Source: a bacterium (GTDB lineage: Bacteria; Hydrothermota; Hydrothermia; UBA1063). From it: a DNA stretch of 64,000 nucleotides. Positions 1-64,000 of this stretch are shown here, one piece after another (within the stretch, counting starts at the first letter, position 1; each line of letters begins with the position of its first letter). A program made the position numbers and the translations under genes. A model generated the notes under the pieces. That model saw only the letters and a list, made by a program, of their open reading frames with translations, did not search any database and was not told the DNA's origin. The stretch lies in contig JASEFR010000003.1 in assembly GCA_030019025.1 (NCBI GenBank), forward strand, positions 19,885 to 83,884, read 5' to 3'.

Positions 1-231
1 TTCAAGAAAATGCTAAGAGAGTCGGATATGTATTCCATTGGATACCGGTGGGTTTTCGTTATTTTACCTGAAACCAACAAGTATGGACTGGAAGCGGTGC
101 TTAATAGACTTAAAGATAGTATAGATAAGATGTTTACTTCCAAGCGTTATTATGTGGCTAATTATCCTGAAGATGGTAAAGATGTGAAAGAACTTATAAT
201 TAGTGCTCTTAAATATAGGGTTTTAACTTGA
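1..231 (+). CDS. C-terminal fragment of a GGDEF-domain (diguanylate cyclase-like) protein, truncated by window start
   Basis: Frame is open from position 1. The motif GYRWVFVILPETN...LEAVLNRLKDSI resembles the C-terminal half of GGDEF domains (RYGGEEFxxLLPET...A...AERLR). The GG(D/E)EF signature itself lies upstream of the window. Confidence 0.35.
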   Translation, partial: FKKMLRESDMYSIGYRWVFVILPETNKYGLEAVLNRLKDSIDKMFTSKRYYVANYPEDGKDVKELIISALKYRVLT

Positions 232-234
232 TTC

Positions 235-855
235 TTAAAATAGTATTGAGTAAAGTACCAAGTTTACCCCAAATCTAATAGCTTCCTCTCTCAAGGAATC
301 AGGATCGTTATATTTGTCAGTCCATCCGTCAGAAATGTTTGAGTTGAAAGTGTAAAGCAATGAAAGTCTTCCTCCTACGAAAAGGCCTAAAGCAACCGGT
401 CTTCCTTCAAAATGTTCGTGAATTTTTGGTACCCCTCTCGGAAATTTGTAGTAAAGGTTATATATGGGATGGTGTATCGGAACTTCTTTCAGTTCATAAT
501 CTGGAAACCATTTTTTGAATTCTTTTCTGAAATATTCGTCCATCCCGTAATCATCGTCAATATAAACAAACCCGCCGTTAAAAACGTATTTCCGTAAATT
601 TTCAATTTCGACCATGCTTAATGAAATGTTGCCGTGTCCAGTTATAAAGAGAAAAGGATACTGAAAAATTCTATCATCTTCAAGAGTTAATACCACTTCT
701 GCTGGTTTGGCCTTCGCCGACGGCACTCTCTTTATAAGTTCAATACACAGATTTGGTAAGATTTCTGGGTCGTTGTACCAATCACCCCCACCATTATATT
801 TAATTCTCACAGGCTGAAAGACAAAACTTAAAAGTGTTACTAACAGCAAAATCAT
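235..855 (-). CDS. hypothetical protein (possible DUF4159/GATase1-like fold), N-terminal hydrophobic segment
   Basis: 206-aa ORF with an N-terminal TM/signal-like segment (MILLLVTLLSFVF). No catalytic motif recognised. Confidence 0.35.
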   Translation of the reverse strand: MILLLVTLLSFVFQPVRIKYNGGGDWYNDPEILPNLCIELIKRVPSAKAKPAEVVLTLEDDRIFQYPFLFITGHGNISLSMVEIENLRKYVFNGGFVYIDDDYGMDEYFRKEFKKWFPDYELKEVPIHHPIYNLYYKFPRGVPKIHEHFEGRPVALGLFVGGRLSLLYTFNSNISDGWTDKYNDPDSLREEAIRFGVNLVLYSILF

Positions 856-1154
856 CGCCTATCTGCTTTTTCTTCGATAGAAGTTATAAGTTTTTCAATG
901 AGTTTTCGGTCTTCCAGGATCTTATAAAGTTTTTCATAGTCCTTTACGGTGAAGAAAGCCTTTACAAGCGGTTCAAAAAAAACCATTGCCTGACTTGCAA
1001 AAAAAGAAAGAGGCTTTATTGATTCAAGAGTAACCACTGCTATAACAGAAAGGTTCAGGTTTACTATTTTTTCAGAGAATTTATCAATAAACTCTTCAAT
1101 CTCTTTTTCTTCAAAACTTGGTGTCTCTGAAGGTTTTAACTCTTCATTCAACAT
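852..1154 (-). CDS. hypothetical protein (100 aa, acidic)
   Basis: ORF whose ends overlap both neighbours by 4 and 11 nt, which suggests it is a real co-transcribed gene. No recognisable domain. Confidence 0.35.
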   Translation of the reverse strand: MLNEELKPSETPSFEEKEIEEFIDKFSEKIVNLNLSVIAVVTLESIKPLSFFASQAMVFFEPLVKAFFTVKDYEKLYKILEDRKLIEKLITSIEEKADRR

Positions 1155-1650
1155 AGACTTTTCCCTTGAATTTTACAGCCTTTAATGCAGGATCAGATTC
1201 TAATCCTGATGAACGAATTGTCTTGTTTTCTTTGTAAAGGAAAGACTCTGAAGGGCTATAAATTAAGTTTAGCTTTTGATTCCAAATTAGAATATTTGAA
1301 ATAAGCGAATCCCCGCTGGTGCTTGTCAATTTAACTTTTCCTCTTGCTTCCATGAATCCAGAGTTTTCGACAATAGTTCCAGTGTCCCCCACCATTGTCG
1401 CAGTGATTTCACCTTTATCAAAAAAATTCACCTTGAATTTTATAAGGTGAATCGTGTCGCCAGAATAAGTGGCCTTTTCTGAAAACACCTCAATTCTTTT
1501 TGCCTCGTATTCTTTTATTTGAAGATGGATGTTGTATGTCTCCTGGGGAGGTGTATTGTCTCGTTCCTCAAGAGATTTTTCTCTCTCCTTTTCACAGGAG
1601 AACAGAATCGCGATTGAAAAAAGAATTAAAGGTGTTGCTTTTATCTTCAT
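1144..1650 (-). CDS. LptC-like periplasmic lipoprotein (LPS export), putative
   Basis: 168-aa protein with a signal/lipobox-like N-terminus (ILFSC). It lies immediately downstream of kdsD and overlaps it by 4 nt, as in kdsD-(kdsC)-lptC arrangements. The assignment rests on context only. Confidence 0.35.
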   Translation of the reverse strand: MKIKATPLILFSIAILFSCEKEREKSLEERDNTPPQETYNIHLQIKEYEAKRIEVFSEKATYSGDTIHLIKFKVNFFDKGEITATMVGDTGTIVENSGFMEARGKVKLTSTSGDSLISNILIWNQKLNLIYSPSESFLYKENKTIRSSGLESDPALKAVKFKGKVYVE

Positions 1651-2615
1651 ATTACTTTAGCCCTCATCAAGTCGTGTAAGTGGATTATTCCAATTGGTTT
1701 ATTCAAATCATCAACGACAATTAATGCGGTAATTCCATAATGTTCCATTTTTGAGGCAGCAGTAGCGGCAAGTTCGTCTTTTTTAATGGTTTTGGGGTTT
1801 GTTGTCATGACTTCTTTTGCTTTGAGATTAAATATATCTTGAGTTTTTTCCAGAAGTCTTCTGAGGTCTCCATCCGTTATAACACCTATGAGGACTCCAT
1901 CATCGTCCACTACACTGGTTATTCCACGTTTTTGAGTCATTTCAAGGATGACTTCTTTCATCGGTGAATCTTTGTGAACGATAGGGACATGCTGTGGACC
2001 AGTAAGCATCATATCTTCTACTTTAAGCCAGTATTTTTTTCCAATGGTTCCTCCAGGATGAAGTGTGGCAAGTTGTTCCAGTTTAAGACCTTTTAATTCA
2101 GCAAGAATTATTGCTATCGCGTCTCCAAGAGCCATCATTGCAGTTGTTGACGTTGTGGGGACTATGTTGTATGGACATGCTTCCTTTTCCACTTTTACTA
2201 GTATGATGATGTCTGATTGTCGTGCCAAATCGGAATTTGGGTTGGATGTCATTCCAATTACAGGGATGTTTATTCTTTTTACATATGGCAAAATTATGCT
2301 AAATTCTTCCGATTGCCCACTCTTTGATATTGCCAGGAATATATCATCCTTTTGGATCATTCCCAATTCTCCATGTAAAGACTCAGAGGGATGTAAGAAG
2401 ACGGAAGGAATTCCTACTCCATTAAGAGTTGAGGAGATTTTTCTTCCCACAATTCCAGATTTGCCGACTCCGGAGACGACTATTCTACCTTTGCACTGAA
2501 GGAGAAGAATTAAAGCACGGTAGAAATTCTCATCAAGTGAATCTCTAAGAGATTTTAAACCTTCAAGTTCGATATCAATTATTTCTTGAGCCCTTTTAAG
2601 TATTTTTTCTTTCAT
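1647..2615 (-). CDS. kdsD: arabinose-5-phosphate isomerase KdsD/KpsF (SIS domain + 2 CBS domains)
   Basis: SIS domain motifs (VSGVGKSG, HPSESLHGELG) and a C-terminal tandem CBS pair. The 322-aa length is typical of KdsD. Confidence 0.85.
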   Translation of the reverse strand: MKEKILKRAQEIIDIELEGLKSLRDSLDENFYRALILLLQCKGRIVVSGVGKSGIVGRKISSTLNGVGIPSVFLHPSESLHGELGMIQKDDIFLAISKSGQSEEFSIILPYVKRINIPVIGMTSNPNSDLARQSDIIILVKVEKEACPYNIVPTTSTTAMMALGDAIAIILAELKGLKLEQLATLHPGGTIGKKYWLKVEDMMLTGPQHVPIVHKDSPMKEVILEMTQKRGITSVVDDDGVLIGVITDGDLRRLLEKTQDIFNLKAKEVMTTNPKTIKKDELAATAASKMEHYGITALIVVDDLNKPIGIIHLHDLMRAKVI

Positions 2616-3148
2616 AAGGGTATTCTAACTATGCTTTTGTAAACTGGTCCAGAAGGTGTTAAAGTACTTTGAAAAACGGTTAAATGGGTGATTTCGAATT
2701 CCTTAGAGGTGTATTTCAGCCAGTCCTTATCTAAGGCGGTCGATGATTTTAATCTCCCAATAGTTACATGGGGAATGTACTCTTTTTCTCTTTCACCGAT
2801 TTTAAGAGTTTTTGCGACCTCCTCCAGAGAGCCCCACACTTTTTTTAATTTATCTACTTCACCCTGAACACCTAACCACATTACCCTTGGATGGCGGAAG
2901 TTCGGGAAGCAGCCAAAATTTGTAATTAAGATTCTAATCTTTTCGCCCTTTTTAAATTTTTTTTCGAGTCTTGAAAGAAGTTCCTGAAGTTGTTTTTCCG
3001 TTATTTCCCCAAGAAATTTGCACGTTATATGTAAGTTTTCTTTCTCAACCCACTTCACATTACTTAACAGGGCGCTTTTCTCGTTTATAATTTTGTAGAT
3101 TTCGCCCTTTATACTTTCAGGTAGGTCAAATGCAGTAAATACTCTCAT
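2612..3148 (-). CDS. thpR: RNA 2',3'-cyclic phosphodiesterase ThpR/LigT (2H phosphoesterase)
   Basis: Two H-x-T/S-x motifs (HITCKF and HVTIGR). The size is about 180 aa. The annotated ORF start (3184) would overlap the tRNA, so an internal Met (MRVFTAF) is proposed as the start. Confidence 0.75.
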   Translation of the reverse strand: MRVFTAFDLPESIKGEIYKIINEKSALLSNVKWVEKENLHITCKFLGEITEKQLQELLSRLEKKFKKGEKIRILITNFGCFPNFRHPRVMWLGVQGEVDKLKKVWGSLEEVAKTLKIGEREKEYIPHVTIGRLKSSTALDKDWLKYTSKEFEITHLTVFQSTLTPSGPVYKSIVRIPL

Positions 3149-3159
3149 ATATGCCTCTA

Positions 3160-3248
3160 CGGAGGGGGTGGGATTTGAACCCACGATCCCCTGTTAAGGG
3201 GATACACGATTTCGAATCGTGCGCCTTCAGCCGCTCGGCCACCCCTCC
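3160..3248 (-). tRNA. tRNA-Ser (anticodon CGA), long variable arm, CCA not encoded
   Basis: The reverse complement reads GGAGGGGTGGCCGAGCGGCTGAAGGCGCACGATTCGAAATCGTG...GGTTCAAATCCCACCCCCTCCG. It has a 7-bp acceptor stem and the anticodon loop TTCGAAA. The extra arm and TPsiC-like GGTTCAAATCC are present. Confidence 0.85.
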
Positions 3249-3351
3249 ATCAGTTAAATAAATATGAAGCCATATTTAAGTTTAATCAATTAAACTTTGC
3301 AGTGATTGGTGCTTTTATAAACGAGATTGGCACTATAATATTAAGAATGAG

Positions 3352-4206
3352 ATGAAAAAGAGGTTGGTTTTTGTTTTCTTGCTAAATTTACTTATCTCTC
3401 TTTCTGAAGTAATTGGTAGTATTTTTTCTGGTAGTTATTCTCTACTTTCGGATGCGTTGCATAATTTTCAGGATTCTCTGTCACAACTTTTTTCTTTAAT
3501 TGCGTTAATTCTGAGCGAAAAGGGAAGAACCAAGAAATTCACTTTTGGTTTTGCAAGATTTGAGATTCTTGCCGCTCTTATTAATGCCACGGTCGTATCT
3601 CTTTTAGCTCTTTTAATGATTGTTGGCGGTTTAAAAAGAGTTTTTAAGCCCCAAGAGATTAAACTTACCGTTCTAATTCCAGTTAGTATGATTGGATTGG
3701 TTGCGAATGCGCTCTCTTTGACATTACTTCATACTCATTCCAAGAAAAGCTTAAACATAAAGTCCACTTATCTTCATTTATTGGGCGATGCCCTTTCCTC
3801 AATTGGAGTAATAGTTGGTGGATTATTAATGCTCTTATTTAAAATATTCTGGATTGATGGAATAATAGCGGTCCTTATTGGAACGTTTATTCTTAAAGAA
3901 GGTGTTCAAGTAATAGTTGAGTCGCTGAGGATCTTCCTTCAGGCAGCACCTTTCACTGTGAATGAGAGTGAAATTTTTGATTTGTTAAAAGATATTCCGG
4001 GGGTAAAAGGAATTCACCACATTCATATCTGGAGTTTAAAAGACGGGAGAATTCATTTTGAGGCCCATTTAGAAGTGGATGATATGTATATATCACAATC
4101 AAAGGAGATTATAGAAAAGGTGAACCTCCGTCTGCGCGACAGGTTAAAAATCAGCCATTCCACATTGCAACTTGAAAGTGCAGACTGTATGAATAGAACA
4201 TGTTAG
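3352..4206 (+). CDS. cation diffusion facilitator family transporter (CzcD/ZitB-like)
   Basis: Six hydrophobic helices, a conserved H/D-rich TM2/TM5 pattern, and a C-terminal cytoplasmic domain with HHIHIW. Confidence 0.8.
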   Translation: MKKRLVFVFLLNLLISLSEVIGSIFSGSYSLLSDALHNFQDSLSQLFSLIALILSEKGRTKKFTFGFARFEILAALINATVVSLLALLMIVGGLKRVFKPQEIKLTVLIPVSMIGLVANALSLTLLHTHSKKSLNIKSTYLHLLGDALSSIGVIVGGLLMLLFKIFWIDGIIAVLIGTFILKEGVQVIVESLRIFLQAAPFTVNESEIFDLLKDIPGVKGIHHIHIWSLKDGRIHFEAHLEVDDMYISQSKEIIEKVNLRLRDRLKISHSTLQLESADCMNRTC

Positions 4207-4227
4207 AGGTTTGTTTCTTTTCGGTGT

Positions 4228-4276
4228 TTGACTTTTCACTGTGTAATATATACAATTTAACGGGTACAATTTAAAC
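4228..4276 (+). promoter_or_regulatory. putative promoter/operator of the sbcD-sbcC-addA-addB operon
   Basis: TTGACT -35-like hexamer at about 4228-4233, with a TATATA/TATACA -10 candidate 13-15 nt downstream. The direct repeat TACAATTTAA(C/A) occurs twice (about 4251-4261 and 4265-4275). There is an imperfect LexA-box-like palindrome, CACTGTGTAATATATACAAT. Confidence 0.3.
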
Positions 4277-4279
4277 AGT

Positions 4280-5422
4280 ATGAAGATAGCTCATACCTCT
4301 GATCTTCACATCGATTCACAACATCAAGAAAGATGGGACGCTCTTCAAATTGTTCTGGAAAAAGCGGGGCAGGAAAAAGTAGACTATCTTGTTATTGCGG
4401 GAGATCTCTTTGATGATGTTGAAGCTGCAAGCGAATATATTACTAAACTGAGAAGGTACTTTTCAGGTTTAGGCTTTAAAGTGATAATGATTGCAGGTAA
4501 TCACGACTACAAATCCTTTGAAGATGAAAGGGATTTGGGTGACGATGTTATAGTTCTCTCCCGAAAAAACCCACTTTTCAAAGATGCTTCAAACGGGGTT
4601 TCCTTCTTCACTGTTCCGTATTTACAGGGTGTGGGAAATGAATATTTTTATGAACAGTTGGCTTATATTTCCAAGAATTTAGAAAGCACTGTTTTCAACA
4701 TTTTAGTTTATCATGGAGATCTTGATGAAGTTGTGAAAAAGGTGAGATACAGAAGGGAGGTTACAGGTGGTGAAGTGGAATCTGCCTTTTCCTTGTCTGT
4801 GAGAGTTTTGCAAAAGTTTCCCATGGTTCAACTTGTACTATCAGGCCATTATCACACCTATGGAGATCCGATCCCTATTGATGAAACTGGACGTTTTGTG
4901 GTTTATTCTGGCGCACCCGTTTCAATTACACGAGGCGACTTGGGACCAAGATATTTGGTGGTTTACGATGTAAACCGTGAAAGCAAAAGCGTTTCTGTAA
5001 GTAAGCTTCCCCTTGGTACTCTTTACTTCGAGAAGCTTGAAATACATTTGAGTCCGACGAGCGTAGAATCTATTGAGAATGTCGTTTTTTCAGGGATTCA
5101 GAATTCTCTCAAAGGGGACTCTGGCAAAATCTTGCTATTGCAGTTGAAAGGATATATTAATAGCCAAGAGCAGGGTATAAATGAGGTAAAGTTAAAAGAT
5201 ATTGTGAGAAGATATTGTGAAGAGAAATGGAAAGGGAGAGTCGTCCTACAAGAGGACTGGTTTGGAGTTCTGGACGTTGCCTTTCTTGTGGACAAACCTT
5301 TTAGTCGTAGTATTCTTGAGCAGATCGAACGTTTGGACTTACAGGAAGAGGACAAAAGAATCTTAAAGGAATGGTTTGTTTCAGCTCTCAGCAAGGTTTA
5401 TTCACAGAAGGTTAAAATATGA
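4280..5422 (+). CDS. sbcD: SbcD/Mre11-family nuclease (YhaO-like calcineurin-like phosphoesterase)
   Basis: Metallophosphoesterase motifs: DLH near the N-terminus, GDLFD, GNHD, and GHYH. The 4-nt overlap with the next gene indicates translational coupling. Confidence 0.8.
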   Translation: MKIAHTSDLHIDSQHQERWDALQIVLEKAGQEKVDYLVIAGDLFDDVEAASEYITKLRRYFSGLGFKVIMIAGNHDYKSFEDERDLGDDVIVLSRKNPLFKDASNGVSFFTVPYLQGVGNEYFYEQLAYISKNLESTVFNILVYHGDLDEVVKKVRYRREVTGGEVESAFSLSVRVLQKFPMVQLVLSGHYHTYGDPIPIDETGRFVVYSGAPVSITRGDLGPRYLVVYDVNRESKSVSVSKLPLGTLYFEKLEIHLSPTSVESIENVVFSGIQNSLKGDSGKILLLQLKGYINSQEQGINEVKLKDIVRRYCEEKWKGRVVLQEDWFGVLDVAFLVDKPFSRSILEQIERLDLQEEDKRILKEWFVSALSKVYSQKVKI

Positions 5423-7752
5423 AGATTAGACGAATTGAAATAAAAAATTTTGGACCGCTCAGTTTAAAAAATCCCATTGAGCCTGGGGATTTTACGCTTA
5501 TATGGGGACTTAATGAGAAGGGTAAGACTCTGGTTATAGAGGCTCTACTTAATAACCTGCCAATGGATGTAACTGAAAGAGGATTTGACAAGAAAGTTTT
5601 GAGAATTTTGGATAAGGAGGGAGTTTCTGTCGAAATTGAAGACGAAGGAAGGACATACAGTAAATCCCTGAACAGATTTTTAGATTTAAAACTAACAAAG
5701 AGTGATATTTATAATCTGTTTTTTGTATTGAACAGTTCCCTCATTTACACAAAGGACGAGGAAGTTTTCAGATCCGCTCTTGACAGGTTGAGCAGTACCT
5801 ACATTGATATTCTTCAGAGTGTGAAGAAAAAGCTTTTGGAAACTAATAAGTTAACAGAAACCCTCAGTTTAAAGAATACGCGGGATGAAGATTACCTTGC
5901 AGATCGTTACGAAAAAGCAAAGGAAACTTTAACGAAAATAGAAAGCCTTTTCAAAGAGATAGAAGAGAAGAGTTACGCTGAGCTGGAATACAAGGCAGGG
6001 GAGTTAAAGCGTGAACTCGAGAATATTATGAATATTGAAGAAAATTTAAAAAGAAAAAAGGCTGAGAAGATATTGGGAAGAACGGAAGAACTTATGAATC
6101 TCTATTTTGACTACAAAGCGCGGGCTGAGGCGTTCAAAAGCTATACAGAGGAAGCTTTGGAAAATTTAAGGAACCTTTACAAAGAACTTGAAAATGTTAA
6201 TAGAGAGATAGAGGTAGTTAAGGAGAAAGATCTAAAGTCTTTTGAAGAAAAAATTTTGGAACTTTCTCAAAAACTTGTTAATTTCGGCAAAGTTAAAAGT
6301 GAAATTCAAAGAATTGAGTTGACGGAGAAGCTTTTGGAGGAAAAGATAGTCAAGTACAGGATAATGTTACCTGACTATGAAAAGAACTTGAAGAAGAAAA
6401 AGTTAATGATTGTATTATTCAGTATTTCAGTACTTCTTTTTGTGGGTTTTTTAGGGAGTGCTACAGTTCTCAAAAATAACCTTTTATTTGGGGTGTCGTT
6501 ATTGTTTTTTGTTATTACCTCTGCCTTTCTCTATCTATATTCAAAATCACTTAACTTTGTAAAAGATTTTACCCTTTTAAAGTCCGAAATTTTTGATAGG
6601 GCAAGGAGTGTGGGATTTAAGTCAAATGAGGTTGACGAGCTGTTAGATGAACTGGAAAAGATCAAGCAGGAATTGATTGAAAAGGAGAAAGAATTGGAGG
6701 GTTTCAGACGAGAAAAAGAGACACTGGAAACTTTGAAGAGGAGTAAAGAAGATGAGCTCAAAAATTTGGAAGGAAAAAGAAACGAAATTAGAGCCAGAAT
6801 TGAGGTTGAAAGTGAAAAGTATGAAGTTAAGAATTTATCTGAATTTGAGGAAAAAGTGAAGGAGAGAAGAGATTATGAGAATAGAATGCGGGAATTTTTT
6901 AAAGAACTGGAGGGACTTTGGCACACTGAAATCGGTTCTTATAATGATGAAAATGACTTCTTTGTCAAGCTTCAGGAAGAGTTGAGAAAGCTGAGAGTCC
7001 GTAGTAGTGGAGAAGGAGAAGAGTACCATCACGAACTGCAAGATCTTGAGGCAATTGAAGAAAAAAGAAAGAAGCTGGCACAACTTAAAGAGGAAGTTGA
7101 CAAAAGACTTCTCAATTTACGGGATAATTTTGCAAAGATTGAAAGTGAGGTACAGCAAATCATTAAGAGCTCAGTACCTGTAAAGACGATAAGTGACCTT
7201 ATAGATTGCAAGAAAATTCTTGAGAATTTTATATATGAATTGGAAAAAAGAATGAGGCTTAGTAAGGTTTTGGTTGATATTTTGGATAAAGAAATTGAGG
7301 GGAGCAAAAACAGATTTAATGATCTATTTAGCGACTTAACGCAAACATCCGAATTTTTTGAACGAATAACTGGTGGAAGATATAAAGTTATACTATACGA
7401 TCAGGAGAAGAGGACTATAAAAGTTGAGGATAAAAAGGGGAATGTCATAGAAATCTCTAAACTTTCAGGTGGTACAATTGATCAGTTATTTTTTGCCATA
7501 AGGCTTGGCCTCGGAATTAAAGTTTTAGAGGGGAGAAAAGGATTTTTTGTTTTTGACGACCCGTTCATTAAAAGTGACTCCGAAAGGCTGAAAAGGGAAT
7601 TGGATCTGCTTGTGGAAATTTCAAAAGACGGGTGGCAGATTTTGTATTTCAGTTGTAAGGATGAGGTTAAAGATTATTTACTAAGAAATTATGCAGATTA
7701 TGTAAAATTTGTGGATCTTAATGAAAATTCAAGTCTTGCACACGAAATTTGA
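5419..7752 (+). CDS. sbcC: SbcC/Rad50-family ATPase with long coiled coil and central transmembrane hairpin (YhaN-like)
   Basis: N-terminal Walker A (WGLNEKGKT). The central part is extremely K/E-rich heptad-like sequence. The C-terminus has the LSGG signature (ISKLSGGTIDQ) and Walker B/D-loop (FFVFDDPF). There is no CxxC zinc hook. Instead there are two hydrophobic helices (LMIVLFSISVLLFVGFLGS...LLFGVSLLFFVITSAFLYLY) at about nt 6406-6545. Confidence 0.75.
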   Translation: MKIRRIEIKNFGPLSLKNPIEPGDFTLIWGLNEKGKTLVIEALLNNLPMDVTERGFDKKVLRILDKEGVSVEIEDEGRTYSKSLNRFLDLKLTKSDIYNLFFVLNSSLIYTKDEEVFRSALDRLSSTYIDILQSVKKKLLETNKLTETLSLKNTRDEDYLADRYEKAKETLTKIESLFKEIEEKSYAELEYKAGELKRELENIMNIEENLKRKKAEKILGRTEELMNLYFDYKARAEAFKSYTEEALENLRNLYKELENVNREIEVVKEKDLKSFEEKILELSQKLVNFGKVKSEIQRIELTEKLLEEKIVKYRIMLPDYEKNLKKKKLMIVLFSISVLLFVGFLGSATVLKNNLLFGVSLLFFVITSAFLYLYSKSLNFVKDFTLLKSEIFDRARSVGFKSNEVDELLDELEKIKQELIEKEKELEGFRREKETLETLKRSKEDELKNLEGKRNEIRARIEVESEKYEVKNLSEFEEKVKERRDYENRMREFFKELEGLWHTEIGSYNDENDFFVKLQEELRKLRVRSSGEGEEYHHELQDLEAIEEKRKKLAQLKEEVDKRLLNLRDNFAKIESEVQQIIKSSVPVKTISDLIDCKKILENFIYELEKRMRLSKVLVDILDKEIEGSKNRFNDLFSDLTQTSEFFERITGGRYKVILYDQEKRTIKVEDKKGNVIEISKLSGGTIDQLFFAIRLGLGIKVLEGRKGFFVFDDPFIKSDSERLKRELDLLVEISKDGWQILYFSCKDEVKDYLLRNYADYVKFVDLNENSSLAHEI

Positions 7753-10700
7753 AATTTTACCTCTTTGAGATGAGTAAAAATCCTGAATTGGGGTCTCTAA
7801 TTTTAAAGAAGCCCCAAGAAGCACCATTCATTGTTGTTCCCACTTCTGCTGGGTCCGGAAAGACCGAACTCCTTGCAAAGAGATTGGTATTTTTATTACT
7901 TTCAGAGTGTAATTCAAAGAATGACCTTAGGAAGTTCCTTGCTATCACCTTTACCAGAGAGGCTGCCAAGGAGATGAAGAGGAGAGTAGTTGAAATCCTT
8001 GGTGAGTTGAGGAAGGGCAATTTTGATAGATTCCCGGGCTTGGAAGAAATTTTTAAGGATAAATTGGCGGAGAGAGTAGGTAAAGTATATGACATTGTTC
8101 TTGAAAATTATCCTCGTCTTAGAATTGGAACTATTGATAGTTTTATGGAAAGGCTTAGACGTCTTCTCCTCCACGAACTGGGATTGAAATTTACTTTGAA
8201 AGTCCACTATGAAGTTGATGTGGAGGTATTAAATCTTGCGATAGAGAATCTGTTAAGGTCATCTAATCTATTTTCAGATTTCTTAAAGATTGTCGTTGAA
8301 CTTGCTAAAGATAGTGAAAGATTCGAATGGGATCTATTGAAGGCCTTTAATGAAAGGATAATTAAACTAAAAAGTGCGGAGGATAGGTTACTTTATGATT
8401 TGAAGCCTCATCCTCTCTTTGCTTCCATTCAATGGGAAGACCGTAAAATTGGTGAGGAAATTGCGAGGCTTCAAAATAGTATTCCAAATGTTAGGAAAAA
8501 AATGAATGAAAATGATAGTTTCCTGCAGCTACTGGAGTTCTTGGCAAGAGGAAATAATGCATATAGTTTTTCGAATATATTGTTAGGTAAAGCTGATTTG
8601 TATGAAAGGGTATTCAGGGGGCTGTTGTGTGCCTTTGGGGCTTATAATAAACTGGAGACAAAGATTGCAGAATTTTATGAAAGTTTTTATAAGCCTGAGT
8701 ACAGAAGGATACTCAATACCATGGGAATTATCACCATCTCCGATACCAGTAGGATAATGAGAGATTACATGTTAAACCCCGAAAACTACTGTGATAGGTT
8801 AATAAATTTTCTTTATGGTATAAATCATATTTTGATCGACGAATTTCAAGATACAGACCCACAGCAGTGGGAGATCTTGCTTTACTTAATAAAGGAACAT
8901 GTTCTTAGCTCAGGGGGAACACTATTTATTGTTGGAGATATTAAACAAGCTATATACGGTTTTAGAAAAGCGGATTACAAAATTATGTATAGCCTACTTA
9001 GCCAGGACGGTTACAAAAGATATGGACTTAATATGCCTCCCTTTGTTCCTGAGATTAACGACAGAAATTTTAGGAGTTCAGAGGCTATAGTAAAGTTCGT
9101 AAATGATGTTGTCTTCAAAGAGGATGCTTTCGAGTCTTTTCTCCAGAACGAAGTTAAGAATTTGCTTGAAGGCGTCATCTCTAAGCAAAAGGCAGAAGTT
9201 AAGGCCCAAAAGATAGTGGAGCGGTATCGAAACATTTGGATACCGATTAGACAAGTTGCGCAAAAAAAAGAGATAGGATATGTCAAAAATATTAAAATAC
9301 CTAAAACCGAAGGGGTAAGAAGTAAAAAAGAGAAACTTGACAAGATTCTCCCGTATATTAAAGAATTGATAACAGAACTACTCGGCGAGTTTACCCCAGG
9401 CGAGATCACAGTGATGGCGAGAGACAATGACATGGTTCTCCAAATAGCCAGCTTCATTGAAAGAGAATTGGCTCAGCCCGTAATTTGTTTTTCCTCTCTT
9501 GACATTAGGAGTCATAAAATATTGTGGGAGTTAATATCTCTGGTTAAATTCTTGATTGATGAAAAGGATTTAAAGTCTGCCTTCGTATTTGCTACAGGTA
9601 CCATAGCTCAAAAAGCGGTTGGAAAGGATACAGTAGAGCTTACACGCGATTTTTATGAGTTTGTATTTAGAAGGTTTGAGGCTGACAATGAGCTTACTCG
9701 ACTATTTAAGAGCTTGAAGGAAAAATATTCAAAATTTTATGAGAAAAAGTCTCTTGCAAGGCTATTTTCTGAATTATTATGCGGGTTTGAATTTTTGAAT
9801 GAGGATAGCTCGCGAGGTGCTATTTTGAGGTTTCTGAATTTTCTTTTTAATAGTGAATTAAGGGAAGGATATATCACAGTCGACAAAGTAGAGGAAATTT
9901 TTAATCAGTTTCTTGATAGTATGAGTAATTCTCAAGCTGAGGATTTATCTATACCACAAAAAACGGAAATAAATGCCATAAAAGTGATGACTTTTCATAA
10001 ATCTAAAGGGCTTGGATTTCCAGTTGTGATAAACGTTTTCATTGACTCGAAAGGCGGGGGCAATGACCTTTATTTTGACAAAGAACATAAAGAAAGATTG
10101 CTTTATCCTTTTAAAATGAAGAAAGATTACTTAAAGATTATTGATAGTGGATTGCTAAATAATGAACATACCAAGCGTATGATGGAAAGATACATTGAGG
10201 AGAAAATTGACGAGCTCGTACAGGAGATAAACACGATCTATGTTGCTCTCACAAGGGCTAAGAAGAGGTTGTATAATATTTATATGGAAGATACTTACTT
10301 CAAACGCTTGGTCGAAGCTGGGAAAGCTGATGAAAGGGTTTATGGTGAAATAATAAAGGAGAAGAAAGAACCGTTAATCGAAAGTTCAGAACCTCCTTTA
10401 ATAACCTTTTATAGAAGGAAAAATCTACCAAAGGTCTTTATTGAACCACGTCGTGAGGAATTTCAAACCACCGACTTGATTTCGCGATTGAAAGCAAGTT
10501 GGGTAGGAGATGCTGTGCATGAATTCCTTCGCACTATCGATTTTATAGAAATGCCAGAAGAACTTATAAAATACAGAGATAGGATGGTGGCTATCGCTGA
10601 CAAGTATTATATCGATTCATTTACAGCTGAAAAGATTCTGGGCGTTTTGGTGGACTTTTTTTCCAGAGATGGTAGAATTAAAATACTGTCCAATAGACAG

Positions 10701-10952
10701 GGGGGTGAACTCTACAGAGAGAGGGAAATAGGATTAATTGATGGAAGTTTTGAAAGAATTGACCGACTGATTGTTGGTAAAGATTTTGTGGAGGTAATTG
10801 ATTTTAAAACGGGGGAACCTAAAGAAGAGGATATAAAGCAAGTAAAGGGTTATATTAAGGTTTTGAAAAAGATTTTTACCGCTCACGAAATTAAAGGGTA
10901 CCTTGCTTATGTGTTTAATGATCAATTGAAGGAAGTGAGTGATGAGGAGTGA
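7749..10952 (+). CDS. addA: ATP-dependent helicase/nuclease subunit A (AddA/RecB-like UvrD-family helicase + PD-(D/E)xK nuclease)
   Basis: Helicase motifs I (SAGSGKT), Ia (ITFTREAAKEM), II (IDEFQDTD), III (VGDIKQAIYGFR), V (KGLGFPVV) and VI (VALTRAKKRL). The C-terminal nuclease motif GLIDGSFERIDRL...VEVIDFKTG is of RecB/AddA type. Confidence 0.8.
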   Translation: MKFYLFEMSKNPELGSLILKKPQEAPFIVVPTSAGSGKTELLAKRLVFLLLSECNSKNDLRKFLAITFTREAAKEMKRRVVEILGELRKGNFDRFPGLEEIFKDKLAERVGKVYDIVLENYPRLRIGTIDSFMERLRRLLLHELGLKFTLKVHYEVDVEVLNLAIENLLRSSNLFSDFLKIVVELAKDSERFEWDLLKAFNERIIKLKSAEDRLLYDLKPHPLFASIQWEDRKIGEEIARLQNSIPNVRKKMNENDSFLQLLEFLARGNNAYSFSNILLGKADLYERVFRGLLCAFGAYNKLETKIAEFYESFYKPEYRRILNTMGIITISDTSRIMRDYMLNPENYCDRLINFLYGINHILIDEFQDTDPQQWEILLYLIKEHVLSSGGTLFIVGDIKQAIYGFRKADYKIMYSLLSQDGYKRYGLNMPPFVPEINDRNFRSSEAIVKFVNDVVFKEDAFESFLQNEVKNLLEGVISKQKAEVKAQKIVERYRNIWIPIRQVAQKKEIGYVKNIKIPKTEGVRSKKEKLDKILPYIKELITELLGEFTPGEITVMARDNDMVLQIASFIERELAQPVICFSSLDIRSHKILWELISLVKFLIDEKDLKSAFVFATGTIAQKAVGKDTVELTRDFYEFVFRRFEADNELTRLFKSLKEKYSKFYEKKSLARLFSELLCGFEFLNEDSSRGAILRFLNFLFNSELREGYITVDKVEEIFNQFLDSMSNSQAEDLSIPQKTEINAIKVMTFHKSKGLGFPVVINVFIDSKGGGNDLYFDKEHKERLLYPFKMKKDYLKIIDSGLLNNEHTKRMMERYIEEKIDELVQEINTIYVALTRAKKRLYNIYMEDTYFKRLVEAGKADERVYGEIIKEKKEPLIESSEPPLITFYRRKNLPKVFIEPRREEFQTTDLISRLKASWVGDAVHEFLRTIDFIEMPEELIKYRDRMVAIADKYYIDSFTAEKILGVLVDFFSRDGRIKILSNRQGGELYREREIGLIDGSFERIDRLIVGKDFVEVIDFKTGEPKEEDIKQVKGYIKVLKKIFTAHEIKGYLAYVFNDQLKEVSDEE

Positions 10953-13833
10953 AAAAATTATTTTACTTGAGCCAAAGAATTTTCTCTCGAATCTTGCAGG
11001 ATATATTGTTGATAAATGTGAAGCGGGTGAGAAAATTGAAAACTTCATTTTTATTATGCCTAATAGGCGTTCCGGTGTGTATCTGAGATACTTCATCACT
11101 CAGAGAATCGGTAAACCAGTTGTTTTACCTATGATCTTTTCTATTGATGATTTCGTTGATTATCACTATGAAAACTTTATTAAGAGGGATAAAAAACTGA
11201 ATGAACCAGATGCCCTGTATGTCCTGTACGATCTCTATAAGGATTATCTTGATACAATGGTTTTCTGGGATTTTGTATCTCTCGGGAAAAGGATTTACAA
11301 CGATTTTGAAGAACTCAAGATTTATAGAAGGACGAAAGAAGAGATTCAAGCGGTATTAACGCACTTAGATCTGCCTGAAAACTCAAGGACCAGAATTTTG
11401 CTTGAGAATTACCCTGCAGTATACGAGACGTTCTATGACACCATTAATAAAAATGGGTTTTCTACCCGTTCTACGAGGTATTTCCTTACTGCTGAAAAGA
11501 TTGATTTGGAAAGGGATTATAAAGATTTTAGTGTGGTTATGTGTCTTCCCTTTCTTTTGACTGAGAGTGAAAAGTTATTTATTAATAGGGCGTTAGATTC
11601 TGAAAATTTCACGCTGGTTTTACAAGACTCTAAGTTTGCATTGGATGAATTTAGAAATCAATTTGGAGAGGATTTGTTTCCTTTAGCAGTTTCAACAGAG
11701 CACCCCTTGCTTCCTCAAGATTTGAGGGTTGAATTGATACCCACAGATGATGATATTTCCGAGATATACTTAGTTGCAGATAAACTGGCGAATGCCAATG
11801 TAAAAGAATTGAATTCTATTGATACAGCTATTATTTTGCCCGACTCTTCAAAGTTGGTTCCATTGTTAGAATTTGCGATTCCTGAAGGGGTAGATTTCAA
11901 TGTATCTATGGGGTATCCTGTTAAGTTAACGGGGTATTTTACTTTTTTCAAAGATTTACTGGAACTTTTGAACTTCACTCAGTATGACTCAGAAACTGAT
12001 TCGTGTTTAATTAATGTCAAAAAGCTAAAGAACTTTCTTGAAAGAAATTTTCAAAGCGAAGGCGTTAGCGATATCTTACAGTTTTTAAAAATTCTCGGGT
12101 CCTCAGGGTATTCGTTGATAAGTGACAAAATGACGCCTTTTTTAGTTGACAAGCTTATATTGAACGATGAAGATTCTAAGAAAAGAATGAAAGAATTTTG
12201 GGAAAACTTTTTAAAGGAATTTTGGATTCCAATTTTTTCTTATAAAACTTTTGCAGGTTTTGTAGATTTTCTGATAGATTTTCTCGGGAAAAAGGAAGGC
12301 AAAAGTTTGTCTCTCAATGTGGGTGAAGACATTGAAGGACTTCGGCAAAGCCTTTTAGAAGAATTGTTTGTTTTAAGAAACTCTTTGCTTTCGAACATTA
12401 CACAAGATCCTTCCAATGACAAAGTTGAAAATTTAAAAAATTTTGTCAGATTTGTTTTAGACTTCACTGAATATCTTTCGATTCCGTTGAAAGGTACACC
12501 CCTTAAGGGTCTCCAAGTCATTGGATTTCTGGAGACCCGACTTTTAAGCTTCAAAAGGGTAATTATAATTGACGTTCAGGAAGGAGTGTTAACACGAAAT
12601 TTTGAATATGATACTCTTCTCCCTTATGACTTGAGAGTAAAACTTAGAATTGATGATTTAGATTCTAAGAATAGACTCTCCCAATATCTTTTTTTCACCC
12701 TTCTACAGTCTTCAAAAGATTGCACGGTTATTTACAAAGACTCCAATTTTGATGAACCTTCACATTTAATTTTGATTTTGAAAGAGTATCTTGCACGGGA
12801 TGGGCGAGAAGTGGGATCAACTTCTCACAGGAGTTATTACACTCTTATTTCCACAGGGGGAGAAAGAAGATTCAACTTCGAAGATGGAATTAAAAAGAAC
12901 GCCAATATGCTTGAGAAATTGAAGAGAATTACTTATTCCTATACCCACTTGGAGACTTATCTCGAATGTCCAGTAAAGTTTGCTCTTACCTATGTTTATG
13001 GCCTTAAAGAGGACATACAGGATGAATACGATAGGAGAATTATAGGGACCGTTATTCACGAAGTATTACAGAGGTTCTTTTCCGCTCTTGATGGAAAATT
13101 CAAAGGAGATGATTTTGAAAAAAGAGGATTTTTTGAGGTTTCTTCTAAGGTTCTGGAGGAGGAATATCCAATTGAAACTCCCAGAATAAAAATTCTGAAG
13201 ACTGCAATTACCGAGAGATTGTGGATTTCTTTATCAAAGTTGCAAGGAAGACTGGAGGAAGAGATTAAAAAAAATGAACTCGGTGAGTTCGTTAAATATT
13301 ACACAGAAAAGGAACTTAATGCAACGGTAGAACTTGAAGAAGGAATTAGACTTAACTTTACAGGAAAAATTGACAGAATAGATATCTTCTCAAATGGAGT
13401 CATAATTATAGATTATAAAAGCGGTAGCTCCTTTCGGGATTACGAGAAAGGAGACAACCTGGTGGGTTTGTCTGAACGGTTGAAAAATCCAGGTGTCTTT
13501 GTGTCCGAAATTATTACAAAGCCTAAGATTCAGCTTCTTGTGTACCTTTGGCTGTTTAAAAATTCAAAGCTTGAGTTTGTTGAGCTCAACGGAGGCAGGG
13601 TTTATGCAACTATTTTCCCATTGTTAGGACTTAGTTCTAAGAGCCAATTTGAATTAATTGACCTTTCACAAAAAGAGGTTTATGTGGAAACTGATGTGCT
13701 AATCAAATCGTTGTTACATGAAATTCTTAACCCAGAGATAGATTTTTACTTACCATCAAACAAAAAAGAACTTTTAACAAGGTGCAGAAATTGCCCATTT
13801 AAGGTTGCTTGTAATACGTACATTATGCTGTAA
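10939..13833 (+). CDS. addB: ATP-dependent helicase/nuclease subunit B (AddB-like; degenerate Walker A, RecB-type nuclease with Fe-S cysteines)
   Basis: The C-terminal nuclease motif is GKIDRIDIFSNGVIIIDYKSG. The cysteine arrangement is typical of the AddB iron-sulfur staple: YLECPVKF upstream and CRNCPFKVAC (C-x2-C-x5-C) at the extreme C-terminus. The N-terminal P-loop is degenerate (MPNRRSG). The 14-nt overlap with addA indicates coupling. Confidence 0.75.
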   Translation: MMRSEKIILLEPKNFLSNLAGYIVDKCEAGEKIENFIFIMPNRRSGVYLRYFITQRIGKPVVLPMIFSIDDFVDYHYENFIKRDKKLNEPDALYVLYDLYKDYLDTMVFWDFVSLGKRIYNDFEELKIYRRTKEEIQAVLTHLDLPENSRTRILLENYPAVYETFYDTINKNGFSTRSTRYFLTAEKIDLERDYKDFSVVMCLPFLLTESEKLFINRALDSENFTLVLQDSKFALDEFRNQFGEDLFPLAVSTEHPLLPQDLRVELIPTDDDISEIYLVADKLANANVKELNSIDTAIILPDSSKLVPLLEFAIPEGVDFNVSMGYPVKLTGYFTFFKDLLELLNFTQYDSETDSCLINVKKLKNFLERNFQSEGVSDILQFLKILGSSGYSLISDKMTPFLVDKLILNDEDSKKRMKEFWENFLKEFWIPIFSYKTFAGFVDFLIDFLGKKEGKSLSLNVGEDIEGLRQSLLEELFVLRNSLLSNITQDPSNDKVENLKNFVRFVLDFTEYLSIPLKGTPLKGLQVIGFLETRLLSFKRVIIIDVQEGVLTRNFEYDTLLPYDLRVKLRIDDLDSKNRLSQYLFFTLLQSSKDCTVIYKDSNFDEPSHLILILKEYLARDGREVGSTSHRSYYTLISTGGERRFNFEDGIKKNANMLEKLKRITYSYTHLETYLECPVKFALTYVYGLKEDIQDEYDRRIIGTVIHEVLQRFFSALDGKFKGDDFEKRGFFEVSSKVLEEEYPIETPRIKILKTAITERLWISLSKLQGRLEEEIKKNELGEFVKYYTEKELNATVELEEGIRLNFTGKIDRIDIFSNGVIIIDYKSGSSFRDYEKGDNLVGLSERLKNPGVFVSEIITKPKIQLLVYLWLFKNSKLEFVELNGGRVYATIFPLLGLSSKSQFELIDLSQKEVYVETDVLIKSLLHEILNPEIDFYLPSNKKELLTRCRNCPFKVACNTYIML

Positions 13834-13899
13834 AATCTTTTTTAGAGGGAGGAGAGGATGTGGTTGTTGTTACCCTTTTTAGTAATTTGGGAGGTAAGG

Positions 13900-14481
13900 A
13901 TGATTAAACTTCCTGAGCCGAGAAGGGATAGTAATTTTTCTTTGGAGAAGGCAATTAATGAAAGGAGATCGGTAAGGACTTATAAAGATTCTTCCCTAAC
14001 TCTGAAAGAAGTGGCTCAACTTCTCTGGGCAGCCCAGGGCAAGGTTAAGAGTGGAAAGAGGGCAACCCCTTCTGCGGGCGCGACCTATCCCATGGAGATT
14101 TATCTTATCGCAGGTAAAGTAGAGAATTTAGAACCAGGGCTTTATAAGTATAATCATGATGAGCATTCTCTGCAACTCGTGAAAGCGGGTGATCTTAGAA
14201 GGGAAGTTTCTGAAAGAGCACTCAGACAGGATATGATTTTGAAAGCGCCAGTTACAATTGTAGTCTCAGCGGTTTTCGGAAGAACGAGGGCACGATATGG
14301 GGCAAGAGCGGAAAGGTACGTGTATATGGAAGCTGGTCACATTGGTCAGAATATATACTTACAGGCAACGGCACTGGGCCTCGGCACTGTGGCTGTGGGA
14401 GCCTTTATCGATGAAGAAGTTAAAAGGGTCCTTGGTATAAAAGAGGAACCTTTGTATCTATTCCCCGTCGGATGGAAGTAG
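13900..14481 (+). CDS. SagB-type dehydrogenase / nitroreductase-family protein
   Basis: Nitroreductase-fold motifs (RRSVRTY, TPSAGATYPMEIY, EAGHIGQN). The start was moved to MIKLPEP, which is preceded by a GGAGGT RBS. Confidence 0.6.
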   Translation: MIKLPEPRRDSNFSLEKAINERRSVRTYKDSSLTLKEVAQLLWAAQGKVKSGKRATPSAGATYPMEIYLIAGKVENLEPGLYKYNHDEHSLQLVKAGDLRREVSERALRQDMILKAPVTIVVSAVFGRTRARYGARAERYVYMEAGHIGQNIYLQATALGLGTVAVGAFIDEEVKRVLGIKEEPLYLFPVGWK

Positions 14482-14543
14482 GGTAGGGTTTGTTAATATG
14501 CAATAATAACAGAACATTAAGGCGTGCAGAGGAGGTTTGTGAA

Positions 14544-14873
14544 ATGATTAGATTTTCCTACATTCTTATATTGCTTTTAGGCCTATTTGCTCTTTCTTGC
14601 GAAAGAGATCAACTAACGGTAGAATATGTTGTATCAGGAAAGTCTTCAAGTGCATACACTATTACATTTGTCTCAAATGCGGCTGGTGAAACTTCTGCAA
14701 TTATAAATGCTTCCCTCCCGTGGAATTATGCCTTTACTGCTGATAGAGGTGATACCGTTTATATTAGTGCATGGAGTTCTGATTCCGTAAAAGTTCAAAT
14801 TTTTGTTGATGGTGACCTTAAAGCAGAAGATTGGGATGATAATGTTGCCGAAGCCCGCTGCGTAGTTGAGTAA
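14544..14873 (+). CDS. small lipoprotein, hypothetical
   Basis: Signal peptide plus lipobox (LFALSC). A GAGGAGG RBS sits 7 nt upstream of this internal ATG. No other motif recognised. Confidence 0.4.
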   Translation: MIRFSYILILLLGLFALSCERDQLTVEYVVSGKSSSAYTITFVSNAAGETSAIINASLPWNYAFTADRGDTVYISAWSSDSVKVQIFVDGDLKAEDWDDNVAEARCVVE

Positions 14874-14898
14874 ATTTTAAAATTTATTTAGCGTCGGC

Positions 14899-16332
14899 TC
14901 ATTCTTTCGTATATCTTACTTTGGATAGTTTAACCGCCAGTGCGTCGTCCAGTCTCTTTACCGGTGTGGTATGAGGAGCGGTTTTCAGGATTTCAGGGTT
15001 TTTCTCTGCTTCTTCTTTTATTTGAAGCAAGACTTCTACAAATTTATCAAGTGTTTCCTTGTTTTCAGTCTCTGTTGGCTCAATCATTATCGCTTCAGGC
15101 ACAATTAGAGGGAAATAAATTGTCGGTGCATGCATGCCAAAATCCAGAATTCTTTTTGCAATATCCAGTGTCCTTACCCCATATTTTTTGAATTCCTTAC
15201 CAGACAATACAAATTCGTGCATGCAGGTGCTCTTGTAAGGTAGTTCGTAATGGTCCATTAGTTTCTTTCTTAGATAGTTGGCATTCAAAACGGCGTCTTC
15301 GCTAACTTTCTTTATATATTCCCGACCAAGCATTCTGATGTAGGTGTAAGCCCTTATTAAAACAAGGAAGTTTCCATAAAATGAGTGAATTTTCCCTATG
15401 GAATCTGGGTAGTTATAATCTAATTCATACCCACCATTTATTTCTACTATTCTTGGCACGGGAAGATAAGGCTCTAAGAATTTTTTCACACCTATAGGAC
15501 CACTCCCTGGACCTCCTCCACCGTGAGGAGTAGAAAAGGTCTTGTGTAAGTTAAAATGCATTACGTCAAATCCGAGGTCTCCCGGTCTTATGTGCCCTAT
15601 GAAAGCATTTAAATTGGCACCATCCATGTACATTAGACCACCCACTGAGTGAACCAGGTCAGAAATTTCGTGGATTCTATTTTCAAAAATTCCAAGGGTA
15701 TTTGGATTTGTTACCATAAAGCCTGCTACTTCTTCATTCAGGTGTTTTTTCAGGTCCTCAACGTCAATTCTCCCGGTCTCATCGGATTTTATTGTGATAG
15801 CTTGATAACCAGATAGAGTAGTGGACGCAGGATTGGTTCCATGAGCCGAGTCTGGTATCAAAATATATTTTCTCGGATTTCCTTTCTTCTCGTGGTACTT
15901 TCTAATTATTTTTATACCAGAATATTCACCATGAGCCCCTGCTGCTGGCTGAAGGGAAATAGCATCCATACCACTAATTTCGGCTAATAAATATTCCAGT
16001 TCTTTCATTAGTTTCAATGCACCTTGAACGGTTTGGGGTGGTTGCAATGGATGAAGATGGGTAAAACCTGGAAGGTTTGCAGTATGTTCGTTAACTTTGG
16101 GATTGTATTTCATTGTGCAGGAGCCAAGTGGGTAAAATCCTTTATCAACATGATGATTTAGTGTAGATAATGCAATAAAATGCCTTACAACCTCATTCTC
16201 TGCCAGCTCGGGAAGTTTTGGTTCCTCTTTTCTCATATATTTTTCAGGGATAGAGATATTTGCGGTTTTTTCAAACTTTTTAATTGTGAAACCGGTTTTT
16301 CCGGGCTTTGAAATTTCAAAAATTAGTTCCAT
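14899..16332 (-). CDS. gcvPB: glycine dehydrogenase (decarboxylating) subunit 2 (glycine cleavage P-protein, C-terminal subunit)
   Basis: PLP-lysine region HFNLHKTFSTPHGGGGPGSGP, which is highly characteristic. The 477-aa length is typical. Confidence 0.9.
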   Translation of the reverse strand: MELIFEISKPGKTGFTIKKFEKTANISIPEKYMRKEEPKLPELAENEVVRHFIALSTLNHHVDKGFYPLGSCTMKYNPKVNEHTANLPGFTHLHPLQPPQTVQGALKLMKELEYLLAEISGMDAISLQPAAGAHGEYSGIKIIRKYHEKKGNPRKYILIPDSAHGTNPASTTLSGYQAITIKSDETGRIDVEDLKKHLNEEVAGFMVTNPNTLGIFENRIHEISDLVHSVGGLMYMDGANLNAFIGHIRPGDLGFDVMHFNLHKTFSTPHGGGGPGSGPIGVKKFLEPYLPVPRIVEINGGYELDYNYPDSIGKIHSFYGNFLVLIRAYTYIRMLGREYIKKVSEDAVLNANYLRKKLMDHYELPYKSTCMHEFVLSGKEFKKYGVRTLDIAKRILDFGMHAPTIYFPLIVPEAIMIEPTETENKETLDKFVEVLLQIKEEAEKNPEILKTAPHTTPVKRLDDALAVKLSKVRYTKE

Positions 16333-16346
16333 AGATATACTCCTTT

Positions 16347-17300
16347 TTACCCAATTTTGTACTTTTTAATGGTGCTAATTAAAGAATCAATAACATCTTT
16401 TTCCGAACCTTTTAAGGTACACCCTGCAGCATTAAAGTGACCGCCACCTCCAAAGGTTTCTGCCACTTTTGCAAGATTAACTTTATTTTTCCCTCTTAAA
16501 CTGATTCTCCAAACTTGGTTATCTACCTCTACCATACTAATTCCAACGATGGCTTCATCAATGGACAGAGGATAGTTTACAAATCCCTCTGTCTCCGATC
16601 TGTCGAGTCCAAATTCCTCAAGGAATTCCCTTCTTACCGAAATTATACCTACTTGTTCTTTCACTGTAATCGTTGATAGGGCTTTAGCAAGAAGTTGGAG
16701 GGTTTTTAACTTTTTCCGTTCATAAACAAGAGAGGCAATATCGGTTACATCTAAGCCATTGTTAACCAAATAATATGCATCCTTGAAGGCCCACTTGAAG
16801 CTGTTTGAGTGTCTGAAAGAAGATGTGTCTGTTAGCAGTCCAGTATAAAGGCAAGTTTTAATATCTTTGTCAATCTTTGATGAATCATATTTTTTCATAA
16901 TCTTCATAATTAGACTCGTTGTACTTGGGGCTTGGGGTATGATTAGGTCGTAATTTGAATAGATTTTACCCGAAATATGGTGGTCAATCCTTATTATCTT
17001 TTTGTCAAGTGGCTCCGGGAATCCGGTTCTTGAAAATTCACTGGCATCAATAAGAAAGATCAAGTCCAGATCGTGAGTCATTTCTTTTCTAATTTCATTT
17101 ACCCCTGGCAAAAAATCAAGAAAATAAGGAACATTGTCTTTAAGAAAAGGAATCGCCTCTTTCCCTACCTTTCTAAGAAAAAGATAAAAAGCCAATAGAC
17201 TTCCTACCGCATCACCATCGGGGTTTAAATGGGATACTATTCCAATTTTACCATTTGTAGCTTTTAGAAGTTCCACTAAATTTATAACTTTTTTAGTCAT
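16347..17300 (-). CDS. nrnA: bifunctional oligoribonuclease / pAp phosphatase NrnA (DHH-DHHA1)
   Basis: DHH motif (IDHH) and DHHA1 GGGH motif (GGGGHFNAAG). Length is about 315 aa. Confidence 0.8.
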   Translation of the reverse strand: MTKKVINLVELLKATNGKIGIVSHLNPDGDAVGSLLAFYLFLRKVGKEAIPFLKDNVPYFLDFLPGVNEIRKEMTHDLDLIFLIDASEFSRTGFPEPLDKKIIRIDHHISGKIYSNYDLIIPQAPSTTSLIMKIMKKYDSSKIDKDIKTCLYTGLLTDTSSFRHSNSFKWAFKDAYYLVNNGLDVTDIASLVYERKKLKTLQLLAKALSTITVKEQVGIISVRREFLEEFGLDRSETEGFVNYPLSIDEAIVGISMVEVDNQVWRISLRGKNKVNLAKVAETFGGGGHFNAAGCTLKGSEKDVIDSLISTIKKYKIG

Positions 17301-17423
17301 TTTTAAAATTTTATGGCAGACTATAAGTGTATTCCAGTTTTTAAAAATATCTCGAGGCTATTAAAAAAGTTTGTTGAATCTCTTTATTTAGGGGTATATT
17401 ATTGTTCTACGAAGGAGGTTGAT

Positions 17424-18482
17424 ATGTTTACGATATTTTTCCTTACTATTATTTTGAATTCTTTACCGGTTAAAGCTTTCGGGACTTTTTCCATTGTAGC
17501 CTGTGACACCCTTACCGGTGAAGTTGGAGTAGCAGTTGCATCCAAATTCCTTGCAGTGGGAGCTGTTGTTCCTTTTGCTGAGGCTGAGGTTGGTGCGATA
17601 GCATCTCAGGCCTTTGGTAATCCGACCTTTGGGCCAATTGCTCTTGACCTTTTAAAAAAGGGGTATTCAGTGGATAGTATTTTGAAGTATCTACAAAGTA
17701 TCGATTCTCTTTTTGACAGAAGACAGGTCGGAATTGTTTCGGCTAACGGCACATCCACATCTTGGACTGGAAAAGGATGTATAGCATATGCAGGGCATTT
17801 GAATGGATTTTGTTATGCAATACAGGGAAATATTCTTGTTGGCGACACAGTTCTTAAAGCTATGGAAGCAGCTTTTTTGAACACCGAAGGAGATCTTCCC
17901 GAAAGACTTATTGCAGCACTTGAAGCAGGAGATAAAGCTGGTGGCGACGCCAGGGGTAGGCAGTCAGCAGCCCTTCTTGTAATGAGAAAAAATGGTGGCT
18001 ACGGTGGATATTCTGATAAGTATGTGGATATCAGGGTTGACGATCATCCTGATCCTGTATCAGAGCTAAAGAGAATTTATAAAATATGGGAAAGATTCTT
18101 CCTGATCGACGCCCATGGAAGATTAGGGGATGAATACCTCAAAGGAGGAAAGAAGGAATTAGCCCAGATGGAGTATGGACGTGCCATGAAGATCCTTAAA
18201 GAAGTTATTGCTGAAAATCCCAGCGATCCTGATTTGCTTAATGAAGTTGCATGGTTTATGGTACTTAGAGATATTGAACTCTCCAGGGCTAAAGAGCTAA
18301 TTGATAAAGCACTTCAAATCAAACCGGAAGATGCAAATATACTTGACACTGCCGCCCTTATCTATTTTAAACTTGGATACCGGAAAAAGGCTATTGAATT
18401 TGAAGAGAAGGCAGTTAAGCTTGACCCTGAAAATAGCTACTTTAGAGAAATGCTGGAAAAATTCAAAAAGGGTAGTTTGTGA
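17424..18482 (+). CDS. DUF1028 (Ntn-hydrolase-like) domain fused to C-terminal TPR repeats
   Basis: FGTFSIVACD N-terminal nucleophile-type motif typical of DUF1028. The C-terminal ~110 aa has TPR-like A/Y/L spacing. The start was set at the ATG preceded by a GAAGGAGG RBS. Confidence 0.55.
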   Translation: MFTIFFLTIILNSLPVKAFGTFSIVACDTLTGEVGVAVASKFLAVGAVVPFAEAEVGAIASQAFGNPTFGPIALDLLKKGYSVDSILKYLQSIDSLFDRRQVGIVSANGTSTSWTGKGCIAYAGHLNGFCYAIQGNILVGDTVLKAMEAAFLNTEGDLPERLIAALEAGDKAGGDARGRQSAALLVMRKNGGYGGYSDKYVDIRVDDHPDPVSELKRIYKIWERFFLIDAHGRLGDEYLKGGKKELAQMEYGRAMKILKEVIAENPSDPDLLNEVAWFMVLRDIELSRAKELIDKALQIKPEDANILDTAALIYFKLGYRKKAIEFEEKAVKLDPENSYFREMLEKFKKGSL

Positions 18483-18511
18483 GTTTGAATTAGGGCGTTT
18501 ATAATATCCAT

Positions 18512-18976
18512 ATGGCTGAACCGCTGAAAGTTTTAGATGTTTTGTCTTTTGTAAGACCAGTCAAACTTGATACTCCAATTTGCGAAGTAGCCCGAATAAT
18601 GAGAGAAGAATTTACTTCTTTGGTGCCAGTAGTTGATGATCAGGGTAAATTGTTAGGTGTAATATATGCCGAAGATTTACTTGCACCTTTTATTCCAGAA
18701 TTTTTTGATCTTATGAAGGACTTTGATTATGTAACGACCTTTGGTGTGTTGGACTATGAGGTTTTTTCAGATTTTACTTATAAGTTGTTTCTTGCTGCAG
18801 ATGTTATGCAAACAAACTTTGTAGCACTCAAACCTGAGGATTCTATTTTAAAGGCAATATTTTATTTTACTAAGGAAAGAAGGACCTGCCTCGCAGTTAC
18901 AGATCGTGAAGGGTATTATAAAGGTGTTATTTCAAGACTTTCTATTTTGGAAAGGCTATATGGAAATGGTAAGTAG
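18512..18976 (+). CDS. CBS-domain pair protein
   Basis: Two CBS-like beta-alpha-beta-beta-alpha units (e.g. VPVVDDQGKLLGVI...). It overlaps the downstream permease gene. Confidence 0.55.
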   Translation: MAEPLKVLDVLSFVRPVKLDTPICEVARIMREEFTSLVPVVDDQGKLLGVIYAEDLLAPFIPEFFDLMKDFDYVTTFGVLDYEVFSDFTYKLFLAADVMQTNFVALKPEDSILKAIFYFTKERRTCLAVTDREGYYKGVISRLSILERLYGNGK

Positions 18977-20246
18977 TAAATATTTGCTCATTGTTATTTT
19001 TGTCGTTAGTTTTTTGCTTATTGTGTGGGAAAGGTGGCATAGAACCGTTGTTTCTATGTTATCAGCAGTTGCAGTGATCATTTTGGGATATCTTACGCCT
19101 CATGAAGCCTGGAATTTCATCGACTTCAATACGCTGGGACTTTTGCTTGGGATGATGATCATCGTTTCCTTTTTCAGGCGTACCGGATTTTTCGAGTACA
19201 TTGCTATAAAGGCAATTAAAGTATCTAAAGGTGATTATTTCATTTTGTTCGCCTTTTTTTTCATTCTTACAGGTGTCGTTTCAGCTTTTCTTGATAATGT
19301 TACAACCGTTCTGGTTTTTTCGCCGATAATCATTCTCGTTACCAAAATGACAGGGGTTTCTCCATTTCCATACCTAATTGGAGAGATTATAGCTTCAAAT
19401 TTAGGTGGCACTGCAACATTAATTGGCGACCCCCCGAATATTATAATTGGTAGTGCTTCAGGGTTGTCATTTAATGATTTTATAACAAACTTGACACTTC
19501 CAGTTATAGTCACTATGGTGTTAACAGTTTTCCTCCTTAAATGGATGTTTAGTAAGGACTATAAAATCTCAGGAAAATTTGACCTTTCTCGTGTTAAAAT
19601 TGATGAAAGAAGTGCCATCAAAAATAAGGGGCTACTTGTAAAGACTCTTATTGTTTTTGGTTTTGTTATAATGGGTTTTGTTCTTCACGATAAACTGGAA
19701 ATTTTGCCTTCAATCGTAGCTTTGACGGGGGCTATCGTCCTACTCTTTTTAAATAACGAGAATCCTGAGTCTTTTTTTCATGAAGTTGAATGGACTACCC
19801 TGTTCTTTTTTGGCGGTCTTTTTATACTTGTAGGTGCTTTGGAGAAGTTCCATATAATTGAAAGTATTGCAAATTTTCTTCTAAAATTTTCTAAAGGCGA
19901 ACTAACACTCATTCTGATAATTGGCTTTTTATCCTTCTTTTTTACTACAGTAATGGGTTCAATCCCCTTCGTTGTAACCATGGCTCCAATTATTAACACG
20001 ATCATAGGTAAAATGCCTAATATTCACGGAGAAGCCCTCTGGTGGACTTTGTCTCTTACTTCTTGTTTTATGGGAAATGCTACTTTAATTTCGGCAGCGG
20101 CGAACCTTGTGGTTGCCGATATCTCTGGAAAGACGGAGAAAAGAATAACCTTTAAAAACTATTTAAAGTATGGGTTTCCCGTGTCGGTTTTTACTTTTAT
20201 TATTTCAATGTTTTATGTGATTATAAGGTACTACTTGTTAGGGTGA
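18960..20246 (+). CDS. ArsB/NhaD-superfamily anion permease (CitMHS/Na-sulfate symporter-like)
   Basis: About 12 hydrophobic helices with duplicated halves and GxxxP-type loops. Pairing of a CBS gene with this permease family is common. The start was chosen at an internal Met near the CBS gene stop. Confidence 0.65.
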   Translation: MEMVSSKYLLIVIFVVSFLLIVWERWHRTVVSMLSAVAVIILGYLTPHEAWNFIDFNTLGLLLGMMIIVSFFRRTGFFEYIAIKAIKVSKGDYFILFAFFFILTGVVSAFLDNVTTVLVFSPIIILVTKMTGVSPFPYLIGEIIASNLGGTATLIGDPPNIIIGSASGLSFNDFITNLTLPVIVTMVLTVFLLKWMFSKDYKISGKFDLSRVKIDERSAIKNKGLLVKTLIVFGFVIMGFVLHDKLEILPSIVALTGAIVLLFLNNENPESFFHEVEWTTLFFFGGLFILVGALEKFHIIESIANFLLKFSKGELTLILIIGFLSFFFTTVMGSIPFVVTMAPIINTIIGKMPNIHGEALWWTLSLTSCFMGNATLISAAANLVVADISGKTEKRITFKNYLKYGFPVSVFTFIISMFYVIIRYYLLG

Positions 20247-20869
20247 GGAAGTTGATTTTAACTATAAAACAGAAAGCCGTTCTTGATTTTATACAGCAGT
20301 TTATACTTACTCATGGGTATCCACCCACAATTAGAGAGATTGCTGAGGGATTAAATCTTGGATTGAACAGTATATACAGCATTCAGAGGCATTTAAAAGC
20401 TCTGGAAGATAAAGGCTTCATAAAAAGAAATCCCAGAAAACCAAGAGGAATTGAACTTTTACATTTTAAGCTTTCAAATGCAGCTATGATACCCCTCGTG
20501 GGAAAGGTATCAGCAGGATTTCCAATTCCTGCTATAGAAGAGGTTGAGGGTAATGTGGTGTTTGATACACTTTTTATAAGGGACGCTAACAATACGATAG
20601 CTTTGAGAGTAAAGGGTGATAGCATGATAGGCGCAGGGATTTACGACCGAGATATTGTTGTGGTAAGACTTGGAGCAGTTATAAAAAATGGTGATATTGT
20701 GATTGCTTTTGTGGATAATGAAGTTACGTGTAAACGTTTTAAGGAAGTTAACGAGTTTGTATACCTTATACCCGAAAATCCGGCGTATAGAGAAATAAAG
20801 TTAAGAAAAGAGGAAGCCAGGCTTTATATTCTTGGGAAAGTGATTGCGCTTTTTAGGAGGTTAGAATAA
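20243..20869 (+). CDS. lexA: LexA repressor (S24 peptidase)
   Basis: N-terminal winged HTH, an AG-like cleavage region (VSAGFP), Ser nucleophile in GDSM and the Lys in the KR motif. The 4-nt overlap with the permease gene indicates co-transcription. Confidence 0.85.
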   Translation: MRKLILTIKQKAVLDFIQQFILTHGYPPTIREIAEGLNLGLNSIYSIQRHLKALEDKGFIKRNPRKPRGIELLHFKLSNAAMIPLVGKVSAGFPIPAIEEVEGNVVFDTLFIRDANNTIALRVKGDSMIGAGIYDRDIVVVRLGAVIKNGDIVIAFVDNEVTCKRFKEVNEFVYLIPENPAYREIKLRKEEARLYILGKVIALFRRLE

Positions 20870-21372
20870 TGCCTGACATTTTACAGATTTTTTCGGACTA
20901 TTTTTTGAGAAAAATTGACGAATCGGAAGTGGGCGAATTCAAAATTAAAATACCTCAGGATTTAATTGAATACGTTTTAAAGTTTTACCTTCAACCTTAC
21001 CTTGCAGAAATGAAAGTCAGTTTTTCTGAGAAGGGTTTGGAAATAGAGGGGACCAATATCTTTCCCGTTTGTTTAAAACTACAAATAGGTGAGGTACGAT
21101 GGGACAAAGAGCAAAAAGTGGTGGAATTTCAACTTAATGTTTCTGATCTTGTTTACAACTTCATACGGTCCCCTTTGCAACTGTTGAAAGAAAGAACAAA
21201 AGAGATAATAACTGTAAATAATAAGGAGATCTTTATTAATTTCGAAAGACTATTTAGCCTGAAGCCCCAGTGGAACAGCATTACTTTTGCTCTGCGAAAT
21301 AAAGTAAGGTTAATCAATATCAGGTTTATAAATGGCTACCTTGAATTAGTTTTTGAGAGAGTTAAGCCTTAA
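20869..21372 (+). CDS. hypothetical soluble protein, translationally coupled to lexA (TAATG)
   Basis: 167-aa ORF with no TM and no recognised motif. The lexA stop and this start overlap. Confidence 0.45.
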   Translation: MPDILQIFSDYFLRKIDESEVGEFKIKIPQDLIEYVLKFYLQPYLAEMKVSFSEKGLEIEGTNIFPVCLKLQIGEVRWDKEQKVVEFQLNVSDLVYNFIRSPLQLLKERTKEIITVNNKEIFINFERLFSLKPQWNSITFALRNKVRLINIRFINGYLELVFERVKP

Positions 21373-22678
21373 TAACGTTTCCTTCTTTTAACCCTTTAAT
21401 TTTAAAAGCGTTTCTCGTGTCAAGTATCAAATTAGCATGTTTTCTTATAAATTCATAATCGTAACTGGAATGGTTAGTTACCACAATTACAAGGTCGAAT
21501 TTTTTGATATTTTCCTCTGTTAATTCTACGGATTTCAGAGGGATATTATATTTCCTAACAGGGACGAGTTCGGGAAAGAAGGGGTCGTTGTACTCTATAT
21601 GGGCTCCTTCATCTAAAAGGATCTTTATAATTTTCAGTGCGGGACTTTCTCTCATATCGTCAATGTCAGGTTTATAAGAAACACCAAGAATAAGTATTTT
21701 CGCCCCTTTTATACTTTTACCTTGAGAATTTAATGCTCTAATAGCTTTGTCAACTACGTAGTAGGGCATAAGGGTGTTTATTTCACCCGCAAGTTCAATG
21801 AATCTTGTTGTCATATCGTATTCTTTTGCTTTCCAAGAAAGGTAGAAGGGGTCGATGGGAATGCAGTGACCTCCAAGACCCGGGCCGGGATAAAAAGGAT
21901 GGAATCCAAAGGGTTTTGTTTTTGCAGCTTCTATTACCTCCCAGATGTCAATATTCATCCGTTCAAAGATCATTTTTAGTTCGTTAACCAAAGCTATATT
22001 AACCCCCCTATATATATTTTCCAGAAGTTTCACTGCCTCAGCAACTCTTGTAGAAGAAACAGGTACAGTAGTTACAACGATTTGATCGTAAAGTGTTTTT
22101 ATCATTTCAAGACATTGGGGGGTAATTCCACTGACTACCTTAGGAATTGTAGCTGTGGTATATTGCTTGTTGCCGGGGTCCTCCCGTTCGGGAGAGAATC
22201 CAAGGAAAAAATCTTCTCCCACTTTAAGTCCTGATTTTTCAAGTATTGGAAGAACTTCCTCATCCGTTGTGCCTGGATAAGTGGTGCTTTCAAGCACTAT
22301 TATATGGCCCTTCCTTAAGTTTTCCGAAATAGTTTTTGCAGTGTTTAAAACATAGGACAAATCTGGTTCCATATGCTCCCCGAGGGGAGTTGGAACACAT
22401 ATAATTACTGCATCAACTTCTTTTAGTCGAGTAAAGTCAGTGGTCGCTTCAAAAGTTTTTTCTTTAACAGCACTATAAATGAATTCACTCTGAATATGCT
22501 TTATGTAACTTTTCCCTTCATTTAACATTTGAACTTTTTGGGGGTCAACATCGAAACCTATTACTTTAAAACCATTTTTTAGAAATTCGCGAACCAGTGG
22601 AAGTCCTACATAGCCAAGTCCTATTACACCAATTCTTGCTTCTCTTTTTAGAATTTTGTTCTTAAGTTCGTTTATCAT
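21362..22678 (-). CDS. nucleotide-sugar dehydrogenase (UDP-glucose/UDP-ManNAc 6-dehydrogenase family)
   Basis: N-terminal Rossmann GxGxxG (IGVIGLGYVGLPL), a catalytic Cys region (GGHCIP), and 438-aa length. Confidence 0.85.
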   Translation of the reverse strand: MINELKNKILKREARIGVIGLGYVGLPLVREFLKNGFKVIGFDVDPQKVQMLNEGKSYIKHIQSEFIYSAVKEKTFEATTDFTRLKEVDAVIICVPTPLGEHMEPDLSYVLNTAKTISENLRKGHIIVLESTTYPGTTDEEVLPILEKSGLKVGEDFFLGFSPEREDPGNKQYTTATIPKVVSGITPQCLEMIKTLYDQIVVTTVPVSSTRVAEAVKLLENIYRGVNIALVNELKMIFERMNIDIWEVIEAAKTKPFGFHPFYPGPGLGGHCIPIDPFYLSWKAKEYDMTTRFIELAGEINTLMPYYVVDKAIRALNSQGKSIKGAKILILGVSYKPDIDDMRESPALKIIKILLDEGAHIEYNDPFFPELVPVRKYNIPLKSVELTEENIKKFDLVIVVTNHSSYDYEFIRKHANLILDTRNAFKIKGLKEGNVIKA

Positions 22679-22687
22679 ATGCCTCCT

Positions 22688-23257
22688 TTATTTAGCAATC
22701 ACTTCTTTGTAAACAGACCACAATATTCCCGTTGTCGCTGCAAATTTATAAATATCTTCAAGGCCGATAGTAAACTTTTTGGGAACTTCAACGACTGTTC
22801 CGGAAACTATTCCTAAATCATTGAGTTTTAGATTTTTAATTATCGTTTTTCTAAAATTCAGGTGAGTCTTTTTAGAGCCAGAGTAAACCTTTATTCTGCT
22901 TAGATTTGCGTCGGGAAGAGGACCACCGCTTATTGCTATTAGGTCACCAAAGCTAGCAAAGGATGGGAGGTAGTAGATGCCAGGCTTATTTACTCTTCCT
23001 ATTATAGAGATACGATATAAAACAAAAACTGCTATGTCGGGTTCTTTTAAGTATTTTGAGTAAGTCTCAATGAAGTACTCCCTTATATTGCTTTCGTCAA
23101 TGAATGCGACATTTACCCGGCCAATATATGGCAATTCTGCTGTAGTATCCCCGAGCACAAAGATCGTGTCATTAAGCTCTTTGTAATTCGTTGATTTTAT
23201 TGCTATGGCATCTCCGGGGACTAATGCTATCAAAGAAAGAAGCAATGAACTAAACAT
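22688..23257 (-). CDS. SLBB-domain polysaccharide export protein (Wza-like, short)
   Basis: SLBB-like motif GRVNKPGIYYLPSFASFGDLIAISGGPLPDANLSRIKVY. It lies between the Wzc-like and dehydrogenase genes. Confidence 0.5.
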   Translation of the reverse strand: MFSSLLLSLIALVPGDAIAIKSTNYKELNDTIFVLGDTTAELPYIGRVNVAFIDESNIREYFIETYSKYLKEPDIAVFVLYRISIIGRVNKPGIYYLPSFASFGDLIAISGGPLPDANLSRIKVYSGSKKTHLNFRKTIIKNLKLNDLGIVSGTVVEVPKKFTIGLEDIYKFAATTGILWSVYKEVIAK

Positions 23258-25650
23258 TAATCCTCCTTCACAATTTTAAGCTTTTTTATAAGATTGCTTA
23301 GTGAGTTAACATTTTTCCCAGTTTCATGGTGATAATACTTGTAGTACCTGTAATGGCTTTCTGCTCTCTTGTAAAAGTTTAAAACGAAGCCCAAAAGTCG
23401 GATGTTCTCCGGAATAGAAGTTGCAAATTCAATGAGTAATTTTTTAGGTGTGTAATCCGCTCTGACAACAAGTAACAATTGCCCTGCGAAATCTGCAAGT
23501 GTATTTACCTCAGCAACTGGAAGAGCTGGTGGAGTATCAAGGATTACGACGTCAAAATTTTCTGTTAGCAATTCCCTAATTTTCCTGAGATCGAAAACCT
23601 CCAGAATTTTTAAAACATTCAAGGAATTTTCCCCGGCTGGGAGAATGAACAGGTTTTGGTGGAAAGAAGGATAAGGTTTTAAGATGTTTTTTGTTACAAG
23701 CTCTGTAAATCCGTGTTCATTGGGCGTCTTGAAGATTTTATGTAGAGAAGGCTTTCTAAGATCTCCGTCAATTATGAGGGTTTTGTGCCCAGCAAGGCTG
23801 TAAGCGATAGCGAGATTTGCAACGATCGTTGATTTGCCTTCATTCTCTATAATGCTTGTAACGGCGATTATCTTTGGAAATTCTTTCGTCAAAATGTCTA
23901 TATTGAATCTGAGTTTTTTGAAGGCTTCAGCTTCGGGACTTAACGAATTTTTGTGAAGAATTAGATTATTATATTTTTCTCCATCATTGTTTGCAAATGG
24001 TGGAATTTTTCCTAAACAAGGTTTCCCTAATATCATTTCCACTTCGCTAGAGAACTTTACAGAATCATCAATATAATAAAGGGCGAGTGTCAGGAATAGG
24101 CCAAGTAGGCCACCTAAAATTATACTGATGAATATTGTCTGAACCTTCCTTGGTAAAACAGGGGAAGAGGGAACTATTGCAAAGTCGACAATTCTGACAT
24201 CGGAAATTTTTGAGGCCTCTTCTATTTTGGTTTGTTCGAGTTTTTCTAAAAGGAGGTTATATATTCCAGAGAGGGCTTGGATTTTTCTCTTTATTTTACT
24301 GTACATTAAGGCATTCTCAGGGAGTGTTGATATTTTGCTTTCAAATACTCTTAAAGCAGAATCAATTGCGGCATTTTTAGCCGATAAAGTTAGTAATTCG
24401 ACCTGATTTTTAATTAGTTGCTGTATTAGTTGTTGAAAAACAGGATCGGAGGTAGATGGTATAGATTGTTCAATGGATTCCTGCTGTGCTTTGCTCAGCG
24501 AACCTTTTATTTCACTTATTTGATTCTCAATTGCTTTGATTTCAGGGTTTTCTGGGTTATATTTTTCCAAAAGTGAGGCCTTTTTAAGCTCGAGCTCGTA
24601 AAGTTTACTTGTTAAGGCAAGGATTCGTGGGTCTCCGCCGGTTTCCAGGCTGGTAGCAATTTTTGCGTATTCCTTAAAATACCCCTTACCTTGAATCTGT
24701 TCCTTTATAATTGATAGTTCTCTTTCGACCTGTGCTTTTTCAATTATGTTTCTTGTCTTTTCAAATTCTAAATCGTTTAATTTTGAGAAGATGTCTTTCA
24801 AGCTTTCTGATATATTTTCGAGCGCTATAAAATTGTATGTTCCTAGTTTATTTTTTATTGCAGCTAAGTCTTTTTCGTAATCAGTCAATTCCTGTTCAAT
24901 CTTTGTTATTTGCTCTTCCAGGAACAGTCTCAAGGAGCTTGCTTGTAGTTTTGCATCTTCCAGGGTGAATTCATAATAGCCCTTAGCAACGTATTCGGCT
25001 ATGTTTTTCGCTAAGATTGGATCTTTTGCACGTGCTTTAATTACTGCAATAAAGGACTTACCTTCCTGAGAAACCTTGATATTTCTGGAAAGGCTCTTTA
25101 TTGCTGAATTCAAAGGTTTTATAACGAATTTTAAGGTTTTACCATATGCCTTCTCGTTAATTGGGACGACTTTCAAGGCAATATAATCAGTGGAGATGAG
25201 TCTCCCATAAGGTCCTTCGATAAGTTTTACACCCTTTTGGTCAGTTATTGAAAACTTATCCAAAAATAAATTAAGTGCATAATTTCCTGCTGGTGCTGAG
25301 TCGCTTATTGTCAGAGAATCTATTCTTATGTAGTTGTAAAGCTTTTTATCTAATGGTTCAAATCTTAGGTTTAATTGGTCAATTACCTTTTTTAAAATTG
25401 TTTTAGATTTTATTAACTCAAGTTGGGTAGGAATGTCGTTCCAGGGTTGCGTTACACCTGCGAGCACCATTTCAGAAACAGAAGACGCCCCTGGAAGTCT
25501 TATCTTTGTTTCGGATTCGTAAACGGGCTGTTTAAGTAGAATGTAGAGGATAGCGAGAAAAACGGTAGCGGCAAAGGCTAAAATGCCATATTTACCTTTC
25601 CTTATTAAAGCTTCCTTTAAATCCTCAAAACTAAACTCTTCGTTGTTCAT
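23257..25650 (-). CDS. Wzc/GumC-like polysaccharide co-polymerase with C-terminal BY-tyrosine kinase domain
   Basis: N-terminal TM plus periplasmic coiled-coil (Wzz-like), a second TM, and a kinase Walker A (ENEGKSTIVANLA...LIIDGDLRKP). There is a Tyr-rich tail (YRYYKYYHHE). Confidence 0.8.
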   Translation of the reverse strand: MNNEEFSFEDLKEALIRKGKYGILAFAATVFLAILYILLKQPVYESETKIRLPGASSVSEMVLAGVTQPWNDIPTQLELIKSKTILKKVIDQLNLRFEPLDKKLYNYIRIDSLTISDSAPAGNYALNLFLDKFSITDQKGVKLIEGPYGRLISTDYIALKVVPINEKAYGKTLKFVIKPLNSAIKSLSRNIKVSQEGKSFIAVIKARAKDPILAKNIAEYVAKGYYEFTLEDAKLQASSLRLFLEEQITKIEQELTDYEKDLAAIKNKLGTYNFIALENISESLKDIFSKLNDLEFEKTRNIIEKAQVERELSIIKEQIQGKGYFKEYAKIATSLETGGDPRILALTSKLYELELKKASLLEKYNPENPEIKAIENQISEIKGSLSKAQQESIEQSIPSTSDPVFQQLIQQLIKNQVELLTLSAKNAAIDSALRVFESKISTLPENALMYSKIKRKIQALSGIYNLLLEKLEQTKIEEASKISDVRIVDFAIVPSSPVLPRKVQTIFISIILGGLLGLFLTLALYYIDDSVKFSSEVEMILGKPCLGKIPPFANNDGEKYNNLILHKNSLSPEAEAFKKLRFNIDILTKEFPKIIAVTSIIENEGKSTIVANLAIAYSLAGHKTLIIDGDLRKPSLHKIFKTPNEHGFTELVTKNILKPYPSFHQNLFILPAGENSLNVLKILEVFDLRKIRELLTENFDVVILDTPPALPVAEVNTLADFAGQLLLVVRADYTPKKLLIEFATSIPENIRLLGFVLNFYKRAESHYRYYKYYHHETGKNVNSLSNLIKKLKIVKED

Positions 25651-25718
25651 ATCTTTTATTATATATTCTCAGGGAAGAAAAACCAAAATACCAAGGTCAG
25701 ATATGTTTAAGGTGTGGT

Positions 25719-27482
25719 TTGAAAAGTTGTCGAAAAAGTTTTAAATTATTAACTGTGATGAAAGTAAATAAGGTCCTTGCTAAAAAATTCGAAGAACTTG
25801 CAAATGCCCTCGATTTCTTGGGCGAGAATCCTTTTAAGATTCGTGCCTATGTAAAAGTTGCAAGGGTACTGGAAGAACTTCCTGAGGATGTTACGGAAAT
25901 ATATAGAAATCAGGGGTTTGAGGGGCTTGAAAAAATTCCTGGTATAGGGGAAGGGATAGCCAAAAAGATAGTAGAGTTTATAGAAAAGGGTACATTTGAA
26001 AAGTATGAAGAGGTGATGTCAAAAGTTCCGACGGATCTTCTTAAATTGATGGATGTACCCGGTATTGGTCCTCGAACATTGAAATTGGTTCACGACAAAT
26101 TCAAAGTTACAACCGTGGAAGAATTTATCAAAATTCTTGACGACCCTCGCATTCTTTCTTTACCTGGCATGGGGGAGAAAAAAATCGAAAATATCAAGCG
26201 GGGACTCGAACTCTATTTCAGTATGCAAGAGAGAATTCCTCTTGGTATCGCTGTAAGTATTGTAGAGGAAATTATAGAACATATGCGTGAATTGGGGAAA
26301 GTTGAGCTGATTTCTGGGTGTGGTTCTTATAGGAGAATGAAAGAGACTGTCGGTGATATTGATATATTGGTGGTTGGAGAAAATGGCGCAGAAATTATTG
26401 ATCATTTCACGAAGTTCCCTTCAGTGACTGACGTTCTGGCCTCTGGAGAGACCAAAGGGTCTGTGATAATTGATGGAAAGTATCAGGTTGATATGAGGGT
26501 GGTTGGAAGAGAGTCCTGGGGAGCGGCCTTACAATATTTTACTGGCTCAAAGAATCACAACATCAAGTTAAGGACAATAGCAAAGGCTAAAGGATTAAAG
26601 ATTTCTGAATACGGTGTTTTCAGGGATGAGAAGTTCGTAGCAGGTACTGAGGAGGAAGAAGTTTATAATGTCCTCGGTTTACCATGGATACCTCCTGAGC
26701 TGAGAGAAGATCAGGGAGAAATTGAGGCTGCGATAAGCGGTAATCTGCCCCTTTTGGTGGGATACAATGATTTAAAAGGAGATCTTCATGTACATTCTGA
26801 CTACTCTGATGGTACTTCAACTCTTGAGGAACTGGTAGAGTATGCAAGAAGACTTGGCTATCAATATTTAGGTGTATGCGATCACTCGAGGTCTGTTAAA
26901 TATGCTGGTGGTTTAGATATTGACGAGCTAAGGGAAAGAAACAGAGAAATAGATAGGATAAATAAACTATACAAGGATTTCAGACTGTTGAAAGGTGCTG
27001 AAGTTGATATTTTAAGCGATGGTCAGTTGGATTATCCGGATGAAGTGCTTCGTGAACTTGATTTTGTAGTAGCTTCCATTCACATATGGAAGAAGAATGA
27101 GGATGCTACCTCAAGGATTATGCGGGCTATGGAAAATCCCTTTGTCACAATTATTGGGCACCCAACAGGGAGACTTATTGGGCAAAGAGAGGGTTATCAT
27201 GTGGATATTGATGCTGTAGTTGAAAAAGCAGCGAAAACAAAAACTTTCTTGGAGATAAATGCCTACTATGAACGACTTGATTTTAACGATATTAATGCCA
27301 GAAAGGCCAAAGAAAAGGGGGTTTTGTTAGTTATAAATACAGATGCACACCACGTCGGTCAACTTCAAATGATAAAATTAGGGATCGGCCAAGCGAGGAG
27401 AGCATGGCTTGGGCCTTCGGATGTGGTCAATACAAGAAACTTAGAAGAAGTTATAGAACTTTTAAAAATTAAGATCAAATAA
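25719..27482 (+). CDS. polX: DNA polymerase X family protein with C-terminal PHP 3'-5' exonuclease domain
   Basis: Pol-beta nucleotidyltransferase motif (GSYRR...GDIDILV) and PHP motifs (HVHSDYSDG, HPTGRL). The real start is possibly the internal MKVNKVL (25758). Confidence 0.85.
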   Translation: MKSCRKSFKLLTVMKVNKVLAKKFEELANALDFLGENPFKIRAYVKVARVLEELPEDVTEIYRNQGFEGLEKIPGIGEGIAKKIVEFIEKGTFEKYEEVMSKVPTDLLKLMDVPGIGPRTLKLVHDKFKVTTVEEFIKILDDPRILSLPGMGEKKIENIKRGLELYFSMQERIPLGIAVSIVEEIIEHMRELGKVELISGCGSYRRMKETVGDIDILVVGENGAEIIDHFTKFPSVTDVLASGETKGSVIIDGKYQVDMRVVGRESWGAALQYFTGSKNHNIKLRTIAKAKGLKISEYGVFRDEKFVAGTEEEEVYNVLGLPWIPPELREDQGEIEAAISGNLPLLVGYNDLKGDLHVHSDYSDGTSTLEELVEYARRLGYQYLGVCDHSRSVKYAGGLDIDELRERNREIDRINKLYKDFRLLKGAEVDILSDGQLDYPDEVLRELDFVVASIHIWKKNEDATSRIMRAMENPFVTIIGHPTGRLIGQREGYHVDIDAVVEKAAKTKTFLEINAYYERLDFNDINARKAKEKGVLLVINTDAHHVGQLQMIKLGIGQARRAWLGPSDVVNTRNLEEVIELLKIKIK

Positions 27483-28842
27483 GATATTCTGCTGGGTCAA
27501 TTCCATATTTCCATGGTGATTCTACTTTGACGATTTCTATTTCAGATTGACTTAGGTCAAGGGTTCTGTGAATCTGGTCTTTTCCTTCAGCATCTTTTAT
27601 AACAAGTACAACCGGCTTATGTAATTTTTCGGGATCTTGAGGTTGTCCCACCACCAGTGCCCATTCTCCTGTAGAGAGAAACACAAGACTTCCCAGTGGA
27701 TAAATCCCGAGTAGATTAATGAAATGCTTAGAAAGAAGTGGATCGAAAAGTTTTCCCGAATATTTTACCAAGTAGGCGATTGCTTCGGAGGGCGACATTG
27801 GAATAGGATTATAGAACCTTGGGGTCGTTACAGCATCGTAGAAGTCCGCGATTTGAATAATTCTTGAATAAAGTGATATACTGTTTTTCACGAATTCTGG
27901 ATATCCAGAACCATCGTATCCTTTTTGATGCTCTAAGATAGATAGTAGAATTGGTGCCGTTTCTTCAGAAAGACCCATTAAATCAAGAGTTATTCTAAAT
28001 CCATTGATGGGATGAGTCTTCACAATTTTCCATTCCTCCTCTGTGAGGAGTGATTCCTTTTTAAGGATGTTTCTTGGTATGTTTATCATGCCTATATCAT
28101 GGAGTAATGCTGCCTGACCTAATTTCAACAGTTCTTTGCTTTTTAAACCTATTCGAACGCCAAGGGAAAGGGATAGGATCGCGGTATTAACAGAATGGTT
28201 GTAAAGAAAGTCATCATAGTTTTTAACGACTGTTAATCCAAGAAGCAGGCTTTCAGAGGTTTTTAAGGTGTCAATGAGATAGAGGACGCCAACGGTAAAT
28301 TTGGTGTGACTTGGTTTTGACACGCCCCCAGGGATGGAAATATTTTTGACCAGGTTTATTGTTTCGAAGTAAACTTGTTTCACTCTCTTTTTAGGATCAA
28401 CTATTTCAGTTGGTTGAACTAACATGGGTAGAATTTTTATGGAAGCCACGCCTAAACTTGCGAGATTTTCTCTCAAGTTCTCGGAGTTTGTGACTTCTTT
28501 TGATAATTGCTCAAGGAATATCCCCAATTCCTGAACAGTACAGTTTTGACTTATCTTTATTCCTCCGATTCCCTTTTCTTGGAATAGATCTACAACTTGT
28601 TTGATAAAAGGAAAATTGACAGAGGAAATTTTTAGTCTTTCACCCATTATATAAATGTGTAATCCTCGAAGAACGAAATTAAATTCATCGGCTTGTTTGA
28701 GACTCTCCGAAAGTATTTCAAATAATTCGCCCAGACTTTTCTCGCTTACGTTGTGTTTGATATCATAGAGTTTCACGTTATTATACGCAGAGAGAAATTT
28801 AACCAGAATTCTATTCATGTAATTTTCGTCAAAAGTCGTCAT
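27475..28842 (-). CDS. HD-GYP domain phosphodiesterase with ~200-aa N-terminal domain of unknown function
   Basis: HD motif (LLHDIGM) and GYP motif (HQKGYDGSGYPE). It is the last gene of a 3-gene minus-strand operon. Confidence 0.8.
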   Translation of the reverse strand: MTTFDENYMNRILVKFLSAYNNVKLYDIKHNVSEKSLGELFEILSESLKQADEFNFVLRGLHIYIMGERLKISSVNFPFIKQVVDLFQEKGIGGIKISQNCTVQELGIFLEQLSKEVTNSENLRENLASLGVASIKILPMLVQPTEIVDPKKRVKQVYFETINLVKNISIPGGVSKPSHTKFTVGVLYLIDTLKTSESLLLGLTVVKNYDDFLYNHSVNTAILSLSLGVRIGLKSKELLKLGQAALLHDIGMINIPRNILKKESLLTEEEWKIVKTHPINGFRITLDLMGLSEETAPILLSILEHQKGYDGSGYPEFVKNSISLYSRIIQIADFYDAVTTPRFYNPIPMSPSEAIAYLVKYSGKLFDPLLSKHFINLLGIYPLGSLVFLSTGEWALVVGQPQDPEKLHKPVVLVIKDAEGKDQIHRTLDLSQSEIEIVKVESPWKYGIDPAEYLI

Positions 28843-28846
28843 CCTG

Positions 28847-30481
28847 TCACTCCTTAAACTGTTTCAAGGCTTCTGAACACATTTCTCTAATTTTTGAATC
28901 TTTCGTTTTTTTAACCGCTTCTATTAGAAGTAAATAAACTTTTCGTTTATTTGATTCTACCAAGGAGTTGATTAGAAACTGGAGTGTCTCGTAATATTTT
29001 TTTGACTTTGTTATTTTGTTTAGCAAAGACAAATTCTGTGTGAGAATATTTCTCAGAGCTTCTTCGACTGCAGGATAGTCGATATATTCGGGTATAAGAC
29101 TCAAAAACTGTTTCTTTTCCAGAACATCAAATTTGAAAAATAGTTCATCACTTTTAAGCCTTTCAACGATCAGGTTTACAAAAGATTTTCTTGGATTTCT
29201 CTTCATTTCCAGATAAGTGGTCATTCTTACCGATATATCATCATCGTAAAAAAATGGTGTTAAGTCACCTTCAATGGCCGAAAGCGCCTCCAAGAGGTTC
29301 TTTTTAAGATTTTTGTCTATATTCATTTGAAGTTCTGTCAGGAATTCCTTGGCTTGACTGTATTTTCCTACAGATATAAATTCAAGACCGGCCGAAAGGA
29401 TCTTTTCGTTTTTCTTGTTAGTCACGATGTATTTCAAGATCCGATTTGGTTCAAAATTTTGCATGTTAATCATAGCTCTGAAGATTAATTGTCTTTGACT
29501 CTTCTGAGGCAGTTCTGCCGCGATTTTGAAAAGCGCGAGTGCTGCATTTGAATCGAGTCCGGATAAGAGTAGTTCAAGTTCTTTCGGCCTGTTATCAATG
29601 TGGTTCCTTATCATATTTTCAATCAAAGATGGTTCAGAAATTCTCTTGAGCAAAAGATCAATGGCCCGTGCTTTTTCAGTGCTTTGTAATTTTATCTTCA
29701 GGGTCTTGAGATCGTGAATTACTCTTGAAACCTTGCTAATCCCGGAGTCGTTTATTTCGAGTAAAATAAACTCTTCAAGTGCTTTTAGTAGTGATTCAAT
29801 TTCTTCCACTGATTCCAGCTCGATGATAGTATAAAGATAGTATAACACTTTTTCTAAATGGTTGGTTTCCCTTTCTTTAGCAATCTCTTCGTTTAGCTTT
29901 TGCTCTTCTTCAAAGGATATCGTGAAAACCTCTCTTGATTCAATTATGATCGGTATCTCTATAGTAGCAGAAATAGGTCCCTCATATTCTACAGGTTCTG
30001 ATGATGGTTCTTTTTCTTTGAGTTTCAGCAAATCCTGATATGTTTCTGGGACTACCACATTCTGGTCTTGTAAAAACTCTGGTATGAATTCGAAGGAAAT
30101 ACCACTATATTCTCTTAGATTTATCTCATAGATTAAAGCAAATTTGTCATTTGATGCATATGCATTTTGTATTGCTTCGAATAAATTCTGAAGGTCAGTT
30201 GCAGTGATATCTTGAGTAATGGAAATCCCCCTGATTCCATGTTTATACATTACCCATGCCAGATTATCATCGTCTTCACTTTCTTTCCAGATAGTTTTCC
30301 CTTCTAAATCAAGAACTTCTCCTTTATCAAATATGAATTCTATTTTTGTTGTTCTGGAAATGTTTATTTTTAGGTTGTCCCATAATTGCCTTAGAAAATA
30401 TTTGGGAATTTCGTGCCCTTTTGGATAAATTTTATAAGCCCGAAAGGTTTTATTAAATAAGTTAAATAAATCAGCCATCAT
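28847..30481 (-). CDS. hypothetical all-alpha protein (HEAT/ARM-like repeats possible), operon partner of cyclase and HD-GYP genes
   Basis: 544-aa ORF with the same codon-usage style as its neighbours. The gaps to neighbours are 4 nt and 21 nt. No catalytic motif recognised. Confidence 0.5.
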   Translation of the reverse strand: MMADLFNLFNKTFRAYKIYPKGHEIPKYFLRQLWDNLKINISRTTKIEFIFDKGEVLDLEGKTIWKESEDDDNLAWVMYKHGIRGISITQDITATDLQNLFEAIQNAYASNDKFALIYEINLREYSGISFEFIPEFLQDQNVVVPETYQDLLKLKEKEPSSEPVEYEGPISATIEIPIIIESREVFTISFEEEQKLNEEIAKERETNHLEKVLYYLYTIIELESVEEIESLLKALEEFILLEINDSGISKVSRVIHDLKTLKIKLQSTEKARAIDLLLKRISEPSLIENMIRNHIDNRPKELELLLSGLDSNAALALFKIAAELPQKSQRQLIFRAMINMQNFEPNRILKYIVTNKKNEKILSAGLEFISVGKYSQAKEFLTELQMNIDKNLKKNLLEALSAIEGDLTPFFYDDDISVRMTTYLEMKRNPRKSFVNLIVERLKSDELFFKFDVLEKKQFLSLIPEYIDYPAVEEALRNILTQNLSLLNKITKSKKYYETLQFLINSLVESNKRKVYLLLIEAVKKTKDSKIREMCSEALKQFKE

Positions 30482-30502
30482 ATTGAATGCTAAAATTTTA
30501 TA

Positions 30503-33500
30503 TCAACTTTCACTTTTATGCAAATTTTCAATGAGTGGTACGAGGTTGGTTAATCTGTACTTATTCATTTCTTGTCGTAGCTGCTTAATTTTTGATTCTT
30601 TTAAGGCAATATCGGTGTCGCCTATTAATTTGTACTGGATCACACTTAGAAGTATTTTTTGTATTGGAAGACGTATGATGTCGAGTTGAGTTAAGATTTC
30701 TTCTATCATATAGTACTTTTCGAGATTATCAATGTCTCCATTATAGACGATGTTTCCAAATTCAAAAATTAGCGAACTTTCACGGATCGCCTTTATTCTT
30801 GGGTTATCTCCTCTTTGTTTAACAATTTGACGGCCTTTCTCCATGTTATTCTTCAGATAGTGGTAGATAAGGAGTGTGGAATTATAGTGGGCAAAGTCAA
30901 GGATATTTTCGGTGCGCCCTTGTAAAACAAAAAGTACTCTGTTTACTAAATCATCGAGAAGTTCATCTTTTTTAAGAGATGTTAGCAAAAGAAAGGTGTA
31001 AAGGAGTAGAATTAATATTTCCGAGTTTGAATAAGTGTAATTTGCTTTTTTTAAACTATTAACGCCATTTTTGGGGTCTCCAATCATGAGCTCTGTTATG
31101 CCTTTCAATATTTCCAGCATATTCTTAATTTTATACCACTCAAGGTTTTCTGGTACCTTCAAGTTGGAAGGAAGTTCATCATAAGTGTTTATATTTCCAA
31201 TATAAATATTTGTAACCCAGGAGTAGATTTTTGTCAGGAAGAAGATTTTTCTTTCACCGATTTGCTGTAGAATTTCTGATGAAGTTGCGAAATTGGTTAA
31301 AGCGCCAAGGCGTTCTCCCAGATACCCCAAGTTTAGAATACCTAAATTGAATAGGATAGTTCCTCTTAAGAAGTGGTTTGGTATGTCTTCTGCGATGCTA
31401 CGAGCTATATTTAGTAGCTTCTGTGCTTGTGCAAATTCACCCTGTTCCCTCTTAATGATGGAGTCAAAAATTAGTAACCAAACATAACTATCCTCGTCGT
31501 ACTCTTTTTTGATAATATTTTTAGAAAATTCTATTTCCTCACGAGCATGATCATATAGACGGGAATCCAAGAGTATTTTAGTTTTTCTGAGCTTGTATTC
31601 TGGAAGTATTAGTTCATCAACTTTGGATTCGGCTTCGTTTAATAGTGTTATTATTTTTTCCGTTAATTTTTTGCCTCCAATATTATTTATGTGTTCAATG
31701 TTTACTTCTGCGTATTTGGCAAATTCTATAGGTTTAGCGTTTTTCATTCTTTTGGTGCTCATTTCGAGAGAAGCTTCGTCAAATTCATAAGGATTCTTTT
31801 CCAAAATTGCATAATTTTTATAGGTTTCAAAGAATGTGGATGGTAAGTGGTTTTTGTAAGCTTCGAGGTTTGCTATTAAAGTATGAAGATTCCCACTTTG
31901 ATAATTAATTTCAACTTCGATCTGATAACAATTGCTGAGAAGGTAGAAATCGCTAATTTCTGTAGCGATATTAATTGCCTTCTTAATTTTAACCTCGGCC
32001 TCATTGAAGTGCCCGACTTTAAGAAGTGCTTCAGCGTAGCGATAGTAGAGGTCAAAGATCATACTCTTATCAACCATTTCATTTTCACTTCCTGAAATTT
32101 TTTCAAGAATTTCTTCAGCTTTTCTTAGCTTTGAGCAGGCAGCTGAATACATCCTAATATTTGCGAGATTGATTCCTGACTTATAATTATAGTACAGGGC
32201 TTTCTCTAAGACATCGCTCAGCTCAAAATGGTATGCAAGACTTTCATAGAATTCCTCTAAGTGGTTAATGTAAAGTTTTTCAATTGCTTCCCCTACTTTT
32301 TTGTGTAATTCTTTCTGCTCCTTTCTGAGTAGCAAATTGTAAGCTGCATCACGAACAAAGGAATGCTTAAATATGTAATGGTCTTCTTTAGTTTTGTCAG
32401 CATAAGCGATGCCAGATTCTTCTAATTTTCTTAAGTGAAATCCAAGATCTTCACGTTGCCATATTTCCTCTAAAATTTTTTTACTAAATTCTCTCCCTAT
32501 TACCGATGCTATTTTGGCTACTTGTTTGGTGTCAGGTGGAAGTTTGTCAATTTCTTGGAGGAATAGATTAGTGATTTTATCAGGAATTGATGCCTCGTTC
32601 AGGTTTTTAATCAGCGAAAGTTTTCCATCTTTTATTTGGAAAAATCCGTCCTTGTAAATTCTTTCGATTAGTTCTTCTATAAATAGAGGGTTGCCTTCTG
32701 TTTTACTGTACACAAGTTCAACAAATTCGGCTGGTAATTCCTGAGCCTCAAGTAGATTTTTAATTAGTTCCTCTGACTCCTCCTTTGTTAAATTTTGTAG
32801 CACTATGTTTTCTGTCAACGACAGTTCAGGAAGTAAAATGGTTTTCGTGGGCCTATAGGTTAAAAGGTAAAATATTCTAAGATTTGAAGTCTTTTCTATT
32901 AAAAATCTTAGCAGGTCAAGGGAGGCTTCATCAATCCAATGGATATCTTCGAATATTAAAAATAAGGGCCTGTTTTGTGAAAGGCTTTTGAATATTTCAT
33001 AAAAGGCCTCGAAAATGTCTAATTTTTCCTTTAATTTGAACTCGGGGTCAAGCCCAAGAAGGTTTTGTATTACCTTTTCTGCATTGACTGGAATATCATG
33101 TTTTTCGAAAGTGTTATGGATTTTGACTCGTTTTGTCTCTTTGTTATCTTCGGGTTTTATTTGTGTTAGTGCCTTTATGATGTCCAAAAAAGGTTCATAA
33201 GCAGATTCTTTACTTTGACTTTTACAAAGGGCTTCTAAAATTATATAGTCCTTATATTCTTTACAATACTTTTTGATTTCGTATTTCATTCTTGATTTGC
33301 CTACTCCTGCTTCTCCAATTATTGACACTGACGTGCTGATTCCGCTTTCTATTGAATTGAGAAGACTTTTCAATCTTTCAAATTCCCTTTTTCTACCCAC
33401 AAGTGGTACCAGTTTCCCTTTGAAAGTTGGAAGTGAACCGTATTCCAGGATTTTCGGCTGCACATACTCATAAAGCTTTATAGGTTCTTCCCTTCCCGGT

Positions 33501-34087
33501 ATATTAAATTCTCCTAAGGGCTTGAAATCAAAAAGGTGCGCCGTATATTCGGCCACCCTTTCTGTCACAACTATAGAGCATGGATGTGCAAGGTCATTTA
33601 TCTTTTCAGCTACATTTACAGTATCACCTATAACTGTATACATTCGTTTCCTTGATCCGCCAGTGTATCCACTGATTACATAACCGTTGTTTATAGAAAT
33701 TTTAACTTTTATGTCTTCTTTAAGATCTTCTGCAAGCCTTTCTACTGCTGAAAGAATCTCAGTTGAACAACGGATTGCACGTTCAAGGTCGTCTTCATGG
33801 GCAATAGGGGCACCAAACAAAATCATCACGCCATCACCAAGGTATTTATCTATAAAACCTTCATATTTATAAACAACTTGTTCGATCGTTTCGAAAATTT
33901 CGTTTAACATGTTGAGAACATCTTCTGGGTCCTTGTTTTCGCTAATTCTTGTGAAATTAACGAGGTCAGCAAAAATAACTGTAACAATGCGTTTTTCTGG
34001 AAGTATTAATTGCTTCAAAGGTATACCACAGTTGATACAAAAATTGGCGGTTTCGTTATTTTCAAAACCACAATTAGGACATTTCAT
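30503..34087 (-). CDS. multidomain signalling protein: N-terminal zinc ribbon + class III adenylate/guanylate cyclase domain + STAND/AAA ATPase + C-terminal TPR array
   Basis: Zinc ribbon: CPNC...CINC. Cyclase homology domain: both metal-binding Asp are present (VIFADLVNFT and YLGDGVMILFG), plus the transition-state region (YTVIGDTVNVAEKI). P-loop: IIGEAGVGKSRM, with a Walker B-like LFLIFEDIHWID. The C-terminal ~600 aa is TPR-like. The start was set at MKCPNCG, because the 31 aa upstream in the ORF is probably not translated. Confidence 0.8.
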   Translation of the reverse strand: MKCPNCGFENNETANFCINCGIPLKQLILPEKRIVTVIFADLVNFTRISENKDPEDVLNMLNEIFETIEQVVYKYEGFIDKYLGDGVMILFGAPIAHEDDLERAIRCSTEILSAVERLAEDLKEDIKVKISINNGYVISGYTGGSRKRMYTVIGDTVNVAEKINDLAHPCSIVVTERVAEYTAHLFDFKPLGEFNIPGREEPIKLYEYVQPKILEYGSLPTFKGKLVPLVGRKREFERLKSLLNSIESGISTSVSIIGEAGVGKSRMKYEIKKYCKEYKDYIILEALCKSQSKESAYEPFLDIIKALTQIKPEDNKETKRVKIHNTFEKHDIPVNAEKVIQNLLGLDPEFKLKEKLDIFEAFYEIFKSLSQNRPLFLIFEDIHWIDEASLDLLRFLIEKTSNLRIFYLLTYRPTKTILLPELSLTENIVLQNLTKEESEELIKNLLEAQELPAEFVELVYSKTEGNPLFIEELIERIYKDGFFQIKDGKLSLIKNLNEASIPDKITNLFLQEIDKLPPDTKQVAKIASVIGREFSKKILEEIWQREDLGFHLRKLEESGIAYADKTKEDHYIFKHSFVRDAAYNLLLRKEQKELHKKVGEAIEKLYINHLEEFYESLAYHFELSDVLEKALYYNYKSGINLANIRMYSAACSKLRKAEEILEKISGSENEMVDKSMIFDLYYRYAEALLKVGHFNEAEVKIKKAINIATEISDFYLLSNCYQIEVEINYQSGNLHTLIANLEAYKNHLPSTFFETYKNYAILEKNPYEFDEASLEMSTKRMKNAKPIEFAKYAEVNIEHINNIGGKKLTEKIITLLNEAESKVDELILPEYKLRKTKILLDSRLYDHAREEIEFSKNIIKKEYDEDSYVWLLIFDSIIKREQGEFAQAQKLLNIARSIAEDIPNHFLRGTILFNLGILNLGYLGERLGALTNFATSSEILQQIGERKIFFLTKIYSWVTNIYIGNINTYDELPSNLKVPENLEWYKIKNMLEILKGITELMIGDPKNGVNSLKKANYTYSNSEILILLLYTFLLLTSLKKDELLDDLVNRVLFVLQGRTENILDFAHYNSTLLIYHYLKNNMEKGRQIVKQRGDNPRIKAIRESSLIFEFGNIVYNGDIDNLEKYYMIEEILTQLDIIRLPIQKILLSVIQYKLIGDTDIALKESKIKQLRQEMNKYRLTNLVPLIENLHKSES

Positions 34088-34146
34088 TTTAGTAAATAAC
34101 AAATCTATTGTATAACGTCTTTCCGAAATAAGCAAATCAAAAGCAA

Positions 34147-34183
34147 AATTAATGCATTTGCTGGTGCTATTTGGACGCATTAA
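34147..34183. promoter_or_regulatory. inverted repeat in divergent promoter region between cyclase-STAND operon and DUF1573 gene
   Basis: TTAATGC ... GCATTAA arms separated by ~21 nt, including the palindromic AATGCATT, in the 105-nt intergenic region 34088-34192. Confidence 0.25.
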
Positions 34184-34192
34184 AATTAAGCT

Positions 34193-34843
34193 ATGATAGA
34201 GACTCTATTAAGTATCGTTATTATTTCACTTATTCCGATGCCAGAGTGGGGCAATTTTGGTAAAGTAGAAGAGGGAGAAGTTGTCTCAGCCAGATTTTGG
34301 TTGAAAAACAACACTAATGATACCATCAAGATAGTTTCTATAAAACCATCATGCGGATGTACTTATGCCTTGCAATCTTCAAATGTTGTAAAACCAGGTG
34401 ATTCAACCGCTGTGGATGTTGAGTTTAATACTAAAGGTTACTCTGGAGAAGTTATGCAATTAGTCAGGGTTAAATACGAAGGAAAAAATAGTGGAGAATT
34501 GTATTTAAAACTCAAGGGAGAAGTTATCAAGTCAACCTTGGCTCCCGATGAGCTTATCCGCTATATGAGCGTCTTAATAGATATAAGGGACAAATCTGAA
34601 TTTGACAAGGAGCATCTTATAGGTTCAATATGGGTTGATAAGAATAGGTTTTTAAGCACAGTTAAAGCTTTAAAGATACCCCGAAATACACTGATTGTTC
34701 TGGTGACAAACGACGAAGGTGACAGGCGATTTTTAGAATTATTGAGAAAAGAGGGCTACGGGAATTCTTACATTCTTAAAGGGGGGATTCCTAATTGGAA
34801 AAGGAAAATGGGAGAGACTTTAGTTAAAAAGGGAGAAAATTAG
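34193..34843 (+). CDS. DUF1573-domain (Ig-like, CGC motif) protein fused to rhodanese-like domain
   Basis: N-terminal TM/signal. The IKPSCGCT motif is typical of DUF1573. The C-terminal rhodanese-like fold (IDIRDKSEFDKEHLIGSIWV) lacks an obvious catalytic Cys. Confidence 0.55.
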   Translation: MIETLLSIVIISLIPMPEWGNFGKVEEGEVVSARFWLKNNTNDTIKIVSIKPSCGCTYALQSSNVVKPGDSTAVDVEFNTKGYSGEVMQLVRVKYEGKNSGELYLKLKGEVIKSTLAPDELIRYMSVLIDIRDKSEFDKEHLIGSIWVDKNRFLSTVKALKIPRNTLIVLVTNDEGDRRFLELLRKEGYGNSYILKGGIPNWKRKMGETLVKKGEN

Positions 34844-36100
34844 GTGCTTACATTTGTGTTGGTTTTACTATTTTTGGGAATCCTTATAGCGGTTCACGAG
34901 TTTGGTCATTTTATTGCCTGTAGGATTCAACGCATTGGAGTGGAGGAGTTTTCAATAGGCTTTGGTCCTCGACTGTTAACTTTTACCGATAAGGTAGGTA
35001 CGAGATATAGTTTATCTCTGATTCCCTTTGGAGGGTATGTTAAAATAAAGGGAGAAGAAAAGTCCGAAAACCCAGAACCAGGTGATTTTTGGATTCAACC
35101 TTTTTACAAAAAAATTTTCGTTGTTATCTCTGGTCCTGTTTTTAATCTTATCCTTGCTCTCGTGGTGTTTGTACTTGGATATTCTCTGGTAGGGTACGAA
35201 ACCATTCCTATTTATAGAGTTTATAAAGTAAAGAGCGAAAGCGCTTCTATTCAACCAGGTGATAGCATCATCGCTATAGATGGCAAATTTGTCAATACTA
35301 TAGAAGACCTTTATTACTACTTCTCAAAAAGAGAAAAGCATATTTTGTTAATTGACCGTTGGAATCAGAGAGTCACCATAGAATTATTGGGCAAAAACTT
35401 TGATTCACTGGGGGTTATCTTTGCAATTCCACCTATTGTAAATCGGATTGAAAAGGGAAGTCCTGCACATAAGGCAGGTCTTAAAAAAGGTGACAAGATT
35501 GTAAGGTTTAATAACACTCCCGTTTCATTGTGGCAAGAGGTTGTAGATTCTATAAGAAGTTATCCCGGAAAAGAGATAAGCCTTGCCGTTGAAAGAGGAA
35601 GAGATACTGTTGAATTTTTAATCACTCCGTTGGTTGAAACTACGCCAAATAATGAAAAAATCGGAAGGATAGGTATTACCGCACCGTCCGTAAGGAAGAG
35701 GTTAAATATATTTGAAGCCGTTAGAGTTTCTATAACGAGAAGCCTTGAGATAACTTGGATTTACATAGTGTATCTCCTGAGGCTGATTAGGGGCAAGGTT
35801 CCTTTATCAAATCTTGGGGGTCCTATAATGATTGGAAAGGTTATATACACTGCATCAAGTTATGGACTTTTCCAGCTTCTTTATCTTTTGGGCTTGATAT
35901 CAATAAATCTCTTTATAATAAATTTGATACCATTACCCGCACTGGATGGATGGCACTTTCTGGTTTACTTGGTTGAAGGTATTACAAAGAGAGAACTGTC
36001 GCCACAGGTCAGGAGGGTTTTGCAGCTTATTGGATTTACTTTTCTTCTAATTTTAATGGTTGTGATTGCATTTTTTGATATTTTGAGGATTGTTCGTTAA
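34844..36100 (+). CDS. rseP: RIP site-2 metalloprotease RseP/YluC (GTG start)
   Basis: HEFGHF HExxH in TM1, a PDZ domain (GDKIVRFNN), and a C-terminal LDG motif (PALDGWHFL). Confidence 0.8.
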   Translation: MLTFVLVLLFLGILIAVHEFGHFIACRIQRIGVEEFSIGFGPRLLTFTDKVGTRYSLSLIPFGGYVKIKGEEKSENPEPGDFWIQPFYKKIFVVISGPVFNLILALVVFVLGYSLVGYETIPIYRVYKVKSESASIQPGDSIIAIDGKFVNTIEDLYYYFSKREKHILLIDRWNQRVTIELLGKNFDSLGVIFAIPPIVNRIEKGSPAHKAGLKKGDKIVRFNNTPVSLWQEVVDSIRSYPGKEISLAVERGRDTVEFLITPLVETTPNNEKIGRIGITAPSVRKRLNIFEAVRVSITRSLEITWIYIVYLLRLIRGKVPLSNLGGPIMIGKVIYTASSYGLFQLLYLLGLISINLFIINLIPLPALDGWHFLVYLVEGITKRELSPQVRRVLQLIGFTFLLILMVVIAFFDILRIVR

Positions 36101-36144
36101 AATTAATGCAAGTAAATATTTTAAGTTGATATCGGGAGGTTAAT

Positions 36145-37974
36145 ATGGCAAATGGAAAAGAGCTTGAGAGAGTGATTGCAACCGATTGTGGAAGTACGAC
36201 AACTAAGGCTATTTTAATTGAGAAAAAGGAAGAGGGTTACAGGTTAATAACCAGAGGGGAGGCGCCTACTACAGTTGAAGCCCCTTATGAGGACGTAACA
36301 AGGGGAGTCTTAAACGCTTTTAGAGAGGTTGAGGAATTAACCGGTATTACCATTCTTGATGGTGAAACGATTATTAAGCCCAAAAAAGATGATAAAACTG
36401 GTGTGGATATTTATGTATCAACTTCTTCTGCCGGTGGTGGTCTTCAGATGCTGGTTTGTGGTGTCGTTAAAAGCATGACAGCGGAAAGTGCTGCAAGGGC
36501 TGCTTTAGGGGCTGGTGCAATTGTTATGGAAGTGATCGCTTCCAATGACGGTAGAATGCCACATGAACGTGTTGAACTTATCAGAAGATTAAGGCCGGAT
36601 ATGATATTGCTTGCCGGTGGCGTTGATGGAGGTACTATAAAACATGTTGTTGAACTTGCAGAATTAATTAAGGCTGCTGATCCCAAGCCGAGGTTCGGAA
36701 CGGGATATAAGCTACCTGTTATATATGCTGGTAACAAAGATGCAAGGGAGGAGATACAAAAGATACTTGGAGATAAAGTTGCCCTTTATATTGTAGATAA
36801 CATCAGGCCTGTTCTGGAGAGGGAGAATTTAGGACCGGCGAGGCATAAAATCCACGATCTTTTTATGGAGCATGTAATGCAGCATGCTCCAGGATATAAG
36901 AAACTGATGAGCTGGACTGACCACCCTATAATGCCAACCCCGGGTGCGGTGGGCCTTCTTGTTGAAAAAGTGGCAAGAAATGAAAATATAGATGTGCTCG
37001 GGGTTGATATAGGGGGTGCTACAACGGATGTATTTTCGGTTTTTGGTGGTGTTTTTAACAGAACGGTTTCTGCTAACTTGGGAATGAGTTACTCCATTTC
37101 TAACGTCCTTGTTTCCGCTGGTGTTGAGAATATTTTAAGGTGGGTGCCGTTTTCTATTGACGAGAATGATTTGAAAAATAGGATTAGGAATAAGATGATT
37201 AGACCTACTACGATTCCTCAGACACTTGGGGAGTTAATAATTGAGCAGGCGATTGCCAGAGAAGCACTGAGGTTGGCCTTTGAGCATCACAAAACGATGG
37301 CCGTTGGCTTAAAAGGAGTTCAGCAGGAAAGAACAATATCTGAAGCCTTTGCCCAGACTCTCTCAGGCGCTACCCTTGTAGATATGATGTCCCTTGCTTT
37401 GATTATTGGTTCGGGTGGAGTTCTCTCCCATGCACCCCGCCGCGTACAATCTGCTCTTATGATGCTGGATGCTTTTCAGCCTGAAGGTGTTACGATGCTC
37501 TCTGTCGATTCCATATTTATGATGCCTCACTTGGGGGTTTTATCAGAAGTAAATGAAAAGGCTGCAACGGAGGTATTTGACAGGGATTGTCTCATTCGCC
37601 TTGGCTCTTCAATTTGCCCTGTGGGTCTCGATAAAGAGGGTAAAAAGTGCATAGATATCGTGATTCTCAAAAAGGATGGTACAAGAATTGAAAGAAGTGT
37701 GAATTTTGGGGAATTGGTAAGAATCCCTCTTGAAGTTGGTGAGAAAGCAAAGGCAATTATTGAGCCTACTAAGAATTTTGATGTTGGTGCAGGTAAGGGA
37801 AAAAGGCTTGAAACCGAAGTAGAAGGTGGAGTTGTGGGTCTAATTATTGATTGTCGTGGAAGACCTTTGAACATCCCATCAGATCCAAAGGAAAGGGTAG
37901 AGAAATTGTCTTCCTGGGTGAGAGCTCTTGATGTCTATCCAATAGAGCCTTACGAAAAACTTCTGAAGAGATAA
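36145..37974 (+). CDS. GlmL/MutL-like ASKHA (actin-fold) ATPase family protein
   Basis: DCGSTTTK phosphate-1 motif at the N-terminus, LLAGGVDGG, and a second nucleotide-binding motif (GVDIGGATTDVF). These resemble glutamate mutase accessory protein L. No glm mutase genes are adjacent. Confidence 0.5.
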   Translation: MANGKELERVIATDCGSTTTKAILIEKKEEGYRLITRGEAPTTVEAPYEDVTRGVLNAFREVEELTGITILDGETIIKPKKDDKTGVDIYVSTSSAGGGLQMLVCGVVKSMTAESAARAALGAGAIVMEVIASNDGRMPHERVELIRRLRPDMILLAGGVDGGTIKHVVELAELIKAADPKPRFGTGYKLPVIYAGNKDAREEIQKILGDKVALYIVDNIRPVLERENLGPARHKIHDLFMEHVMQHAPGYKKLMSWTDHPIMPTPGAVGLLVEKVARNENIDVLGVDIGGATTDVFSVFGGVFNRTVSANLGMSYSISNVLVSAGVENILRWVPFSIDENDLKNRIRNKMIRPTTIPQTLGELIIEQAIAREALRLAFEHHKTMAVGLKGVQQERTISEAFAQTLSGATLVDMMSLALIIGSGGVLSHAPRRVQSALMMLDAFQPEGVTMLSVDSIFMMPHLGVLSEVNEKAATEVFDRDCLIRLGSSICPVGLDKEGKKCIDIVILKKDGTRIERSVNFGELVRIPLEVGEKAKAIIEPTKNFDVGAGKGKRLETEVEGGVVGLIIDCRGRPLNIPSDPKERVEKLSSWVRALDVYPIEPYEKLLKR

Positions 37975-38017
37975 AGCGGTCTCAAGGAAGAGACGGGGAT
38001 AACAAGGCCTTTTTATA

Positions 38018-38896
38018 ATGTCGGTAAGGCAGGGTGATAGTTCTTTTGAGTATCTTTTAGGCGATTTAGAACACATTTCTAAAAATTTAACCCCGGAAGA
38101 GGAAAGAGAATACCTAAAAAGAGCTAAAGCGGGTGACAAAGAGGCCATTGAAAAAATCGTTGTAGCATGCCTTCCCCAAGTTTTTGAAATAGCTAAGTAT
38201 TTCGCAGGTGTGTTTCAGCTGGGAAATGACGTAATTCCAGATCTTGTTAACGAAGGGAACAGGGGAATTCTAACAGCTATCAAAAGGTTTGACTTTTCCA
38301 AATCCAACCGTTTTTTCTCTTATGCGTGGTATTGGGTTAGGGATTATATGATAAAATTTATAAGGAGTTATCTTGGGGATGTAAAATTTCCCGAAGCGGT
38401 CTTAAAAAAGTTGAGAAAGATAAGGAAAGCCGAAGCTGATCTGATTGCTAGAAGTGGAAAACAACCCACTGATGAAGAGCTTTCAGAGGTATTAAATCTT
38501 TCTCCTCATGAAATAAGAGCGTTGCGTTCAATTTATCTTTCCTCAAGGAGCCTCGATCGTGGTCTTGAAACGGAAGAAGAGGAGAGTAGAGAAAACTTAG
38601 TTGATATTTTGGAACAAAAGGCCCTTCCCTCGCCAGAAAAATACTATGCAGAAGTTAAGATGCACCAACTAATAAAGGAAATTTTCAGTTTTTTGAGTAA
38701 AAAGGAAGCTGAAATAATAAAACTTTATTTTGGTTTTGAAGATGGAAAAAAGCATACCTTGGAGGAGATCGGAGAGAGACTCGGAATATCAAAACAAAGA
38801 GTATCCCAATTACGTGATAGAGCCTTGAAACGACTCAAAGAAAAGTTTGGAGAGCGGATTGTGAATCTTTTCCGAGAACTATATCGAGAAGAGTAA
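38018..38896 (+). CDS. sigma-70 family RNA polymerase sigma factor (regions 2-4; group 3-like)
   Basis: Region 2 (DLVNEGNRGILTAIKRFDFSKSNRFFSYAWYWVRDYM), region 3, and a region 4 HTH (TLEEIGERLGISKQRVSQLRDRALKRL). Confidence 0.8.
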   Translation: MSVRQGDSSFEYLLGDLEHISKNLTPEEEREYLKRAKAGDKEAIEKIVVACLPQVFEIAKYFAGVFQLGNDVIPDLVNEGNRGILTAIKRFDFSKSNRFFSYAWYWVRDYMIKFIRSYLGDVKFPEAVLKKLRKIRKAEADLIARSGKQPTDEELSEVLNLSPHEIRALRSIYLSSRSLDRGLETEEEESRENLVDILEQKALPSPEKYYAEVKMHQLIKEIFSFLSKKEAEIIKLYFGFEDGKKHTLEEIGERLGISKQRVSQLRDRALKRLKEKFGERIVNLFRELYREE

Positions 38897-38958
38897 TAAC
38901 TTTAAAATGTTTTTCGCTACAATAAAGTAAAATCAGTAAATTCCTAACTTTCAGGAGC

Positions 38959-40152
38959 TCACTTTTTATCTTGAAGTATTTTAATCCCTGGCAAATCAAT
39001 CCCTGCTAAAAATTCAAGGGTGGCACCACCGCCAGACGATACATGGCTGAAGGCATCTTCATCGATTTTGGCTTTTTCAAGGACCGTAAGGGTGTCACCG
39101 CCTCCTATAACAGAAAACAGACCTTTTGATGTTTTATAAGCCACCGCTTTTAATAACTCTATACTACCTTTAGCAAATTCTTCAATTTCAATTACTCCAA
39201 GGGGGCCATTCCAAAAAAGGGTGCCTGAATCTGGAAGTGCAGAAATATATCGTGTAACGGTTTTGGGACCTATATCCACACCAATCATGTCATCAGGTAT
39301 TTCTTTAACTGCCTTGTAGGTGCAACCTTCTTCCAATTTATCGGCTACCACGTGGTCTTCAGGAAGAATGATCTTTTCTGTGGCCAAGAATTCCTTTACT
39401 TGGTCTAACATATCTTTATCGAGAATTGACTTCCCAATTTTTTGTCCGAGAGCGTAAAGAAAAGTGTAAGCCATTCCACCACCGATCATCAAAGCATCTG
39501 CTTTAGGCAATAGATACTTTATTATTCCTATTTTATCCTTTACCTTTGCACCACCGAGAATTACTACAAATGGATGTTCAGGATTGTCTCTTACCTTAGA
39601 TAGCACTTCAATTTCTTTTTTCATCAGAAGACCTGCAAGACGGATTTCCATGTATTCAGCCATGCCGTAAGTTGAAGCATGTGCCCTGTGGGCGGTGGCG
39701 AAGGCGTCATTTACATAAACATCAAAGTATGAAGCCAGCTTTTTCGAAAATTCAGGATCGTTCTTCTCTTCTTCTTTATAAAATCTTACGTTTTCCAGCA
39801 ATAAAATTTCTCCATCATTTAGTTGTTGGATAGCTTTTTCGACTTTTTCACCAATACAATCATCAACAAATTTCACTTCTCTTTGGATAATCTTAGAAAG
39901 GTGCTCTGCAACGGGTTTTAGAGAGTATTTCAGATCTTTTCCTTTGGGACGCCCTAAATGGGAGGCGAGAATTACCTTGGCTTCCCTGTCAAGGAGATAG
40001 GTGATTGTTGGTAGCGTTTTTCTAATTCTTGTGTCATCTACAATTTTCCCATCATTGTCGATAGGAACGTTGAAATCTACCCTTACGAAAACCTTTTTGC
40101 CCTTAAATAAATCATCCGATACGTCTAATATGGAGAGCTTATTGAGGCTCAT
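38959..40152 (-). CDS. pgk: phosphoglycerate kinase
   Basis: N-terminal RVDFNVP, the hinge and C-terminal GGGA/GGGD motifs. The start was chosen at MSLNKLSILD, which gives a 4-nt ATGA overlap with the gap stop. Confidence 0.9.
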   Translation of the reverse strand: MSLNKLSILDVSDDLFKGKKVFVRVDFNVPIDNDGKIVDDTRIRKTLPTITYLLDREAKVILASHLGRPKGKDLKYSLKPVAEHLSKIIQREVKFVDDCIGEKVEKAIQQLNDGEILLLENVRFYKEEEKNDPEFSKKLASYFDVYVNDAFATAHRAHASTYGMAEYMEIRLAGLLMKKEIEVLSKVRDNPEHPFVVILGGAKVKDKIGIIKYLLPKADALMIGGGMAYTFLYALGQKIGKSILDKDMLDQVKEFLATEKIILPEDHVVADKLEEGCTYKAVKEIPDDMIGVDIGPKTVTRYISALPDSGTLFWNGPLGVIEIEEFAKGSIELLKAVAYKTSKGLFSVIGGGDTLTVLEKAKIDEDAFSHVSSGGGATLEFLAGIDLPGIKILQDKK

Positions 40153-41144
40153 AATCTCTCCCCAACATATTCGATTAGGTCCACCAACCTTGTAGAATAA
40201 CCCCATTCATTGTCATACCAACCGTAAACCTTTACAAGTGTTCCGTTTACTACCTGCGTAAGGGTAGCGTCGAAAATTACAGAGTGTGAATCGCCGACAA
40301 AGTCTATGGAGACGAGGGGTTCCTCGCAATACATTAAATATTTAGAAGCAGACTTTTTAAATGCTTCATTAACTTCTTGGGGTGAAGTTGCTTTTTCTAC
40401 CTCACACGCGAAGTCCACTATGGATACATCTGCTACGGGTACCCTTAGAGCATGTGCCTCTATTTTTCCTTTAAGTTCCGGGTATATTTCAAAAATGGTT
40501 TTGGCTGCCCCTGTGGAAGTTGGGATGATTGAAAGTCCTGCAGCTCTTGCTCTTCTTACATCTTTATGAGGCTGGTCAAGGATTCGCTGATCGTTGGTAT
40601 AAGCATGTACGGTCGTCATGACGCCTCTCTTAATATGGAAGTTTTCATGAAGTACTTTTACTAAGTGTGCAAAGGCATTTGTGGTACAAGAAGCGTTAGA
40701 AATTACATGGTGCTTCTCCGGGTCGTAGATGTGTTCATTCACTCCCATTACTATGGTTGCATCAATCTCACCTTTTGCTGGTGCAGAGATAATAACTTTC
40801 TTAACTGTATCTTTTAAATGTACTGAAGCTTTCTCCTTATTGGTAAATAATCCTGTTGACTCTACTACGATCTGGGCACCTACCTCACCCCAATTAATTG
40901 CTGAAGGATCTTTTTCCTTGAAAACTTTGATGCGTTGGGAGTCCACGATAATATAATCTCCCTCTACCTTAACTTCCTTATCGTATTTGCGAAAAACGGA
41001 GTCATATTTTAAGAGTGTGGCAAGAATCTCAGGCTCTGCAAGATCATTAACTGCGACAAACTCAAGGTTTTTCCTTTCAAAGCCAATCTTTAAAATTTGT
41101 CTTCCGATTCTACCAAACCCATTTATTGCCACCTTTACTGCCAT
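40149..41144 (-). CDS. gap: glyceraldehyde-3-phosphate dehydrogenase
   Basis: NGFGRIGR NAD-binding motif and the ASCTTNA catalytic Cys motif. Confidence 0.9.
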   Translation of the reverse strand: MAVKVAINGFGRIGRQILKIGFERKNLEFVAVNDLAEPEILATLLKYDSVFRKYDKEVKVEGDYIIVDSQRIKVFKEKDPSAINWGEVGAQIVVESTGLFTNKEKASVHLKDTVKKVIISAPAKGEIDATIVMGVNEHIYDPEKHHVISNASCTTNAFAHLVKVLHENFHIKRGVMTTVHAYTNDQRILDQPHKDVRRARAAGLSIIPTSTGAAKTIFEIYPELKGKIEAHALRVPVADVSIVDFACEVEKATSPQEVNEAFKKSASKYLMYCEEPLVSIDFVGDSHSVIFDATLTQVVNGTLVKVYGWYDNEWGYSTRLVDLIEYVGERL

Positions 41145-41164
41145 TGTGCCCTCCTTCTTACAAA

Positions 41165-41350
41165 TTAAATGTTTTCTGCCCTTTCTTCCTCTATTTTTCG
41201 TTTAATTTGCTCTGCCAGATTTTGAGCAAGTGATTTTATTTTCTCTCTGTTTTCTCTCCCCGTTGATGGGGAGAAAAGTAAGCCTAATATTGCTCCAACC
41301 AGCACGCCCCCTATGAAGGGTAATACGAGGTTTTCTTTTTCTTCACACAT
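41165..41350 (-). CDS. small YtxH-like membrane protein
   Basis: A single N-terminal TM followed by a charged helix (NREKIKSLAQNLAEQIKRK). Confidence 0.4.
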   Translation of the reverse strand: MCEEKENLVLPFIGGVLVGAILGLLFSPSTGRENREKIKSLAQNLAEQIKRKIEEERAENI

Positions 41351-41351
41351 T

Positions 41352-41663
41352 TTATTCCTCCCTTCTTTTTTTGATTAGGGTGCTTACAAGTTTTAAAAAA
41401 GAGTTTATTGGGATTAAAAGAGATGAAATCTTTGATACCTGTCTTACGCCCTTTTCAAAGTCTTGACTTATTATTCTTACTTTTAACGTGGTTATTCTTA
41501 AATTCTCCAAAATTTCGGGAATTTGAGCCTCAAGAATATCTACAAGCCTATTAATCTTTTTCACACTCTCGTTCAATCGGAATAGCAGAATGATCAAATA
41601 AATCTGCATTCCAATAAAGACCCCTAAAGCTAATATTATTAAAATACCAATCGCCACATTCAT
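41352..41663 (-). CDS. DUF948-like membrane protein
   Basis: N-terminal TM plus coiled region. It is adjacent to and co-oriented with the small gene above. Confidence 0.4.
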   Translation of the reverse strand: MNVAIGILIILALGVFIGMQIYLIILLFRLNESVKKINRLVDILEAQIPEILENLRITTLKVRIISQDFEKGVRQVSKISSLLIPINSFLKLVSTLIKKRREE

Positions 41664-41713
41664 ATTAAAACTTATAAGGCTTAACCCTTAGTTAGTCAAA
41701 CGGCATTTAAATT

Positions 41714-41730
41714 TTACAAATTGTTTGTAA
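41714..41730. repeat. 7-bp inverted repeat TTACAAA-TTG-TTTGTAA upstream of tkt
   Basis: A perfect palindrome in the 157-nt intergenic region, ~90 nt upstream of the tkt start codon. Confidence 0.3.
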
Positions 41731-41820
41731 GTCAAATAGCAGCGAACTTCATCTGAGCTTTTAATTAACTATACTCGCTTTTTTGTTTGGAAACAGGAGT
41801 TTATAATTTAGAAAAAGGAG

Positions 41821-43755
41821 TTGTTTATGTCCTTTGATAAGGAATTTTTAACAGAGGAGGATTTGGCTCAACTTGAAAAGCTGGGCAAGTTAGTTAGAGG
41901 CGACATTCTAAAAATGACAACCCTTGCACGGTCAGGGCATCCTGGTGGGTCTATGTCTTCCTGTGATATATATTTGGTAGTGTGGAAATATGCACGGGTA
42001 AATCCTAGTGATCCTGATTGGGATGATAGAGACAGAATTGTAGTCTCTCACGGTCACACATCCCCCGGAGTTTATGCGGTTCTGGGAAGGCTTGGATTTT
42101 TTGATATAGATGATGCCATAGCATACTTCAGACTTGCAGGTTCTCCTTTCGAAGGTCATATAGAAAGAGAAATTCCCGGTGTGGAATGGACGACTGGTAA
42201 CCTGGGACAGGGGCTTTCTGCAGGGGTTGGATTTGCTCTCGCTGGAAGAATCCTCAATAAGGATTATCATGTTTTCGTTTTGATGAGTGATGCAGAGCAG
42301 GCTAAAGGTCAGGTGGCTGAAGCAAGGAGGATTGCAAAGAAATACAATTTAACCAATATCACCGTGATTATTGATTACAACGATAAACAAATTTCTGGAA
42401 ATGCCCATGATGTGATGCCTGTAAACATAAAGGCGAATTATGAAGCGGATGGATGGAAGGTTTTTGAGGTAGATGGTCACAACTATCAGGAGATTTACCA
42501 AGCTATAAGAAAAGCGCTAAATGAGAAAGATTATCCTGTCTGTATTATTGCTAAAACTGTTATGGGCAAAGGCGTTTCTTTTATGGAAAATGTAGAGGCC
42601 TATCATGGCAAACCCCTGACAGTGGAAGAATACCGGAAGGCTTTAAACGAACTTGGAGTGGAAGACAATCTGGAATATTATGTGGAAAAGAGAAAATCAA
42701 AACAATTTCCCACCTTCGGGAGAAAGCTAAAATACCAAGTCAACTTCAATAGTGCAGAATTCAAAATTTATAACCCGGCTGAGAAGGTTGCAACAAGGGT
42801 AGCGGTAGGTGAACAGCTCACAAGGATTGGAAAAGCAAATCTGGTTAATCAAAGATTCACTCCTTTTGCGGTTTTTGATTGTGACTTAGCAGAATCATTA
42901 AGATTTGTCGAGTTTTCTAAACATTTTCCTCAATATTTCTTTGAATTTGGTGTTCAGGAGCATTCAACTGCAACAGTCGCAGGTGCTTTAAGTACTCAGG
43001 GTGTGATAGGTGTATTTGGAGATTTTGGGGTTTTTGGCGTTGATGAAACATACAATCAGCACAGGCTAAATGATATAAACCATACTAACCTCAAATTAGT
43101 TATTTCTCACATAGGCATTGATGTTGGAGAAGATGGTAAAACCCATCATTGTATTGACTACATTGGGATATTGCGAAACCTATATAACTTTAAACTCATT
43201 ATCCCTGGAGATGCTAATCAGGCTCAAAAGGCTTTGAATTACATTATGAGCGAATATGGAAACTTTGTTATAGCGGTAGGACGTTCAAACTGGCCTGTAA
43301 TTCCTGATAGAAATGGTTTGCCCTTTTATGGAGAAAATTATGTGTTTAAATACGGTGTCGCAGACATCATTAGGTATGGAATCCATGGAACCTTGATTGC
43401 TTATGGCCCTACTTTGGCGATGGCCCTCGAAGTTTTCGAGAGATTGAAAAGCAATGGAAAAGAGCTTACAGTTATCAATATTTCAACGCCTTTTTGCCTT
43501 GACGAGGATGTTCTTTTAAGGGAGGAAATAGTAAAAAGGCCCATTTTTGTTTATGAAGACCATAACATACGCAGTGGATTAGGAACAATACTCTCAGATT
43601 TTTATCTTTCTAAAGGGAAGTGTGTTAATGTTTTTAAGTTTGGCTTAGAAAATTATTCGGTTTCAGGAGCAGCAGGAGACCTTTACGAAGTAAACAATCT
43701 TTCACCTTCAAAGGTTTCAGAGAGAATTCTTGACATTTTAAAAAGTTTGGAATAA
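41821..43755 (+). CDS. tkt: transketolase
   Basis: The TPP-binding N-terminal motif SGHPGGSMS and GDG-like motifs. The 644-aa length gives a single-chain enzyme. Confidence 0.9.
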   Translation: MFMSFDKEFLTEEDLAQLEKLGKLVRGDILKMTTLARSGHPGGSMSSCDIYLVVWKYARVNPSDPDWDDRDRIVVSHGHTSPGVYAVLGRLGFFDIDDAIAYFRLAGSPFEGHIEREIPGVEWTTGNLGQGLSAGVGFALAGRILNKDYHVFVLMSDAEQAKGQVAEARRIAKKYNLTNITVIIDYNDKQISGNAHDVMPVNIKANYEADGWKVFEVDGHNYQEIYQAIRKALNEKDYPVCIIAKTVMGKGVSFMENVEAYHGKPLTVEEYRKALNELGVEDNLEYYVEKRKSKQFPTFGRKLKYQVNFNSAEFKIYNPAEKVATRVAVGEQLTRIGKANLVNQRFTPFAVFDCDLAESLRFVEFSKHFPQYFFEFGVQEHSTATVAGALSTQGVIGVFGDFGVFGVDETYNQHRLNDINHTNLKLVISHIGIDVGEDGKTHHCIDYIGILRNLYNFKLIIPGDANQAQKALNYIMSEYGNFVIAVGRSNWPVIPDRNGLPFYGENYVFKYGVADIIRYGIHGTLIAYGPTLAMALEVFERLKSNGKELTVINISTPFCLDEDVLLREEIVKRPIFVYEDHNIRSGLGTILSDFYLSKGKCVNVFKFGLENYSVSGAAGDLYEVNNLSPSKVSERILDILKSLE

Positions 43756-43784
43756 ACTGAATTAAATACGGAAGAGGAGGTGCT

Positions 43785-44078
43785 ATGAACATTGTAATTA
43801 CTGCTAAAAACTTTGAGGTGACAGATGCTCTGAAAGAATATATTGTAAAAAGGCTTGGTGTGCTGGATAAGTTTGCCGATTATATAATAAGTGTTGAACT
43901 CACCATGGAAGAACAAAGGGGTAGATATTCCGGAACCTTGGTCGTAAAGGTGAAAGGCCAGACTCTTACCGTGAAATCTATGGAGAAAGACCCTTATATT
44001 TTAATTGATGAAATTAAAGATCGTATAAAGCATCAGATGGTTAAGTATGAAGAAAAGCTTCAAGATAGAAGAGCCTGA
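43785..44078 (+). CDS. hpf: ribosome hibernation promoting factor (short HPF/RaiA)
   Basis: 97 aa. The N-terminal MNIVITAKNFEVTDALKEYI is the canonical HPF start. Confidence 0.85.
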   Translation: MNIVITAKNFEVTDALKEYIVKRLGVLDKFADYIISVELTMEEQRGRYSGTLVVKVKGQTLTVKSMEKDPYILIDEIKDRIKHQMVKYEEKLQDRRA

Positions 44079-45012
44079 GTATGTACTTTTCAAAGACTTG
44101 TTTCGCCTTTTGGCCGATGAAGAAGATGTTGAATTAGTTAGTAAAGTTGAAGAATTTGAAAGGATTAGAGTTTTTGAGAGAAGGCTAATAGAATTTCCTG
44201 AATTTTTTAAATCTAAGGAAGGCACTAAAAAAAGTGGTTTACTTTTTTGGACTCGTGATACCGCTTCTCTTTTAAATCAAAAGGAAAAATTAGATGAACT
44301 GATTCAGGGAGTAAATAGTGGTAAAATCACGGGGCTAATTGTAGATAATTCCACTTACAACGAGATTTTTGGAAGAATGGGGAGTCTGGCTAACAAGTTG
44401 CCTATCATTGTATATAAGGGCAATGAGATCGACTATTTTAAAAGTAGAGTTAACTCTCACCTAGCCTTTTGTTTCTCCCCTTACTCAATCTGTCACGGTA
44501 GTGCTGTTGAGGTATTTGGAGAAGGTGTCCTTGTAATTGGCAAATCAGGCAGTGGAAAATCCGAATGTGTACTTGAACTTATTGAGCGCGGTCATCTCTT
44601 TATTGCAGACGACCTTGTAAAGTTAGTCAACTACCCGCCTACATCTATTCTTCTGATGTCGGGTTCTCAGAGTGAGAATTTCAAATTTTTTATGGAGTTG
44701 AGAGGAATAGGTATAATTGATGTTCTAAGGACTTTTGGACCAGCGAGGGTTAAAGTTAAAGGAGAACTTACGATGGTTGTTGAAATAACTTCTCAGGAGT
44801 CAGAGAAAGGATCCTACACAGAAAATCGGAGTGTTCAATTATTCGGAAAAAAAGTGCCGTTTCTTTCTTTTTCCGTGAAAGAAAGGGGATTGATACCTAC
44901 CAGAATTGAGACTTCCGTCCTAAAATATAAACTTAAAAAATTCGGTTTTGAAGCTGATCGAGTGATTAAAAGGGTACTTGGAGGGGGACGTGATAAAGAA
45001 GCTCCCAGATGA
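44047..45012 (+). CDS. hprK: HPr kinase/phosphorylase
   Basis: Walker A GKSGSGKSE, followed by the LELIERGHLFIADD signature and the capping motif. Confidence 0.85.
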   Translation: MKKSFKIEEPEYVLFKDLFRLLADEEDVELVSKVEEFERIRVFERRLIEFPEFFKSKEGTKKSGLLFWTRDTASLLNQKEKLDELIQGVNSGKITGLIVDNSTYNEIFGRMGSLANKLPIIVYKGNEIDYFKSRVNSHLAFCFSPYSICHGSAVEVFGEGVLVIGKSGSGKSECVLELIERGHLFIADDLVKLVNYPPTSILLMSGSQSENFKFFMELRGIGIIDVLRTFGPARVKVKGELTMVVEITSQESEKGSYTENRSVQLFGKKVPFLSFSVKERGLIPTRIETSVLKYKLKKFGFEADRVIKRVLGGGRDKEAPR

Positions 45013-46657
45013 AGTCATAAAAAAAATATCGGCTGGGGAAGTTGTAGAGAACCCTGCTTCCTGTGTGAGGGAGCTTATTGAGAATAGTCTTGATGCTGAT
45101 GCTAAGCATATTAAAGTGAGTATTTGGGGAGGTGGAATTGATGTTATCGAGGTCGAGGATGATGGAATTGGAATGCCTCCTGAGGAGATTCCTTTGGCAG
45201 TTCAGCGTTTTACAACCAGTAAGATATCATCTTTTGAAGACCTTAAACATCTTAAAACATTAGGATTTAGGGGCGAAGCCTTGTATGCTATTGCACAGGT
45301 TTCCAATCTCACCATAGTATCCTCTGCCAGTGACGATGTTGTATCAGGTTGGGAGTGCATTTTTGATGCGGGAGAGCTTACTTCTTCAAAACCTGCACCA
45401 AGGAAAAGAGGAACGACGGTTGTTGTTAAAGATTTGTTTTTTAATTTACCCGTAAGGAGAAATTTTTTGCTCTCTAAAAGGGAAGAAGGAAAGCGTGTTT
45501 TTGAGGAATTGATTTCATACGCTTTGTGGCATACCGAAGTTTACTTTGAATATTATGAGGATGGTTCTAAAAAACTGGATTTGCCACCGGGCGATTTTGC
45601 ACAAAGAATAATTTCGGTTTTTGGGAAGGAATTCATTGAAAGGGCAATTTTATTTAATTATAGAGATGAGTATCTGTCCATAGAGGGATTTATTGAAAAG
45701 CCAGAGATGGTTGATCAGAAAGGACATGAGCAGATTATACTGGTAAATGGTAGGAGGGTAAGAGGGGATCAGTTGAGAAGAGTTATATATAGGTCATTCG
45801 AAAAACCTTATGGGCAACCGGATTTTGTCATCAAAATTGAGATTGAACCTGAGTTTGTAGATTTCAATATCCATCCCCAGAAAAGAGAAGTTAAAGTGGC
45901 ACCGTATATTCGAATAACAGAAAAACTTTATAAGGCTTTAACTAATAGTTTCAGACAATACTCAAAAGAGATTGTTGATTCCATTAAAGTTCATATAGAT
46001 TCATTGTCTTCTGCCAGAGTATCTGAACAGTATGGCGGCACAAGACAGCTTGAATTTGGTGAGGCGTTTCAATCCTTAACTTTAAAGAATGTACCTAAGG
46101 AAGGTCAAACGGATTTGCTGAATATCTGGCAAGCTCATAAATCTTATATTTTTGTGCAAACCAGTAACGGAATTATGATTATTGATCAGCATGCAGCACA
46201 CGAGAGAATTATTTATGAGAAACTAAGAAAGAAAGATTTTTCGAGTCAAATGCTGATGTTTCCAATACTTGTAGAACTTTCTGCGAAGGAAAAGAAAATT
46301 TTTGATATGTATAAGGAACTTTTTAATTCTTTTGGATTTGACTTCAGATTTTTAGGTTCAGGTTCCCTTGTAATCGATAAAGTTCCTGCCATTTTTAGGA
46401 GTGTGAAGAAGGAAGACATCAAAGATTTAATTGCATCTCTCGACGAATCTCCAAGCTTACCAGATAGACTCGAAAATTTTCTTAAAACTGTTGCTTGCAA
46501 ATCCGCCATAAAATTTGGCGACGAGCTGTCAAAGGAGGAAATGGAAAAGTTGGTGGATGAATTGATGGCTTCAGATACCCCGTTTTATTGCCCGCACGGA
46601 AGGCCGACCATATACTTTATTTCCCTTGATGAATTGGCATCGAAATTCGAGAGGTGA
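44978..46657 (+). CDS. mutL: DNA mismatch repair protein MutL (possibly GTG start at 44990)
   Basis: GHKL ATPase N-terminus (IKKISAGEVVENPASCVRELIENSLDA) and a C-terminal dimerisation domain. It overlaps the hprK 3' end. Confidence 0.85.
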   Translation: MEGDVIKKLPDEVIKKISAGEVVENPASCVRELIENSLDADAKHIKVSIWGGGIDVIEVEDDGIGMPPEEIPLAVQRFTTSKISSFEDLKHLKTLGFRGEALYAIAQVSNLTIVSSASDDVVSGWECIFDAGELTSSKPAPRKRGTTVVVKDLFFNLPVRRNFLLSKREEGKRVFEELISYALWHTEVYFEYYEDGSKKLDLPPGDFAQRIISVFGKEFIERAILFNYRDEYLSIEGFIEKPEMVDQKGHEQIILVNGRRVRGDQLRRVIYRSFEKPYGQPDFVIKIEIEPEFVDFNIHPQKREVKVAPYIRITEKLYKALTNSFRQYSKEIVDSIKVHIDSLSSARVSEQYGGTRQLEFGEAFQSLTLKNVPKEGQTDLLNIWQAHKSYIFVQTSNGIMIIDQHAAHERIIYEKLRKKDFSSQMLMFPILVELSAKEKKIFDMYKELFNSFGFDFRFLGSGSLVIDKVPAIFRSVKKEDIKDLIASLDESPSLPDRLENFLKTVACKSAIKFGDELSKEEMEKLVDELMASDTPFYCPHGRPTIYFISLDELASKFER

Positions 46658-46660
46658 ATT

Positions 46661-48250
46661 ATGAGAAAAAAAGTCTGGGACATGGTAAACAAGATTTCTT
46701 ATCCATATACTGCGTGTATAATTGATAATCAGCTTGTAGGACTTGGGATGGAGTTTCCTGAAAGTTCCAACATAAAACTACTCAGTGTTGTTGAAGGGGA
46801 GGGGAGAAGGACATATGAGCGAACTTTAACTTTTTTGAGCGATTATCTTCTTTCAAAGGCAGGTTATAAGAATTCACTTAAGATGGAGCATTCTCTCGGA
46901 GAGGCTCTTTATGGGGAAGCAAGGGGAGTAGATCCTGATTTAGCGATTAAGATAATTGAAGAGGGATTATATGAATTATCTAAAAAGGAAATTCCCATAG
47001 AAATGGTTGATCTTACTAAACAAGAAGCTATCAGATACCTGCGTGAGGAAAATCATTATTCTCAACTGAGACTTGTTGAATACATGGCTAAAAATATTTT
47101 TACTTTTTATAAGATTGATGATTATATGGCTTATATGGCAGGCCCATTGGTTCCACATACAGGATTCGTTAAGGTTTTTAAACTGCAACGTTATAACCAT
47201 GGATTTTTAATATTTCTTCCAGATCATAATGACCCGACGAAGCTTGCAAGCCCTGTAAAAAGGGACAAGTTATTTGAAACTTTTCAGGAGTCTAAGTCTT
47301 GGGCAGAAATTCTCGGAATAGAGGACGTGGGACAACTTAATGAAGCTATTCACAATGGCAAAATTTCAGATCTTATCAAAATCCAGGAAGGTCTTCATGA
47401 GAAAAAAATAGCCCAAATTGCTGATTTAATAACTAAGAAAAAAAATGAGATTAAAATCGTTTTGATAGCCGGTCCCTCTTCCTCCGGTAAAACTACTTTC
47501 TCAAAAAGGCTTAAAATACAACTAATTGTCAACGGATTAGTGCCCAAAACAATTTCGCTTGATGACTATTTCGTCGATAGGGAATTTACCCCTCTTGATG
47601 AAAATGGTGAACCCGATTATGAAAGTTTTTATGCTCTGGACTATAAACTTTTCCGCGAACATGTAAAAAGACTTATTGCGGGTGAGAAAGTTCAGATCCC
47701 AAAGTTCAGTTTTTTGAAAGGGCGGAGGGACGGAATTAGAGAAGAAATGACACTGGGAGAGAACGAAATAATAATAGTAGAGGGAATTCATGGATTAAAT
47801 CCGGAACTTACCGAAGGCATTGCAGAGGAAAACAAATTTAAAGTTTATGTATCCAGCTTAACTCAGCTTAACTTGGATAGGCTTAATCGTATTCCAACAA
47901 GGGACGCGAGGATTATCAGAAGAATCGTAAGGGATTATAAATACAGGAATCATTCCGCATCAGAAACTATTTCTATGTGGCCAAAAGTTGCAAGGGGCGA
48001 AGATTTGTATATTTTCCCTTATCAGGAGGAGGCAGATATAATGTTTAATAGCGCTCTTACCTATGAGCTTGCTGTTTTGAAAAATTACGCCGAACCGCTC
48101 CTACGCTCGGTAAAATGTGAAGATGAGAGCTACAGTGAGGCTTTAAGACTTTTAAACTTTCTCTTTCATTTTATGGGGGTAATGCCCTTTGAAATTCCCC
48201 CAACATCTATAATTCGTGAATTTATAGGCGGTAGTTCCTTTGAATATTAA
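46661..48250 (+). CDS. uridine kinase / phosphoribulokinase-family P-loop kinase with ~250-aa N-terminal extension
   Basis: P-loop IAGPSSSGKTTFSKRL. The C-terminal lid region (RDARIIRRIVRDYKYRNHS) resembles Udk. The N-terminal domain is unassigned. Confidence 0.55.
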   Translation: MRKKVWDMVNKISYPYTACIIDNQLVGLGMEFPESSNIKLLSVVEGEGRRTYERTLTFLSDYLLSKAGYKNSLKMEHSLGEALYGEARGVDPDLAIKIIEEGLYELSKKEIPIEMVDLTKQEAIRYLREENHYSQLRLVEYMAKNIFTFYKIDDYMAYMAGPLVPHTGFVKVFKLQRYNHGFLIFLPDHNDPTKLASPVKRDKLFETFQESKSWAEILGIEDVGQLNEAIHNGKISDLIKIQEGLHEKKIAQIADLITKKKNEIKIVLIAGPSSSGKTTFSKRLKIQLIVNGLVPKTISLDDYFVDREFTPLDENGEPDYESFYALDYKLFREHVKRLIAGEKVQIPKFSFLKGRRDGIREEMTLGENEIIIVEGIHGLNPELTEGIAEENKFKVYVSSLTQLNLDRLNRIPTRDARIIRRIVRDYKYRNHSASETISMWPKVARGEDLYIFPYQEEADIMFNSALTYELAVLKNYAEPLLRSVKCEDESYSEALRLLNFLFHFMGVMPFEIPPTSIIREFIGGSSFEY

Positions 48251-48264
48251 TAGAAGGAGGGCGT

Positions 48265-48546
48265 ATGACAAAACACAAAGTAAAGTTGAAAGTTGTGGAG
48301 ATACAGGGAAGTGGTAAATGCCCATTGGGTCATAAAGTAGGTGATGAATTTGTGTATCAAGGATGGCCCATCGCAACTCTGTGCCCTGCAGCCTATAGTA
48401 TACTTTATCCAATTATCAGAGTCCTTTCTTATGGAGGAAAAGTGGGTGATGGAGAAAACGAGCATAAAATAAGACTTTGTTGTTATGATCCTGCTAATCC
48501 AACGGTTTTTGAGCTTGAAAGGCTCGATGAGGAATACACATATTAG
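48265..48546 (+). CDS. small Cys-rich protein, TIGR04076-like
   Basis: 93 aa with conserved-looking C-P-x-G-H-K, LCPAA and LCCYDP motifs. A strong RBS (AGGAGGG) lies 6 nt upstream. Confidence 0.45.
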   Translation: MTKHKVKLKVVEIQGSGKCPLGHKVGDEFVYQGWPIATLCPAAYSILYPIIRVLSYGGKVGDGENEHKIRLCCYDPANPTVFELERLDEEYTY

Positions 48547-48564
48547 AAGAGTTAGAAAATTCAA

Positions 48565-49203
48565 TTAGCTGTTTTTGTTCGATTTGAGATATTTGTCACT
48601 GAGAAGTTTTTTGAGCTTAATTAAGTAATTTCGTAGGTCTTTTTCAGGGTTTTTACCTTGACAGGTGTAGTCAATTAATGTTTCCATTATTTTTTTGATT
48701 TCCTGTGGAGCAGAAAGCTCAGCCTTTTCTATTGTTCTATTTAATATCGATCTGCAATCGCTACCTTTATTTAGCCTCTTAACCTTTTCTACAATTTTTT
48801 GTCCCATTAACAACGCTGGAAGGGAATTGGGTATTGTATCGAAGGGATTTTCTTTCGATTTTTCCCAGTTTTCAAGTACATCTGAAAGCGCTGAGCTTTT
48901 TTCACCAAAAACGTGTGGATGCCTTGAAATCATTTTTTCTCTCACTCTTTTCAAAACTTGCTGTAAGGTGAAGACCCCTTCCTCTTCTTTAATTCGAATA
49001 TGCATAAGTATAAGAAATAGCAAGTCCCCCAATTCTTCAAGTATTTTTTCTCTCTCGTCGCACTCAATTGCATCATTAATTTCATAAGCTTCTTCTATGA
49101 GGTCAAAGGCAATAGAGTTTGAAGTTTGTTGCCTGTCCCAAGGACAGCCCTTTTCTGACCTCAAATATTTGACCAATTCATATAATTCGTCAAATTCCTT
49201 CAT
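48565..49203 (-). CDS. mazG: MazG-family nucleoside triphosphate pyrophosphohydrolase
   Basis: N-terminal LRSEKGCPWDRQQT and the EExxE/A motifs typical of the MazG all-alpha NTP-PPase fold. Confidence 0.8.
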   Translation of the reverse strand: MKEFDELYELVKYLRSEKGCPWDRQQTSNSIAFDLIEEAYEINDAIECDEREKILEELGDLLFLILMHIRIKEEEGVFTLQQVLKRVREKMISRHPHVFGEKSSALSDVLENWEKSKENPFDTIPNSLPALLMGQKIVEKVKRLNKGSDCRSILNRTIEKAELSAPQEIKKIMETLIDYTCQGKNPEKDLRNYLIKLKKLLSDKYLKSNKNS

Positions 49204-49209
49204 TTTAAA

Positions 49210-49671
49210 TTAGTCCTGTGTAATGCCAAATTCTTTTTCCCAATTGTAATAACGCAATTTTTTGCTTTTTGTCTCGAAATTTTCAAAATTTTTAGAAGAT
49301 TTCCTTATTTCTCTGCAAATCTCATTGGGGTCCATAGATATAGCACCCCGCTGTTTTGCTTTTTCTTGCAAACTTCTGTCTCTTGTATATACATAAACAA
49401 TGAAGTTTTTAGAACGATATTGGGATACAAGATCTAAAATAACCTCATCTGCGGATACCCCTTCTGAGGTGAATATTGTGTTTGGAGTATCAGTACCTTT
49501 TCTCCCTAACTTTCCATCAAAAACTACAATGAAAGAGCTCTTGAATTTTTCTGCGCATTTTCTAACAAGATCTTCCCTTGCAAGTTTAAGCCCTTCCTCT
49601 TTTAGCAAAAATCGAGAAAGAGACTGCAGTGAATGTATTGCGTTGTAGCCATCAATTATGTGGATTTTCAT
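49210..49671 (-). CDS. NYN/YacP-like (PIN-related) RNA-binding nuclease family protein
   Basis: MKIHIIDGYN...VVFDG pattern of YacP/Rae1-like NYN domains. The start was set to give an ATGA overlap with the upstream GT4 gene. Confidence 0.55.
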   Translation of the reverse strand: MKIHIIDGYNAIHSLQSLSRFLLKEEGLKLAREDLVRKCAEKFKSSFIVVFDGKLGRKGTDTPNTIFTSEGVSADEVILDLVSQYRSKNFIVYVYTRDRSLQEKAKQRGAISMDPNEICREIRKSSKNFENFETKSKKLRYYNWEKEFGITQD

Positions 49672-50813
49672 ATCTTTTTCTTCAACGCATATTCGTAGTA
49701 TTCCAGTACTTCTTTGGCTATTTTGGGCCATGAATAGTTGAGAGCTTTCAGGCGTGCCTTTTCTCCTAATTTCCTTCTCAAATCGGGGTTTTTTATCAGA
49801 AGCTCCAGTTTGTCAACGAGCTGTGCGACATTTTTTCTTTCAAAAAGGAATCCGTCTATGCCGTCAGAAACCAGTTCCATGTAACCTTCATTATTCGATG
49901 CAATAACTGGTTTTCCAGATGCCATGGCCTCCAGAAGAACGATTCCGAAACTTTCACCTCCGATAGCCGGCGATACAAAAATATCACAGGACCTGTAAAG
50001 AGCCGGTAAGCGATTGCTGGAGATGAAGCCCAAAAAGTTCACTCTATCCGCAAGATCGGGATCTACCATTTTTTCAAGGGAGTTTCTTAGTGGCCCATCT
50101 CCACCTATAATCAGCCTTGTTTCAGGATATTTTTTCCCAATTATGTTAAATGCTCGTATAAGGTATTTTGTGCCCTTTCTTAGCTCCAATCTGCCAACAA
50201 AAAGGATATAAATTTCGTGTTCTTTCCTTTGAAATGGAAAATTATAAAAATCACCTATGGGATTAAATTTTTCCACATCTATTCCGTTAGGAATAATTTT
50301 ATGTTCACCTATTGGAAAATGCCTTTCTATTGTCTGCAAAGCAGGTCTTGATACAAAGATCTTTCCGTCAAGTTTGTTGTATACTGGAAGCAAGAGTGGT
50401 TTAAATAGTTCATAGCCCAGGGAGAAACCGTGATAGGAATGGAAGGTAGCAAAATTAATCGACTTAGAATATAGAAGACTTAAAAATGGAATAGTCGGAA
50501 CGACAGAATTTTGAGAATGCACGATATCATAATTTCCATTCTCTACGATATTTCTGATTTCCGTTGTGATTTTTTTAGAAAAGGAAAAACAAGTCTGAGA
50601 CTTGTTTGCTCTTATATAATAGGATTTGCCTACCCTGTGGACCTTAATGTTTTTCGAGTCCGGCGGTTCTTCCACAAATTGATGTGGAAAATTGGAAGTT
50701 AAAATTTCGACTTGAACTCCAAGTCGGATTAGTTCCTTTGAGAGATGATATGTGTGCTCTGTGATTCCACCAGGATATGGGTAATAATGGTCTGTTGCCA
50801 TTAACACTCTCAT
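49668..50813 (-). CDS. glycosyltransferase family 4 (GT-B, retaining)
   Basis: N-terminal HYYPYPGGITEH, and the C-terminal EX7E-like region (ESFGIVLLEAMASGKPVIAS). Confidence 0.8.
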   Translation of the reverse strand: MRVLMATDHYYPYPGGITEHTYHLSKELIRLGVQVEILTSNFPHQFVEEPPDSKNIKVHRVGKSYYIRANKSQTCFSFSKKITTEIRNIVENGNYDIVHSQNSVVPTIPFLSLLYSKSINFATFHSYHGFSLGYELFKPLLLPVYNKLDGKIFVSRPALQTIERHFPIGEHKIIPNGIDVEKFNPIGDFYNFPFQRKEHEIYILFVGRLELRKGTKYLIRAFNIIGKKYPETRLIIGGDGPLRNSLEKMVDPDLADRVNFLGFISSNRLPALYRSCDIFVSPAIGGESFGIVLLEAMASGKPVIASNNEGYMELVSDGIDGFLFERKNVAQLVDKLELLIKNPDLRRKLGEKARLKALNYSWPKIAKEVLEYYEYALKKKI

Positions 50814-50815
50814 AT

Positions 50816-52591
50816 TTATTCCTCTACTTTAACTATGTTCAGAAAAGCTTCTTGCGGAAGCTCGACTTTCCCAATTTTTTTCAGTTTCTTCTTTCCTTCT
50901 TTTTGTTTTTCGAGAAGTTTTCTTTTGCGGGTTATATCTCCACCATAACATTTTGCAGTAACGTCTTTCCTTATAGGTGGTATTCTCTCTTTAGCAATAA
51001 CTCTCTTCCCAATGGCAGCCTGTATTGTAACTTCAAAAAGCTGTCTTGGAATTTCTTTGCGTAATTTTTCGGCTATTTTTCTTCCCACATAGTAAGCGTT
51101 ATCTTTATGAACAATTAAGGAAAGCGCGTCGATCTTGTCTCCTGCAACAAGAAAGTCTAATCTTACAACATCTGATTCTCTATAGTCGATTATTTCGTAA
51201 TCAAAGGAAGCGTAACCCCTTGTGATGCTCTTAAGTTTGTCATGAAAATCAAATATTGTTTCACTTAGGGGCATCTCAAATTCAAAGAAAACTGTATCCT
51301 CATCAATAAAGTTAAATTTAGTTTGTATACCTCTCCGAGAGAGGCAGAATTTCTGAACAGCTCCAAGGAATTCCTTTGGCGTTATAATTTCTACCTTTGC
51401 ATATGGTTCCAATGCCTTTTCAAAAGAGTCAGGGAAGTCGGACGGATTATCTACTAAAAGTTCCTTTCCATCATCGAGCACCACCTTGTATTCGACGTTT
51501 GGGGTTGTTATCACAATGTCTACTCCAAACTCCCTTTTTAGTCTCTCTTTAAATATCTCCATGTGAAGCATCCCTAAGAAACCACACCTAAATCCCGGAC
51601 CCAAAGCCGGAGAATATTCAGGAATAAAATGTAGGGAGGCATCATTCAATTTTAGTTTATTGATTGCTTTTGATAAAAGTTCATAGTCTGAGGGAACGGT
51701 AGGATATATACCTGCAAATACGACGGGTTTAGGTTCTCTATAGCCCGGAAGAGCAGGAGTTTCCGGGAAATTTGCATCCACTATAGTATCTCCAACCCGA
51801 GCCTCGGTTATTTCCCTTATTGCTGCAGTTAGGTAGCCAACTTCACCCGCCTTTAGTTCCGAGGTTTTTACCATGTTGGGTTTTAAGTAGCCTACTTCAA
51901 CAACCTCATAAGTCCTGCCAGAGGATTTCATCATAATTTTCATTCCGGGTCTTATAGTACCATCAAATACTCTTACAAAAACTATTACTCCCCGATAATC
52001 TTCATATTTGGCGTCGAAGATCAGTGCCTTTGTATTTCCCTCGGGCTCCCCCTTTGGTGGTGGAATCCTTTTTATAATTTCTCTTATTAGTTCATCAATA
52101 CCCCAACCAAGTTTTGCCGAAATTCTTAGCGGTATTTCACCTGTTAAGTCATAAATTTGTTTTTCTACTTTTTCAATCTGTGCGTTCGGAAGGTCGATTT
52201 TGTTTATAACTGGTATTATCTCTAAGTTCTGAGCTAAGGCAAGATAAAAGTTTGTAATGGTTTGAGCTTCAACCCCTTGAGATGCGTCGACTAACAATAT
52301 TGCCCCTTCACAGGCTGCAAGGGACCGTGAAACCTCGTAGTTAAAATCTACATGACCTGGAGTGTCTATTAGATTTAGGATGTATTTTTCACCATCTAAT
52401 TCCATTTCCATTCTAACAGGATGCATTTTGATTGTGATTCCTTTTTCCCGTTCAAGTTCCATTGAATCAAGATATTGTTCTTGTAATTTTTCTGGCCTAA
52501 TAGTATGGGTATATTCAAGCATTCTATCAGCAAGAGTTGATTTCCCATGGTCTATATGCGCAATGATGGAGAAGTTTCTTATGTTCTTCAT
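50816..52591 (-). CDS. lepA: elongation factor 4 (LepA)
   Basis: NFSIIAHIDHGKSTLADR G1 motif, DTPGHVDF, NKID, and the LepA-specific C-terminal domain. Confidence 0.95.
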   Translation of the reverse strand: MKNIRNFSIIAHIDHGKSTLADRMLEYTHTIRPEKLQEQYLDSMELEREKGITIKMHPVRMEMELDGEKYILNLIDTPGHVDFNYEVSRSLAACEGAILLVDASQGVEAQTITNFYLALAQNLEIIPVINKIDLPNAQIEKVEKQIYDLTGEIPLRISAKLGWGIDELIREIIKRIPPPKGEPEGNTKALIFDAKYEDYRGVIVFVRVFDGTIRPGMKIMMKSSGRTYEVVEVGYLKPNMVKTSELKAGEVGYLTAAIREITEARVGDTIVDANFPETPALPGYREPKPVVFAGIYPTVPSDYELLSKAINKLKLNDASLHFIPEYSPALGPGFRCGFLGMLHMEIFKERLKREFGVDIVITTPNVEYKVVLDDGKELLVDNPSDFPDSFEKALEPYAKVEIITPKEFLGAVQKFCLSRRGIQTKFNFIDEDTVFFEFEMPLSETIFDFHDKLKSITRGYASFDYEIIDYRESDVVRLDFLVAGDKIDALSLIVHKDNAYYVGRKIAEKLRKEIPRQLFEVTIQAAIGKRVIAKERIPPIRKDVTAKCYGGDITRKRKLLEKQKEGKKKLKKIGKVELPQEAFLNIVKVEE

Positions 52592-54132
52592 TGTAAAATT
52601 GCTGAATCAATAATTTTCTTTTTGAGGTTTTTTACAGTGAGAATTAAATGGTCCCCTTTCCCTCTTTCAAGTATCAGATAATGAAAAGTTTTTTGCCAGT
52701 TGTGTATTTCTAATCCTGGTTTTTTTAACAATTCTTTGCTCAAATTGTATAAAGGCGCCCCTCCACCTGCAGAAATTATTTGAATAAGCCCATTAAATAT
52801 TGTTGAGCGAGCGTAAAGATGGTCGTGTCCCGTAATATAAATTTTAAAACCTAAGCATTTCACAAAGTTCGCAAAAGAGTCAGCGTCAAGACTTTTGCTA
52901 CCTCTTTTATATTCACTCAGGCTGAAAAGGGGCTCATGGAACAACAATATGTGATGTTTTTTATCCTTGTTTGTTTCTTTAACATTTTTAAGCCATTTTC
53001 GCTGGTTTTCATCTGGTAGTCTTACTGAGGGGTTAGGTTTATTTTTATAGAGTATATAGTTGTAGTCTGAGTTTAAAACATAAACAGCGATATCTCCTAA
53101 AGTTATAAAGTAAACGTTTTCCTTATAGGGTGGCATGCCGCTATTTTCCACTGGTCCATTTTCAGGTAGGACGAAGATTTTAGCCCACAGGTTCTCGGCG
53201 CTGTAGGGTGGGGGAGGGTTATATCTTTTTTCTTCATCTTCCATAACGGGTGCAATCATATCGTGGTTACCAGGTACTGGCATTATTGGAATAAATGAAC
53301 TATAAGGCCAGCAGGATTTAAGAAAAGATTTGTATTCTTCTTCAGCGTATTCTAAACTTTTCATACGGCCCGTTATCAGATCTCCTAAAATGAAAACTAT
53401 ATTAACATTATCTTCATATAAAAGACGCAGTATCTCCTTAGTAACTTGTTCATTCACACCATCCACAAAAAATAAAGGATTTATGCTCGCTGGGTTTCCT
53501 CTTGTATCACCGAAAATGCCGATTTTCCAATTTTTCTCAGGTATATAAAAGTTAAATATTAAACTCTTTGTAGTGTCAAATTCGTCGAAAATTTTGACAC
53601 AGTATTCGTGTTTTCCTGATTTCAAGTTTTTTACCACAAATTCGTGCTTTATGGCCATGATGGTGTCAATGGTTCTAATCTTTCCGTCTATATAAACTTC
53701 AGCCTTGGAAGGTTTATTTGTATAGAAGGAAATACCTATGGAATTACTATCAACCATAGATAAATAGGGCCATATGTCAAAAGTTAGGCCTTCCGTTAGT
53801 CCATTCTCTTTTCTTTTGGGCTTAAGATAGTATGTCTGAGTAGCATAATAAATCTTGTTTAAAGTATCAAAAAAGGCAACCTTAAATGCGTATTGGAAAT
53901 TTTCATCAATTCCTGAAATTTTGAATAAATGTAATGTATCTACGCTTCGGGAGAGCTTATATCCTTCGAAATCGAAGTCAAAAGGATTTTCTATTTTCCC
54001 ATAAACCAGTTTTACACTGGTAGAAGGGTTGTAGGTTTTCACTTTTACCGCAAGGGTATCTCCGTAGAAATCAAATTGAGGCCTTGTATACCAGGCAGGA
54101 AAATGAAGAAATAAAATCATCAAAAGATTCAT
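52588..54132 (-). CDS. secreted metallophosphoesterase (purple-acid-phosphatase-like) with N-terminal beta-sandwich domain
   Basis: Signal peptide. Calcineurin-like motifs GDTRGN, GDLITG, GNHD and GHDH. Confidence 0.7.
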   Translation of the reverse strand: MNLLMILFLHFPAWYTRPQFDFYGDTLAVKVKTYNPSTSVKLVYGKIENPFDFDFEGYKLSRSVDTLHLFKISGIDENFQYAFKVAFFDTLNKIYYATQTYYLKPKRKENGLTEGLTFDIWPYLSMVDSNSIGISFYTNKPSKAEVYIDGKIRTIDTIMAIKHEFVVKNLKSGKHEYCVKIFDEFDTTKSLIFNFYIPEKNWKIGIFGDTRGNPASINPLFFVDGVNEQVTKEILRLLYEDNVNIVFILGDLITGRMKSLEYAEEEYKSFLKSCWPYSSFIPIMPVPGNHDMIAPVMEDEEKRYNPPPPYSAENLWAKIFVLPENGPVENSGMPPYKENVYFITLGDIAVYVLNSDYNYILYKNKPNPSVRLPDENQRKWLKNVKETNKDKKHHILLFHEPLFSLSEYKRGSKSLDADSFANFVKCLGFKIYITGHDHLYARSTIFNGLIQIISAGGGAPLYNLSKELLKKPGLEIHNWQKTFHYLILERGKGDHLILTVKNLKKKIIDSAILQ

Positions 54133-54137
54133 GTTAT

Positions 54138-54548
54138 TTATTCTCCAACGATTTTCATGAGAATTTTTCTTGTGCGGGGTCCATCAAATTCCGCAAAGAA
54201 TATCCCCTGCCACGTGCCCAACAAAAGTCTTCCGTTTTCAATTAACAGGTTTAATGAGTTTCCGACCAAAACAGATTTGATGTGAGCGTCAGCATTTCCC
54301 TCTAAATGTTTGTAATTTTTACTTTCAGGAACGAGTATGGAGAGTTGGTCTTCAATATCACTTTTAACCGATGGATCAGCATGCTCATTGATGGTAATTC
54401 CCGCAGTGGTATGGGGGACAAAAAGCACCACAATTCCATTGGTTATACCAGATTCCTTTAGCATTCTTTCTATTTGAGGAGTTATTTCAATAAATTCTTT
54501 TCTCCTTGTAGATTTAACAATTATTTCAAAGGTTTTACTTACCATCAT
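54138..54548 (-). CDS. yjbQ: YjbQ/UPF0047 family (secondary thiamine-phosphate synthase-like) protein
   Basis: LFVPHTTAGITINE motif. The 136-aa length fits. Confidence 0.8.
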   Translation of the reverse strand: MMVSKTFEIIVKSTRRKEFIEITPQIERMLKESGITNGIVVLFVPHTTAGITINEHADPSVKSDIEDQLSILVPESKNYKHLEGNADAHIKSVLVGNSLNLLIENGRLLLGTWQGIFFAEFDGPRTRKILMKIVGE

Positions 54549-55086
54549 TTTTTTCGCAAATTACGACCTGATTTACACCATCAATTTCTTTAACCTTTAC
54601 CTTCACAATTTCACTTTTTGTTGTGGTTATGGCTTTCCCGACAAAATCAGGACAAATAGGAAGCTCTCTGTGGCCTCTATCTATGAGGACGCAGAGCTTG
54701 ATGGAGGCTGGACGGCCATAGTCCATTATCTCATCAAGGGCTGCCCTTGTAGTTCTGCCCGTATATAAAACGTCATCCACTAAGATTACATCTTTTCCAT
54801 CAACACTGAAGGGAAGTTCAGTCCCTTTTACCTGTGGTTTTTCACCAACCATGGAGAGGTCATCTCTATAGAAGGTAATGTCAACGGCGCCGAGTGGTAT
54901 GTCTTTTCCTGTAATTACATCGATTTCTTCTTTTATAATTTTTGCGAGTGGGACCCCGCGGGTTTTAATTCCAACTATGACAAGGTTATCAATATTTTTT
55001 ACTTTTTCAACAACCTCATGGGCAATTCTCTTAAGGGTTTTCTGAATGTCTTGTTCTTCCATCAAAACATACTTTTCAAAAACCAT
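54535..55086 (-). CDS. pyrR: bifunctional pyrimidine operon regulator / uracil phosphoribosyltransferase PyrR
   Basis: PRPP-binding motif VILVDDVLYTGRTTRAAL. The N-terminus aligns with PyrR (…QDIQKTLKRIAHE). Confidence 0.85.
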   Translation of the reverse strand: MVFEKYVLMEEQDIQKTLKRIAHEVVEKVKNIDNLVIVGIKTRGVPLAKIIKEEIDVITGKDIPLGAVDITFYRDDLSMVGEKPQVKGTELPFSVDGKDVILVDDVLYTGRTTRAALDEIMDYGRPASIKLCVLIDRGHRELPICPDFVGKAITTTKSEIVKVKVKEIDGVNQVVICEKNDGK

Positions 55087-55149
55087 ACTTCCTCCTTGAG
55101 TTTCTATAATTATGAGTTCAAATCCTTATTTAATCAAATAAACCGCAGG

Positions 55150-55185
55150 TTTTGTTTGAATTTACCACTCTCTGAGTTTAGAATC
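55150..55185 (-). promoter_or_regulatory. candidate PyrR-binding RNA element in pyrR leader (CUCAGAGAGUGG)
   Basis: The minus-strand leader reads ...AAACUCAGAGAGUGGUAAAUUCAAACAAAACCUGCGGUUU... The conserved PyrR binding-loop core is UCCAGAGAGGCU, so this differs at two positions. Confidence 0.3.
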
Positions 55186-55192
55186 TTCAACA

Positions 55193-56254
55193 ATGCGAAG
55201 AAATACAAGAGTCGTGAGGGTAGGGTCTTTACCTCTTGGTGGAGAATTTCCCATTAGAGTGCAATCTATGACTTCAACCAGAACAACAGATATAGAAGCA
55301 ACTCTGAAGCAGATTGAGGCCTTAATTAGAGAGGATTGCGAAATAATCAGGATTTCGGTGCCTGATCAAAAGTCTTTGATAGCTTTTAAAGAAATAAGAA
55401 AAGTTACCAAGATTCCACTGGTAGCAGACATTCATTTTAATCACAGACTCGCTATTGGTGCCATAGAAGCGGGTGCGGATAAAGTGAGAATAAATCCGGG
55501 GAATATAGGGGGCAAGGAAAAGGTAAAAGAAATTGTACAGGCTTTAAAATTACATGGTAAGGCTTGTAGAATTGGGGTTAATTCTGGTTCTCTTGAAGAG
55601 GATTTGATAGAGAAATACGGTGGTGTTACCCCTGAAGCACTGGTAGAGAGTGCAGTAAGATGGGTAGATTTTTTTGTAGAACAGGGATTTTATGACATTG
55701 TTGTTTCTGTTAAGTCTTCTTCGGTGAAGGATACCATAAAAGCTTATGAAATGCTCTCAAAGAAAATTGATTTTCCACTTCACCTTGGGGTTACTGAAGC
55801 CGGTCCTTTGGTTCCGGGGACTGTAAAGTCTTCCATAGCGATAGGATATCTTCTTTACAGAGGTATAGGGGATACTATACGGGTTTCTCTCACAGAGGAT
55901 CCTGTTTATGAGGTAAGGGTAGCTTGGGAAATATTGAAATCCCTTGATTTAAGATATAATGGGCCAGTGATTATCTCCTGTCCCACCTGTGCACGGACCC
56001 GTGTAAATTTAATGGAATTAGTACATCAAGTAGAAGAAAAAATAAAGGAGATTAAAAAGCCATTGAAAATTGCAATAATGGGCTGTGAGGTTAACGGACC
56101 TGGCGAAGCCAGGGACGCAGATATTGGAGTAGCTGCAGAACCGGGCAGAGGAGTAATATTTAAGAAAGGTGTAGTTGTGAAAAGGGTTCCTTACGAAAAA
56201 ATTGTTGAAGAGCTTATAAATTTGATTAAATCGGAAGGAGGGCTCAATGATTAA
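55193..56254 (+). CDS. ispG: 4-hydroxy-3-methylbut-2-enyl diphosphate synthase IspG/GcpE
   Basis: N-terminal TIM-barrel region (VQSMT, INPGN) and a C-terminal Fe-S domain (CPTCAR...GCEVNGPGE). Confidence 0.9.
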   Translation: MRRNTRVVRVGSLPLGGEFPIRVQSMTSTRTTDIEATLKQIEALIREDCEIIRISVPDQKSLIAFKEIRKVTKIPLVADIHFNHRLAIGAIEAGADKVRINPGNIGGKEKVKEIVQALKLHGKACRIGVNSGSLEEDLIEKYGGVTPEALVESAVRWVDFFVEQGFYDIVVSVKSSSVKDTIKAYEMLSKKIDFPLHLGVTEAGPLVPGTVKSSIAIGYLLYRGIGDTIRVSLTEDPVYEVRVAWEILKSLDLRYNGPVIISCPTCARTRVNLMELVHQVEEKIKEIKKPLKIAIMGCEVNGPGEARDADIGVAAEPGRGVIFKKGVVVKRVPYEKIVEELINLIKSEGGLND

Positions 56255-57440
56255 ATTTGTCCTTTTTTGGGCTCTAATCTCGCAGGGGTTAGAAACTCAA
56301 CAGAGTGGCGTTGAAAGCTCTCTTGCTTCTGAACTTTTTTCGGAGGAAGAGTATCTTTTGGGGCCTGGAGATTCAATATTGGTTATGCTAAAAGATCTGT
56401 CTTTGGGGTATACCACTTCTATAAACTTTGGCGGTTTTATGCCTCTTATGGTCCCCTATTTTGTGAAAGATTCTGTTCAGTTGAGGCCAGTTTCGTTAAA
56501 ACGCGTTTACAACATTTCTATTAAGGAGTTAAAGGACAGTTTAAAAGCCTGGTACAGTTCAATATTAAGGGTTAATGAGATAGATTTAATGGTGGTTTCG
56601 CCACGCTTACTCACTGTTCTCGTAAAAGGAGCTACTAACACCAATGGTCCTGCTATTGTAAGGGCGTCACAAAGGTTAACAAACCTTCTTTCGAGTGGAG
56701 ATTTCATTTGTAACTACGATGCTGACATCAACAGGATAATGATTCAGACTCCAAGAGAAGAAACCTTAGAAGTGGACCTTGAAAAGTATTACATGACGGG
56801 AGAGTTAATATACAATCCTCTTCTTGCAAGAGCGAAAGCAGTTTTTGTTCCAAGAATAGAGAAAGGCATAGTGATTTTCGGGGCAGTTAAAGGGTACCCG
56901 ATTAAAATGTTTCAGAAACAGTTGATTCAGGCCCTTGGAGGAAACTTTACTGTATCTTTTGAGGCAAATGTTATTAAGGTTCCCTGTTCTGATAGCTTAA
57001 GGGTATCAGACGTTTTGGATAGGGCAGGTGGTGTAAGGTCCTATGCTCTCTTGAATGAGCTTTACAGCGGTAAGAAGGGGAAAGTAACCTTTGATGATTA
57101 CTTATATGTGGGGGATACTCTTTACGTTCCACCTTTTACCGATAAAGTTTTCGTGGCAGGTGAAGTGAGAAATCCTGGATATGTTCCATATTTACCTGGT
57201 GCCACACTGGAAACTTACCTATCCTATTGTGGAGGTTTCACGAACAGAGCTGCTTCTCACAGGATTTATGTTATAAGAGCAAATAAAAAGGTGCCAAAAA
57301 GTAAAATAGGTACCGTTCAGCCCGGGGATATAATATTTGTCCCCGAAGTTAGATTAAAGTGGTTTGAGGATTACCTTACGCTGGCCCAAGTTGTTAGTTC
57401 TCTTTTAATCACATGGGTTACCCTTAAAAGTCTTCAATAG
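56247..57440 (+). CDS. polysaccharide export protein with tandem SLBB domains (Wza-like)
   Basis: Signal peptide. SLBB motif VFVAGEVRNPGYVPYLPGATLETYLSYCGGFT, plus an earlier copy. Confidence 0.55.
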   Translation: MIKFVLFWALISQGLETQQSGVESSLASELFSEEEYLLGPGDSILVMLKDLSLGYTTSINFGGFMPLMVPYFVKDSVQLRPVSLKRVYNISIKELKDSLKAWYSSILRVNEIDLMVVSPRLLTVLVKGATNTNGPAIVRASQRLTNLLSSGDFICNYDADINRIMIQTPREETLEVDLEKYYMTGELIYNPLLARAKAVFVPRIEKGIVIFGAVKGYPIKMFQKQLIQALGGNFTVSFEANVIKVPCSDSLRVSDVLDRAGGVRSYALLNELYSGKKGKVTFDDYLYVGDTLYVPPFTDKVFVAGEVRNPGYVPYLPGATLETYLSYCGGFTNRAASHRIYVIRANKKVPKSKIGTVQPGDIIFVPEVRLKWFEDYLTLAQVVSSLLITWVTLKSLQ

Positions 57441-58178
57441 TTTTAAATAAATAGGACTTAAGTACGCAAATTTATTTGATATAGTTTCCTTTGGGTACTC
57501 GATAAAGTTGTAAAAGGTATCGATTTTTAAGGAGATACTGAAATCTGTTAAATAGATAGATCTCCTTGGAATCTCAAGAAGGTCTAAAGGGAATTTCAAT
57601 TTCCCGCTGGATTTAAATGCAAATTTAATTCCCAGTTCAACTAAAACATCTTTAACTTTCTGGTTGAACTTACCAAAAGGATACGAAAAGGTATACACTC
57701 TATTTCCTAATATATCTTCGAGTGTTTCTATAGAGGTTTTAATTTCCTCCTTCAGTTTTTGCGCTGATAAAGTTGTAAGATCTTTATGGCCGTGGGAGTG
57801 GGAGCCTATTATCCATCCGCTTTTATGTAATGTTTTTATCTCTTCTCGCCCCAGATGAGGCAGAGAAGAGAGTAGTGGAACTTCCCATTCACTTATTTTT
57901 CCTATGTACTTTGTAACTACAAAAACTACCCCCTTAAATCCGTATTTATTCATAATTGGGTATGCGTGTTCGAATACACTTTTATATCCATCATCAAAAG
58001 TGATTAGCACCTTTCTTTCAAGAACCTTAGGGGAACACAGAGAGTCCAATTCTTCTAAATTGGTGAATCTATGCTTTCTCAACTCTTTTAAGTGATTTTG
58101 AAAAATCCTTTTCTGAACAGTTCCAGGATTGAACGTAATTATGGGAGAAATGTGATGATACTGAAGTAGAAGTAGCAT
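57405..58178 (-). CDS. polysaccharide deacetylase (NodB homology domain)
   Basis: ITFDDGYKSV motif 1 and the HSHGH His-rich motif 2. Confidence 0.7.
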   Translation of the reverse strand: MLLLLQYHHISPIITFNPGTVQKRIFQNHLKELRKHRFTNLEELDSLCSPKVLERKVLITFDDGYKSVFEHAYPIMNKYGFKGVVFVVTKYIGKISEWEVPLLSSLPHLGREEIKTLHKSGWIIGSHSHGHKDLTTLSAQKLKEEIKTSIETLEDILGNRVYTFSYPFGKFNQKVKDVLVELGIKFAFKSSGKLKFPLDLLEIPRRSIYLTDFSISLKIDTFYNFIEYPKETISNKFAYLSPIYLKLLKTFKGNPCD

Positions 58179-58393
58179 ATGATGTTAATTTTATTACCTT
58201 AAATATGTTAAAACAAAGTATAAAATCAAAAGCAACGATTTCCACCTTTTTAAGACCTAAAATTCGTAAAGCAATATTAAATTTAAATAGAAATGCCATT
58301 TCCTTTGAAATATAACGGGAGAGGAATGTTGCATCTAACTTTCTAATTGACAGTCACTTATATTAGTTAACATAAGATACATTATGAGAAGTT

Positions 58394-59428
58394 ATGCAAA
58401 GTGGTTTTGGCTGTGATGGACGTGCGATGTTTGAATTTCCAACAATTTTCTTTTATCTTTTACTTATGATAAAAAGTGAAAATATTGATTTAAAAACCAG
58501 ATGGTATGATTACTTTTTTCTGTTAAGGCCCATTTTGTGGGTACCAGTTTGGGTATTCCTTTTCTTAGGATACATGTATGGAGCTCGACTTGAGTTTATG
58601 AAGATTCATCTGTTCCTTTCCAGAAAATTTTGGTTTGTTCTGATCTCATATACTTTGCTTATGAGCTCTGTTTATGTGATAAATCAGATTGTGGACAAAG
58701 AGTCCGACAGAATCAATGAAAAACTATTTCTCATTCCATATGAAATCATATCTGTTAGAAGTGCGGTAATCGTGTCGGTTTTGCTGGCTTTTTCGAGTTT
58801 GATTTTATCCTATTTTTTAGGTGGGTTTGTTTTGTTTTTGTTGTTTTTTGTTTCATTAATTTTGGGTCTTCTTTACTCTTTACCACCATTTCAATTTAAA
58901 GCCCGGCCTTTTTTGGATTTTATAATAAATGGCCTCGGATATGCCTTCATAGCCCTCCTTGTGGGTTGGTATACCGCTGAGAACTTAAATTTGCACGCCA
59001 TTATAGTATCTTTGGGCTATTTTATCCTTGTATGCGCCATCTTTATTAACACTACAATTCCAGACATCCCTGGTGACAAGAAAACAGGCAAAATTACAAC
59101 AGGGGTATTTTTAGGAAACAGATTGTCTTTAATACTCTCCTCTTCTCTTTTTATCCTTGCTCTCATTTACGCTTTTCTTGAAATGGATTTATTGGTTATC
59201 GTTCCGTCTTTACTTGGTGCAATATTCTCGATTCTAGCTTTGTGGGATAACACAGAGGATATGGTTATTACTAAGCTTTCATACCGGGTGCCTTCCTTCA
59301 TTTTCATTCTTCTCGTATCAATAAAATTTCCAATTTTTTTGGTCATAAACCTTGTTTTGCTTTTTGTGTTAAGGAAATATTATAAAACCCGTTTCGGTTT
59401 AGATTACCCAGCAATGCTTGGAAGGTGA
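58394..59428 (+). CDS. UbiA-family membrane prenyltransferase
   Basis: About 8 TM helices. The first Asp-rich motif is NQIVDKESDRIN and a second D-rich region follows. The start is uncertain, since internal Met candidates exist. Confidence 0.6.
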   Translation: MQSGFGCDGRAMFEFPTIFFYLLLMIKSENIDLKTRWYDYFFLLRPILWVPVWVFLFLGYMYGARLEFMKIHLFLSRKFWFVLISYTLLMSSVYVINQIVDKESDRINEKLFLIPYEIISVRSAVIVSVLLAFSSLILSYFLGGFVLFLLFFVSLILGLLYSLPPFQFKARPFLDFIINGLGYAFIALLVGWYTAENLNLHAIIVSLGYFILVCAIFINTTIPDIPGDKKTGKITTGVFLGNRLSLILSSSLFILALIYAFLEMDLLVIVPSLLGAIFSILALWDNTEDMVITKLSYRVPSFIFILLVSIKFPIFLVINLVLLFVLRKYYKTRFGLDYPAMLGR

Positions 59429-59432
59429 AACT

Positions 59433-61145
59433 ATGCTTAGAACGCATACGTGTGGCGAGTTAAATTTATCACATTGTGGGAAAGAAGTCACTCTTGCTGG
59501 ATGGGTAAGGCGTCTTAGAGACTTGGGTGGCGTAGTCTTTATTGAGTTGCGAGATATGTATGGAAGTGTTCAGATAATAGTTGAACCTGATAGGAAGGAA
59601 TTAATAGAAAAAGCAAAAAATATTGGGCTGTATTATGTTATAAAAGTTCAGGGTGTTGTGAGAAAAAGACCGGATGAGATGGTTAATCCTTCAATGCCCA
59701 CTGGGAGCATCGAAGTTGAAGCTCAAAATATAGAGGTGCTAAATACTACTCCGCCCCTACCATTCCTGCCAGAAGACGATATTAAAGTACAGGAAGAAAC
59801 AAGGTTACTTTGGAGATTCCTTGATCTACGGAGACCGTTAATGCAGAAAAATCTGATTTTCAGGCATCAAATGCTTCAACTTGTTAGGAATTATCTTTCC
59901 AGCAAGGGATTTATTGAAATAGAAACACCTTTTTTGACAAAAAGTACTCCAGAAGGTGCCAGAGATTTTATTGTGCCCTCCAGAAATTTCCCAGGGAAGT
60001 TTTATGCTTTACCGCAATCTCCTCAAATGTACAAGCAGATTCTCATGTCTGCAGGTTTTGATAGATATTTCCAGATCGTCAGGTGTTTCAGAGACGAAGA
60101 TTTGCGACAGGATAGACAGCCTGAATTCACTCAAATTGACCTTGAAATGAGTTTCCCGGATATTGAAGACATTTTTTCTCTTGTGGAAGGCATGTTTAAG
60201 GAAATATTTAAGCAACTTCTTAATTATGATTTGCCAACTCCTTTTGAAAGAATAACTTATCATGAGGCGATGACCCGTTTTGGCAGCGATAAACCGGACT
60301 TAAGAATAAGAGAAGAGATTAGGGATTTTACCGAGATTTTTAAGGATAGCTCCAGTGAGATTTTGAGTTCTATTATGAGGGAAGGTGGAAAAGTTTTGGC
60401 AATTAGGGCTCAAAGAGATTTTAGTAGAAAAGAAATCGAAGAGATCAGAGAGGAAATTATTCGTGAAGGTGCGAAAGGGTTATTATACTTTAAAGCCGAA
60501 AACGGGCAGTATTCTGGCCAGCTTGCTAAATTCATACCCCACGGTATTGAGCTGGAAAACGGTTTTTATTTTGTAATTGCTGGTCAAGATAACTATAAGA
60601 CTTACAGCTATTTAGGAAAATTAAGAAATATAGTTTTAAAGCCAGAGGAAGAAGGTTTTAAGTTTCTGTGGGTATATGATTTTCCGCTCTTTGAATGGAA
60701 TGAAGAAGAACAAAGGATTGAACCATGTCATCACATGTTTACCCAGCCTAAGGAAGAGCAAATTTCACTTCTCAATACAGACCCTCTTAAGGTTATAGGT
60801 AAACAATACGACCTCGTGTTAAACGGCGTTGAAATAGCATCTGGCTCAATCAGGAATCACAATGTGGATTTGCAAAGGAAGATTATGAAAATAATAGGTT
60901 TAAGCGATGAAAGAATTGAGAAAAACTTTGGTTTTCTACTGAAAGCCCTGGAGTATGGGGCTCCTCCCCATGGTGGGATCGCCCTGGGATTTGATAGAAT
61001 AGTAGCTATGCTTCTCGGCATGGAAAGTATTAGGGATTGTATAGCGTTTCCAAAAACCACAAGTGCTCAAGCACTTTTCGAAAATGCCCCCAGCGAAGTG
61101 GACCAAAAGCAGCTTGATGAATTACATATAAAAGTTGACGAATAA
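59433..61145 (+). CDS. aspS: aspartate--tRNA ligase
   Basis: The N-terminal OB-fold region (RTHTCGELNLSHCGKEVTLAGWV) aligns with AspRS. Class II motifs 1-3 are present (FRDEDLR, GGIALGFDR). Confidence 0.9.
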   Translation: MLRTHTCGELNLSHCGKEVTLAGWVRRLRDLGGVVFIELRDMYGSVQIIVEPDRKELIEKAKNIGLYYVIKVQGVVRKRPDEMVNPSMPTGSIEVEAQNIEVLNTTPPLPFLPEDDIKVQEETRLLWRFLDLRRPLMQKNLIFRHQMLQLVRNYLSSKGFIEIETPFLTKSTPEGARDFIVPSRNFPGKFYALPQSPQMYKQILMSAGFDRYFQIVRCFRDEDLRQDRQPEFTQIDLEMSFPDIEDIFSLVEGMFKEIFKQLLNYDLPTPFERITYHEAMTRFGSDKPDLRIREEIRDFTEIFKDSSSEILSSIMREGGKVLAIRAQRDFSRKEIEEIREEIIREGAKGLLYFKAENGQYSGQLAKFIPHGIELENGFYFVIAGQDNYKTYSYLGKLRNIVLKPEEEGFKFLWVYDFPLFEWNEEEQRIEPCHHMFTQPKEEQISLLNTDPLKVIGKQYDLVLNGVEIASGSIRNHNVDLQRKIMKIIGLSDERIEKNFGFLLKALEYGAPPHGGIALGFDRIVAMLLGMESIRDCIAFPKTTSAQALFENAPSEVDQKQLDELHIKVDE

Positions 61146-61157
61146 TTGAGTTTTCTT

Positions 61158-62042
61158 TTATCCTCTTGGGTGGTAAGTTTTGTGAATCTTCTTGAGGTAG
61201 TCTTTGTCAAGATGAGTATATATCTGGGTTGTCATAAGCGAGGAGTGTCCGAGGAAGACCTGGAGAGTTCTTAAATCACAACCGTTTTTCAGCATATGAG
61301 TTGCAAAGGTGTGTCGTAAAATGTGTGGATAGATTCTTTTGTTTATCCCCGCCTTTAATGCATATTCTTGTAATATTTTCCACACCGATACCCTTGAAAT
61401 AGGTCCACCCCTTAGATTTAGAAATACCTTATCTTCTCCCCTCTTCCGTACAAGCCTCGGCCTGACTTCATACAAATACATGGTCAAGTATTTTTCAGTA
61501 TAATCGTTAAAGGGTACTATTCTTTCTTTGTTCCCTTTTCCTATAACCTTAAGGATTTTTTCGTCAAGTAAGACGTTCTGTACTTTTAAATTTGTTAATT
61601 CTGAAACTCTAATCCCTGTTGCATAAAGAAGTTCTAACATAGATTTATCTCTCAAACCTTTGGGTGTAGTTGTGTCTGGAGCATCAAGAAGACGTATCAC
61701 TTCATCGATAGTTAAAAATTCTGGAAGTTTGATTTCTTTTTTAGGTATCTGAATATCTAAAGAGATGCTTAGTTTTGCTTTTTCTTCGATTTCTAAAAAA
61801 CTGCAGAAAGATTTTAGAGCTGAAAAAGTTCTTGAACGTGTATTTTGAGAATATTTCTGGACAGATAGATATTCTGCAAAGCTGTCAATATCTTCCAGTG
61901 TTATTTCATTGATTTCAACGTCGCCTCTAAATTCCAAGAACTTTTCAAGGTCTCGCCTGTAAGACTCAGCGGTGTTTAACGAAAGACCTCTTTCTTCAAG
62001 TATATATGCTAAAAAGCTGCTGATTGCATCACTTAATTTCAT
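61158..62042 (-). CDS. xerD: tyrosine site-specific recombinase XerD/XerC (chromosome dimer resolution)
   Basis: R..H..R..Y catalytic region: HILRHTFATHMLKNGCDLRTLQVFLGHSSLMTTQIYTHL. The 294-aa length and the N-terminal core-binding domain fit. Confidence 0.8.
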   Translation of the reverse strand: MKLSDAISSFLAYILEERGLSLNTAESYRRDLEKFLEFRGDVEINEITLEDIDSFAEYLSVQKYSQNTRSRTFSALKSFCSFLEIEEKAKLSISLDIQIPKKEIKLPEFLTIDEVIRLLDAPDTTTPKGLRDKSMLELLYATGIRVSELTNLKVQNVLLDEKILKVIGKGNKERIVPFNDYTEKYLTMYLYEVRPRLVRKRGEDKVFLNLRGGPISRVSVWKILQEYALKAGINKRIYPHILRHTFATHMLKNGCDLRTLQVFLGHSSLMTTQIYTHLDKDYLKKIHKTYHPRG

Positions 62043-62499
62043 TTTGGAGTAGTTTACTGCAGATATTAAAGCGCGAGCAATTTACTCTGATTTGCCTCTG
62101 CTTTTCACCTACTATATTTATTGAAAAGGTTATTAAATTTTCCGATGTTAAGAAATCCCTAATTATTTCGGGCCATTCGATGAACCTTATCGAATCGGGT
62201 TCAGAAAGGAGGTCGAGTATTCCTCTGATTTCGATTTCCTCAAAGTCTTTGATTCGGAAAAGATCTATGTGATGAACAGTATAGTAAGGCGTTTTAAAAG
62301 AGTTTACCACTGTGAAGGACGGACTTCTTACCACATTGTGCCCAAAGTAAGATAAAAAACCTCTTACAAGCTCTGTTTTACCTGCTCCCAATTCCCCTAT
62401 GAGTAATACATCAAAAGGTGGCGTGAGGAACTTTGCTAATCTTACACCAAATTCTCTTGTTTCCTCTGGCGAGTTTGTGACAATATTGAATTCAGTCAT
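62029..62499 (-). CDS. tsaE: tRNA threonylcarbamoyladenosine biosynthesis ATPase TsaE (YjeE)
   Basis: P-loop GELGAGKT. The ~155-aa length and the conserved Trp/His-rich C-terminus fit. Confidence 0.8.
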   Translation of the reverse strand: MTEFNIVTNSPEETREFGVRLAKFLTPPFDVLLIGELGAGKTELVRGFLSYFGHNVVRSPSFTVVNSFKTPYYTVHHIDLFRIKDFEEIEIRGILDLLSEPDSIRFIEWPEIIRDFLTSENLITFSINIVGEKQRQIRVNCSRFNICSKLLQNEIK

Positions 62500-64000
62500 A
62501 GAATTCCAAAAGTTCTGGCATTATTTTCTTAATGTATTCTTTAATTACTTTCTTAACTTCTTTTGAGCTTGGAAGTTTTATGGCGTTTGAAGCTATATTT
62601 TCTGCTTCCTGAAGATTTATTCTTCTTATAAGTGATTTTACTTCAGGGATACGAGAAGGTGGGCATGACAGTTCATCTACCCCAAGGCCTACAAGGACGA
62701 CAACTCCATAAGGGTCAGAGGCTATCTCTCCACAAGATGCAACTAAGATATTTTTTTCACGGCATACCTCTGTTGCTATTTTAATTAACTTTAAAACAGC
62801 GGGATTTAAGTGGTCAAAAATTTTTGAAACCCTTTGATTTTTTCTGTCCACGGCCAACGTATACTGGGTAAGATCATTTGTTCCAATACTTATGAAATCA
62901 ACAATTTCTGCTATGTGTTCCAGAAGAAGCACTGCAGAGGGAATTTCTACCATAATACCGAAGCGCGGTTGATTAACTTTTTGATATTCCCTCTCTGACA
63001 CTTTTTTCGCCTGTATGAATATCTTTTTAGCTTCTACTACCTCTTCGACTGTTGCAACCATGGGTAGCATAAATCTGATGTTACTAAGCTCGTTGGCTCT
63101 AATTACCGCGCGTATTTGCTTTTCAAATAGTGTAGGTTCGTCGAGAAGTAATCTTATGCCTCTGAGGCCTAAGAAGGGATTATCCTCCTGATAATCGCTA
63201 TACAACTTATCTCCACCTATATCAAAAGCCCTTATTGTAACTGAGTTGGGGTAAACATTTCTTGCGATCTCAAGATAAATTTTATATTGTGCTTCTTCAT
63301 TGTCTCCATATTCCCTGAAAATCATCTCTGTTCTAAATAGTCCGATCCCATACTTTCCGATTTTCAATAATTCTTGTACCTCTTCAGGAACATCAATATT
63401 CGCAAAAAGTCCTATTTCTTTGCCATCCGTTGTAATTGCTGGAAGTTCTCGTTCACTTACAAGCTCAGATTCATATTTTTCATAGTCTCTTTTTATTAGG
63501 TTATACCTTTCAAGGGTAGAATCCATTGGGTTAATTATAACAACTCCTTTGCCACCGTCCAGTATAACAACGTCATTATCTTCAAGGAGTTTTGTAATTT
63601 TCTCAATACCAAATACTGCCGGGATTTTAAAATTTCTCAGAATAATTGCAGAGTGTTCGGTACGACCGCCCTTCTCTGTAATTACCCCTTTTACATTGCT
63701 TCTGATAATCCTTAGTGCTTCATCTATTGAAAGACTCTCAATTATTATAATTCCATCAAAATTAAAATCTGCAATAGTGTAACTTTTGTTAATTACCGAT
63801 ATCAAATCCGATGCTAATCTTTCTAATTCATTTGCTCTTTCTGCGAAATAAACTGACCCCTGTTTTAGTAGAGCTTCTTTTCTGGAGTTCAGAACATGTT
63901 GAATCGCACTCTCTACATTTTTTCTTTTGTTTCGTATAAAGGTTATGATGTCCCTTTGCATTTCTTGGTCGCTAAGTATAGTAATCTGGACATCGATAAG
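62492..64000 (-). CDS. ptsI: phosphoenolpyruvate-protein phosphotransferase (PTS enzyme I), 5' end beyond window
   Basis: Phospho-His domain GGRTEHSAIILR, and PEP-binding TIM-barrel motifs (RTEMIF, DIGGDK, MVEIPSAV, SIGTNDLTQYTLAVDR). The N-terminal ~80 aa is missing, so the ORF continues past 64000. Confidence 0.8.
   Translation of the reverse strand, partial: LIDVQITILSDQEMQRDIITFIRNKRKNVESAIQHVLNSRKEALLKQGSVYFAERANELERLASDLISVINKSYTIADFNFDGIIIIESLSIDEALRIIRSNVKGVITEKGGRTEHSAIILRNFKIPAVFGIEKITKLLEDNDVVILDGGKGVVIINPMDSTLERYNLIKRDYEKYESELVSERELPAITTDGKEIGLFANIDVPEEVQELLKIGKYGIGLFRTEMIFREYGDNEEAQYKIYLEIARNVYPNSVTIRAFDIGGDKLYSDYQEDNPFLGLRGIRLLLDEPTLFEKQIRAVIRANELSNIRFMLPMVATVEEVVEAKKIFIQAKKVSEREYQKVNQPRFGIMVEIPSAVLLLEHIAEIVDFISIGTNDLTQYTLAVDRKNQRVSKIFDHLNPAVLKLIKIATEVCREKNILVASCGEIASDPYGVVVLVGLGVDELSCPPSRIPEVKSLIRRINLQEAENIASNAIKLPSSKEVKKVIKEYIKKIMPELLEFYD

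Follow-up and report, generated by a model that had tools for sequence, protein, structure and literature searches.

There are two independent precedents for a Mre11/Rad50-type pair that shares an operon with a DNA end-resection machinery, namely addB-addA-sbcD-sbcC of Bacillus subtilis and herA-mre11-rad50-nurA of archaea. In B. subtilis a further pair of this kind, YhaO/YhaN (SbcF/SbcE), is encoded in yhaONM, which is a locus separate from addBA-sbcDC. The SbcE/SbcF type has been the subject of a single experimental paper, in 2009, in which the protein was not treated as a membrane protein. In B. subtilis, SbcE/SbcF participate in DSB repair and in transformation, acting upstream of RecA, and the central domain of SbcE is hydrophobic, insoluble in E. 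coli and devoid of a CxxC motif (PMC2811018). SbcE-YFP forms dynamic foci on the nucleoids and at the cell poles, with no membrane rim stain; in addition, SbcE and SbcF gather at the competence pole, and the loss of SbcE lowers transformation mildly (PMC2811018). Here we describe a locus in which a pair of this type precedes the genes for AddAB, found in a 64,000-nt stretch of DNA (the window) from an uncultured hot-spring bacterium of the Hydrothermia/WOR-3 (Caldifarciminota) clade. The locus is a lineage-specific operon variant made of known parts. The link of the pair to AddAB is particular to one deep lineage; the predicted membrane anchor itself is family-wide.

Gene content and junctions of the operon

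The preliminary description of this DNA proposed a four-gene operon of the order sbcD-sbcC-addA-addB. The four co-directional ORFs were indeed found on the + strand (4280-5422, 5419-7752, 7749-10952 and 10939-13833 in longest-ORF coordinates), and domains and motifs support their assignment to a SbcD/Mre11-type phosphoesterase, a Rad50/SMC-type ATPase, an AddA-type helicase-nuclease and an AddB-type Fe-S nuclease. With the start codons preferred below, the features of the region are:

4228..4256, + strand, sigma-70-like promoter candidate TTGACT-17-TACAAT (10/12 consensus positions), in the 73-nt gap 5′ of the first gene
4280..5422, + strand, sbcD/sbcF(yhaO)-like Mre11-type metallophosphoesterase, 380 aa (Pfam Metallophos 2e-17; motifs I-V)
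5419..7752, + strand, Rad50/SMC-type ABC ATPase of the YhaN/SbcE kind, 777 aa (Walker A, signature, Walker B)
7770..10952, + strand, addA-type SF1 (UvrD-like) helicase with a C-terminal RecB-type nuclease (Pfam UvrD-helicase 2e-34, UvrD_C)
10942..13833, + strand, addB-type PD-(D/E)XK nuclease with an Fe-S 'staple' (Pfam PDDEXK_1 2.4e-28)
13858..14481, + strand, SagB/nitroreductase-family gene (NCBIfam TIGR03605 at 6e-40)

The phosphoesterase, recorded at NCBI as 'metallophosphoesterase' (MDI6850562.1), carries motifs I-V intact, as had been claimed (DLH8, GDLF41, GNHD73, H145 and GHYH189), and its match to the sbcd subfamily model (2.9e-13) lies under the cut-off of that model. The three head motifs ascribed to the ATPase ('hypothetical protein', MDI6850563.1) are likewise present and are split between both termini, with Walker A at G30LNEKGKT37, the signature at L682SGGT and Walker B at F709FVFDD714. 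Its C-terminal lobe matched Pyrococcus Rad50 at 3e-4 in a PDB sequence search. The AF2 model, which was built on only 9 sequences (pLDDT 76, pTM 0.42), predicts heads flanking one long helical hairpin, and its top Foldseek match is Rad50 (7zr1, 1.8e-11). The pair therefore resembles canonical SbcCD/Mre11-Rad50 in its head motifs, antiparallel coiled coil and adjacent Mre11-type nuclease, with Rad50 the best match by both sequence and fold; unlike the canonical complexes, it has shorter arms (about 140-170 residues in the N-terminal one) and a helix pair of transmembrane grade in place of the zinc hook.

AddA shows the motifs AGSGKT (34-39), DEFQD (364), ERIDRL and IDFKT (1017), and a weak match to Pfam PDDEXK_1. 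Its best NCBIfam match is 'RecB-like helicase' (PRK13909, 1.9e-66), and the addA and recB models also match it, all of them under cut-off. AddB (100% identical to the recorded 963-aa product MDI6850565.1) has the motifs GKIDR (809) and IDYKS (824) and four cysteines, Cys677 and C949-x2-C952-x5-C958; no Walker A is present in its inactive helicase-like N-terminal part, and its matches to addB_Gpos and addB_alphas, at about 4e-10, are under cut-off. The organisation is that of epsilonproteobacterial AddAB, i.e., an AddA with SF1 motor and RecB nuclease and an AddB with RecB nuclease and a four-Cys Fe-S staple. Unlike that kind, AddB is without a Walker A motif and none of the equivalog cut-offs (addA_Gpos, addA_alphas, addB_Gpos, addB_alphas, PRK13909) is reached, the scores being, e.g., 224.9 bits where 650 are required and 38 where 904 are. 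Since all these models score well under their cut-offs, this AddAB represents a divergent lineage.

Overlaps of 4, 4 and 14 nt had been reported for the three junctions, figures that arose because the longest possible ORFs were taken. The ATGA overlap of sbcD and sbcE stands, and it is also kept in three relatives (loci L007, L008 and L010); the other two values had to be corrected. A 90%-identical relative lacks the TTG at 7749, whereas the ATG at 7770 is the conserved start of addA, used also by the 1060-aa NCBI product, which leaves a 17-nt gap after sbcE (gaps of about 20-60 nt in relatives). For addB, the most likely start is the ATG at 10942, which agrees with the 963-aa NCBI product and overlaps addA by 11 nt; the overlap is 8 nt in three more distant relatives (L008, L010 and L045). 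Hence, sbcE and addA are only closely spaced, overlaps exist at the other two junctions, and coupling by overlaps is not uniform along the operon. Promoter-like matches are no more numerous across the region than in shuffled sequence, so that the promoter candidate is weak evidence, with its position as sole support. No terminator-like site was detected between 13290 and 14994, hence none between addB and the nitroreductase gene, which starts 24 nt past addB on the longest ORF or 66 nt past it with the better ATG at 13900. This gene is possibly co-transcribed with the operon. In L088 a nitroreductase comes after addB, in L087 one is located 7 kb downstream, and in L001 none follows addB; the gene is probably not a component of the repair machine.

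The hydrophobic hairpin and the ATPase family

Two strongly hydrophobic segments had been noted at the apex of the coiled coil, at the place of a zinc hook. They correspond to:

6403..6471, + strand, predicted transmembrane helix 1, aa 329-351, LMIVLFSISVLLFVGFLGSATVL, preceded by KKKK (Kyte-Doolittle, Hessa, AF2)
6481..6543, + strand, predicted transmembrane helix 2, aa 355-375, LLFGVSLLFFVITSAFLYLYS, following the 3-residue turn KNN

No charged residue occurs in either helix (23 and 21 residues), and the Kyte-Doolittle means over 19 residues are 2.5 for helix 1 and 2.35 for helix 2. On the Hessa scale, the summed free energies are -1.94 and -2.07, respectively, values equal to that of a real transporter helix (the window also encodes a CDF transporter, whose best helix scores -1.97); the minima for the soluble partners SbcD, AddA and AddB are +6.6 to +9.9. 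The hydrophobic moments are 0.20 (helix 1) and 0.67 (helix 2), compared with 0.9-1.5 in the flanking coiled-coil stretches, and with so little amphipathicity the helices have no polar face with which a soluble bundle could be built. In the AF2 model, helix 1 extends an arm helix (244-351) and helix 2 lies within another (354-397), so that the two would cap an uninterrupted helical hairpin at its apex. The zinc hook is absent, as claimed: the 777-aa protein has no CxxC and only two cysteines (597 and 746), and no CxxC is found at the apex in any of the 86 homologues examined.

The replacement of the hook by a hairpin is not peculiar to this operon. In 82/82 distinct homologues a hydrophobic block with a median of 50 aa is located at 0.457 +/- 0.008 of the protein length, and although its sequence is poorly conserved, its hydrophobicity and length are kept. 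The flanks of the block hold 3.2 and 3.0 K/R per 12 aa (background 2.0) in these homologues, and therefore fit a positive-inside topology with both flanks cytoplasmic. One could suppose that the hydrophobic apex stays outside the membrane, as a greasy dimerisation element in which two hairpins build a four-helix bundle that replaces the zinc hook of a soluble complex. Rad50 does dimerise at its apex, the foci of SbcE-YFP in B. subtilis lie on nucleoids, and insolubility in E. coli, the sole biochemical finding, would equally be expected of an aggregating soluble domain (PMC2811018). However, uncharged helices of this length, with a hydrophobic moment near zero and the insertion scores of a real transmembrane helix, argue against a soluble bundle, as do the positive-inside flanks and the constancy of hydrophobicity and length, and we consider it very improbable. 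Hydropathy, the charge of the flanks and the AF2 model together suggest membrane insertion; the ATPase is strongly predicted to be anchored in the membrane via the hairpin, and probably is, and the hairpins may dimerise there.

Relatives of the window ATPase (~775 aa) are present in 353 species genomes from many bacterial and archaeal phyla, and by sequence the hairpin is a hallmark of this large, barely studied family. The window ATPase alone scores 16.7 bits against PF13514 (AAA_27; Pfam cut-off 22), but 31/48 family members match this model at E<=1e-3 (best 1e-10), and hhalign of the C-terminal head against PF13514-bearing proteins gave an E of 7e-29. These Pfam and profile comparisons point, at the family level, to the YhaN/SbcE (PF13514) type for the ATPase. 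The relation to YhaN put forward in the preliminary description is thus supported, with the qualification that the protein belongs to a short subfamily spanning many bacterial and archaeal phyla and is not the Firmicutes YhaN (777 aa vs 963 aa in B. subtilis). As in B. subtilis SbcE/SbcF, the ATPase lacks CxxC, has a hydrophobic central element and is encoded directly after a SbcD-like phosphoesterase. A homologue of the latter lies directly 5′ of the ATPase gene in 77/80 genome loci, and in the other 3/80 almost no sequence is present on that side. No recurrent third partner gene was found in the loci of the wider family. The pair has a cultured carrier, Fervidobacterium islandicum H-21 (locus L079).

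Linkage to AddAB and the fate of DNA ends

Unlike in yhaONM, no yhaM-like gene lies downstream of the pair; within the clade, addAB is found there instead. Conservation of gene order in relatives had been named as a check on the operon, and the four-gene order persists across the Hydrothermia/WOR-3 clade down to 42% identity for the ATPase and 38% for AddB. No locus outside the clade shows the linkage, not even those with at least 3 kb of downstream sequence (such a length is available for 55 loci, of which 5 belong to the clade), and in the nearest outgroup relatives AddAB stands alone. Hence, only the Hydrothermia/WOR-3 clade has the linkage, and elsewhere among the loci examined the pair and AddAB are apart. 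The pair and AddAB clearly work independently, because each stands alone outside the clade, and their adjacency may reflect only co-regulation. The operon could then be one of convenience, in which two independent repair modules are co-transcribed in a single lineage with neither physical nor sequential cooperation. The separation of the modules in all other lineages examined agrees with this, as do the variable, non-overlapping sbcE/addA spacing and the lack of a recurrent third partner in the wider family. We nevertheless find it hard to credit, since the order has outlasted a fall in protein identity to 38-42% and a change of the upstream flank within the clade (a V-ATPase operon vs a CDF transporter), and the two precedent operons joined such a pair to resection machinery independently. 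As in those operons, the pair is in one operon with an end-resecting helicase-nuclease; unlike in them, the pair leads the operon and addA precedes addB, a reversed order, and the Rad50-like subunit is of the anchored type, not a hook-bearing SbcC.

It is the gene order that suggests cooperation of the pair with AddAB, and gene order and hydropathy together that point to a membrane-tethered DSB machine. We propose that the Mn-phosphoesterase nuclease would bind the heads of the ABC ATPase, as a Mre11/Rad50-like complex of the SbcF/SbcE (YhaO/YhaN) kind, and that the antiparallel coiled-coil arms would end in a helical hairpin where the zinc hook would be. This hairpin would form two transmembrane helices in the cytoplasmic membrane, with both ends cytoplasmic and a 3-residue outer turn, which would suspend the heads and the nuclease about 20 nm beneath the membrane. 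Hairpins confined to two dimensions could substitute for the zinc hook in holding two arms together. The anchored complex would clamp DNA ends located at the membrane and open or trim blocked ones. AddAB, with one motor, two RecB-type nucleases and an Fe-S cluster in AddB, may then take over and load onto the clean end, resecting it for RecA.

Linear foreign DNA is degraded by AddAB/RecBCD, which would also suit an operon that acts mainly on incoming DNA (phage, plasmid or transforming) entering at the membrane as a linear end, with AddAB degrading or processing it in a defence or uptake module. SMC-like ATPase and nuclease pairs are common in defence, and the Foldseek matches of the ATPase model include Lamassu and JetABC structures. 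The PADLOC matches (LmuB 3.5e-7, JetC 4e-5, and GajB via the UvrD fold) are weak and at the superfamily level only; there was no specific PADLOC match to Lamassu, Wadjet or Gabija, and their partners LmuA, JetABD and GajA are absent. No restriction, toxin or mobile-element genes adjoin the operon, which is surrounded by housekeeping genes (LepA, AspRS, MutL, PolX, transketolase). The presence of SbcE/SbcF at the competence pole and the mildly lower transformation in the absence of SbcE also speak for an action on incoming DNA (PMC2811018), but the synteny with core genes is kept across a deep clade, unlike in a variable defence island, and we judge a primary role of this kind unlikely. The best explanation of the whole, and in our opinion a fairly probable one, is a chromosomal DSB end-processing operon in which a membrane-anchored complex of the SbcF/SbcE type hands ends to AddAB.

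The hairpin is a constant feature of a very large family in both prokaryotic domains, and among the loci examined the AddAB linkage is the only informative gene-neighbourhood clue to the role of that family. It yields a concrete testable hypothesis, i.e., a membrane-anchored end-processing complex upstream of AddAB. More tentatively, with some doubt on our part, the hairpin ATPase and its phosphoesterase could be a pan-prokaryotic membrane-anchored Mre11/Rad50 paralogue, and the Hydrothermia operon would then be the first evidence from genomes that this paralogue supplies a resection enzyme with ends. If true, a Mre11/Rad50 paralogue present in 353 species genomes, and never studied as a membrane complex, would define a spatially distinct, membrane-proximal pathway for DNA ends, be they envelope-located chromosomal breaks or incoming DNA.

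The four genes and their junctions

Pfam matches and motif inspection bore out the preliminary description, in which four co-directional ORFs had been identified as SbcD, an SbcC-like ATPase, AddA and AddB within 4280-13833.

Features of the operon and its upstream region (window positions)
2612-4206: upstream syntenic block (SIS/CBS protein, LigT/ThpR 2',3'-cyclic phosphodiesterase, CDF cation-efflux transporter), also next to the operon at 1-2197 of L087 and 1-1923 of L088 (loci of two distant relatives in the clade)
3159-3249, - strand: tRNA-Ser(CGA) gene, within the region of the upstream syntenic block
4228-4256: promoter-like site in the 73-nt gap upstream of the operon, suggestive by position only
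4280-5422, + strand: gene 1, SbcD/Mre11-type phosphoesterase, 380 aa, calcineurin-type (Pfam Metallophos 2e-17)
5419-7752, + strand: gene 2, SMC/Rad50-type ABC ATPase, 777 aa
7749-10952 (longest ORF), + strand: gene 3, AddA-type (Pfam UvrD-helicase 2e-34, UvrD_C, weak PDDEXK_1)
10939-13833 (longest ORF), + strand: gene 4, AddB-type (Pfam PDDEXK_1 2.4e-28)

The phosphoesterase carries the Mre11/SbcD motifs DLH8, GDLF41, GNHD73, H145 and GHYH189, and the ATPase has a Walker A (G30LNEKGKT37), a signature (L682SGGT) and a Walker B (F709FVFDD714), with a C-terminal lobe that resembles Pyrococcus Rad50 (3e-4). The AddA-type protein contains AGSGKT, DEFQD, ERIDRL and IDFKT, and the AddB-type protein GKIDR, IDYKS and the Fe-S ligands Cys677 and C949xxC952x5C958; motif inspection of the latter revealed no Walker A. 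Every score with the NCBIfam equivalog models for AddA, AddB and SbcD was far under the cut-off, so that these proteins are divergent members of their families. The products of genes 1-4 are named at NCBI metallophosphoesterase, hypothetical protein, UvrD-helicase domain-containing protein and PD-(D/E)XK nuclease family protein, respectively.

The ORFs had been described as overlapping by 4, 4 and 14 nt. The first of these overlaps, the sbcD/sbcE ATGA, is genuine and is kept in relatives, but at the other two junctions the conserved starts point to a gap of 17 nt and an overlap of 11 nt. The start of addA is ATG 7770, 17 nt past the sbcE stop, which is conserved and coincides with that of the 1060-aa NCBI protein MDI6850564.1; in relatives this gap is roughly 20-60 nt. 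TTG 7749, which would give the 4-nt overlap, was dropped because it is missing from a 90%-identical relative and the conserved ATG was preferred. The addB start is most likely ATG 10942, hence the 11-nt overlap with addA, and GTG 10939 (the 14-nt overlap) was dropped in favour of this conserved ATG. In three more distant relatives (L008, L010 and L045) addA and addB overlap by 8 nt. A recorded 963-aa product is 100% identical to the AddB-type protein.

Promoter and terminator scans returned sites no commoner than in shuffled sequence, of which only 4228-4256 was suggestive, and no terminator-like site after addB. A nitroreductase-family gene, starting 24-66 nt past addB depending on the ATG, may be co-transcribed with the operon. 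Between it and a convergent gene (14899-16332) lies a 127-aa ORF (14490-14873, + strand) without a family match in an NCBIfam search and with a lipoprotein-like signal after an internal Met (MIRFSYILILLLGLFALSC).

The window holds core genes (LepA, AspRS, MutL, a PolX-PHP polymerase and transketolase). Two of its DNA-repair genes, the family-X polymerase with a PHP domain (25719-27482, + strand) and MutL (44978-46657, + strand), lie 12 and 31 kb from the operon, respectively, with no obvious link to it. A 1225-aa protein (30503-34180, - strand) combines an N-terminal zinc ribbon, an adenylate/guanylate cyclase domain, an AAA_16 (STAND-type) ATPase and TPR repeats. A known defence system was also considered; a PADLOC scan gave generic superfamily matches only, and no defence-system signature was seen in the window.

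The apex of the ATPase and its family

Residues 329-351 and 355-375 of the ATPase contain no charged residue, are preceded by KKKK and are joined by KNN. The Kyte-Doolittle 19-residue means of these two apex helices are 2.5 and 2.35, and their summed free energies on the biological scale of Hessa are -1.94 and -2.07, equal to that of the best helix (-1.97) of the CDF transporter whose gene precedes the operon; in SbcD, AddA and AddB the lowest values reached are +6.6 to +9.9. With only two cysteines in the whole protein and no CxxC, these values uphold the earlier claim of two strongly hydrophobic apex segments lacking a hook motif. Furthermore, the hydrophobic moments of the helices are 0.20 and 0.67, as against 0.9-1.5 in neighbouring coiled-coil stretches, and therefore the apex is without the polar face that a soluble bundle would need. 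An AlphaFold2 model (9-sequence alignment, overall pLDDT 76) places helices at 244-351 and 354-397 (pLDDT ~80 there) on either side of a two-residue turn, so that the hydrophobic helices are predicted to form the tip of an antiparallel arm. The closest solved fold to this model was Rad50 (7zr1, 1.8e-11), followed by Smc5/6, MukB and JetC. Membrane insertion of the hairpin is strongly predicted.

In the modelled secondary structure the C-terminal arm (aa 376-638) exceeds the N-terminal arm (aa 160-328) by ~95 residues and consists of five helices, with breaks near 398-404, 468-472, 501-510, 530-542 and 583-590. The stretch around residues 473-582 probably forms an additional helical sub-domain; this putative element contains the motif EGLWH, which is conserved in the Hydrothermia clade.

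At E<=1e-3 the profile of the ATPase family matched 17,251 representative proteins, of which 569 remained at E<=1e-30; among the top 150, all with E<1e-138, 137 have lengths of 750-820 aa. A relative is encoded in 353 species-representative genomes, the best 80 of which include bacteria (Hydrothermia/WOR-3, Calditrichota, Chloroflexota, Spirochaetota, Bacillota, Thermodesulfobacteriota and Thermotogota, the last with the cultured Fervidobacterium islandicum) and archaea (Bathyarchaeia, Thermoplasmatota and one Loki-type MAG). A hydrophobic block was present in all 86 loci (82 distinct proteins), with a median of 50 aa, a centre at 0.457 +/- 0.008 of protein length and K/R-rich flanks on both sides, and none of them had a CxxC at the apex. 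The sequence of the block is poorly conserved, its hydrophobicity and length being retained. The hairpin is thus the hallmark of the family, and the implication that it was peculiar to this operon fell, such a block being found in 82/82 distinct homologues. In a subset of ~890-aa members (L062, L077; representative proteins P0035, P0040, P0124, P0140, P0148 and P0157) the profile matched in three stretches, which implies a ~115-aa insertion before the hairpin, located there at aa 380-430.

Gene order and the AddAB link

The SbcD-like gene is directly upstream of the ATPase gene in 77 of the 80 genome loci (best 80 of 353), and the other 3 have next to no sequence there. Among the loci analysed, AddA and AddB follow the ATPase gene only in the Hydrothermia/WOR-3 clade. 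Searches with the ATPase recovered the linkage in the genome loci L007 (90% identity), L008 and L010 (51%), L009 (43%) and L045 (42%) and in three metagenome contigs (L001-L003), and a search with AddB added L087 and L088 (AddB 38% identity), which also retain the upstream SIS/CBS, LigT and CDF genes. In L001 the block is preceded by a V-ATPase operon, and therefore the four genes hold together in changing surroundings. L088 has a LexA gene at 20571-20904, ~8.7 kb downstream of addB.

Downstream neighbours were analysed in 81 loci, 55 of which hold at least 3 kb beyond the ATPase gene. AddA was found in 5 of these 55, all from the Hydrothermia/WOR-3 clade, and was absent from the other 50. No recurrent third gene accompanied the pair of phosphoesterase and ATPase in the 81 loci (the largest same-position cluster comprised 5), and the next-nearest AddB relatives (25-26% identity) belong to AddA-AddB loci without the pair. 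The proposed gene-order linkage thus stands across the clade but is absent from the other loci with at least 3 kb downstream: it is a single-lineage fusion of two otherwise independent modules. The MAG loci L012 (Candidatus Hydrothermota B29_G16), L024, L049 and L064 (WOR-3) encode a pair of the general type (28-30% identity). AddAB was not found after it in L024 and L049, the two with downstream sequence, and therefore either the fusion is confined to a subclade or the phylum has two paralogous versions.

Kinship with SbcE and possible role

The window ATPase alone falls under the PF13514 threshold; 31 of 48 family members match this model, and when profiles were compared with those of longer proteins that carry PF13514 and likewise have a central hairpin, the C-terminal head aligned at E 7e-29. 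These Pfam and profile comparisons agree with the YhaN-type kinship that had been proposed. B. subtilis SbcE (YhaN) lacks CxxC, has a hydrophobic, insoluble central domain and is encoded after the SbcD-like YhaO (SbcF) (PMC2811018). SbcE functions upstream of RecA in transformation and in the repair of DSBs, accumulates at the poles of competent cells and is not termed a membrane protein in that report (PMC2811018), beyond which our literature search on membrane-anchored Rad50/SMC-like proteins, SbcE/SbcF and AAA_27 found nothing. It is conceivable that the pair handles incoming DNA at the envelope, a role with which the Bacillus competence data agree.

The best-supported reading of the operon is an Mre11/Rad50-like end-processing complex whose ATPase coiled-coil tips would be held in the membrane, substituting for the zinc hook, and which would be co-expressed with the AddAB resection enzyme in the Hydrothermia/WOR-3 clade. 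Such a pair and a resection enzyme share one operon in Bacillus (addBA-sbcDC) and in archaea (herA-mre11-rad50-nurA); these precedents and the conserved gene order suggest that the pair may cooperate with AddAB. The operon variant is new, its components being of known kinds, and the main worth of the finding is a functional clue to a large, neglected ATPase family.

Follow-up and report, generated by a model that had tools for sequence, protein, structure and literature searches.

The 544-aa protein encoded within the 64,000-nucleotide stretch of DNA analysed here (the window) is, judged by profile comparison, a divergent member of a widespread, unstudied HEAT-repeat family. Its gene belongs to a conserved two-gene unit composed of a HEAT-family gene and a gene for an HD-GYP phosphodiesterase. 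The constant HD-GYP adjacency, together with an N-terminal domain (N-domain) common to both proteins, makes the 544-aa protein most likely a non-catalytic HD-GYP partner and not a receptor serving the adjacent cyclase. Three genes in the window look like one operon, but the unit that matters is the last two of them and not a messenger system built around the cyclase. The locus comprises the following features:

27475..28842, minus strand: partner HD-GYP phosphodiesterase, 455 aa (Pfam HD_5, E=6.5e-28; GYP motif present), the last ~75 aa being a C-terminal extension that matches nothing in Pfam
27703..28260, minus strand: catalytic domain of the HD-GYP protein, aa ~195-380 (HD_5)
28393..28842, minus strand: N-domain of the HD-GYP protein, aa ~1-150, homologous to that of the 544-aa protein
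28847..30481, minus strand: 544-aa ORF, encoding a divergent protein (WOR-3 type) of the N-domain plus HEAT-repeat family paired with HD-GYP genes
28850..29863, minus strand: HEAT/ARM-like alpha-solenoid of the 544-aa protein, aa 207-544, ~19 helices, with repeats degenerate in the WOR-3 clade
29864..30061, minus strand: linker of the 544-aa protein, aa 141-206, low-confidence model
29921..29959, minus strand: conserved motif E-I-P-I-I-I-E-S-R-E-V-F-T, aa 175-187, within the low-confidence linker
30062..30481, minus strand: N-domain of the 544-aa protein, aa 1-140, alpha/beta, homologous to that of the downstream HD-GYP protein
30503..34180, minus strand: cyclase-STAND gene encoding a Zn-ribbon, a class III nucleotidyl cyclase, an AAA_16 STAND NTPase and TPRs (Pfam)

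The 544-aa ORF is genuine, running from ATG to stop, and lies, as the earlier note described, between a cyclase-STAND gene (Guanylate_cyc E=2e-29, AAA_16 E=4e-21) and an HD-GYP gene, both identified by Pfam. The three genes share one strand, with the cyclase-STAND gene 21 nt upstream of the ORF and the HD-GYP gene 4 nt downstream; the tight spacing reported for both neighbours is thus present here, but beyond WOR-3 it is conserved for the HD-GYP gene only. The protein had also been called K/E/L-rich, which is only mildly the case (L, E and K at 13.1, 11.4 and 9.9% versus 11.4, 9.1 and 8.9% across ten proteins encoded nearby). The absence of a catalytic or nucleotide-binding motif was borne out, as no such family was detected in Pfam, NCBIfam or PADLOC. 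Searches of these collections and of PDB sequences returned chance-level matches only, to T4 RegA (E=0.029) and HEAT_2 (E=0.059).

Contrary to its earlier description as an orphan, the protein has 13 homologous clusters of 54-100% identity, all 542-548 aa long, and a profile built from them retrieves 534 representative clusters at E≤1e-3, of which 87 reach E≤1e-10. The matching relatives, 550-600 aa long and named "HEAT repeat domain-containing proteins", come from Nitrospirota, Geobacteraceae and Zixibacteria. Alignment to the Nitrospirota/Zixibacteria family profile with hhalign (Prob 99.9, E=1.2e-33) covers 521 of 546 columns, and this collinearity takes in the C-terminal solenoid as well as the linker motif. 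Distant family members reach E=1e-31 and 109 bits on Pfam HEAT_2, above its curated cut-off of 27.7 bits, and main-family members also score strongly on HEAT_PBS. The 544-aa protein itself scores 14.1 bits, below that threshold; its distant homologues being above the cut-off and aligned with it over the repeat region, HEAT membership follows by homology, with degenerate repeats.

The AF2 model resolves the protein into two folded parts joined by the linker. The C-terminal two thirds (aa ~207-543) form an all-helical solenoid with pLDDT mostly 70-95, and the solved structures closest to it by Foldseek are ARM/HEAT proteins, including importin-alpha, beta-catenin, SPIN90 and karyopherin-beta2, along with designed repeat proteins (E=1e-4 to 1e-2, at low TM values of 0.2-0.3). 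HEAT/ARM solenoids are known as folds that scaffold protein-protein contacts. The helical character and HEAT/ARM fold guessed in the earlier note therefore hold for this C-terminal part, but aa 1-140 fold as an alpha/beta domain of their own, apart from the solenoid. The linker has pLDDT <50 at residues 138-188 and 199-206, and the full-length model has a pTM of 0.50, a value that gives no reliable relative domain placement. Within the linker, the aa 175-187 motif has 11 of 13 positions invariant across 13 sequences and aligns by hhalign to the main-family motif I-F-x-L-T-E-E-E; it is a candidate docking strand.

Investigation of gene neighbourhoods revealed an obligate pairing. An HD-GYP gene lies directly downstream of the HEAT-family gene, on the same strand, in 74/74 GTDB species loci with at least 800 nt of downstream room, and directly downstream in 8/8 look-up loci as well. 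The intergenic gaps span about -43 to +25 nt, many of them being overlaps of 4-17 nt; in one Nitrospirota locus, for example, the two genes occupy 7001-8728 and 8725-10176. The reciprocal search, started from the HD-GYP N-domain motif, places a HEAT-family gene directly upstream in all 26 metagenome loci with upstream room. Across 88 loci, only the HEAT-family and HD-GYP clusters are conserved (86 and 83 loci, respectively), with the next-best cluster present in at most 26. All loci examined, drawn from at least four lineages of bacteria (Nitrospirota, Geobacteraceae, Zixibacteria and WOR-3), retain both genes. The case for functional coupling, earlier suggested for both neighbours, is accordingly far stronger for the HD-GYP gene than the window's sequence alone could show, but the cyclase-STAND gene falls outside the conserved unit.

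No fused HEAT-HD-GYP protein occurs among the 279 family proteins. A search for other architectures containing the HD-GYP N-domain returned only nine short proteins; the two that were inspected are pieces of ordinary pairs broken up by frameshifts and hence represent no new architecture. Literature on HD-GYP proteins, HEAT repeats and c-di-GMP phosphodiesterase operons yielded nothing on a HEAT-repeat and HD-GYP pair, and an HD-GYP census does not mention an arrangement with a HEAT protein upstream (bioRxiv 10.1101/2021.11.05.467447). In the window, the 544-aa ORF contains, in its final codons, the Shine-Dalgarno sequence AAGGAG of the HD-GYP gene, and no terminator-like site was found on the minus strand between the cyclase-STAND, 544-aa and HD-GYP genes, an arrangement that favours co-expression of the pair.

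The N-domain of the 544-aa protein has the element order a-a-b-b-b-a-b-a-a-b in the AF2 model. Throughout the family, this ~140-aa domain carries a loop motif, K-x-Y-P-x-x-H/N-P-I, which is present in the 544-aa protein and takes the invariant form K-I-Y-P-x-G-H-x-I-P in its clade; the corresponding HMM matches all 279 collected family proteins. BLASTP aligns the N-termini of the 544-aa and HD-GYP proteins in register (E=0.021), and hhalign of the two N-domains gives Prob 97.4 and E=1.4e-11 over 128 columns, versus E=0.04-0.6 for catalytic-domain, reversed and column-shuffled controls. An HMM of the HD-GYP partner N-domain likewise matches 207/279 family proteins. The N-domain fold matches no known cyclic (di)nucleotide receptor domain, and neither PF11871 (DUF3391) nor the 3TM8 N-domain fold, with four strands followed by two long helices, corresponds to it. 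In the 544-aa protein, cNMP_binding/CAP, GAF, PilZ and MshEN have no Pfam or NCBIfam match at E≤1, and 10 distant family members show no cyclic-nucleotide receptor domain at E≤0.01; the distant homology to cyclic-nucleotide-binding folds raised in the earlier note thus yielded no known domain or fold of this kind. The N-domain is a confidently modelled domain with neither a Pfam entry nor a solved structural relative.

The HD-GYP partner matches PmGH in the PDB (4mcw, E=1e-21) over its catalytic part only. Enzymes of this class cleave the cyclic dinucleotides c-di-GMP and cGAMP, not cAMP or cGMP, and their N-terminal domains, generally regarded as sensors, are believed to govern both activity and dimerisation (bioRxiv 10.1101/2021.11.05.467447). 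PmGH (GAF-HD-GYP, PDB 4MCW), Bd1817 (DUF3391-HD-GYP, PDB 3TM8) and RpfG (REC-HD-GYP) likewise place an N-terminal domain before the catalytic domain. Unlike in these proteins, the ~150-aa N-domain of the present partner is not a GAF, DUF3391 or REC domain, and a non-catalytic protein with N-domain and HEAT repeats is always encoded directly upstream. The WOR-3 partner, whose motifs read HDIGM, EHQ and RxxN, carries K252M and H306Q at otherwise invariant positions; taken with the degenerate HEAT motifs, these substitutions suggest that the clade may have diverged functionally.

We propose that the 544-aa protein serves the phosphodiesterase as a regulatory or scaffold subunit, the two being joined via their shared N-domains, a reading for which the chances stand about even. 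The HEAT-family and HD-GYP genes would form an ancient pair, inherited and translated together, whose two N-domains would bind each other as a pseudo-homodimer, as N-terminal domains dimerise other HD-GYP enzymes. This N-N pairing would tether the HEAT/ARM solenoid to the enzyme, and the solenoid, possibly with the linker motif, would regulate phosphodiesterase activity or dock the enzyme on other proteins, resulting in local control over cyclic-dinucleotide degradation. A bolder version, which we put forward tentatively, is that of an unrecognised two-subunit cyclic-dinucleotide phosphodiesterase in which new-fold N-domains heterodimerise, with PP2A-like scaffold/catalytic logic, and which has been rewired in WOR-3. 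If true, it would be a widespread device for local second-messenger control, present in Nitrospirota, Desulfobacterota, Zixibacteria and WOR-3, and the WOR-3 rewiring would consist of degenerate HEAT repeats, altered active-site/substrate-specificity residues and an added cAMP-cyclase/STAND input. Among c-di-GMP/cGAMP phosphodiesterases, the HD-GYP class is the one least understood, and the control and localisation of its activity are largely open. Here, a large HD-GYP subfamily, hosted by nitrifiers and manganese oxidisers (Nitrospirota), Geobacteraceae, Zixibacteria and WOR-3, was never without a dedicated, N-domain-sharing HEAT partner in the loci examined, and the pairing provides a concrete, testable two-subunit phosphodiesterase hypothesis.

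The shared N-domain could instead be a small-molecule or redox sensor present on each protein, with no stable complex and with the HEAT protein acting as a separate output, a protein-binding effector, of the same input; we regard this as rather unlikely. Both N-domain families conserve the same positions (the polar loop Y/H-x-x-x-N/H plus G-I-x-x-I-x-F), which speaks for parallel sensing, as does the general view of HD-GYP N-terminal domains as sensor domains. The top Foldseek matches of the N-domain, all non-significant, are GAF domains of PDE6, PDE2A and PelD. In a mirror-tree comparison, distance-matrix correlations between pairs of the four domains are all high (0.77-0.90), and the N-N pair does not stand out in partial correlations (0.24, versus 0.40-0.44 between the solenoid and HD-GYP domains); no special N-N co-variation is seen. 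A common N-domain is equally compatible with independent sensing of one ligand. Family member P0040, by comparison, carries two N-domains in tandem, as would be expected of a self-pairing domain.

It is improbable that the nucleotide made by the cyclase-STAND enzyme has the 544-aa protein as its receptor or effector, with all three genes forming one second-messenger system. Such a system would fit the three co-directional, closely spaced genes with no intervening terminator and the presence of the cyclase-STAND gene beside the pair in both WOR-3 loci with a complete upstream gene (L001 and L002); in L003-L005, the contig end cuts an upstream same-strand ORF. The cyclase also keeps its metal-binding, substrate and transition-state residues, as read by eye in the sequence rather than by a formal test. 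Outside WOR-3, however, no cyclase adjoins the pair in any of 80 loci; it is missing from the 6-kb flanks in 78 of these, and in the other two, other genes intervene. Within WOR-3, the entire ~20-kb neighbourhood is collinear from GAPDH through ArsB in L001-L005, so the adjacency of the cyclase there says little and is not independent evidence, and we reject conserved synteny as support for a system of three genes. Moreover, HD-GYP substrates are cyclic dinucleotides and the cyclase product is cAMP or cGMP; a circuit in which the cyclase makes, the HD-GYP protein degrades and the middle protein receives is therefore incoherent as stated. No cNMP-binding, GAF, PilZ or other receptor domain was detected in the presumed receptor. 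The cyclase-STAND gene is a clade-specific addition outside the conserved mechanism, and in WOR-3 it may supply the pair with an input that depends on cAMP or NTP.

Least probable of all is that the HEAT protein is a transient assembly chaperone that, for example, loads or protects the HD-GYP Fe/Mn centre: this would accord with the obligate co-occurrence with a metalloenzyme and with bacterial PBS-lyase-type HEAT proteins, which act on partner proteins, but a chaperone would not need a homologous N-domain, and no His, Cys or acidic cluster is conserved in common between the WOR-3 and main-family solenoids, H407 being invariant in the main family but not conserved in WOR-3. Many HD-GYP enzymes are, in addition, active without such a factor, according to the HD-GYP census.

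The proposed regulatory or scaffold subunit can be compared with several known systems. The PP2A holoenzyme, built from a HEAT A/PR65 scaffold and a metallophosphoesterase, offers an analogy only, in that the solenoid would carry a metal-dependent phosphohydrolase and offer a surface for docking. The PP2A-containing Integrator complex 8rc4 is among the Foldseek matches of the solenoid; homology to PP2A is nonetheless limited to the generic solenoid, and the association, which we infer entirely, would run through the N-domains, not the solenoid ridge. PBS-lyase-type HEAT proteins (HEAT_2/HEAT_PBS; CpcE/F, NblB) are related to the strongly scoring main family, of which the 544-aa protein is a full-length homologue. 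In contrast to CpcE/F and NblB, this HEAT family has an N-domain and a linker and no phycobilisome link, and the 544-aa repeats are too degenerate for the Pfam threshold. RpfG-GGDEF-PilZ complexes of Xanthomonas, as cited in PMC12943098 (reference 99), set a precedent for HD-GYP proteins inside protein complexes, but they involve other partners, with no common domain and no conserved gene adjacency.

A Pycsar-like defence island was considered for the locus and rejected: PycC matches cover the generic cyclase domain only, and the locus lies in conserved core synteny. Neither the 544-aa protein nor the HD-GYP protein matches a PADLOC defence-system model. The cyclase-STAND gene shares the architecture of cyclase-STAND-TPR proteins (class III cyclase, AAA_16 and TPR) and is linked to the HEAT-HD-GYP pair in WOR-3 only. 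Its closest NCBIfam family is TIGR03903 (TOMM kinase/cyclase fusion), at 267 bits versus a cut-off of 706, and it is thus not a member of that equivalog family. The true start of the cyclase-STAND protein is probably M32 (nt 34087), and the GC profile at the locus is flat.

The 544-aa ORF is the middle gene of a triad, separated by 21 nt from the cyclase-STAND gene and by 4 nt from the HD-GYP gene, as the earlier note had described:

27475..28842, minus strand: downstream neighbour, a 455-aa HD_5/HD-GYP protein (E=6.5e-28, GYP motif present)
28847..30481, minus strand: 544-codon ORF with an ATG start
30503..34180, minus strand, same strand as the 544-aa ORF: upstream neighbour, a 1225-aa cyclase-STAND ORF

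The Shine-Dalgarno sequence of the HD-GYP gene (AAGGAG) lies within the final codons of the 544-aa ORF, and no minus-strand terminator-like site is present between the three genes. The 544-aa protein contains 13.1 % L, 11.4 % E, 10.1 % I and 9.9 % K; the K/E/L-richness singled out earlier is only slightly higher than that of neighbouring proteins (genome GC 36-38 %). The listed cyclase-STAND start lies 31 codons ahead of the zinc ribbon (34087..34180, minus strand). M32 (nt 34087) is more likely the true start, since the orthologue at WOR-3 locus L001 measures 1190 aa and the listed start is only 12 nt from a divergent gene at 34193.

The protein is not the orphan it had been taken for. Word-indexed searching recovered 13 clusters (54-100 % identity, 542-548 aa) from MAGs labelled 'bacterium' or candidate division WOR-3, whose alignment is well conserved over its entire length (mean column identity 72 %). 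Exhaustive HMMER searching with this profile retrieved 534 representative clusters (E<=1e-3), 87 of them reaching E<=1e-10; most measure 540-620 aa and are collinear. Distant members, from Nitrospirota, Candidatus Manganitrophus and Zixibacteria and named, when at all, 'HEAT repeat domain-containing protein', have a C-terminal half with clear HEAT_2/PBS-lyase HEAT-like repeats, at E-values as low as 1e-31. Profile-profile alignment of the WOR-3 set with 12 main-family sequences spans 521 columns (Prob 99.9, E=1.2e-33), which makes the window protein a full-length family member. Scoring 14.1 bits on Pfam HEAT_2 (threshold 27.7), it is a divergent one with HEAT motifs decayed below the Pfam threshold.

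An AlphaFold2 model built from the 13-sequence alignment (pLDDT 76.6, pTM 0.50) predicts three regions:

aa 1-~137: alpha/beta N-domain
aa 138-206: low-confidence stretch
aa 208-543: all-helical solenoid

The clade's most conserved motif, E-I-P-I-I-I-E-S-R-E-V-F-T (aa 175-187), resides inside the low-confidence stretch and aligns with the main-family 'I-F-x-L-T-E-E-E' in the profile-profile comparison. A PDB comparison of the modelled solenoid returns ARM/HEAT proteins (E=1e-4 to 1e-2), namely importin-alpha, beta-catenin, SPIN90, karyopherins and designed repeat proteins; the TM-scores are low, and the match is that of a generic solenoid.

A scan for the family motif D[DE]DxVTL[LM]W in GTDB, one genome per species, revealed relatives in 238 genomes, and ORF/HMM neighbour analysis covered the best 80 loci, from Nitrospiria, Thermodesulfovibrionia, Manganitrophaceae, Geobacteraceae, Zixibacteria and unclassified bins. 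Of these loci, 74 extend at least ~800 nt past the family gene, and in 74/74 a same-strand HD-GYP ORF comes directly after it; the other six meet a contig edge there. At loci from Ca. Manganitrophus (L006), Zixibacteria (L007) and another metagenome bin (L008), an HD_5 gene comes immediately after the family gene, either overlapping it (by 4 or 11 nt) or lying 15 nt beyond it. When the neighbours at 88 loci are clustered, conservation is confined to two clusters: the family gene is present in 86 loci and the HD-GYP gene in 83, against at most 26 for the next-commonest cluster. A reciprocal scan of metagenome contigs with the HD-GYP N-domain motif L[LI][KR]T[ASC]QIH[DE] returned 28 loci. Of these, 26 have room upstream, and every one of the 26 has the family gene directly upstream. 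The choice of motif biases both samples, but their results agree. The pair is obligate and tightly spaced across at least four lineages.

One Nitrospirota MAG (MFD00991.bin.2.105) holds two pairs on separate contigs (L041, 1657-4898; L084, 5908-9122); paralogous pairs can therefore coexist, raising the question of partner specificity. In L006 (10454-12631), a RelA/SpoT (p)ppGpp synthetase/hydrolase gene directly follows the pair on the same strand, and it is not a conserved neighbour in other loci. Two long-read assemblies (L117, 3282-6444; L118, 3621-6164) carry both genes in fragments, probably through frameshift errors, nearby housekeeping genes being split as well; such split pairs yield spurious 'stand-alone N-domain' proteins in databases.

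Both proteins bear a homologous, unclassified N-domain, to which the non-catalytic partner adds the HEAT/ARM solenoid. BLASTP aligns the two window proteins in register at their N-termini (aa 9-146 versus 16-151, 20 % identity, E=0.021). Comparison of family and partner N-domains with hhalign (78 pairs) gives Prob 97.4 and E=1.4e-11 over 128 columns, and E=7e-10 with WOR-3 omitted, versus E=0.04-0.6 for controls (catalytic domain, reversed and column-shuffled alignments). A plain HMM of partner N-domains matches 207/279 family proteins at E<=1e-3. Positions conserved in both comprise K/R-T, I-Y/H-x-x-x-N/H and G-I-x-x-I-x-F. None of the 279 family proteins contains an HD catalytic domain, and no fusions were seen among them. 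One representative-library protein (P0040, 696 aa) has tandem N-domains (aa 13-155 and 156-302) followed by a HEAT solenoid.

The active form of HD-GYP enzymes is a dimer, and their N-terminal domains are thought to promote dimerisation (bioRxiv 10.1101/2021.11.05.467447). Alongside the solid observations of family membership, pairing and shared domain, we hypothesise a physical complex and a binding target for the solenoid: the HEAT and HD-GYP proteins would associate via their N-domains, with the solenoid, the conserved linker motif or both regulating the enzyme or docking it onto other proteins. We give this model an even chance. Its main rival, rather unlikely, treats the N-domain as a ligand sensor carried by two independent outputs; comparison of distance matrices gave no discriminating signal of co-evolution specific to the two N-domains.

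The earlier note's own model, in which the 544-aa protein is the receptor of the cyclase product, appears improbable. The cyclase gene adjoins the pair in L001 and L002, the WOR-3 loci with a complete upstream gene; in L003-L005 the upstream ORF is truncated by the contig edge. This adjacency says little because the whole ~20-kb WOR-3 neighbourhood is collinear, with GAPDH, PGK, a sigma factor, MutL-like, RseP and DUF1573 genes preceding the triad and PolX, Wzz, Poly_export, UDP-glucose dehydrogenase, LexA and ArsB genes on its other side. No cyclase lies near the pair in L006, L007 or L008, and a class III cyclase occurs within 6 kb in only two of the best 80 loci (L057, L079), separated from the pair by other genes and devoid of the STAND module. 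The cyclase is not in the conserved unit. Moreover, HD-GYP enzymes degrade cyclic dinucleotides, not cAMP/cGMP (bioRxiv 10.1101/2021.11.05.467447), and searches detected neither a nucleotide-receptor domain nor such a fold. A role for the HEAT protein as a maturation factor is more improbable still.

In main-family partner HD-GYP proteins the canonical residues (H, HDxGK, H, HH, D and GYP) are retained. The six WOR-3 sequences, the window HD-GYP protein among them, carry HDIGM (K252M) and EHQ (H306Q), with K-E-S/T replacing KPG (aa 262-264) and R/K-x-Y/H-N replacing RxxK (aa 342-345), substitutions that may alter activity. The whole paired subfamily, main family included, has RVY[S/N]R rather than RxY[K/R]. 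In the HD-GYP census, specificity moves towards cGAMP in RxxN and RxxQ variants, whereas an RxxS enzyme still hydrolyses c-di-GMP (bioRxiv 10.1101/2021.11.05.467447), which makes the substrate of this subfamily uncertain. Together with the degeneracy of the HEAT repeats and the addition of a cyclase-STAND neighbour, the substitutions suggest clade-specific rewiring in WOR-3. The window HD-GYP protein extends ~75 aa past its catalytic domain (aa ~380-455; 27475..27702, minus strand), a segment with no Pfam match.

The closest known systems are HD-GYP phosphodiesterases with N-terminal sensor/dimerisation domains (PmGH, Bd1817, RpfG) and PBS-lyase-type HEAT repeat proteins; neither has a separate HEAT-repeat partner bearing the N-domain of the enzyme. 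PP2A, in which a HEAT scaffold joins a metallophosphoesterase, offers an analogy only. The HD-GYP census lists REC-, DUF3391-, GAF-, DUF3369- and membrane-domain architectures, with neither this N-domain nor a HEAT partner among them (bioRxiv 10.1101/2021.11.05.467447), and full-text searching found no published description of the pair. Within the limits of the searchable literature, we class the pair as an HD-GYP signalling module that has a putative partner subunit of its own and whose shared domain is unclassified.

Elsewhere in the window, a tRNA-Ser (anticodon CGA; 3159..3249, minus strand) is the sole RNA gene detected (Rfam and ARAGORN). Positive GC skew is unusually strong (0.17-0.34) across 4000..14000 (plus strand), a stretch spanning three large ORFs that overlap on the plus strand (5419..7752, 7749..10952 and 10939..13833).
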